The notes: generated by a model not told the origin, from the letters alone. A DNA stretch of 31,881 nucleotides from Candidatus Heimdallarchaeota archaeon (GCA_030668825.1 DAOVET010000024.1:1-31881), one strand, 5' to 3'. Counted from the stretch's first letter, positions 1 through 31,881 are shown. Made by a program: numbers and translations.

Positions 1-1434
1 AAAATCCAATCAGCTTTAGATCATGGTTTACAATATGCAAAGAAATCAGGAGCAGATTATTGTGAAGCTTTTGGATTAAATCAGAAATCATACAATTTAG
101 AAGTTGAAAAAGATAAACCAAAACACAATATAGGTATATTACATGGTTTAGCATTCAGAGTAATTGCAAACAAGGCTCAAGGTTTTGCTTACACTTCGTC
201 TTTCGAAAAAAAGGATATTGAAATGACTGTAAAAATGGCAATACAATGTGCTCAAACCAAGAAACAAGATCCTGATCTTAAACCATTTCCAGAACCTAGG
301 AAAAATAAAGCAAAACTTGACTTAGATGAAGATTTATTTAATCTCGATTCAGATCAAGCAGCTGAAGTCTTTGAGCAAATGCTTCCTACCGACTTACCTA
401 AAGATCTTTACTTCTTACAAGCTATGGGTTTTATGGGAATTGGTGATTCATTTCTCAAAACTTCACAAGGTATTGATATTCATGATAGAGATGCAGGATA
501 TGGATTAGGTATAGGATATTTATCCACTCATGGTTTTCCAAATTATGATTTTCATTTCGAAGGAAGTCGAACTTGGGGCCAAGTTAAACCAAAAGAAATT
601 AGCCAAATAGCAATTGACAAAACACTAAAATCTGCTAAACCCCAAACAATGTCTCTTGCAGGTGACTATCCAATAATCATAACTCCAGAAGGCTCTTATG
701 GTCTTTTTGGAGGTCTGCTTATGATTTTAGATACACTTCTACGTGGTGATAAAGCATCTAGAGGTGAAACAGTCTATGCAGATAAAATTGGAGAACAAAT
801 AGCACCAGATAACTTTACTCTAACCGATGATCCTCTCCATCCAGACATGATTACTTCTGCTTTATATGATGCAGAAGGTACTCCAACTGAAAGAACAAAC
901 TTAATCGAGAATGGAATTCTCAAAACCTATTATCTTGATAGCTACTATGGAGGGAAACTGAATATGGAAAGTAATGGAAAAGCTCAAAGAGGTGGTTTCT
1001 TTGGAGGCAATCCTGCTAAAACTCCACCTGCAATTGGAACCTATGCTACAATGATAGATCCAGGTGATTCCTCTCTAGATGAAATGTTGTCTGAAACTAA
1101 AGAAGGTTTTATGATGAAAAGTTTCATGGGCATACATATGTCTGACTTAAGCAGTGGAAGATTTGCAGTCACTGGTTCTGGATGGTATGTAAAAGGTGGT
1201 GAGATAAAATTCCCTGTTCAAGATATCTCTGTCTCTGGCACAATTCCTGAACTTCTTCTGAACATAGACTTAATTTCAAAAGAAAGAACAAAGGGATTGA
1301 ACAATGAAGTACCATATTTAAGGATAAAACAACTCAGTGTTACTGCCAAGAAACTTGATTTCAAAATCAGATTTGGGTATAAAGTTCTAAAAACTCTTGT
1401 TAAGTTAGGGATAGCTAAAAATCCCTTTATCTAA
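1..1434 (+). CDS. pmbA: PmbA/TldE family protein (non-catalytic partner of TldD protease), 5'-truncated
   Basis: Frame is open from base 1 (KIQSALDHGLQYAKKSGADYCEAF...GLAFRVIANKAQGFAYTS), so the gene starts before the window, not at 223. Motifs DDP, YDAEGTPT, LIENGILKTY, SNGKAQR, SSGRFAV, GWYVKGGEI. No HExxxH, so TldE rather than TldD. Confidence 0.88.
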   Translation, partial: KIQSALDHGLQYAKKSGADYCEAFGLNQKSYNLEVEKDKPKHNIGILHGLAFRVIANKAQGFAYTSSFEKKDIEMTVKMAIQCAQTKKQDPDLKPFPEPRKNKAKLDLDEDLFNLDSDQAAEVFEQMLPTDLPKDLYFLQAMGFMGIGDSFLKTSQGIDIHDRDAGYGLGIGYLSTHGFPNYDFHFEGSRTWGQVKPKEISQIAIDKTLKSAKPQTMSLAGDYPIIITPEGSYGLFGGLLMILDTLLRGDKASRGETVYADKIGEQIAPDNFTLTDDPLHPDMITSALYDAEGTPTERTNLIENGILKTYYLDSYYGGKLNMESNGKAQRGGFFGGNPAKTPPAIGTYATMIDPGDSSLDEMLSETKEGFMMKSFMGIHMSDLSSGRFAVTGSGWYVKGGEIKFPVQDISVSGTIPELLLNIDLISKERTKGLNNEVPYLRIKQLSVTAKKLDFKIRFGYKVLKTLVKLGIAKNPFI

Positions 1435-1491
1435 TTTTCTTTTTACATTAGAATTCAGATAAAACAAAAAAAGAAAAAGAAAGATAAGAAT
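1435..1491. terminator. Probable bidirectional T-rich terminator region between convergent genes
   Basis: TTTTCTTTTT follows the pmbA stop; AAAAAAAGAAAAAGAAAG gives T-tracts on the minus strand after the surface-protein stop. Confidence 0.45.
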
Positions 1492-4335
1492 TTATCTCTT
1501 TTTGGTAAATATTACTGCACTAGCTACTGCAGCTAATCCAATTATGCTTAGAATTGATACTATACCGAATTCATTAACTGCTGGTAATCCACCAATCAAT
1601 GTGTAAAGATCAGGTAGTGTCTTGAAATTAGCACCAATAGACATTTCGATGTAAGCGGATAGAATACCACCATTCATACCATAGTTTGGTACTTGAGTGA
1701 CTTCGAACTCGAAGCTTGCTTTAGCTCCAGCTCCTAGAACAATTCCGGTTGTGTAATCTACACCTATCCAAATTGAACCTCTAATCCAACCATCTTGTGT
1801 AATTGTTTCCCAAACGTAGTCTCCATTGAGCATTGACCATCCAAAGTCAATTTGTGCGTCAATTGTAACATAGTAGTATATAATATTTTGAGCAGTATAA
1901 TTGTATTGGTCAGCAACAAGGTTTAGATCGATTGTCGTTAGATCAACATTTGTGTTTTGAAGTGCTAATGCACTTAATGCAGATTCTAAGTATGGTGTTA
2001 CACTAACTATAGAACTCATAGTAGTCCATAGACCATTATACATTTCCCAGTCATTAGGATTCCACATGGGTCCTTGTGGTGAGAAAATTGGCCAGACATA
2101 GTTACCTAGTTCAGGTGGTTTAGAAACATTCGCTGGATCATACATTGTAACATCAGCTTCAGCCCACAAACCATCGAAACCAACCATATCAACACCTAGA
2201 ATTGGATTACCAATTGAGGATAAACCATTTGTCTTGAATTCAGTGATACCATCTACAAAATCTGGATCAGATGCAGGTGGTAAATCAAAGTAGAAAACAA
2301 AGTTGTTTACCAGGTAAGTCCATGAACTTGGTGATGGTACTGAAGGTGTAACATCAACTGTTTTAGCAGGAACATATTCTATGGTTAAATTAGCCCAAAC
2401 ATCAGTCATTGAGTAAAAATCAAGATCTGTTGTAACATTTAGTAGCATACCAGAAACAGTATCATAACCCCAGAATACATCTAGTGAAATTCCTGGTTCA
2501 GTAGCATTCAAATGCATTTCAATTTCAAAGTAATCATTTGCAATATCATAAGTAGTTGTTATACCTGGTGTGCCTTCAGTATCGTTTTGAATTTGAGAGA
2601 ATGTATTTAACTCATTCCAATCAGTTGTTCCAGCATAGAAAGTTTGCATTGGAATAATCATATCACTAAATGGCCAGTAATCATGTGCACCCCAATTGAA
2701 TTCCCAACGTTCACCCTCACCAAAAAGCATGTTTAGATCAGAAAGTATTGTGAAATCCATTAGTGGAGTTGGTACCAATGAACCAGTTCCTAATGTAAAT
2801 TCGAAATCAGGTAGAGTCATAGTGTAGAATGGACCAGCACTCCAGAGCCAATTCAATGAATCAGGACTAGTAACTAAAGTTGCATATAGATAACCATTGT
2901 CATATCCTTCATCATATTGACGTTCATAAATGAAGTTTGCACCTTGTTCATAAGGATCTACAGTTGAAGGTGAGTATGGTAAGGCAGATGGTACATTATT
3001 TGCTGGAAGCATTGCTATTTTATCAGCAGTTGCATTTGCGAAACCATCAAAATATGCGTTGTATCTGTAATTCTGCATACCTTGTAAGTATTGTTCTCCA
3101 ATATTATATCCATAATATCCATCGTCGTATCCTGCGTTATATCCAGCAACTATTCCTTCTTGGTATCCAGCATCTCTGGCATCCCATGGATCAGGCCATG
3201 GTTCAGGAGGCCAATAATTTGGTCCAGGATATGCACCTAATTTGTCAGCGTCACCATCCCAGTATCCATTCCAATATTGATTTTCATAGCCCTCTACATA
3301 GCCACCCCAGTAGGTTTGCCATTCATTGTCATATAGATCGTTGTATAATTCTCTTCTGAAGTACTCTTGAGCGCCTTCATATAGAAAACCTTCATGATAC
3401 CACATTTCGTAGTATTTGGGATAATCCCAATTGTAACCGAAGTCATAGACATCTGTTGCTGTTGGTAATGAACCCATGAATCTCTTATCTGGAATTCTGT
3501 TTGCTAGATAATCACCCTGTCCAGTACTAAAACCATCAGCTTTCGCACTTTGAAATCCATCGTAATATCCATCTAATGCAAGCCAACCATCATACCATAC
3601 TGGATTTCCTCCACTTTCGTATGAGGCCTGGAAGCCTATATCATAACCTACAGCAAGCCCTAAGTCATGACCAAACCACCATATGTCTTCATCACCGTAC
3701 CAGTTTTCTTGAGGATAAGGATACCAGTTATTGTAACCCATAGAATTGTTCTCGTGATCGAAACCTTCTACGAATGTGGTTGGGAATGAACTATTAAATC
3801 CACTCCAGAATTCAGGTTCGATGGGGTCTCTAAAATTACCCCAAGGCCAATAATCCCAGTAATCTGTTAGGTTAGTCTTTGCAAAGTCTTCAGGAAATGA
3901 AAACTGTGATGCATTTACATATACTCCCAATTCATCATTTAGTTGTAAGAATGTGAATATTTCCATTGCTTCAGCTAAAGTTTGATTTTCGTATCCACCA
4001 ACCATATCATCCCATTGATATAGATAGATGTTGTCCATAGCGGCAATATATGTAACAATTTCGCTACCCTCTAACGATCCAATTATTCCTTTATCAAAGG
4101 ATGGACCTCCGACTTGTTCAAGAAGCATATCTAGGATATCCCAAATTCCATCACCATATTGGAACTCTGAAATGTTGTAGTAAAGCTTTTGACCACTTGT
4201 TACAGCATTAAGTTCGGGAGTTGATGGAAAAGGAGAATCTGTATATGCATCTGTTACAGCCATCGGTGAAGAAGGAGTAACAAAAGGCAGTAATATTATT
4301 AATAAACCTATTCCTAAAAATATCTGTCTTTTCAT
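1492..4335 (-). CDS. Large acidic secreted surface (S-layer/adhesin-like) glycoprotein with C-terminal sorting signal
   Basis: Likely start is ATG 4335 (MKRQIFLGIGLLIILLPF signal peptide, GAGGGG RBS upstream), not 4416. Many N-X-S/T sequons. C-terminus PAVNEFG + hydrophobic helix + KKR. Confidence 0.8.
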   Translation of the reverse strand: MKRQIFLGIGLLIILLPFVTPSSPMAVTDAYTDSPFPSTPELNAVTSGQKLYYNISEFQYGDGIWDILDMLLEQVGGPSFDKGIIGSLEGSEIVTYIAAMDNIYLYQWDDMVGGYENQTLAEAMEIFTFLQLNDELGVYVNASQFSFPEDFAKTNLTDYWDYWPWGNFRDPIEPEFWSGFNSSFPTTFVEGFDHENNSMGYNNWYPYPQENWYGDEDIWWFGHDLGLAVGYDIGFQASYESGGNPVWYDGWLALDGYYDGFQSAKADGFSTGQGDYLANRIPDKRFMGSLPTATDVYDFGYNWDYPKYYEMWYHEGFLYEGAQEYFRRELYNDLYDNEWQTYWGGYVEGYENQYWNGYWDGDADKLGAYPGPNYWPPEPWPDPWDARDAGYQEGIVAGYNAGYDDGYYGYNIGEQYLQGMQNYRYNAYFDGFANATADKIAMLPANNVPSALPYSPSTVDPYEQGANFIYERQYDEGYDNGYLYATLVTSPDSLNWLWSAGPFYTMTLPDFEFTLGTGSLVPTPLMDFTILSDLNMLFGEGERWEFNWGAHDYWPFSDMIIPMQTFYAGTTDWNELNTFSQIQNDTEGTPGITTTYDIANDYFEIEMHLNATEPGISLDVFWGYDTVSGMLLNVTTDLDFYSMTDVWANLTIEYVPAKTVDVTPSVPSPSSWTYLVNNFVFYFDLPPASDPDFVDGITEFKTNGLSSIGNPILGVDMVGFDGLWAEADVTMYDPANVSKPPELGNYVWPIFSPQGPMWNPNDWEMYNGLWTTMSSIVSVTPYLESALSALALQNTNVDLTTIDLNLVADQYNYTAQNIIYYYVTIDAQIDFGWSMLNGDYVWETITQDGWIRGSIWIGVDYTTGIVLGAGAKASFEFEVTQVPNYGMNGGILSAYIEMSIGANFKTLPDLYTLIGGLPAVNEFGIVSILSIIGLAAVASAVIFTKKR
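2884..3590 (-). repeat. Three ~70-aa Gly/Tyr-rich protein repeats
   Basis: Each unit is a GYxxG/YxxG helix, G/A-D-K/Y, a Pro-rich loop, D, then a GY..GY..G helix (e.g. GYQEGIVAGYNAGYDDGYYG, YDEGYDNGYLY). Confidence 0.65.
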
Positions 4336-4502
4336 ATTTGAACCCCTCTTGGTTCTATAACTATATAGCAAATTTTCATTTAAAAATATAATGTTCGTGT
4401 TTTTTCGAACTTTCATATTAAAAATCAGAAGTTTTTGAAAATAGCTCTTTTTAAATCACTAAACAATCTCAAAGAAAGAAGGATAAAAATGTGATTTCTT
4501 TG

Positions 4503-4688
4503 TTAATCTAGCTCAGTTGGTTGCTCAAACTGGCTCCCAAAGAAATCGAATATTTGATAACTTCCGCACTCAGGACAATAAAAAGTTAGAATGAAAGCTT
4601 TTGTCCTATCTTCTCCAATAAACTCTTGCTCACACATTTTCTCACAGAATTTGCAGTAAATGTTAAGTTTTGGTTTTTCCTCTGCCAT
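4503..4688 (-). CDS. Small zinc-ribbon protein (61 aa)
   Basis: CKFC...CPECG pairs; GGTGAG RBS upstream; co-oriented with the aminotransferase. Confidence 0.75.
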   Translation of the reverse strand: MAEEKPKLNIYCKFCEKMCEQEFIGEDRTKAFILTFYCPECGSYQIFDFFGSQFEQPTELD

Positions 4689-4730
4689 TAGTTCTCACCA
4701 TTGATTTGGTATACTCATTTTTAAGTTATT

Positions 4731-5906
4731 TCATTTTCCCTTCGAATGTTCTAACATTCTAGTTAATCTGTGAATAACGTCTTCTATCTTTGCCATATTA
4801 ACTGATCCGAAACTTGCTCTTATATAATTGGTTTGAGATGGGCCAAATTCTGTACCAGGTACCAAAACGACTCTAGCTTCTTCAAAAGATTTATTGGAAA
4901 ACTCCTCACCAGTTGAATATTTTGTTTCTGAAATATCTGGATAGCAATAAAATGATCCTGATGAGTTATGGCATTTAATCCCCTCAATTGAGTTAAAACC
5001 TTTTACTATTGCATCTCTTCTCTGTTGAAACTCGTTTTTAATAAATGTTTGAAATTCCCCAGCTTCTTCTGTATCCATGAAATTAGCAAGAGCTACTTGT
5101 GCAGGGGTTGTTGCATTAGCAATTACATAAGCATGATACCCTAGCATTGGTTTCATAATTTCAGCTGTTGAAACTCCAAATCCAATTCTCCAACCAGGAA
5201 TGGCAAATGTTTTTGAAAAGGAATTAGCAGTTAAGGTTCGTTCATAAGCACCATCTATTGCACCTATATGGACATGCTTCTTGTCATTGAAGGTATAGTA
5301 TTCATATACTTCATCACTTATAATCATAAGATTGTGATCTACAGCTATATCAACAAGAGCTTTTAGTTCTTTTTTCTTCATAATGGCACCAGTTGGATTG
5401 CTGGGAAAGTTCAGAATCATCATCTTAGTCTTTTCATTTACTAAATCCTTAGTTTTCTCAATATCAATTTTGAAATCATTTGTAGATGGCATCCAGACAG
5501 TTTTACCACCCGCTAATTGAACTTGGTGGGGATATGTTAGGAAGGAAGGATCTTGAATTAGCACTTCATCACCATTTTGAATATAGGTTTGTAATGCTAT
5601 GTATACTAGCTGAACACCACCACATGTAACTATAGTACCTTCTTCACTATTATAATCAACACCATATTCTTCTTTGTATTTTCTAGTGATCATTTTTCGA
5701 AGTTTTGGATTACCTGGAGATTGGTCGTAATTGTTGAAATTAAAGTTTACAGCATCACTGATAGCTTTTTTTAGCCCATCTGGAGTATGAATGTCTGGAG
5801 CCCCAATACCTAAGGAGATAGTATCAGGTATACCTTGTGCTTTTGCAAAAAGTTCACGAATGCCACTTGGTTTAATTTTTTGCATCTTCTCTGAATGGAA
5901 ACTCAT
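4731..5906 (-). CDS. PLP-dependent class I/II (aspartate-type) aminotransferase
   Basis: ISLGIGAPD, NFPSNPTG, ISDEVYE and the PLP-lysine motif SFSKTFAIPGWRIG. Confidence 0.93.
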   Translation of the reverse strand: MSFHSEKMQKIKPSGIRELFAKAQGIPDTISLGIGAPDIHTPDGLKKAISDAVNFNFNNYDQSPGNPKLRKMITRKYKEEYGVDYNSEEGTIVTCGGVQLVYIALQTYIQNGDEVLIQDPSFLTYPHQVQLAGGKTVWMPSTNDFKIDIEKTKDLVNEKTKMMILNFPSNPTGAIMKKKELKALVDIAVDHNLMIISDEVYEYYTFNDKKHVHIGAIDGAYERTLTANSFSKTFAIPGWRIGFGVSTAEIMKPMLGYHAYVIANATTPAQVALANFMDTEEAGEFQTFIKNEFQQRRDAIVKGFNSIEGIKCHNSSGSFYCYPDISETKYSTGEEFSNKSFEEARVVLVPGTEFGPSQTNYIRASFGSVNMAKIEDVIHRLTRMLEHSKGK

Positions 5907-5972
5907 CGATAACCAACTCGAGTAAAAATGGAGTTAAATTAAATCTTTTCGTAGGGCACAAGACCACGATAC

Positions 5973-7031
5973 CTACAACAATGTGGAAATCTTTGTAGTT
6001 GGTGATTCCAGCTCTGCTAGAATTTGTTTTGTTTTACTTCTCAAAGTAAGCTTTTCCTCAGATTTGTCAATTAACTCTTTTGCTTTCTGAATAGCTGATT
6101 GCATTGTATATTCATTATGTAAAGGAATTCCTATATCTGAAATATATTCAAGAACATCGAGAGGTTTAGGGTAGTAGGAAATAGATGGAGTTCCTAAAGC
6201 TGCTGCTTCTCTAGCCATAGTAGCCCCACCTGTTATACACAAGTCCGAATAATAATACAAAGTTAATGTATCTACAGCTCTTGGGGGAACAATAATTCTG
6301 TTCTTAAATTTCTTTTTTAATAATTTTTCTTGTTTTTCATACCTGGGAAAAACTACAGCTCTTCCATTATATGTTTCGAAAATTTCTTCCAAAATCTCAA
6401 CTAGAAGAGTCTGTCCAACCATATTTCTTTCAAGCATATAAGCAGCACTACTTTCCTCTGGACGACCTACAATGAAACTATCATCTACATGTAATCCTAA
6501 TATCTCAAGAGTTTCTTTTTGGGGTTTAAAATCTTGCAACCATGCTACTTCATCAATACCATCATATGGCTCTAATTGATCTCGTGTAGCTCCAAGTGAG
6601 AACCATTTCTCATCAGTTATACATGAACTATAAACTAAATATTTAGATAATGGAATCGTCAATTTTCCAACGGCCTTTGCATGGGGCGAGTCATTAATTG
6701 TAATAGTAGGTATTCCTAAACCAAAAGCTACTCTGGTTGATTCAGGGGACGAGAAGGATATATGGTAATCTGGTTTATTTTCAAGACCGTTAATATATTC
6801 TGCAAGTTGTGCAATTCTCTCATTTCCGGCCTTTAATTTGCCATACAGAGTTCCACCTCCATGTTTACCCATTATTTCTACATCTAGGTCCAAAAGAAAG
6901 AACAGACTGGCAACATAATCATAATTTCTGCATGTGAAAATAGCTTCATGACCTGCTTTCTCTAATTCTTTCGCTATTGCATTAAACAGTAAGGGTTCTT
7001 TTGAAGTTACAGCATCAAACCAGACAATCAT
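5973..7031 (-). CDS. DUF354-family GT-B fold glycosyltransferase-like protein
   Basis: IVWFD start, GKHGGGTLYGKL, SPESTRVAFGLGIP, NDSPHA, RPEESSAAY, GGATMAREAAALGTPSISYYP. Confidence 0.85.
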   Translation of the reverse strand: MIVWFDAVTSKEPLLFNAIAKELEKAGHEAIFTCRNYDYVASLFFLLDLDVEIMGKHGGGTLYGKLKAGNERIAQLAEYINGLENKPDYHISFSSPESTRVAFGLGIPTITINDSPHAKAVGKLTIPLSKYLVYSSCITDEKWFSLGATRDQLEPYDGIDEVAWLQDFKPQKETLEILGLHVDDSFIVGRPEESSAAYMLERNMVGQTLLVEILEEIFETYNGRAVVFPRYEKQEKLLKKKFKNRIIVPPRAVDTLTLYYYSDLCITGGATMAREAAALGTPSISYYPKPLDVLEYISDIGIPLHNEYTMQSAIQKAKELIDKSEEKLTLRSKTKQILAELESPTTKISTLL

Positions 7032-7094
7032 TAAACCAATACAAACTTTAATACAAAAAAACCTTATGCTTGAAAGGTAAAAGAAAAAGAAGGA

Positions 7095-10000
7095 TTAATC
7101 GCATTTGCTATAACCACAACTCCTGCAAGTAAAGCACCCTTCAGCAAACTCTAACATGCTTCCACAATCTGGACAAGCAATTGTTCCATTGGGACGGATG
7201 ATGGTTTCACCATCCAGATATTTCTCTAGAACATGAGCTATTCCATCTGGACATGATAAAACAGTTTGTCCTTGATAGAAGTTAGGATTTGGACATCGTA
7301 TTCCTGATAAATGGTCTGCAATCGATTCTAGTTTTATCCCTGATCTCAATGCAAGAGAGATCAACCTTCCAACAGCCTCACTCTGGCTAGCAATACAACC
7401 TCCACTCTTACCTACCTGAACAAAAACTTCACAAACTCCTTTTTCATCTCTGTTAACTGTAACATAAAGATTACCACAACCTGAACGAATCTTGTGGGTT
7501 CGACCTTCTGTTACCTCAGGCCTTGGTCGTGGTTCAACTTTCTCAGAAATAATAGTTAGTGTCTTTGCATCTTGTTTTTCTGGTTTCTTTGTTGAGAGTA
7601 CCTGATATTTTCTTGAACCATCGCGATAAACAGTTATACCCTTACATCCTTGTTTGTATGCTAACATATACGCATTAGCTATATCTTCCTTTGTAGCAGT
7701 AGAGGAAAAATTAATTGTCTTTGAAGTGGCATTGTCGTTATATCTCTGAAAAGCTGCTTGCATCCTAATATGCCATTCAGGAGTTATATCGTGAGAAGTA
7801 ACAAAGATATTTCTTAAATCCTCAGGAACCTCTTCCAAATCTTGAATAGTGTTAGAGGAAGACACTTTTTCTAGTAGTTCTTCTGAATGGATTTTTAAAT
7901 CCTTTAGATTTTGTTCAAAAAGTGGATTGACATCAAAAAGCTTCTTTCCATCCAGTACATTTCGAGTAAAGGCTATAGCATAATAAGGTTCGATACCGCT
8001 GGAACAGCCTGCGATTAAAGAAATAGTTCCTGTAGGTGCTATTGATGTAACAGTGGCATTACGAAGGTTTTCAGATTGATCTCTATATATACTTCTATTG
8101 AAATTGGGGAAGTTTCCTCTCTTTTCACCTAATACTTGAGATTCATCCCGTGCTTTTTTTTGCACAAAAGCCATCACTTCATTTGCCTTAGCTAACCCCT
8201 CTTCTGAATCATAACGAATTTTTAGTTTTACAAGTAAATCAGCAAAACCCATAATTCCAAGACCTATTTTGCGATTGGCTTTAGTTATCTGTTCAATTTC
8301 TGGAAGTATATACTGATTTTTTTCAATTACATTATCTAGAAAACGAACAGCTGTTCTTACGGAATTTTCCAACAAGTCCCAATCGATTTTACCTTTTTTT
8401 ACATGCTGCAAAAGGTTAATAGAACCGAGGTTGCAACTCTCCCAAGCTAGCATAGGCAATTCGCCGCAATTTCTCGTCTTGAGATAGGTTATTTTCTTGC
8501 TTTTGTCCGATTTTGATGTAAATCCTCCAATGAAATAGCTGTGAAAATCATCAACTGTTCCGTTATAAACATCTTCCTTACCTATATACTCGACATCTAC
8601 AATGCGATGATTATACATAACCGCAGCTTCTTTGAGTTCATAGTAAGTTTGAAATCCGTATTTTGTTCCCAATCTATACGGAATTTCTTCATCTTTACAT
8701 TTGCTTACCCACTCTTTCTTGAAAGGAATACGTTTAAATTCAGATTTTAATCCTTTGAATATCTTAATTTGAAGTTCTTTGTTATTTTCAGTTTTTTTCT
8801 TATAAGTATAATTTATACTCTTTATTCTATTGTGCTTTATTTTTTCATCAGTATTGAAAACTTCAATTGAGCATTTTTGGCTACAGTAGCTTATTTCTCT
8901 TTTAGAATAGCTTAAATCAAAAGCTGAACCACAGTGTTCACATACTTTTCTAACTCTTACTGAATTCTTGTCAAGGTAACATTCCAGATCTGTTTGTTTT
9001 TTACAATATTCTAGTTTTCTTTTCGCTCTTCTTCTATAACCTAGTTCAGTTTTCTTTCTGTATCTTTTGTTCTGCCAGAGTTTTATTGATTTATTTGATT
9101 GTATTTTTTTGTAATTTGGATCAATGGCATGACAGTTCCTAATACTTACCCCAATTTTCTTTTTTACACCATCGGATAATACTACTCCAAAACGCGGATT
9201 ATTTTCTCCTTTGGTTTGGTAGAACGGGTTTTTCTTTTTATATAATTCCCATTTCTTGTTATCTTTTTTGATTTTGTAAATAGGGTTATTATTCCCTTTA
9301 ATGCTCTCACTATGAAGTAAATAGTGTGCATCTATTGTCATTATTTCTAGATTTTCTGGTTCATTGTTTTCAGAGTTGAAATCTTTATGATGAACTACAA
9401 ATTCCTCAGGTATAGACTTATCGTTATTATGGAAGAAACTAGCAATATGTGTGTGCTCAGATTTGTCACTTTTACCCCTATTATACATTCGCCAATATCT
9501 ATTAAATTCAGTAACTGTGTATTTTCCTTTCTGTGGTTGTAGTCTTTTAGTTAAAATATGAAGACTATCATTAGGTTTTAACTCATCAACCCTTTTCATT
9601 GACCCATCTCTTAAGTAGAACTTGTGATTAGCTGTTGCTTTAATTTCTTCTCCTGTATCCAAACTAATTCGATAGATGGGTTGTTTTGTTCCAGTTTTTC
9701 GTGGATTTCTCATATATCTAATTGCTATTTTTCCTTCAAAATTTTCAGAAAAAACAGGTACGTCTTGTTCTTCATCAGCTAGTTGTTTTATAGATACAGA
9801 ACCTCTTCCATCAGCTGTATAAACAAGAGTATCTCCAGTTACACATGGATTAGTGCTCTCTATCTCGCCTAATTCTGGAGTGGGATTGTCTTTATTAATT
9901 CTATCAATAAAAACAATTCCTGGTTCTCCATTCTTCCAAGCCATTTCCACAATTTTATTGAAAACTTCCTTAGCATTCATTCTTCCAAGTGCTTTGTTTA

Positions 10001-10634
10001 TACGTGGATTTATAAGATCATAATCTTCATTTTTTTCTACAGCTTTCATAAATTGTTCTGTAATAGCTACTGAAAGATTGAAGTTGGTCAAACGAGACTG
10101 ATCCTCTTTGCAAGTGATGAATTCCATAATATCAGGATGGTCAACTCGTAGAATACCCATATTAGCACCCCTCCTCCTGCCACCTTGTTTCACTGTATTA
10201 GTTGCTGCATTAAATACTTCCATAAAAGAAAGAGGACCACTGGCTATTCCCCCAGTAGTTTTTACAACATCATTTTTTGGCCTAAGCTTAGAAAAACTGA
10301 AACCTGTTCCTCCGCCACTTTGGTGAATCAGAGCAGAATGCTTTACAGCATCAAAGATTGAAGACATATCATCTTCTATCGGCAGGACAAAACAAGCACT
10401 GAGTTGACCTAGAGCTGTTCCTGCATTCATAAGTGTTGGTGAATTTGGCAAAAACCTTAGTGATGCCATCAATTCAAAAAATTCTATCCTTTCCTCTTCT
10501 GAGCTAGCAATAGAACTTGCAACACGATTGAACATCTCTTCAGGTGTCTCTATCACTTTGTTATTTTCATCTCTAAGAAGATATCTTTTTTCAAGAACAG
10601 TTTGAGCATTTTTTGATAATATTACTGCTGTCAC
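7095..10634 (-). CDS. nrdJ: Class II (adenosylcobalamin-dependent) ribonucleotide reductase, intein-containing, with C-terminal TSCPD-like/Zn-ribbon domains
   Basis: FLPNSPTLMNAG, QLSACFV, QGGRRRGANMG, TNP|CGE split by the intein, CNLGSINL, IAPTGTIS, KGITVYRDGSR, C-terminal SCPD and CPDC..CRSCGYSKC. GTG start. Confidence 0.95.
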   Translation of the reverse strand: MTAVILSKNAQTVLEKRYLLRDENNKVIETPEEMFNRVASSIASSEEERIEFFELMASLRFLPNSPTLMNAGTALGQLSACFVLPIEDDMSSIFDAVKHSALIHQSGGGTGFSFSKLRPKNDVVKTTGGIASGPLSFMEVFNAATNTVKQGGRRRGANMGILRVDHPDIMEFITCKEDQSRLTNFNLSVAITEQFMKAVEKNEDYDLINPRINKALGRMNAKEVFNKIVEMAWKNGEPGIVFIDRINKDNPTPELGEIESTNPCVTGDTLVYTADGRGSVSIKQLADEEQDVPVFSENFEGKIAIRYMRNPRKTGTKQPIYRISLDTGEEIKATANHKFYLRDGSMKRVDELKPNDSLHILTKRLQPQKGKYTVTEFNRYWRMYNRGKSDKSEHTHIASFFHNNDKSIPEEFVVHHKDFNSENNEPENLEIMTIDAHYLLHSESIKGNNNPIYKIKKDNKKWELYKKKNPFYQTKGENNPRFGVVLSDGVKKKIGVSIRNCHAIDPNYKKIQSNKSIKLWQNKRYRKKTELGYRRRAKRKLEYCKKQTDLECYLDKNSVRVRKVCEHCGSAFDLSYSKREISYCSQKCSIEVFNTDEKIKHNRIKSINYTYKKKTENNKELQIKIFKGLKSEFKRIPFKKEWVSKCKDEEIPYRLGTKYGFQTYYELKEAAVMYNHRIVDVEYIGKEDVYNGTVDDFHSYFIGGFTSKSDKSKKITYLKTRNCGELPMLAWESCNLGSINLLQHVKKGKIDWDLLENSVRTAVRFLDNVIEKNQYILPEIEQITKANRKIGLGIMGFADLLVKLKIRYDSEEGLAKANEVMAFVQKKARDESQVLGEKRGNFPNFNRSIYRDQSENLRNATVTSIAPTGTISLIAGCSSGIEPYYAIAFTRNVLDGKKLFDVNPLFEQNLKDLKIHSEELLEKVSSSNTIQDLEEVPEDLRNIFVTSHDITPEWHIRMQAAFQRYNDNATSKTINFSSTATKEDIANAYMLAYKQGCKGITVYRDGSRKYQVLSTKKPEKQDAKTLTIISEKVEPRPRPEVTEGRTHKIRSGCGNLYVTVNRDEKGVCEVFVQVGKSGGCIASQSEAVGRLISLALRSGIKLESIADHLSGIRCPNPNFYQGQTVLSCPDGIAHVLEKYLDGETIIRPNGTIACPDCGSMLEFAEGCFTCRSCGYSKCD
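8469..9845 (-). mobile_element. 459-aa intein with HNH homing endonuclease, NUMOD3-like motifs and Zn finger
   Basis: Block A CVTGDTLV, block B ATANHKF, block F VYNGTVDDFHSY, C-terminus KTRN|C. Internal VVHHKDFNSENNEPENL (HNH), GNNNPIY and GENNPRFG (NUMOD3-like), CEHC...CSQKC. Confidence 0.92.
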
Positions 10635-10852
10635 AATAACCCCTTTCTTAGTGTATTTTTACTTTGTTTTATAAACCCCGACGAGTTTTTTGACTTGTTG
10701 CATGATTTTACAAAATCGAAACTACAAGTAAGTATAATAAAGGATTCGATACGATATTTAAGCCTTTACAACATTCATTTATCTCTAGGTTCAACTCCTC
10801 TAAGTGCTGTAGAAATCCGACAAAAATAATACGCGAAAGTTACAGAAACGAG

Positions 10853-10917
10853 ATTGATTTTAAATCAATTAAAAATACTATGGACAAAAATCATGCCTTA
10901 CACAAAACATTTGTCCA
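10853..10917. promoter_or_regulatory. Two inverted repeats in the divergent nrdJ/pilin promoter region
   Basis: ATTGATTT-T-AAATCAAT (10853-10869) and TGGACAAA-N21-TTTGTCCA (10881-10917). Confidence 0.4.
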
Positions 10918-10975
10918 GCTATGGTGGGGAATTCCGATAAACTTTAATTTATGCAAGTTATATTAGTCCCATACA

Positions 10976-11836
10976 ATGAAATTCAGAATGAATCGAAGAG
11001 CATTATCTCCAATAGTATCAGTTGTATTAATGTTTGCACTAATAACTGCTGCAATAGGGATTTCTCTTGTTTACATGATGCCCAGCATTAGTCAGTTCAA
11101 AGATAAAAGCTACAATAATAGTAGTAACCTGTATTTCATAGCTCTAGATGCCACTATACAAGATCTAATTCAAAATCTTCCTCCTGCAAGTTCAGACTTC
11201 CTATATGTACAAGAAGAAGGAACTATACATGTAGTTGAAGATTGGGCTTTTACATTCATTCTGAAAGATATTTTAGGAGCTCAAAATAGTTTGGTTTTAC
11301 AAGATAATATTACGAGAATCATTCATCGTAGTACAGCTGTAGGAGATTACAGTGAAGGAGAACATAGATATATAGTTGGTCCTCAAAATCAAGACTATCT
11401 GTTTCTCAATGGAAGTAGTACAGTCTACAACGACATAGCAGTTGTAAATACTTCAAGAGCTGTATACGAACCTGCATTTCTAGAATTAGCACTCTATTAT
11501 AGATATACTCTATCTACCGAATATGTGGTTTCAGGAATTGAGGAAATCTACTACATGGACATTATTAATGTGAAGTTTGTTCAAGATGATTCTGTTTCAT
11601 TATTTAGCGAAACTCAGAAATATGTTAATATTCAACTAACCTATGCAGGAACAGAAACACAACATCTAGGGGAGATTGAATATAGTAATGATATGCAAGG
11701 TGAAATAACCTTGATAAACCAATATAGATATCAACTAAAGGAGTATCCTATATATTTCCCAGCAAATCCAAGTTATTTAGCACATAAGATTGTCGCAAAT
11801 CTAATTACTATAATAATAAATGTATCACTAAGTTAA
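10976..11836 (+). CDS. Archaeal type IV pilin-like protein with class III signal peptide
   Basis: MKFRMNRRA|LSPIVSVVLMFALITAAIG; beta-rich body with N-glycosylation sequons. Confidence 0.85.
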   Translation: MKFRMNRRALSPIVSVVLMFALITAAIGISLVYMMPSISQFKDKSYNNSSNLYFIALDATIQDLIQNLPPASSDFLYVQEEGTIHVVEDWAFTFILKDILGAQNSLVLQDNITRIIHRSTAVGDYSEGEHRYIVGPQNQDYLFLNGSSTVYNDIAVVNTSRAVYEPAFLELALYYRYTLSTEYVVSGIEEIYYMDIINVKFVQDDSVSLFSETQKYVNIQLTYAGTETQHLGEIEYSNDMQGEITLINQYRYQLKEYPIYFPANPSYLAHKIVANLITIIINVSLS

Positions 11837-11846
11837 GGAGAGTTTC

Positions 11847-12311
11847 ATGCCAAGCGAATATATCATGTACCTATCTATTCTTCTTGTTGGAACACTTGCT
11901 ATAGCAGGTATAGCAGTTACAATGGTAGCTATAAATAATACAATGGAAGAAACAGCTATTAAAACGAATATGGAAAACATATTGCAAAATATGGCAGAAA
12001 CGATTCACAATCTATTAAACGAAGGTCAGAATCAGATTAACCTAGGAGCCATTTCTATAAACATGCAACGACCTTTAACGCTACCTCAAGAAATTCAAAA
12101 TGAAGCATATGAAATAGAGGTTGTATCTTCAGAGAATACTTACTCACTTAAAGCAACTGTAATAGAAAATGAGGATATTTTTGTGACTGTATCCTTGTTT
12201 ATTGATCCGGGTGTTTTAACTATATCTGGGACAATATCAAGCTTGAATTCATCACCAACAATTATCTACGTGTATGATGGAGTAGATATCAGTATATCTC
12301 TAATTGATTAG
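11847..12311 (+). CDS. Minor pilin-like protein (N-terminal hydrophobic helix, no basic leader)
   Basis: SEYIMYLSILLVGTLAIAG N-terminal helix and a LTLPQEIQNEAYEI motif typical of archaeal minor pilins; AAGGAG RBS; lies between the pilin and the ATPase. Confidence 0.7.
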   Translation: MPSEYIMYLSILLVGTLAIAGIAVTMVAINNTMEETAIKTNMENILQNMAETIHNLLNEGQNQINLGAISINMQRPLTLPQEIQNEAYEIEVVSSENTYSLKATVIENEDIFVTVSLFIDPGVLTISGTISSLNSSPTIIYVYDGVDISISLID

Positions 12312-12347
12312 CTTTTCTTGTTATTTCATATATTTTTTACCTAATAT

Positions 12348-12365
12348 GAAAAATAACTTTAAAAA
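12348..12365 (+). promoter_or_regulatory. BRE/TATA box of the ATPase gene
   Basis: GAAAAATAAC-TTTAAAAA ending about 22 nt before ATG 12388, consistent with a leaderless transcript. Confidence 0.4.
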
Positions 12366-12387
12366 GAGTAGTATATATAATTAATTC

Positions 12388-13923
12388 ATGCAAGATGATA
12401 CTGGTGAAGCCTTTGTTGATACAGCAGCAGTTCCAATTCTTGAAGAGACATATCCAGTAAGCCCTCCATTCTCTTATGTTTTGATACAAACTGATCCTAC
12501 CACCAAGCGTACACAATATATGATAGTAGAAATTCCTCTTGATAGCAAGGAAACTGCTATTTATAACAAAATATTCTCTATTATGGTAGATGAATTGGAC
12601 GTTGATTTTACTGTATTGAAATCAACTGAAAAGGCTGAAGAATTTTTGAAGAAGAAAATAGTTGATATCATTAAACGTTATCGTATTTCGTTGAATGAAT
12701 CACAATTTGAGAAGATTATGTACTACCTTACACGAGATTTAATTGGATATGGGAAGATTCAGCCCTTTATGCTTGATCCTAACATAGAAGATATTTCTTG
12801 TGATGGAACTGGTATCCCAATTTATGTTTGGCATAGAAAATATGAATCTATTGCAACCAACATCTCATTTGATACAGATGAAGAGTTAGATAGTTTTATC
12901 ATAAAATTAGCTCAACGAGCAAACAGACATATAAGCATTGCAAATCCCCTGTTAGATGCATCTCTACCTGATGGAAGCAGAATACAACTAACCTATGGAA
13001 AAGAGGTAACTCAACGAGGATCCACATTTACTGCAAGAAAATTCAAAGCAGATCCTTTTACAATTACAGACTTAATTCTTTACAATACAATAGATCAAGA
13101 TATTGCAGCTTATTATTGGTTTACAATGGAACATAATATTAGTACAATGATTGCTGGTGGTACTGCAGCAGGAAAAACCACTTTGTTGAATACTATTGCT
13201 ATGATGATTAAACCTGATTTGAAGGTAGTTACAATTGAAGATACAGCAGAATTGAATTTAGCCCATGAAAACTGGATTCCAAGTGTTGTTCGTTCTGGTT
13301 TTGGAGAAACAACAGAAACGGGATACGGAAGAGGACAAATCTCGATGTTTGAATTAGTTCGTGCAGCAATGAGACAAAGACCAGATTATATTATTGTGGG
13401 TGAAATCAGAGGAGACGAAGCCTACGCGATGTTTCAAGCGATGAGTACAGGTCATAGGGGTTTAGGTACTATTCATGGTGATTCTGTGGAAGGGGTAATT
13501 CACAGATTAGAGAGCAAACCAATGAATATTCCAAGATCAATGATGAAATCATTAGATTTGATTCATGTTATAAGAAAAGTAAGATTACAATCCAAATTCG
13601 CACGTCGTACTCAATCAGTTACTGAATTGATAGGTTTAGATCCAGTTACTGAAGAAATTCTAACAAACAAACTCTATCAATGGAATCCAAAGGATGATAC
13701 ATTCATTTACTTCGGAAGAAGTTATGTATTAGAAAAAATCATGGAGAATACCGGAATAACTGAACAAGAAATCTTTGACGAACTCGAAAGAAGAAAAACC
13801 ATCTTGAGATGGATGGTCAAAAAGAGAATTCGTTACTTCGAAGATGTAGCTTCTGTTATCCAAGAATATAATTCTGACCCAGATAGAACTCTTGAAAAGG
13901 CAAGAAAGGGTCTCAAAGCATAA
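12388..13923 (+). CDS. Type II/IV secretion system ATPase (ArlI/FlaI-PilB-TadA family)
   Basis: DPNIEDISCDG, Walker A GGTAAGKTT, Asp box TIEDTAEL, Walker B RQRPDYIIVGEIRG, His box TGH..TIH. Confidence 0.95.
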   Translation: MQDDTGEAFVDTAAVPILEETYPVSPPFSYVLIQTDPTTKRTQYMIVEIPLDSKETAIYNKIFSIMVDELDVDFTVLKSTEKAEEFLKKKIVDIIKRYRISLNESQFEKIMYYLTRDLIGYGKIQPFMLDPNIEDISCDGTGIPIYVWHRKYESIATNISFDTDEELDSFIIKLAQRANRHISIANPLLDASLPDGSRIQLTYGKEVTQRGSTFTARKFKADPFTITDLILYNTIDQDIAAYYWFTMEHNISTMIAGGTAAGKTTLLNTIAMMIKPDLKVVTIEDTAELNLAHENWIPSVVRSGFGETTETGYGRGQISMFELVRAAMRQRPDYIIVGEIRGDEAYAMFQAMSTGHRGLGTIHGDSVEGVIHRLESKPMNIPRSMMKSLDLIHVIRKVRLQSKFARRTQSVTELIGLDPVTEEILTNKLYQWNPKDDTFIYFGRSYVLEKIMENTGITEQEIFDELERRKTILRWMVKKRIRYFEDVASVIQEYNSDPDRTLEKARKGLKA

Positions 13924-13971
13924 GAAGACTATATAGTCTTTTTTTATTTTATTTTTCATCAAATAAGTGTA

Positions 13972-13979
13972 TTTATATA
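13972..13979 (+). promoter_or_regulatory. TATA box of hsp20
   Basis: TTTATATA after a purine-rich stretch and after a T-rich terminator-like tract (13939-13956). Confidence 0.45.
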
Positions 13980-14022
13980 CAAAGATGTCTATTTTTTCTC
14001 AACGATTGGGTGCTGGTTTATC

Positions 14023-14649
14023 ATGAATCCAGAGGATAACGATAAGAAAAAGAAAAAGAAAACTCCTGATGATTATAAAAGTCCTTTTGATTTCTTTGGA
14101 AGCGATGAAATTGATATAAATAAAATCATGGAAGACTTCATTCCCTTTCTGAAAGGTTCTTCATTCGGGAAGATGATTGATGAAATGCTGAAGAATCTTA
14201 TGAATAACTTCGAGGGTGGACTTGATCCAGGTATGTTAGAAAATATGTCAAACAATCCTTTTGTTTATGGTTTCAAAATTGGAGTAGATGAAGATGGAAA
14301 ACCAAATTTCAATCAATTTGGAAATCTTAAACCCAAGGCGTATGGAGACATTGAAACTTCAGAGACTAGAGAACCTTTAATAGACGTTTTTAAGGAAAAA
14401 GATTGCGTAAGAGTTATTGCAGAGGTTCCAGGAATTAGTAAGGGAGACATAAGTTTGACAGGAACTGAAGAAACACTCAGAATCAGAGCTCATTCTGAAT
14501 CAAGAAAATACGAGAAGGCTGTAAGTCTTCCTACTCCTGTAGATATATCAACTGCCAAAGCAAAATACAAGAATGGAGTTTTGGAAGTTATCATTAAGAG
14601 AAAGAAAAACGTAAAGAAAGATAAAGGCCACAAAATAGATGTTGAATAG
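14023..14649 (+). CDS. hsp20: Archaeal small heat shock protein Hsp20
   Basis: PFVYGF..DGKP..FGN, REPLIDVF, VIAEVPG, AKAKYKNGVLEV, C-terminal IDVE (IxI/V). Confidence 0.93.
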   Translation: MNPEDNDKKKKKKTPDDYKSPFDFFGSDEIDINKIMEDFIPFLKGSSFGKMIDEMLKNLMNNFEGGLDPGMLENMSNNPFVYGFKIGVDEDGKPNFNQFGNLKPKAYGDIETSETREPLIDVFKEKDCVRVIAEVPGISKGDISLTGTEETLRIRAHSESRKYEKAVSLPTPVDISTAKAKYKNGVLEVIIKRKKNVKKDKGHKIDVE

Positions 14650-14665
14650 GTTCTTCTCCTTCCAC

Positions 14666-15346
14666 TTAAATTTCTAACCACAACCAGATATTATGAGGTA
14701 ACAATGCTGTTATCATTTGTCCTGCAGCTAAATCTGCTGAATATCTACCGTCACCCAAATTTGTTACAGAAGTACTAGGAGAGATAGCTACAATCCCATT
14801 GTTTAACATTGTTTTAACCCCATTTGCTTCTTTGTAAAGATAAACATAATTCAAATTACCAACTGTTCCAGATGCTTCCATGAAATATGTTGTATTAAGA
14901 TGAATTACACTTTCATAGAATAGGTCTAAACTGTTAATATGGATTGAAACCTCAACCTCAAAATGAACAAATACAGGATTATTAGATGTACTACTATTCG
15001 CAATAATTAGATTAACATCATCATAAGTTAAGATAGATGGAAGGTTGTGATCATCCAGATAAGCTTCGATTTGTTCCATTCCTTCATCCATTATGGTTAG
15101 AACATCATCCCGAGATGCCCCCAATGACAACTGAGATAAAGCAACATTTGATAAGTCATCTATTGCGTTGAGACTATTATCTAAATAATCAAACAATTGC
15201 TGCTGATTTGGTGCTGGATTAATGTATGGACTTTGTGTTATTTGGAATATAGTTGCAGATATAATAATGAGAAAAATGAGTATTGTAATAGACAAGAGCA
15301 AGAAAACCTGTCCTCGTTTGTTTTTAGTGAGAGATACTTTCTTCAT
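14666..15346 (-). CDS. Pilin-like protein with class III signal peptide
   Basis: MKKVSLTKNKRG|QVFLLLSITILIFLIIIS. Likely ATG 15346, 1 nt after the upstream stop, with an AGGTG RBS. Confidence 0.8.
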   Translation of the reverse strand: MKKVSLTKNKRGQVFLLLSITILIFLIIISATIFQITQSPYINPAPNQQQLFDYLDNSLNAIDDLSNVALSQLSLGASRDDVLTIMDEGMEQIEAYLDDHNLPSILTYDDVNLIIANSSTSNNPVFVHFEVEVSIHINSLDLFYESVIHLNTTYFMEASGTVGNLNYVYLYKEANGVKTMLNNGIVAISPSTSVTNLGDGRYSADLAAGQMITALLPHNIWLWLEI

Positions 15347-15347
15347 C

Positions 15348-15815
15348 TTAAACACCTTTTAACCATACTTTTAGATGAATGGTACATGGAATCAATTCGC
15401 CATTCACTTCTGAGATAAGATAATCAATACCTATAGCTTCAGTAGAAGGTGCAAGATGTTGATTTATCCAACTCCCTGATATTTCTAAGCTCGTAGCGAG
15501 GTTTTCATAATATAGATTAAATTCACCATTGTCGGGTAATGAGCCATAAATTGCTTGCTCAATAACTGTTTGATAGTAAGTAATGTTTGCGGTTTGACTA
15601 TTTAGAACGGAATAAATATAAGCATCAAGTATATTCAGATTATCCAATGATTTTAGAGTTGTATATACTTCCTCGTGGTAATTTGCTTCTATTGGTGGTT
15701 GTGTAGCAATTTGAACTTCATACAAAGCAGTTACCATGATTATCATAACAGATACAGCGATAAAGGCTTCTATGATGAAAAGTTGTGCTTTTCTATTCTT
15801 TGTTAGTTTTTTCAT
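15348..15815 (-). CDS. Pilin-like protein with class III signal peptide
   Basis: MKKLTKNRKA|QLFIIEAFIAVSVMIIMV; C-terminal LKVW strand. Confidence 0.82.
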   Translation of the reverse strand: MKKLTKNRKAQLFIIEAFIAVSVMIIMVTALYEVQIATQPPIEANYHEEVYTTLKSLDNLNILDAYIYSVLNSQTANITYYQTVIEQAIYGSLPDNGEFNLYYENLATSLEISGSWINQHLAPSTEAIGIDYLISEVNGELIPCTIHLKVWLKGV

Positions 15816-15819
15816 TGTA

Positions 15820-17010
15820 TCACCAGTACCAAATTTGACATTTTAGAAGTACATTTCTGATAGTAAACAGTTTAGTTTTTGAAATGTAAGTTTGTTGATC
15901 TTGGAAAGAGGAATGTGCGAATATTCCACCGTGAATGGAATTTTGAAACATGGGAACTCCAATATAACCTGCAGAATATGTTGATTCAGATCTCTCATTT
16001 ACTACAACAACAGCTAATCCATTAGTGGTTATCGAAATACCTGTTCCTGAATATATCTCGCCTTCAGCTGTTGTTTCTTGAGTTAAATTCTGTTTATGAT
16101 GGTCTACCCCTAAATCTGAAAAAGGAAACACAACAATTGCATGAGCCTCATCACTCAACACATTTCGTTCAACGGTTACATCTATTGCTGAACCAGGTGA
16201 GTTAGTATTTTCTTTAACAAAAGGTCGAAAATCAAAATCAACAAAGTAATACTCAAGACCACTACTTTCTCTAACCAATCTTTTAACAATATAATCTTGA
16301 AAAATCTCTCCAACTTGAGCAAATACAACTATTGTATAATAATCTGTTTCGGGAGCGGTTAATGTTGCTCTGAAGCTTATAGAACCAGAAATATCTTTGG
16401 TAGTTGTATAGTTTGAGACCACATTGTTATTATTATCAATCGCAAAAGCCCAAATTTCAGCGCCTTCTATTGGGGTTTGATATTCATTAACTTCACCATA
16501 AAGATTGATTACACCGAAAGCAGCAGTATAATCATTAATGGAAATTGAAATTGGAGAATATATACTGATAGCGAAATCTCGGATCATGTGGTATGCTACT
16601 TTCACATTCAGATAGTTTATTGTCCAATAGGAAGACAGATCACTAGTCAACCTATTTATTTTTGTAAAGTCAAGATCACCATTTGCTCCCATCAGACCCA
16701 GTCTAAAATCTGTTAAAGATACAGTAGCAATGGTACCCCAATTAGTTGGATTACCCTTAGAAGAGAAAATATTACTGTATAATTTGTTCAATTCTTGTTC
16801 TTGAGAATAGGTTTCCATCTGCACTAAAGAGGGAATTAATAAATTTGAAAGAACAAGAATTACCTGGCTGAAAGCTATCACGAAGATTAGAAGAGCTAAT
16901 GCAAAATCAACGCCTCTTATCTGAGCTTTCCTTCCCTTAAGGAATGCTTTCAAACCTTTCTTCTTATTTTTTTCTTTCAATTCTTTATTCTCCTTTATCT
17001 TCTGCATCAT
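15820..17010 (-). CDS. Large pilin-like/adhesin protein with class III signal peptide
   Basis: KGRKA|QIRGVDFALALLIFVIAF, GNPTNW..LGL motif, ends IWYW. Start uncertain: ATG 17010/17007, or TTG 16980 after GGAG. Confidence 0.78.
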   Translation of the reverse strand: MMQKIKENKELKEKNKKKGLKAFLKGRKAQIRGVDFALALLIFVIAFSQVILVLSNLLIPSLVQMETYSQEQELNKLYSNIFSSKGNPTNWGTIATVSLTDFRLGLMGANGDLDFTKINRLTSDLSSYWTINYLNVKVAYHMIRDFAISIYSPISISINDYTAAFGVINLYGEVNEYQTPIEGAEIWAFAIDNNNNVVSNYTTTKDISGSISFRATLTAPETDYYTIVVFAQVGEIFQDYIVKRLVRESSGLEYYFVDFDFRPFVKENTNSPGSAIDVTVERNVLSDEAHAIVVFPFSDLGVDHHKQNLTQETTAEGEIYSGTGISITTNGLAVVVVNERSESTYSAGYIGVPMFQNSIHGGIFAHSSFQDQQTYISKTKLFTIRNVLLKCQIWYW

Positions 17011-17413
17011 CGCCCAGTATTCTTTCTTCAAGAAGAGATTTAATCTCTGCAAGAGTAGCTTCTAACTCGACTAACTCCATACCTTTGTCAAGAAGATTAG
17101 AGGCTCTTTCTTGCATATCTTCTGCTTTTTGGATTCTATCTGAAACCAAATTATCGATTTGGTCCTTAATTTGAATTAAATCTTCTTTGGTACTTATAGA
17201 CTGTCCAAGTTGTTCTATTTTGTCTTCCAAAGGACCGAGATCAACTGAAACAGAACCAACAATTCCTTCAGAATCTCCATCTGCTGAAGGAATAACTCCT
17301 TTTTCTAGAGTACCCATAATTCTGACTACATTAAAACTGATTTGATTAGTTAATCTCTGTAGCTCATCAACTTGTTCCTTAATATTTTTAACATCGTCTT
17401 CAAGTTTTCCCAT
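16985..17413 (-). CDS. Soluble acidic coiled-coil protein within the pilus operon
   Basis: Heptad-patterned helices joined by a G/S/D linker; no transmembrane segment; tightly packed in the operon. Confidence 0.75.
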   Translation of the reverse strand: MGKLEDDVKNIKEQVDELQRLTNQISFNVVRIMGTLEKGVIPSADGDSEGIVGSVSVDLGPLEDKIEQLGQSISTKEDLIQIKDQIDNLVSDRIQKAEDMQERASNLLDKGMELVELEATLAEIKSLLEERILGDDAEDKGE

Positions 17414-17433
17414 AGTTTCATCACATCCGATTA

Positions 17434-18363
17434 CTATATTCCAATTGATATCAATGGATTATCTGGTTGAATTAATATCTTGAATGCAAACCAACCTAAG
17501 AACATAAGTACCACTGAATGCATTAATCCTGCTTTTACGGACATTTTAGACATTTTTCCTGCCACTAATCCCGAGAAGAACCCTTGAACTGCTAGCATGT
17601 GTAAGAATAGAACTTCAAGTACATCCAAATCTATATTCACTAAAAACATTCCAGCTGTTTGTTCTGCTGAAATATTTGCTGAGAAGAATGGAATAAAGAA
17701 TGTTTGAAATAGAATCACTACAACCAGGATGAAAATTATAAAAGAAGCATAAACAATCCAGACATATGGCTTCATTGCGCCCTCTCTTTCCTTTTTGAGA
17801 TTTAGGAGAGTCTGTACATATTTTTCAGTTGCTTCAAATATTTCTTCAAGATTCCCTCCAGATCTTTCAGCTTCGAGAATCAATAAAGTAGCTCTTTGTG
17901 CTAAAGGAGTATTAATTGACTTTTGAAAGTCAGTCATAGCTTGATTAAAAGGTATCCCCCAAGAAATTTTGCTGGACATTTTCCTTAATTCAGGTGTTAG
18001 AGGACCATATTGACGCTTTGCAGATTCTTTAATTGCCCTTGGTAGAGCCATACCTGTACGCTGAGCATTGCTAATTTCCCTCAGAAGATATGGCAAGTTT
18101 TCATCAATTCTTGATTGTCTTCTTTCCTCTCTATAAATAATCAGAAATGTGGGAATTCCTATTACCACAATAATTGCTAAAATTACGAAATCATTAATAT
18201 CGAGAATTGTGATGAAATCATCACCAGTTCGTTGAACAAGAACATCTATTATTCCTAATGTAACTAGAATTACACCAGCAACTCCAGCAATTACCCAGTA
18301 AACCAAATCTTGTGTGATTTGAAACTTTTTTACCTCAACTTCAACTTCGTCACTTATTGCCAT
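17434..18363 (-). CDS. Type II secretion system F (TadC/ArlJ-like) membrane platform protein
   Basis: IDENLPYLLREIS..RTGMAL, YGPLTPEL, AERSGGNL, GFFSGLVAGKM; several TM helices. Confidence 0.9.
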   Translation of the reverse strand: MAISDEVEVEVKKFQITQDLVYWVIAGVAGVILVTLGIIDVLVQRTGDDFITILDINDFVILAIIVVIGIPTFLIIYREERRQSRIDENLPYLLREISNAQRTGMALPRAIKESAKRQYGPLTPELRKMSSKISWGIPFNQAMTDFQKSINTPLAQRATLLILEAERSGGNLEEIFEATEKYVQTLLNLKKEREGAMKPYVWIVYASFIIFILVVVILFQTFFIPFFSANISAEQTAGMFLVNIDLDVLEVLFLHMLAVQGFFSGLVAGKMSKMSVKAGLMHSVVLMFLGWFAFKILIQPDNPLISIGI

Positions 18364-18371
18364 TTTTTCAC

Positions 18372-19235
18372 CTACATCTCCGGTTGTTGTGCATCAATTA
18401 GCACAATAATCACTAATTCTGAAACTGGTATAATTATATAAACCATCACTGCCATTAGCAGATTCGCATTGCCTGCGGAACCGCCTAACATAGACATCAT
18501 CGCCAAAATTACTATGAAGAATATTGGAGCTACTACTCCCATAACCATGAACAATTCAGCCATTATACCTAAGGTATCAATGAAATTCTTCTCACTTTGA
18601 ACTTTATCATTCATTAAAGTTTCAGAGGAAACTTCCAAGTATCGTTGTAACTCTCCTCCTGATGTAAAAGTCCCTACAATTCCTTCCAAAAAGCTTGAGT
18701 ATTTCGCTGAAGGAGATCTAAGAGAAGCTTCTCCAAGAGCATGGACTATATCATAACCAAAAACTTGAATGTCTCTGGATATTTTCCTTGCATCCTTAAC
18801 AATTGCTTCTCCAATCTTTTCTTTAGTGAGTGATAGAAATATTCGGTCTGGAGTAACGCCTGCAGATGCCATAGCTGTCATATAACCCGCTGTAGTTGGT
18901 AAAGCTGCTTCCAATTTTCTTTTTCTATCCCCAACCAAATAACTGGGATATACCCATGTAAAAACAAACATACTAATTAGGACTAAAATTGGTAAAACAA
19001 TCACAAGTATTACTGATAATTCAGCAACAACAATCTTTACTGCTATAAGAACAACAAGAGAAACAATAGAAAGAATAATAGCCCAAAAAATTCTAACACT
19101 GAGATACATTCTCACACTCTTATCTACCCCTGCTTTTCGCAAAGTTAGTTTTAATCCATCAAATTCTGCAAGATATGGTTCTATAAACCTTCCAATATAA
19201 GAATAAGCTATAGATTCTATTATTTTTGAACTCAT
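18372..19235 (-). CDS. Type II secretion system F (TadB/C-like) membrane platform protein
   Basis: LRKAG, LEAALP...YMTAMASAGV, FGYDIVHAL, SPSAKYSSFLEGI..SGGEL; TM helices. Confidence 0.9.
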   Translation of the reverse strand: MSSKIIESIAYSYIGRFIEPYLAEFDGLKLTLRKAGVDKSVRMYLSVRIFWAIILSIVSLVVLIAVKIVVAELSVILVIVLPILVLISMFVFTWVYPSYLVGDRKRKLEAALPTTAGYMTAMASAGVTPDRIFLSLTKEKIGEAIVKDARKISRDIQVFGYDIVHALGEASLRSPSAKYSSFLEGIVGTFTSGGELQRYLEVSSETLMNDKVQSEKNFIDTLGIMAELFMVMGVVAPIFFIVILAMMSMLGGSAGNANLLMAVMVYIIIPVSELVIIVLIDAQQPEM

Positions 19236-19509
19236 TTTGTTAACCTCAAGGCTTTTTGTAATATTTTTGTTCTACTACACTATATTGAATAAGGACTATT
19301 TAACATTTATTCGTATATTGAATCCGTATATATTTCTTTTGAAACTTTTTCTTGTTGCAATTATGAAAAAAACTGACTATTTTTCAGTTTCACAATTTGA
19401 AATAGCCGAAAACATAGAAATCAACTGAAGAAAGATAGAATCTTAACGAATCGCTTGAAACAAACACTAACTATAAAAATGATAACACCTTGTTTTTACT
19501 CGAATCTAA

Positions 19510-20226
19510 ATGACTCTATATATTATACAGTCTACTGGAGAAATGACAGAGTGTACCAATAAAGAAGTCGCTTTAGCTTCTTCAAATGTTCTAGTAGTTA
19601 TATCTCATAATCAGAAGAAAATTTACACATGGATAGGGAGTCAATCTTCTCCTCATTCCAAGTTCGCTTGTGCAAGAGAAACAGCTAGATTAAGAATGGA
19701 ACTAGGATATAAAATCGTTAATTTAGAAGAATCTTCTACCAACAATGATTTCTTAGAAGCTATAGACGAGGCAATAAGTGCGCCCTCTGGAGGATCTGCA
19801 ACAAAACCTAGACCAAAAACAGCTCCTGTAAAAAAGGAAACTCCTAAAGCAAAACCAAAAACAGCTCCAAAAAAAGCTCCTGTAAAAAAGGAAACTCCTA
19901 AAGCAAAGCCAAAAAAAGTTACTCAACCAAAGGAGAAAAAGGAAGCTGAACCTAGAAGGTATGAAGCTAAGGCTGTGAAAACTAAAATAATTGATATAGA
20001 GCATATTTTCAAACAATTACAAGTTCTTCCTCCAATGGAGGATAGTATTCGGGATTATATTCTAGTTGGGGATTCATTATTTATTGCTCCTGAAAATATT
20101 GATCAAAGTGATTCTGAATCAAAAGTACAACTTCCTGATGGATCTTTTGTTGCAGATGATTATGTACCAAGATTGTTTCTAGAAAACGGTAAAATTATTG
20201 CTGTTGAACTTTGGAGACAAACTTAA
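19510..20226 (+). CDS. Gelsolin-like domain + Lys/Pro-rich linker + uncharacterised C-terminal beta domain
   Basis: LASSNVLVV..KKIYTWIGSQSSPHSKF..A...LEE....DFLEAI matches the gelsolin repeat pattern (l.s.d.fil...iyvW.G..s...ek..a...e.e...F). Confidence 0.75.
   Translation: MTLYIIQSTGEMTECTNKEVALASSNVLVVISHNQKKIYTWIGSQSSPHSKFACARETARLRMELGYKIVNLEESSTNNDFLEAIDEAISAPSGGSATKPRPKTAPVKKETPKAKPKTAPKKAPVKKETPKAKPKKVTQPKEKKEAEPRRYEAKAVKTKIIDIEHIFKQLQVLPPMEDSIRDYILVGDSLFIAPENIDQSDSESKVQLPDGSFVADDYVPRLFLENGKIIAVELWRQT
19821..19915 (+). repeat. 41-bp direct repeat (period 54 nt) encoding APVKKETPKAKPK twice
   Basis: 19821-19861 and 19875-19915 match at 40 of 41 positions. Confidence 0.9.
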
Positions 20227-20759
20227 TATCCCTGTTTCTCCATTACTTTCTTTGCAATTATAGTATAAATGTCATTTACTCCTTCTCCAAGTTTAGCTGA
20301 GGATTCTAATACTGTGTAACCTTTTGATGACCATTTCTTATCCAGTTCTTCAAAATCTACAGTTCTTTCTTCCTCTAAATCAGTTTTATTTCCCACGATA
20401 ATAATTGGGATGTTGGGGCATTTTTCCTCAACTTCATTGATCCACTTTTCTATGTGATCATAAGATTCTTTTCTAGTTATGTCAAAAACAACAACAGCTC
20501 CATGAGCTCCAGTATAGTATCGTTTACGAAGTGTAACTAGCTTTTCTTGGCCGACTGTATCAAAGAGTACTAAACGCAATGTTGTATCTTCATCATATGT
20601 AATCATCTTACTATAGAAATCTACTCCTAAAGTAGGGAGATAGGAAGATGTAAAACGGTTTTGAGTATATCGAACTGCTAAACTTGTTTTACCAACCGCA
20701 TAATCCCCTGCATTGATTACCTTTATGATGTAAGTAACATTGGGAGTTAAGGTGGTCAT
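20223..20759 (-). CDS. Rab-like small GTPase (Ras superfamily)
   Basis: G1 GDYAVGKT, G2 PTLGVDF, G3 DTVGQE, YYTGA, VVFDIT, G4 NKTD, G5 SAK. No C-terminal prenylation cysteines. Confidence 0.93.
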   Translation of the reverse strand: MTTLTPNVTYIIKVINAGDYAVGKTSLAVRYTQNRFTSSYLPTLGVDFYSKMITYDEDTTLRLVLFDTVGQEKLVTLRKRYYTGAHGAVVVFDITRKESYDHIEKWINEVEEKCPNIPIIIVGNKTDLEEERTVDFEELDKKWSSKGYTVLESSAKLGEGVNDIYTIIAKKVMEKQGY

Positions 20760-20896
20760 TCAAATAAATTTAGAAAAGCAAACTATATGAGGTTTGTTAA
20801 ATATGTAATTGTCCATAATACATTTTTGGATAATTAATAAGCTTAAGCTACATTGGTAGGTTAACGTTTTTATAGTTTTTAAACAAAAAAAAGAAG

Positions 20897-21607
20897 ATGA
20901 CTGAGGTAGATCTAGATTTCAGTAATCTTACTGTAATCATTCCCACATTAAATGAAGAAAAATCTCTTGGAGAACTTCTAGAATTAATCGAGAAGAATGC
21001 TCCAAATTGCAAAGTAACTGTTGCTGATGATGGATCAATAGATAAAACAAAAGAAATTACAGAAACTTTTGAAGGAAAACTAGAGACATTCTTTCTAGAT
21101 AGAAAGGATGAGGAAGTGCATGGATTAACTGTTAGTGTTTTGGATGCTATTCTATTATGTTCAACAACCTATTTTCTGGTGATGGATGGAGATTTACAAC
21201 ACCCTCCAAAGGTTATTCCAGGTTTCCTTAAACTTCTTCAAGAAGACTATGATTTAGTTGCGGGGAACAGAACCAAGATTATGGGAAGCTGGTCACTGTA
21301 TAGAAAACTAATGTCCATTGTAGCAAGATTACTTGGAAGCTTAGCACTCTTATTTAGACGCAAAAATAGAGTAAAGGATGTGATGACGGGGCTATTTGCA
21401 TCTAGAACACAAATATGGAAAGGATTTCTACATGAAAAGAAAAAGAAGTTCATTTTAGAAGGATATAAAGTGCTCTTTGATTTTTTAAAATCATACCCAT
21501 CAAAATTAAAGGTGGGTCATGTAGACTATACTTTCGGCACAAGACATTCTGGAGAATCAAAAATTACAAAGAAAGTGATATGGCTATACTTTAAATCACT
21601 TTTTTAA
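20897..21607 (+). CDS. GT2 glycosyltransferase, dolichol-phosphate mannose synthase (DPM1)-like
   Basis: IIPTLNE, DDGSIDKT, MDGDLQHPP, DVMTG, GYKVL, FGTRHSGESK. Confidence 0.88.
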   Translation: MTEVDLDFSNLTVIIPTLNEEKSLGELLELIEKNAPNCKVTVADDGSIDKTKEITETFEGKLETFFLDRKDEEVHGLTVSVLDAILLCSTTYFLVMDGDLQHPPKVIPGFLKLLQEDYDLVAGNRTKIMGSWSLYRKLMSIVARLLGSLALLFRRKNRVKDVMTGLFASRTQIWKGFLHEKKKKFILEGYKVLFDFLKSYPSKLKVGHVDYTFGTRHSGESKITKKVIWLYFKSLF

Positions 21608-21611
21608 TATG

Positions 21612-22310
21612 TTACACCCCTGGCAAAAGATCTTTGTGGTCGTAAACTTCTTGCAGAAATTCCTGCATTAATTCAGGATTTTTAATGCCACTGTGTCTTT
21701 CAACACCAGAGGATACATCTACTGCATTGGGTTTTATGGTAGAGATTATTTCCCCGACATTGGCAGTTGTTAGTCTTCCTCCAACAACAAGAGGTTTTGT
21801 TATTGCTTTCTGAATATTAACTATTATTTCAACCAGCTTAGTTTTTTTTTCCTTATTTCCCCAGCTTTGTCCTAATGGGGCGTTAACATTTATGATTTGC
21901 ACATAGGGATCTAGTGTTTGTGCTGCTTTAACTGGATCTGGATCAAGTATGTTTGACTCATATGTCTCTCTATCTAAAAATATCGAGCCAATAATTGGTA
22001 TTGTAGCAGTTGATTGAACCGCAATGAGATTATTAACATCGTTAAAGAAATCTCCATTTACTTGTATTATGTTAGGGTGACAAATATCTAGAGTTTCAAA
22101 AATATCGTCAAGAGAAGAAGGAACAATTTCTGCAATAGTTGTACATTTTTCAATGTTTGTGAATATTCTACGAGCGTCAAATTTACTTACAGACCTGATT
22201 TCATCTATATTGATATCATCAATTATTGCACCTATAGCAAAATAAGATGATACGTCGACTGATGAAGCTGTGTCATTGTTAGTTATACCAGAGATTTTTG
22301 CAATCCACAC
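21612..22310 (-). CDS. TrpF (phosphoribosylanthranilate isomerase)-fold protein, catalytically divergent
   Basis: KISGIT, RSVS, IIQVNG, VVGGRLTTANV, AVDVSSGVE..GIK; GTG start with GAGGA RBS. Cys and Asp catalytic positions appear substituted. Confidence 0.75.
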   Translation of the reverse strand: MWIAKISGITNNDTASSVDVSSYFAIGAIIDDINIDEIRSVSKFDARRIFTNIEKCTTIAEIVPSSLDDIFETLDICHPNIIQVNGDFFNDVNNLIAVQSTATIPIIGSIFLDRETYESNILDPDPVKAAQTLDPYVQIINVNAPLGQSWGNKEKKTKLVEIIVNIQKAITKPLVVGGRLTTANVGEIISTIKPNAVDVSSGVERHSGIKNPELMQEFLQEVYDHKDLLPGV

Positions 22311-22377
22311 TTTCAGTTCCTCAAGTGTGTAATTATGGCTGTGTTTTTAATATTTTCCTCTAAATGAAATAACTAGA

Positions 22378-22427
22378 TGATATCTGGAATTTATCTGTGA
22401 CTTGACCCGTATAATTTCCGGATATTA
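22378..22427. promoter_or_regulatory. Imperfect inverted repeat/hairpin in divergent intergenic region
   Basis: ATATCTGGAATTTAT (22380-22394) pairs with ATAATTTCCGGATAT (22411-22425): 13/15 Watson-Crick plus one G-U, 16-nt loop. Confidence 0.5.
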
Positions 22428-22470
22428 CAACACTACTTAATATATAATCAGTATTTTTCTTTGAGTTAGA

Positions 22471-22797
22471 ATGGGAACTAAGGATACATTTCTCAGCTAC
22501 AAGCTCGAAAAAGCTATTACAAGGATAAAAACTATTAATGGATATACAGATTCTCCACTATTCTTAGAAATCTGCAATTGTCCATCAAAAGCGGGATCTT
22601 TGTTCTACGATACTAAGAAAGTGGTATACTTTGGAAAAGGTTCTTGTAACAAGGGATTACTCTGCTCCAAGATACAGATAGATAAACATCAAGTACTTAT
22701 CAGAAAAACTGTTCCAAGAATACTAGAACTTGTAGAGAACGAGAAACTACTAGAACAAGAGCAATTGATGAATTATTCACCACAAGTCTTATCATAA
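22471..22797 (+). CDS. Hypothetical protein with four Cys (possible metal binding)
   Basis: 108-aa ORF filling the gap, TATA-like TTAATATA upstream; CNC...SC.....C. Confidence 0.65.
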   Translation: MGTKDTFLSYKLEKAITRIKTINGYTDSPLFLEICNCPSKAGSLFYDTKKVVYFGKGSCNKGLLCSKIQIDKHQVLIRKTVPRILELVENEKLLEQEQLMNYSPQVLS

Positions 22798-22889
22798 GAT
22801 TAATCTGTTTTGAATTCTCTATCAACTTTGTTTGAGTTTTTATTATTAACAATCAAGTATTTAAAGTGAGAATTTTAGTGAAATATAAC

Positions 22890-24608
22890 ATGAGCAATGC
22901 TGAAGCTATTATCTACAAAGAAGCCATTGTTAATGCCTATAAATACGGCTCAGCCGAGAAAAAAATTGTTTTAAGAAAAATAATGGCAAATTATCCTGAT
23001 CTCAGAAGCAAGATGAAGGAAATTCAACTACTTTTAGATAAAACCATCGCAGAAGTTAATGAAATTCCCACGGATAGGTTGAGAGAGATTGTAGAAAAGA
23101 AGTATCCAGATAGCATAATAGAAGAGAAAAAAGAGAGAGATTATCTTCCTGAAGTAGTCAATGCTATCAAAGGTGAGGTAACAGTTAGATATCCTCCTGA
23201 ACCATCTAAGCACCCTCATGTGGGACAAATGCTGTCCTTCTGCATTAATCATTTAATAGCTGAAAGATATGAAGGTAAGAGAGTTTTACGTTTCGATGAT
23301 ACTAATCCAGAGAAAGTTCAGACAGAATTCTATGATAGTTTTAGAGAAGTCATTCAATGGATGAATTTGAAAATTGAAGATGAAGTTCTAGCATCTAATC
23401 ATATGGAATTATATTATGAAAAAGCGATAGAATTAATCAAAAAAAATGAAGCGTTTATTTGTACATGCGATAGAGAGACAATGGCAAAATTAAGAACAGA
23501 GGAAAAGCCTTGTTCTTGTAATCTAAACAATTCAACAGAACAAAATCTGGAATTATTCGAGAAAATACTTGAAGGACATTTTAAATCAGGAGAAGCTGTG
23601 GTTAGATTAAGGGGAGACATGTCCTCAAAGAATGCTGTCCTGAGGGATCCTGTATTATTAAGAATATCTAATCACATTCATTGTATTCAAGGAGATAAGT
23701 ATAATCTTTGGCCTATGTATGATTTTGAATCACCAATAATGGAAGATTTTACTGGTGTTACTCATATCTTGCGAAGTATTGAATTTGGTAAAATGAGAGA
23801 AGAACTTCAAAGTTTAATATCAACAAAACTCGGTTTGAAAATACCTAATTTTCTGGAGTATGCAAGATTTAATGTTATCGGGTCACCAACTCAAGGAAGA
23901 ATTATCAGAGATTTAGTTGAACAGAAAATAGTTACAGGATGGGATGATTATAGATTAGTTACATATCAAGCTCTCAAAAGAAGAGGAATTCAACCAGAAA
24001 CCTTCATGGAGATGATAAAAAGATTAGGAGCTACAAAATCGGCTACAAATATAGACTGGTCGTTAATTTCTTCTATCAATCGAAAAATAATCGAACCAAA
24101 TTCAAAGCATTTCTTCTTTGTAGATGACCCAGTAACTATACATCTAACCAACCCAAAACCACAAACAGTAGAAATTCACTTACATCCAAAAAATAAGGAT
24201 TTGGGAACGAGAAAGATATATGTTGAAGATATCCTCTACCTAAGCAGATTGGACTTGAATATTCTGCATATTGATGCTATTGTTAGAATGAAGGATCTTT
24301 ACAACATAAAAATCACAGAAAAAGTGTCAAATTCAGAATTTAAAGCGGAGATTTGTAGTGATGAATTAATGGTTGAAGTTCCACGTGTTCAATGGGTTTC
24401 AGAACCAGTTTCTGTTGAGATTATAAAGCCAGAAATGTTATATTTAAATAACCGTATAAACAAAGATAGCTTGAAACATATCTATGGATATGGGGAAAAA
24501 GAATTGCAAAATCTGAATATTGGTGAGATTATTCAGCTTGAGCGCTTTGGGTATACAAAAGTTAATAAGATAACAGATAAAGTGAAGATGAATTATATTC
24601 ATGGTTGA
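22890..24608 (+). CDS. gltX: Archaeal-type glutamyl-tRNA synthetase (divergent signature motifs)
   Basis: VRYPPEPSKHPHVGQ, LRFDDTNP, CTC..CSC Zn site, RDPVLLR, WPMYDF, VTHILRS, GWDDYRL, RRGI, QLERFGY. Likely ATG 22890. Confidence 0.92.
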   Translation: MSNAEAIIYKEAIVNAYKYGSAEKKIVLRKIMANYPDLRSKMKEIQLLLDKTIAEVNEIPTDRLREIVEKKYPDSIIEEKKERDYLPEVVNAIKGEVTVRYPPEPSKHPHVGQMLSFCINHLIAERYEGKRVLRFDDTNPEKVQTEFYDSFREVIQWMNLKIEDEVLASNHMELYYEKAIELIKKNEAFICTCDRETMAKLRTEEKPCSCNLNNSTEQNLELFEKILEGHFKSGEAVVRLRGDMSSKNAVLRDPVLLRISNHIHCIQGDKYNLWPMYDFESPIMEDFTGVTHILRSIEFGKMREELQSLISTKLGLKIPNFLEYARFNVIGSPTQGRIIRDLVEQKIVTGWDDYRLVTYQALKRRGIQPETFMEMIKRLGATKSATNIDWSLISSINRKIIEPNSKHFFFVDDPVTIHLTNPKPQTVEIHLHPKNKDLGTRKIYVEDILYLSRLDLNILHIDAIVRMKDLYNIKITEKVSNSEFKAEICSDELMVEVPRVQWVSEPVSVEIIKPEMLYLNNRINKDSLKHIYGYGEKELQNLNIGEIIQLERFGYTKVNKITDKVKMNYIHG

Positions 24609-25530
24609 TAAAATGCCTGTCGAAATTGGATTAGTATTATTCTTGGTTTTCATTGCTATTTCATTAATAGTGGCAGCGAGAGCCGCTGTAAAAAGCAAAA
24701 AGAAGAAAAGTGTTCCAAAGAAAAGATATAAGCCATATCAACCTCAAGCACAGCAATCAGGGGTTAGTCCACCTAGTCAACAAGAATATTCCTACTCAGC
24801 TAGACAAAGTACTAATATTGAAGAGATTCCAAAATCTAGAGCTGCGTATGCAAGTGCCGATGAATACTTTAGAGCTGGAATGTATGATAGGGCAAAGGAG
24901 GAATATCTAAAAACAGGTAGAGTTTTTGGAGCTGCAAAATCAATTGCAGCTAAGGGAAGGGAATTTGTTCCAGATTCAATTGAAATTATTTCTAGATATG
25001 CCCCAGAAAGAGAAGAAGAAATGGTTAGAAACCTATCCCGCTATTTTTATGATAGTGGTGAGACTGAGATTTCAGCATATATTCTTTTTGAAAAGGGATT
25101 AGAAGAAGAAGCTGATGCAGTTTTAGCAACTATCGGAAAGTCAGTTAGTGATATAACTCCTAGTGGTGTTGTAGAAGTAAGTACAATAGATCAACCAATT
25201 GTTATTCAGGAAGTTGATGACCAAAGAAGCTTAGAAGAGTTAGAGGAAATCGCTGCAGAAGTGAAGGAAGAGGAAAAAGAAATAGAAGTTGAAGCTAAAC
25301 CTTTTCCCAAGTCAAAACTTCCTGCTACTCAGCCTATGAAAGTTGCAACTTCTGATTTAGATGAAAGATGCAGTGTTTGTATGTCCCCAATTAAAGCAGG
25401 AGAGAGTTTTATTAGATGTCCTTTCTGTGAAATTCCATCACATTATGCTCATATAGTAGAATGGATTAAAGTAAAACCTCAATGCCCAAACTGCAGAAAG
25501 AAACTTGTTTCAAGGATGTTTCAAGCATAG
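24601..25530 (+). CDS. Membrane-anchored protein with helical repeats and C-terminal RING finger (putative E3 ligase)
   Basis: N-terminal TM followed by KKKK; Q/P/S-rich linker; helical repeats; acidic linker; CSVC-x12-CPFC-x4-H-x2-H-IVEW-x6-CPNC. Confidence 0.8.
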   Translation: MVDKMPVEIGLVLFLVFIAISLIVAARAAVKSKKKKSVPKKRYKPYQPQAQQSGVSPPSQQEYSYSARQSTNIEEIPKSRAAYASADEYFRAGMYDRAKEEYLKTGRVFGAAKSIAAKGREFVPDSIEIISRYAPEREEEMVRNLSRYFYDSGETEISAYILFEKGLEEEADAVLATIGKSVSDITPSGVVEVSTIDQPIVIQEVDDQRSLEELEEIAAEVKEEEKEIEVEAKPFPKSKLPATQPMKVATSDLDERCSVCMSPIKAGESFIRCPFCEIPSHYAHIVEWIKVKPQCPNCRKKLVSRMFQA

Positions 25531-25565
25531 TAAAAGGTTAAAAATGAGACAAAGAATTAAGAGAT

Positions 25566-26051
25566 ATGGTATTTCTACCTCCTTTTTCAGATACAATTAT
25601 CAAAGAGTATATTGATTCCAATACTCAATCCCAAATTGCAGGTTTTGATTTATCCATCAAAGAACTAATAGAATTACAAGATGGAGGAATAGTCGACTTT
25701 GATAATACAAAACGAAATATTCCAGAACATAAGACTATCCCACCAGTTGATGGAAAATGGGAAATTAAACCAGGTGGATATCTTGTTAAGTATAATGAAG
25801 TAGTAGAAGTACCACTTAATGCAATTGGAATGGTTCTACCTAGATCAAGTCTAATGAGATGTGGAGCTACAGTATGTTCAGCTGTATGGGACCCAGGATA
25901 TAAAGGAAGAGGAGTAGGATTATTTCTTGTATATGCTAATATAACACTCCATCAAAATGCAAGGATTGCACAAATAATTTTTTTTGAGACTAAAGCAAAG
26001 ACAACAAAAGGGTACTCTGGAAAGTATCAAAATGAGAATATCAAAGACTAA
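25566..26051 (+). CDS. dut: Archaeal dUTPase (dUTPase/dCTP deaminase family)
   Basis: AGFDL, PRSSLMRCG, VWDPGYKGRG, RIAQIIF, GYSGKYQ. Confidence 0.85.
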   Translation: MVFLPPFSDTIIKEYIDSNTQSQIAGFDLSIKELIELQDGGIVDFDNTKRNIPEHKTIPPVDGKWEIKPGGYLVKYNEVVEVPLNAIGMVLPRSSLMRCGATVCSAVWDPGYKGRGVGLFLVYANITLHQNARIAQIIFFETKAKTTKGYSGKYQNENIKD

Positions 26052-26124
26052 GAGATTTTAGTTCAAATGTCCATTAAGTTTATGAATCATTTTTGTCATG
26101 GAGTCATAATATCTTTTTTCTGAG

Positions 26125-26132
26125 TTTATATA
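26125..26132 (+). promoter_or_regulatory. TATA box for tnpB
   Basis: TTTATATA about 20 nt before ATG 26152, the usual leaderless spacing. Confidence 0.5.
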
Positions 26133-26151
26133 AGCAAAGCTAGATAAACTA

Positions 26152-27411
26152 ATGATGGTCAAAGTCTTACGAACAGAATTAATAGAAGTCAAAACAAATA
26201 AAGAGTTAAGTAGGCTTTGCCATCAGACTAAGAACCTCTATAATCGAGCAAATTTCCTGATAAAAGAACAGAGGAAAACTAGGGGAAGGATTCCTTCCTA
26301 CTTTGACCTTGATCGAGCAATAAAAGGAGAAGAATGTTACAAAATCTTACCTGCTCATACTGCTCAACATACCCTCAAACTCCTTACTCGCAACTGGAAA
26401 GCCTATTTCCAAGCGATGAAAGGGTGGAAAAGACATCCTAAGAAGTTTTTGAGCAAACCTCGTTCTCCACACTTTAAACGACCTAAAGCTGAAACTGTAG
26501 CTATCATCAGCAATCAACAAGCGAAGATAGTTAATGGGTGGTTACGATTACCAAAGAAAGTGAATTTCACTTTCAAGACAAGATTAACAGCACACAATGA
26601 CTTACGGGAAGTGCGAATCGTTCCTCGAGGAGTGGGATACACTATTGAAATTGTTCACTTCAAGTTTCTTCCCAAACCAAAGAAGAAGTTACCACCTAGA
26701 AAAGGCGCCATCGATTTGGGGTTGACCAACCTCGTCACTTTCGTGGATAACATCGGTTCACAACCGATTGTCATCAAGGACGAGGGAAAGGGAATAAAGT
26801 CAGTAACACAGTATTATCTTAAAGAAGTAAAACGAATTCAGCAACAATATGCAAAACAGCAAAGAGCGCACTTAAAGCACAAAAATAAGTTAATTTATGG
26901 TACAAAGTTTCTTCATCTCCGTCGACAATGGAGATGGAAAACTAAAGATTGGGTACATAAAGTCAGTAGATTCCTAGTTGAATTGTGGGACGATAGAGGA
27001 CTCCACACTATTTACATAGGCTATAATCCTCTGTGGAAACAACAACTGAGATTAAGGAAGAAAACTACACAGTTGTTTGTAATCGTTCCTTTCGACAAAC
27101 TCCTTACAGCTCTTAAGTATAAAGCCGAGGAGAAAGATATACAAGTTGAGTTAGTCGAAGAAAGCTATACATCTAAATGTAGTTTCCTCGATAATGAGTT
27201 GCCAACAAAACATTCTTTTTACTTGGGAAAACGGGTGAAACGAGGGCTGTTCCGCTCTGCTACAGGTGTGCTGATCAATGCTGATGTCAATGCTGCATTC
27301 AATATTTTACTCAAAGGCGATCCGCAAGCACTTCCCCCAAGGAGTGTGGGCGGGGTAGGAGGGTACGTGGTTTACCCACTTAGAGTGAGCTTACAAGAAA
27401 TGATACTCTAA
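26152..27411 (+). CDS. tnpB: RNA-guided endonuclease TnpB
   Basis: KNLYN, AQHTL..L..NWKAYF, EVRIVP, RuvC-I AIDLGLTNL, HKVSR, IGYN..WKQ, LKYKAE, EESYTSKCS, RuvC-III INADVNAAFNI. Confidence 0.93.
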   Translation: MMVKVLRTELIEVKTNKELSRLCHQTKNLYNRANFLIKEQRKTRGRIPSYFDLDRAIKGEECYKILPAHTAQHTLKLLTRNWKAYFQAMKGWKRHPKKFLSKPRSPHFKRPKAETVAIISNQQAKIVNGWLRLPKKVNFTFKTRLTAHNDLREVRIVPRGVGYTIEIVHFKFLPKPKKKLPPRKGAIDLGLTNLVTFVDNIGSQPIVIKDEGKGIKSVTQYYLKEVKRIQQQYAKQQRAHLKHKNKLIYGTKFLHLRRQWRWKTKDWVHKVSRFLVELWDDRGLHTIYIGYNPLWKQQLRLRKKTTQLFVIVPFDKLLTALKYKAEEKDIQVELVEESYTSKCSFLDNELPTKHSFYLGKRVKRGLFRSATGVLINADVNAAFNILLKGDPQALPPRSVGGVGGYVVYPLRVSLQEMIL

Positions 27412-27460
27412 GAAAGAAAATGTTAATATGCTAATATGACAAAATCAAATCATGAACTGA
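27315..27460 (+). ncRNA. Putative omega/reRNA scaffold overlapping the tnpB 3' end
   Basis: GC-rich stems CACTTCC/GGAGTG, GGGTA/TACCC (27361-27377) and CTTAGAGT/ACTCTAAG (27379-27412) at the position expected for TnpB guide RNAs. Boundaries are a guess. Confidence 0.45.
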
Positions 27461-27522
27461 AAAAAAGCATTTCTTGTATAGATAAATCTGGATATTCTAT
27501 CAGTAAAAGAGAAAGTGAAACC

Positions 27523-28647
27523 ATGTCAAAGAAAGAAGAACCACCTAAAACAACAAAAACAAAAAAGACTCCTCAAAAAAAACCTCCAGTTAGCAAGACT
27601 CCAGAAAAAAAGGTAAAAAAAGAGCCTGAGGATTGGATTGAGGAAATACTCCCTAAACAAAGACCCAAAGTAGCTCAGAAGGAAGATAAAGACCTCAGTG
27701 ATGTTGCTGTAAATCGAATACCTGGTATTGGTCCAGCCGTTGCTGATAAACTAATGTCCGCGGGTTATATTACATTAGCAGCTGTTGCTCACGCATCACC
27801 AATAGAACTTGTTGAACATTGCGAGATTGGGGAACAAACTGCCAAGAGATTAATTACTGCAGCTAGAAGTCAAGTAGGAATAGGTTTCAGAAATGCAAAA
27901 GAATTGCTCAAAGTAAGAAAAGAATTAGTAAAAATATCTACTGGAAGCAAAGCTCTAGATAGTCTATTAGCAGGCGGAATTGAAACAAGTTCTTTGACAG
28001 AAATCTCTGGTGAATTTAGAACAGGAAAAACACAAATTTGTTTTCAACTATGCGTCATGACAGCAATGGATAAAAAATTGGGTGGACTTGAATCGGGTGT
28101 TATTTATGTTGACACTGAGGGAACTTTCAGACCTGAGAGAATAATGCAAATCTGTGAACGTTTTGACGCTCCAGCTGAAGAAGTGCTAAGCCGCATTCAT
28201 GTTGGAAGAGCATACAACTCTGATCATCAAATGGTTTTGGTTCTTGAAAGCCCGAAACTTATTAGAGAAAAAAATGTAAAACTGTTGATTATAGATTCCT
28301 TAACCAGCCATTTCAGAGCAGAATACGCGGGGAGAGGTTCTCTACTTGAGAGACAACAAAAACTCAACAAATACTTACATCAACTCCTCAGATTAGCTGA
28401 AGTATATGATGTAGCAGTTGTAGCTACTAATCAAGTATTATCAAAACCAGATGTTCTTTACGGGGAAACTACCTTTCCAATAGGAGGACATATTGTAGCT
28501 CATTCATGTACTACTCGAATTTTCTTAAGAAAAGGAAAAGGTGACAAAAGGATTGCTCGAGTAATTGATAGTCCTCATATCCCAGAGATCGAAACAGTTT
28601 TCAGCATCTCAGCTGAGGGTATAATTGACCCTGAAGATTCCACTTAA
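27523..28647 (+). CDS. radA: DNA repair and recombination protein RadA with N-terminal K/P/E-rich extension
   Basis: HhH IPGIGPAVADKL, FRNA polymerisation motif, Walker A GEFRTGKTQ, YVDTEGTFRPERI, Walker B LLIIDS, GGHIVAH, RIARVIDSP. Likely ATG 27523, as the ATG at 27436 lies in the element end. Confidence 0.93.
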   Translation: MSKKEEPPKTTKTKKTPQKKPPVSKTPEKKVKKEPEDWIEEILPKQRPKVAQKEDKDLSDVAVNRIPGIGPAVADKLMSAGYITLAAVAHASPIELVEHCEIGEQTAKRLITAARSQVGIGFRNAKELLKVRKELVKISTGSKALDSLLAGGIETSSLTEISGEFRTGKTQICFQLCVMTAMDKKLGGLESGVIYVDTEGTFRPERIMQICERFDAPAEEVLSRIHVGRAYNSDHQMVLVLESPKLIREKNVKLLIIDSLTSHFRAEYAGRGSLLERQQKLNKYLHQLLRLAEVYDVAVVATNQVLSKPDVLYGETTFPIGGHIVAHSCTTRIFLRKGKGDKRIARVIDSPHIPEIETVFSISAEGIIDPEDST

Positions 28648-28716
28648 CACATTCAGAATCTTTTAATAACATGAAATCAAATCTGTTTGTTAGAAAGAAC
28701 ATAATTTCTATACTTA

Positions 28717-29514
28717 TTGGTGAGTAATTTGGCAGAAGAAAATGAAAGTATTTCAGTCAGTGATGCGATAAAAATCACAGAGCTAGAAAATAAAATACAA
28801 AACTTGCAAACCAAAATTGAAGAGTTAGAAACTGGCAATAGTGAACTCTCGGAGAAGAGCAACGCCTTACAACAAGAATTAGATAATCTTAAGGAAAAGG
28901 CAGCTGAACTAGCTGACATTGAATCAATAAAATCTAATCTAGAGGATGAATTGAATACTCTGAAGGAAGAAAATACTCAAATCAAACAAGAAAAAGAGAA
29001 TTTGACAAATGAGGTTCAAGAACTAAAAAATGATTTCATGAAGAATGAAACTGATTTAGCTAATGCTCAAAGAGAATTGAATGAAAAATCAGAAGATTAT
29101 CAAGATAAGCAACATACTATCGACAAACTGAGAGAAAGCGTTTCAGAGATGGAAAGCGCTAAATCAGAAATTGAAGCTCAGTTTGAAGAAGTAAAAGATG
29201 AGAAGGCAACAATTGAGAATAAATACAACGAATTATTATCAGATTCTTCAAGATTGGAACAAATTAAAACTGAACTAAGGGATAAAGAAGAAGCCCTGAG
29301 AAGATTTCGAATCATAGCAGAAAAAGATCCATCTTATAGCTGGTTATCAACTCTAGAGAAATTTAAAGTTATTGAACTAAAACGACTAGCTATGTCAACA
29401 GGATCTTCAACACATGCAATCTTAAGATATGTACAGATGTTAGAGTCTGCAGGACTTGTAGAAATAGAAATGCATGGAAAGGATGACCCCAATCCAACAA
29501 TTAAACTAAAGTAA
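28717..29514 (+). CDS. Long coiled-coil protein with C-terminal winged helix
   Basis: About 180 aa of E/K/N heptads, then DPSY..L..L......LKRLAMSTG.S...ILRYVQMLESAGLVEI. Start codon uncertain. Confidence 0.75.
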   Translation: MVSNLAEENESISVSDAIKITELENKIQNLQTKIEELETGNSELSEKSNALQQELDNLKEKAAELADIESIKSNLEDELNTLKEENTQIKQEKENLTNEVQELKNDFMKNETDLANAQRELNEKSEDYQDKQHTIDKLRESVSEMESAKSEIEAQFEEVKDEKATIENKYNELLSDSSRLEQIKTELRDKEEALRRFRIIAEKDPSYSWLSTLEKFKVIELKRLAMSTGSSTHAILRYVQMLESAGLVEIEMHGKDDPNPTIKLK

Positions 29515-29557
29515 ACCTTTACATAACTCCCTTTTTTTCTTATTTTTAGTGATAATA

Positions 29558-29725
29558 ATGAAAAGTAGTGTTATTCTAGAAATCAATGATGAAAAGGTTC
29601 CCTTAAATCAATACTTAACAAAAATATTTACAAAAATTAATATTGCACTTGCTGAGACTCTAAAGGGGATGGAAGTTGAGCCAATAAAATCCTTGAAGAT
29701 TAAGATAAATCTAGTAGATGAATAA
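29558..29725 (+). CDS. 55-aa protein resembling the stand-alone C-terminal domain of archaeal MobB (not in ORF track)
   Basis: Translated by hand: MKSSVILEINDEKVPLNQYLTKIFTKINIALAETLKGMEVEPIKSLKIKINLVDE; pattern L.IN...VPLN.Y....F......L..TLKG. Confidence 0.7.
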   Translation: MKSSVILEINDEKVPLNQYLTKIFTKINIALAETLKGMEVEPIKSLKIKINLVDE

Positions 29726-29771
29726 ATAATTCATAGTAAGTTTTAAATCCAACTTTCTTCTTTCTATTGAT

Positions 29772-30710
29772 ATGGCTTCGAGTCAATTTACAAAGAAAGA
29801 AATCATTCTTTCATATATTACAATTCTAAGATTAGTTAATGGGGTAGTTGCAGGAGTAGCTGCTGCTTTTGGTGTTGTATTGTCCTATCAGAGTGGGATT
29901 ATTATAGACCCATTACCTATTGTACTAGTTGTTATTGCTGCTATGTTAGTATCATCACAAGCAATGATTTTCAATGACATAGCAGATAGAGAGGAAGATG
30001 CAGTAAATGCCCCTCATAGACCTTTACCTTCAGGAAAAATTTCTGTAAGAACAGCATGGATATATGGAATTATGGTTGCAAGTTTAGCTCTTGCAGTTGC
30101 TTTAACTCTTGATATTCTCTATAATCTCTACGGATTAAGTGTTGCTACAGCGATCATTTTTGGAGGATTACTTGATTTATATGATTTCAAACTAAAAAAA
30201 ATGGGTTTCTGGGGAAATGTTACAATCGGAATTACTGTATTAGCTCTTTTCGTGTATGGATCAGTGCATACTTTTCTAATTTATGGGACAACTTTTGCTT
30301 GGATCCCCGTTGTTGTAGGAGCATGTGCAGCTTCAGGAAATGTTGGTAGAGAGATTATCAAAGGTCTACCTGATATCGAAGGAGATAGGGAAGCGGGAGT
30401 AAGAACTTTAGCGGTTAAATATGGAAAACAGAAAACTGCAAAAATAGCATTTCTTTTTCTCTTGGGTTTGATAGGAGGAGGTTTAGTTGCTCTAATCTAC
30501 GGAGGAGTAGTTCTTAATCAATTATATTTACCTAGTATTATTATAGGCTGCATTGTTGCAGCTGTAACTATTTTTCTAGCAATCGCAATATTGTTTAATC
30601 AAAAACCTAAATGGGCATATACTACCAAAGAAATTTTGCTTTTGGTATTTTTAGCTTTTCTACTAGTTTTTATTGTAGATAAGATTGTAGCTATAATTCT
30701 AATGGGGTAG
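29772..30710 (+). CDS. UbiA-family prenyltransferase, probably digeranylgeranylglyceryl phosphate synthase
   Basis: NDIADREEDAVNAPHRPLPSG, YDFKLKK..GN, REIIKGLPDIEGDREAGVRTLAV; multiple TM helices. Confidence 0.88.
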   Translation: MASSQFTKKEIILSYITILRLVNGVVAGVAAAFGVVLSYQSGIIIDPLPIVLVVIAAMLVSSQAMIFNDIADREEDAVNAPHRPLPSGKISVRTAWIYGIMVASLALAVALTLDILYNLYGLSVATAIIFGGLLDLYDFKLKKMGFWGNVTIGITVLALFVYGSVHTFLIYGTTFAWIPVVVGACAASGNVGREIIKGLPDIEGDREAGVRTLAVKYGKQKTAKIAFLFLLGLIGGGLVALIYGGVVLNQLYLPSIIIGCIVAAVTIFLAIAILFNQKPKWAYTTKEILLLVFLAFLLVFIVDKIVAIILMG

Positions 30711-30712
30711 AA

Positions 30713-30982
30713 CTACTCCCTTAATCTTTTAATTTCGTAAACGAGAGGGTTCCAAGGATCAGGACAGGCATGGGTTGAAACATCATCATCGTCTAACCAA
30801 GGAAATTTTGCTCCATATGCCATAGCATATACTTTTGGTAAAACTGAATACAACGCATGGAGACATATTTTTCCCTTAATCTCATTTTTATCAAAACTAA
30901 TGAGAATTTCATCTCCTACTTTCTGTCCAGCAGCACAAGTTCCTTCCTGCTTGATTACTTTTAATTTAATATCGTGTGCCAT
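30713..30982 (-). CDS. TIGR04076-like small Cys-containing protein
   Basis: GTCAAGQKVGD, ICLHAL, ACPDP...VYEI. Confidence 0.8.
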   Translation of the reverse strand: MAHDIKLKVIKQEGTCAAGQKVGDEILISFDKNEIKGKICLHALYSVLPKVYAMAYGAKFPWLDDDDVSTHACPDPWNPLVYEIKRLRE

Positions 30983-31032
30983 ATTTTCTTCAAATATTTA
31001 AGGTTTAAATATCTATTCCTCAATTGTAGTAT

Positions 31033-31881
31033 ATGGATGAAATAATTCAAAGTGATATACTAATAGAAGGAGAAGGGTTAACAGCAGCTATTTTATCCTA
31101 TTACCTTTCAACAATGAAACATGATAAATCCATAAATCTAGTTTTGCATAAAAGGGAAAATATTGGTTCCCCCATTTACACTTCTGGAAGTATTTCCCCC
31201 ATATTTAAGCTTCCAAGTCTATTAATGGAAAAAGTATTCAATAGAACCAAGGAAATAATTGTAGATCTTCACTCAACAGCATCCTACTTTGAACTTTATC
31301 AGAATCCATATCTTGTTCTATACAGAGATAAAGACTCTTTTGAACAGATGATCGAACATAGAAAAAAGCTGTCAGACACAAACATAAGACATGCTAATCT
31401 ATCGCTTGAAGAAATAGAAAATTATTATCCCTTCATAAATACAACTGAAGAAATTTACCTCACAGAAATCTATAATTCTTACACTTGTTCAAATCCATAT
31501 GAGCTGTTTACTACTTTTCTTAAGTTAGCAGTTGAAAATGATGTTAAAGTAATTAATGATAACTCTGAAATCATAATAAACAAAAAAGGAGAAATGGTTA
31601 CTGAAAACACACAGTATATTGCTAGAGATAATGCAGTTACAACTTCTATAAATCAATGTCCTGAATCCTTTTCACAAAGTAGAAGAATTCTAAAAGTAGT
31701 TACTCCAATTTTCGAAAAATTTCCAAGGGTTAGTATCTACGACATGTCAACCTCATCTTTGATGTGGTTGGAAGAAGCGGGTTATTTTCATATCTTACAT
31801 TCTTTAGGGAGAGAAGATGAGAAAAAGAGCATAAGCAAGGTAAAAAGTGATTTTGGTAAAGTATTTTCTTTAACAGATTCT
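31033..31881 (+). CDS. FAD-dependent oxidoreductase-like protein (DAO/sarcosine oxidase beta fold), degenerate, 3'-truncated (not in ORF track)
   Basis: Open frame of 283 codons running off the window: MDEIIQSDILIEGEGLTAAILSYYLS..., LSLEEIENYYPFIN, NPYELFTTFSKLAVENDV. Confidence 0.65.
   Translation, partial: MDEIIQSDILIEGEGLTAAILSYYLSTMKHDKSINLVLHKRENIGSPIYTSGSISPIFKLPSLLMEKVFNRTKEIIVDLHSTASYFELYQNPYLVLYRDKDSFEQMIEHRKKLSDTNIRHANLSLEEIENYYPFINTTEEIYLTEIYNSYTCSNPYELFTTFLKLAVENDVKVINDNSEIIINKKGEMVTENTQYIARDNAVTTSINQCPESFSQSRRILKVVTPIFEKFPRVSIYDMSTSSLMWLEEAGYFHILHSLGREDEKKSISKVKSDFGKVFSLTDS

Follow-up and report, generated by a model that had tools for sequence, protein, structure and literature searches.

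Gelsolin-domain and Rab-like GTPase genes lie directly beside the platform genes of a pilus-like locus in a Candidatus Heimdallarchaeota genome (GCA_030668825.1), which raises the question of whether these genes form a pilus-cytoskeleton module. The window is the whole stretch of 31,881 nucleotides analysed here (DAOVET010000024.1:1-31881), and the genes in question occupy positions 17434-21607. A previous reading based on the sequence alone (the sequence-only reading) had proposed that a surface-filament machine is co-regulated with actin remodelling and GTPase signalling. We found that the pair formed by the gelsolin-domain gene (GelX type) and the Rab-like gene is the conserved unit and the only conserved functional candidate of the stretch, and that its pilus neighbourhood is local gene order. 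The stretch is probably best described as three unrelated units (the end of a pilus platform, the GelX-Rab pair, and a DPMS-like GT2 gene) which owe their proximity to synteny at the family level alone.

Gene layout of the region

The gene content of the region, including a gelsolin-domain gene divergent from the tadB/C genes across a 274-bp gap, was confirmed from the sequence (Table 1). The Rab-like GTPase, said in the sequence-only reading to follow the gelsolin gene, retains its identity according to Pfam and its PDB relatives, but not that arrangement, as it is encoded on the other strand, runs convergently towards the gelsolin gene and overlaps it by 4 bp, with the two stop codons sharing TTAA at 20223-20226. 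The GT2 and Rab-like genes are divergent, with 137 bp between them. Given these orientations, the three genes do not form one transcription unit here, and the original observation as a whole is only partly confirmed.

Table 1. Features of the 17434-21607 region and of the adjoining pilus-like locus (positions counted from the first nucleotide of the window)
Feature	Coordinates	Strand	Basis
Rest of archaeal type IV pilus-like locus	10976-17413		Pfam, NCBIfam
DUF7289 and DUF7266 pilin-like genes	within 10976-17413	plus	Pfam
FlaI-like T2SSE ATPase	12388-13923	plus	Pfam; NCBIfam FlaI 423 bits, below the cut-off of 550
HSP20 gene	14023-14649	plus	Pfam
Four genes after HSP20, including w10, w11 and w12	14666-17413	minus	
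T2SSF platform gene, TadC-like	17434-18363	minus	Pfam T2SSF, E 1.8e-16
T2SSF platform gene, TadB-like	18372-19235	minus	Pfam T2SSF, E 5e-9
Divergent intergenic region, 274 bp	19236-19509		Sequence
Gelsolin-domain gene, GelX type (P0001, 238 aa)	19510-20226	plus	phmmer, AF2, Foldseek
Rab-like GTPase (P0002, 178 aa)	20223-20759	minus	Pfam Ras, E 7.8e-48
GT2, DPMS-like (P0003, 236 aa)	20897-21607	plus	Pfam Glycos_transf_2, E 5.5e-24

Conservation of the GelX-Rab pair

The class was sampled with 51 genomes from seven families (f1 to f7), where f1 is the family of the window and f2-f7 contribute 30 loci. In 47 of these genomes and five of the families, a GelX gene has a Rab-like gene as its direct neighbour (f1, 21/21; f4, 7/7; f5, 11/11; f6, 1/1; f7, 7/7; f3, 0/3; f2, 0/1), which supports, at the level of gene order, the suggestion that actin remodelling may be coupled to GTPase signalling. 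With 34 Ras-family matches over the 2.76 Mb of the window's genome, a Ras-family neighbour is not rare for any one gene (we estimate a few per cent), so a single adjacency is weak evidence and the conservation test is the decisive one. When 28 window proteins were used as queries as a control, only GelX and Rab recurred in the f7 and f5 loci, and Pfam scans of 76 neighbours found the flanks of the pair to be otherwise unrelated. The pair is co-directional and operon-like in f5, f6 and f7, where at most about 140 bp separate the two genes, and the Rab gene of f5 and f6 is followed by a third gene, for a weakly Arf-like GTPase. In f4, all three orientations occur over four genera, with the genes still adjacent; in f1, the genes are convergent and therefore not co-transcribed in the window's own family. 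The f3 genomes retain both genes but split, their best Rab candidates lying elsewhere without GelX, and the pair was not found in the one f2 genome. The pairing is at least as old as the ancestor that the five families have in common, and its ancestral form was probably a co-transcribed GelX-to-Rab unit whose adjacency outlasted inversions. No description of the pairing was found in the literature searched.

In other Asgard classes, GelX has a different neighbour. At 17 of 20 loci (eight families), the next gene downstream, in the same direction, is a Roadblock/LC7 gene, and 16 of these 17 genes exceed the Pfam cut-off. Roadblock/LC7 is the fold of MglB/Ragulator-type GTPase partners, and this neighbour is a second, separate link of GelX to the small-GTPase machinery, recalling pairs of the MglA/MglB type. 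As in MglA/MglB and Rag/Ragulator, the window has a small Ras-superfamily GTPase encoded beside a putative partner protein; in contrast to MglA/MglB, this neighbour is a gelsolin-domain protein and not a Roadblock protein, and the C-terminal domain of GelX (see below) has no profile similarity to Roadblock (hhalign probability 0.2%).

The GelX protein

In the AF2 model, P0001 comprises a gelsolin-homology (GH) domain at residues 1-90 (19510-19779; pLDDT >92), a Lys/Pro-rich, disordered linker at about residues 91-160 (pLDDT 42-54), and a C-terminal X domain at about residues 160-238, modelled as one helix and four strands (pLDDT 82). The N-terminal domain is predicted to adopt the gelsolin fold. 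Its match to Pfam Gelsolin (PF00626) is sub-threshold (16.8 bits against a threshold of 21, E 0.0062), and some relatives sharing the X domain reach that cut-off (P0199 with 24.7 bits, P0142 with 23.0 bits). The Thorarchaeota ProGel chain 7c2f_B, which comes from a complex of ProGel with actin, is hit by phmmer (E 3.2e-4, residues 4-83; 29% identity over the gelsolin domain) and is also the best Foldseek match of the model (E 3.2e-6, TM 0.85 on the target, rmsd 1.5 A, 83 columns). Foldseek gave 45 matches at E<=0.001, and the 50 matches listed are gelsolin, villin, adseverin, fragmin and Asgard gelsolin (2DGel) chains, many of them solved with actin. A possible target is present in the genome of the window, which has two actin genes (E 6e-134 and 4e-129).

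Based on the model and the alignment, P0001 has the GelX/1DGelX architecture, in which a single N-terminal GH domain is joined by a long linker to a conserved C-terminal X domain, as described for Thor 1DGelX and for L. ossiferum B35_GelX, whose linker is called extensive (10.1101/2025.11.30.690169); full-length matches to the family profile occur throughout the phylum, in which 395 of 400 genomes have a match. Within this family, the GelX of the window is part of a class-specific branch of shorter proteins (about 210-270 aa versus about 280-320 aa), and the main division of the family tree separates the f5 proteins from the f1/f4/f7 type. Five X-domain residues (G211, F213, Y218, R221 and E233) are invariant in an alignment of 20 sequences. 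The public entries matching the X domain include Thorarchaeota (P0078), Hodarchaeota and Heimdallarchaeota MAG proteins, all named "hypothetical protein". No recognisable GTPase-binding fold was detected in the X domain, the best structural match having a Z of 4.4. Whereas the X of Thor 1DGelX was predicted as a coiled coil (Akil et al. 2020, PMC7444086), the X domain here is modelled as a small alpha+beta domain; architecture and family breadth suggest that the two may be equated. Thor 1DGelX is reported to bind rabbit actin with a Kd of 7.7 uM and to sever without calcium (PMC7444086), and Lokiactin to co-precipitate five gelsolins and an ARF GTPase (PMC13716822). The descriptions consulted of Thor 1DGelX (PMC7444086) and B35_GelX (10.1101/2025.11.30.690169) do not mention a GTPase or Roadblock linkage.

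The Rab-like GTPase

P0002 matches Pfam Ras with 162.5 bits, and the 60 best PDB hits are Rab/Ypt proteins, with Rab14 (E 2.1e-35) and Rab1A at the head, both between E 2e-35 and 4e-35; Thor-Rab (PDB 7ezb) is matched at E 3.9e-30. Its G motifs are complete (GDYAVGKTS, DTVGQE, GNKTD and SSAK), and all of them, including the catalytic Gln, are kept in the 17 aligned Rab partners. P0002 ends in ...VMEKQGY and has no C-terminal prenylation cysteine, and for this reason we call it Rab-like and not a bona fide Rab. It shares with Asgard Rab-like GTPases (7ezb) both the absence of this cysteine and a Ras-family G domain nearest to eukaryotic Rab1/Rab14.

The 17 sampled Rab partners fall in one well-supported set (95/93) together with four paralogues from the genome of the window. 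A single clade of partners is not rejected (p-AU 0.41), and the tree does not resolve one. Of all 34 Ras-family genes in its genome, P0002 is the one that the f4 and f5 partners match best, and for the f7 partners another paralogue equals or slightly exceeds it. In view of the tree and of the f7 scores, different Rabs may have been recruited independently.

A proposed GTPase-coupled actin regulator and its alternatives

Considering the domain identities, the breadth of the family and the conservation of both linkages, we infer that GelX and Rab quite likely constitute a GTPase-coupled actin regulator, an interpretation that comprises actin binding, contact between the two proteins, and a direction for that contact (GelX as effector or as regulator). 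By analogy with Thorarchaeota ProGel/1DGelX, which bind and sever actin in vitro (PMC7444086), the N-terminal domain would bind the archaeon's own actin. The Rab-like protein would serve as a complete GTP/GDP switch and, in one nucleotide state, would bind GelX, most likely via the conserved X domain; once bound, it might recruit GelX to a defined place in the cell, or toggle its severing, capping or nucleating activity there. In the other Asgard classes, the Roadblock/LC7 neighbour might link GelX to a GTPase encoded elsewhere. What connects GelX with the Rab-like protein is the adjacency of their genes.

It is possible, though unlikely, that the two proteins do not touch, and that their genes are adjacent because both products are needed under the same conditions or as the decaying relic of an old operon. 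Such a scenario would fit the f1 pairs and those f4 pairs whose genes converge or diverge, the loss of linkage in f2 and f3 (the latter retaining both genes), and the fact that neither the X domain nor GelX was found fused to a GTPase or Roadblock domain. Also, in strain MK-D1, small GTPase genes are described as generally lying outside the operons of their regulators, and genome layout as a poor guide to GTPase partners (Tran et al. 2024, PMC10933270). However, unlike those GTPases, the Rab-like lineage of P0002 has a conserved neighbour, and this adjacency has outlived several inversions and the full turnover of other neighbours across five families. The tie of the sister GelX branch to a Roadblock gene is likewise hard to explain as a relic, and points again to GTPase machinery.

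An alternative to the actin regulator that we regard as improbable is that GelX acts mainly on the Rab-like GTPase, as a GAP- or GEF-like regulator. Here the model would be Sec23, where a gelsolin-fold domain acts directly on a small GTPase, supplying the key GAP residue for Sar1, and Asgard Sec23-like proteins are described as being without this domain (PMC11914678). The invariant R221 and E233 of the X domain and the weakly Arf-like gene of f5 and f6 are compatible with it. Yet, Sec23 is a five-domain coat protein working with Sar1, whereas GelX is free-standing, structurally nearest to actin-binding gelsolins, and neighbour to a GTPase that is Rab-like and not Sar/Arf-like. No Sec23 appears among the 50 Foldseek matches listed, all of the gelsolin family, the gelsolin domain has no conserved arginine (position 56 is R, K or S), and actin is what Thor 1DGelX, the closest type of relative to have been characterised, acts on (PMC7444086).

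The pilus-like locus and the glycosyltransferase

The genes beside the pair include an archaeal type IV pilus-like set, with a FlaI/T2SSE ATPase, a FlaJ/T2SSF platform and prepilin-like subunits (Pfam, NCBIfam and N-termini read by eye). The N-termini of w10, w11 and w12 carry KRGQ/RKAQ followed by a hydrophobic stretch, which we take to resemble class III (prepilin) signal peptides. This locus shares with archaeal type IV pili (Ups, archaellum, bindosome) its FlaI-like ATPase, its platform of the FlaJ/UpsF kind and its pilin-like genes, whose products have N-termini of prepilin type. Unlike FlaJ/UpsF, the platform is here split into two genes, each with a single T2SSF domain, which correspond to two halves: in NCBIfam alignments below the curated cut-offs, the TadB-like protein matches the N-terminal half of ArlJ/FlaJ/UpsF (ArlJ/FlaJ 9-249 of 555), and the TadC-like protein the C-terminal half (ArlJ/FlaJ 195-451 of 465; UpsF 275-467 of 484). 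The bacterial Tad system, with its split TadB/TadC, is an analogue. These two genes are the only T2SSF matches of the genome, both on this contig. As every NCBIfam score falls short of its equivalog cut-off, the locus does not belong to any of these named systems.

MglA controls pilus polarity in Myxococcus, and the sequence-only reading had imagined a comparable pilus placement, with pilus machine, gelsolin protein and Rab-like GTPase co-regulated from the 274-bp region. The divergent arrangement does exist, and the block of GT2, GelX-Rab and TadB is intact in all five f1 genera, other flanks having moved (L039, L040 and L044), but T2SSF genes adjoin the pair at 20 of the 21 f1 loci and at none of the 30 loci of f2-f7, so that the tadC-gelsolin-Rab linkage is confined to f1 and missing from the six other families. 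At the remaining f1 locus, the contig stops about 300 bp past the gelsolin gene. Conversely, seven pilus loci in five genomes of f4, f5 and f7 keep the TadB/C-like, w10-w13, ATPase and pilin-like genes together, and no gelsolin or Rab gene lies within about 8 kb of any of them. The whole f1 region from ribonucleotide reductase to the w27 gene (about 30 kb) is collinear, housekeeping genes included. In two f1 genera, the pair is inverted as a block (L039, L040, L044) and Rab instead of gelsolin faces TadB; hence, the shared upstream region is not kept even within f1. Aligning the gap itself across 10 genomes of the genus reveals two distinct blocks that are conserved, A/T-rich and separated by about 140 bp, and a centre that varies in length and sequence. 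One block is TadB-proximal (about 19271-19313, with TATA-like elements on the minus strand) and the other gelsolin-proximal (about 19454-19483, including TATAAAAA at 19472-19479, about 35 bp upstream of the ATG), and both may be promoter-like. The analogy with MglA and the pilus thus fails here, and the pilus module, for which the original reading had looked to linkage beyond close relatives, is refuted; we consider it very improbable. The interpretation given in that reading is therefore supported only in part, for the GTPase and actin side.

The GT2 had been called DPM1-like, and its best solved relative is indeed a dolichol-phosphate mannose synthase, that of P. furiosus (5mlz_A, E 1.5e-27, residues 10-235). 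P0003 is shorter than this solved archaeal enzyme (374 aa) and its NCBIfam equivalog matches are all far below the cut-offs; it is predicted to be a DPMS-like catalytic domain. Synteny places it next to the GelX-Rab pair in family f1 only.

Gene content and arrangement of the region

The window, a complete contig of 31,881 bases, combines an archaeal type IV pilus-like locus with the genes of a 238-aa gelsolin-domain protein (GelX, P0001), a Rab-like GTPase (P0002, 178 aa) and a DPMS-like glycosyltransferase (GT2). Within the pilus locus, the two pilin-like genes are assigned to DUF7289 and DUF7266, the ATPase is FlaI-like (Pfam T2SSE, E 2.4e-38; NCBIfam FlaI, 423 bits, below the cut-off), and an operon-like run on the minus strand comprises TadB-like, TadC-like and four unannotated genes (w10-w13). 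Three of these four encode N-termini with KRGQ or RKAQ followed by a hydrophobic stretch, which we take to be prepilin-like. In NCBIfam the TadB-like gene aligns to the N-terminal half of FlaJ/UpsF and the TadC-like gene to the C-terminal half; the two are the only T2SSF matches in the whole genome and are predicted from sequence to be a split platform.

A sequence-only reading had proposed that the gelsolin-domain and Rab-like genes may form a pilus-cytoskeleton module with the adjoining platform genes. The genes and their adjacency are real, with one correction on strand: the Rab-like gene, described there as following GelX, is convergent with it.

Features of the window considered in the analysis
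Feature	Position	Strand	Remarks
Ribonucleotide reductase large subunit	7095-10634	minus	1179 aa
Archaeal type IV pilus-like locus	10976-19235
HSP20/alpha-crystallin gene	14023-14649	plus	inside the pilus region, flanked by the ATPase gene and the pilin-like genes of the minus strand
Gelsolin-domain gene (GelX)	19510-20226	plus	274-bp gap from the pilus genes
Rab-like GTPase	20223-20759	minus	stop codons overlap with GelX in TTAA
DPMS-like GT2	20897-21607	plus	137 bp past the Rab-like gene; 5mlz_A, E 1.5e-27
GluRS and 309-aa protein genes	22866-25530	plus	8-bp overlap

Conservation of the GelX-Rab pair across the class

The surroundings of family members were taken from 51 of 82 other genomes of the class, and the window proteins and profiles were mapped on them. 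A Rab-like gene directly adjoins GelX in 47 of the 51 genomes, the loci being those with the best match to P0001 or to the family profile A1, itself built from Rab-linked members. Two second family members of their genomes (G000:C91, from the window's genome, and G069:C356), both without a Rab neighbour, were excluded from this count. When the 28 window proteins were used as queries, none besides GelX and Rab recurred in those f7 and f5 loci that were mapped first, and Pfam scans of 76 of the 115 listed neighbours (omitting genes with a match among the window proteins, and two loci that were near-duplicates) identified unrelated flanks.

Rab-like genes adjoining GelX in the families of the class (f1, family of the window)
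Family	Adjacent Rab	Arrangement
f1	21/21	all convergent; 4-bp overlap in 17; 1.1-kb insertion in one
f2	0/1
f3	0/3
f4	7/7	3 convergent, 2 co-directional, 2 divergent; four genera
f5	11/11	co-directional; ORF gaps <=22 bp or overlaps, which may reflect over-long ORF calls
f6	1/1	co-directional
f7	7/7	co-directional, 50-139 bp

In the 17 overlapping f1 loci, the overlap is exactly the TTAA of both stop codons, which leaves no space for separate terminators, so that the 3' ends of the GelX and Rab transcripts probably overlap. At L040 (genome G007) the two genes lie about 1.1 kb apart; in the sister genome, which belongs to the same genus, the distance is 113 bp. In f5 (L058, L059, L060, L109-L116) and f6 (L118), a third co-directional gene follows Rab; it encodes 250-271 aa with weak Arf/EF-Tu-type GTPase similarity only (Pfam Arf, E ~1e-5), and no counterpart adjoins the pair of the window.

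Phylogenetically, 17 sampled Rab partners and four paralogues of the window's genome form one supported set (95/93), within which a single clade of partners is neither shown nor rejected (p-AU 0.41). The best match of the f4 and f5 partners is P0002, and for the f7 partners P0002 is tied with another paralogue of the window's genome. The GelX tree has a supported split between a short type (f1, f2, f3, f4, f7) and all others, the latter including the Rab-linked genes of f5 and the second copy of the window's genome. Since this tree is unrooted, it is compatible both with a single ancient origin of the pair and with two independent recruitments. The GelX-linked Rab-like proteins of f7 (L045, L047, L049, L070) carry a Lys/Glu-rich C-terminal extension with a conserved EF(S/N)FWQKA tail, seen in none of the Rab partners of other families, which could be a membrane or partner anchor replacing prenylation.

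The adjacent pilus genes

Pilus platform genes adjoin the pair in 20 of the 21 f1 loci, the exception being a contig that stops about 300 bp past GelX. The whole region is collinear in three of the five f1 genera, from ribonucleotide reductase to the genes past GluRS, and there the adjacency is therefore ordinary synteny. In the two others (g4 and g5) the pair is inverted en bloc, such that Rab faces TadB and GelX faces GT2. Outside f1, no T2SSF gene was found near the pair in any of 30 loci, within the stretches taken; among the families of the class examined, the tadC-gelsolin-Rab neighbourhood is kept in f1 only.

The reverse comparison covered seven pilus loci in five genomes of f4, f5 and f7. 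These retain TadB/C, w10-w13, the ATPase and pilin-like genes, and none contains GelX or Rab, the upstream side being unreadable in G043, whose contig ends at TadB. In these genomes, the pilus genes and GelX/Rab lie on different contigs or, in a single-contig genome, more than 1 Mb apart. In two f7 genomes (G075 and G081; L105-L108) the pilus genes are themselves spread over two contigs, with the TadC-like gene and w10-w13 on one, and the ATPase, the TadB-like gene and a pilin-like gene on the other.

The 274-bp gap, regarded earlier as a shared upstream region, contains within the genus two separately conserved A/T-rich blocks, one near each gene, around a centre of variable length and sequence; we read this pattern as a pair of promoters, not as a single common control region. 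Three sequencing runs, RNA by label or by guess, gave short contigs on pilus genes only, including one RNA-library contig on the TadC/TadB-like genes (95-99% identity), and none on 19348-22400; such contigs are uninformative on absence, level, strand or co-expression. With platform genes next to the pair in 20 of 21 f1 loci versus 0 of 30 in the other families, and pilus loci devoid of both partners, the proposed module is unsupported, and we consider any connection of the pilus with the GelX-Rab pair very improbable.

Architecture of GelX

The gelsolin domain of GelX scores 16.8 bits in Pfam, versus a cut-off of 21, and phmmer matches the protein to the Thorarchaeota ProGel chain 7c2f_B (E 3.2e-4). 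An AF2 model built from 20 orthologues consists of a confidently folded N-terminal domain (residues 1-90, pLDDT >92), a linker that is disordered and rich in Lys and Pro (pLDDT 42-54) and a second folded domain, X (~160-238, pLDDT 84-92 in the full-length model). With Foldseek, the N-domain has 45 matches at E<=0.001 and superposes on ProGel/actin (TM 0.85, rmsd 1.5 A), the remaining matches listed being gelsolin, villin, adseverin, fragmin and Asgard 2DGel chains. The architecture is the same as that of GelX/1DGelX of Thorarchaeota and L. ossiferum, as described in PMC7444086 and 10.1101/2025.11.30.690169. A search with P0001 alone retrieved only 15 close relatives plus one spurious bacterial match; of 400 genomes of the phylum, 395 contain matches to the family profile. 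Proteins with the X domain carry the public name "hypothetical protein".

Modelled alone, the X domain forms one helix and four strands (pLDDT 82, pTM 0.73). Foldseek against the PDB returned no match at E<=0.001, the best hits of a wide VIA-align search (Z 4.4, dCache/PAS/GAF-like sensors) do not rise above background, and nothing exceeded 0.80 against the Atlas. When the PDB was searched with the sequence profile, the only matches were spurious ones, of leucine-rich repeats to the LPDGxF motif. In these searches, X is without a convincing structural or sequence relative. Two candidate identities were compared by hhalign and are unsupported: a second, degenerate gelsolin half (probability 0.6% against GelX's own gelsolin domain) and a half-Roadblock (0.2% against the Roadblock neighbours described below). 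A Rosetta-stone search of P0001 against longer proteins identified no fusion; the X-domain profile gave 177 matches there, of which the best 120 are all 216-317 aa. An exhaustive profile search of 1.84 billion representative proteins yielded 160 X-domain matches at E<=0.001, and the scan of 11 matches of odd length or domain position found a gelsolin domain or nothing, so that any other recognisable domain was always gelsolin in those scanned.

Roadblock genes beside GelX in other Asgard classes

In a sample of 20 loci from eight families of other Asgard classes, Rab is never the direct neighbour of GelX. Instead, a Roadblock/LC7 gene (121-143 aa) lies directly downstream and co-directional in 17 of the 20, based on a Pfam scan that took in 31 of the 79 listed neighbours; 16 of these genes are over the Pfam cut-off and one is weak. 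Both f14 loci and the f28 locus lack it, the last having a TnpB-like fragment in its place. Roadblock homologues are also encoded in the window's genome, at places that adjoin neither of its GelX genes. The partners of MglA-type and Rag GTPases have the Roadblock fold (Tran et al. 2024, PMC10933270). With Rab or Roadblock beside it, the GelX family is tied by gene order to a GTPase or a GTPase-partner fold over most of the phylum.

At three of the sampled loci (L082 and L083 in f27, L095 in f26), the second gene upstream of GelX-Roadblock encodes a protein of 557-612 aa that starts with a Ras-family domain, and an NAD(P)H-hydrate repair gene lies in between; at L095 this protein is fused to an M20 peptidase domain.

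A possible GTPase-controlled actin regulator

In the model that we prefer, GelX is an actin-binding factor whose activity or location would be set by a small GTPase, namely the neighbouring Rab-like protein here and, via Roadblock, a GTPase in other classes. The conserved X domain would then be the likely contact with the GTPase side; actin binding, this contact and its direction are predictions. We consider it probable that the GelX and Rab genes act in one pathway. Direct binding of the two proteins is possible, with our expectation falling somewhat short of even. The most specific version, in which GelX is a dedicated, nucleotide-state-dependent Rab partner that reaches its GTPase through the downstream Roadblock protein in other Asgard classes, is tentative and less likely than not. 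A minor alternative is that the gelsolin fold acts as a GAP element, for which PMC11914678 provides a precedent of the Sec23 type. If the dedicated-partner version is correct, GelX and Rab would, as the first such case in a prokaryote, be a matched pair of small GTPase and actin regulator, and switch-controlled actin remodelling in Asgard archaea would predate eukaryotes.

In eukaryotes, Rho, Rac and Arf control actin by such switch logic. Asgard genomes encode dozens of small GTPases (34 Ras-family matches in the window's genome), whose partners are generally unreadable from gene order, as stated in PMC10933270. A Rab-like lineage with a conserved actin-regulator-type neighbour is a concrete pair to express and test, and Roadblock beside the same GelX family elsewhere in the phylum is a second one. 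Both are relevant to the question of whether the actin cytoskeleton came under GTPase control before eukaryotes arose. This question is the more pressing since PMC13716822 shows Asgard cells crawling by means of protrusions filled with actin, and an ARF GTPase that co-precipitates together with gelsolins and Lokiactin. GelX-Rab or GelX-Roadblock gene linkage goes unmentioned in the matching passages of PMC7444086, PMC13716822, PMC10933270, PMC11914678, PMC8813620, PMC12962969 and 10.1101/2025.11.30.690169. It is the conserved GelX-Rab pair, not a pilus module, that merits follow-up.

Other genes of the window

The HSP20/alpha-crystallin gene keeps its position in all f1 loci reaching that far, and none was seen in the f4, f5 and f7 pilus loci. 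By Pfam, an intein that carries an HNH endonuclease domain interrupts the ribonucleotide reductase large subunit, which has C-terminal TSCPD and zinc-ribbon parts. The 309-aa protein encoded after GluRS weakly matches a RING finger at its C-terminus (zf-RING_2, E 1.6e-4, below the cut-off); the GluRS-RING gene pair is kept throughout f1, and the RING gene is also found near GelX in the f4 locus L054.
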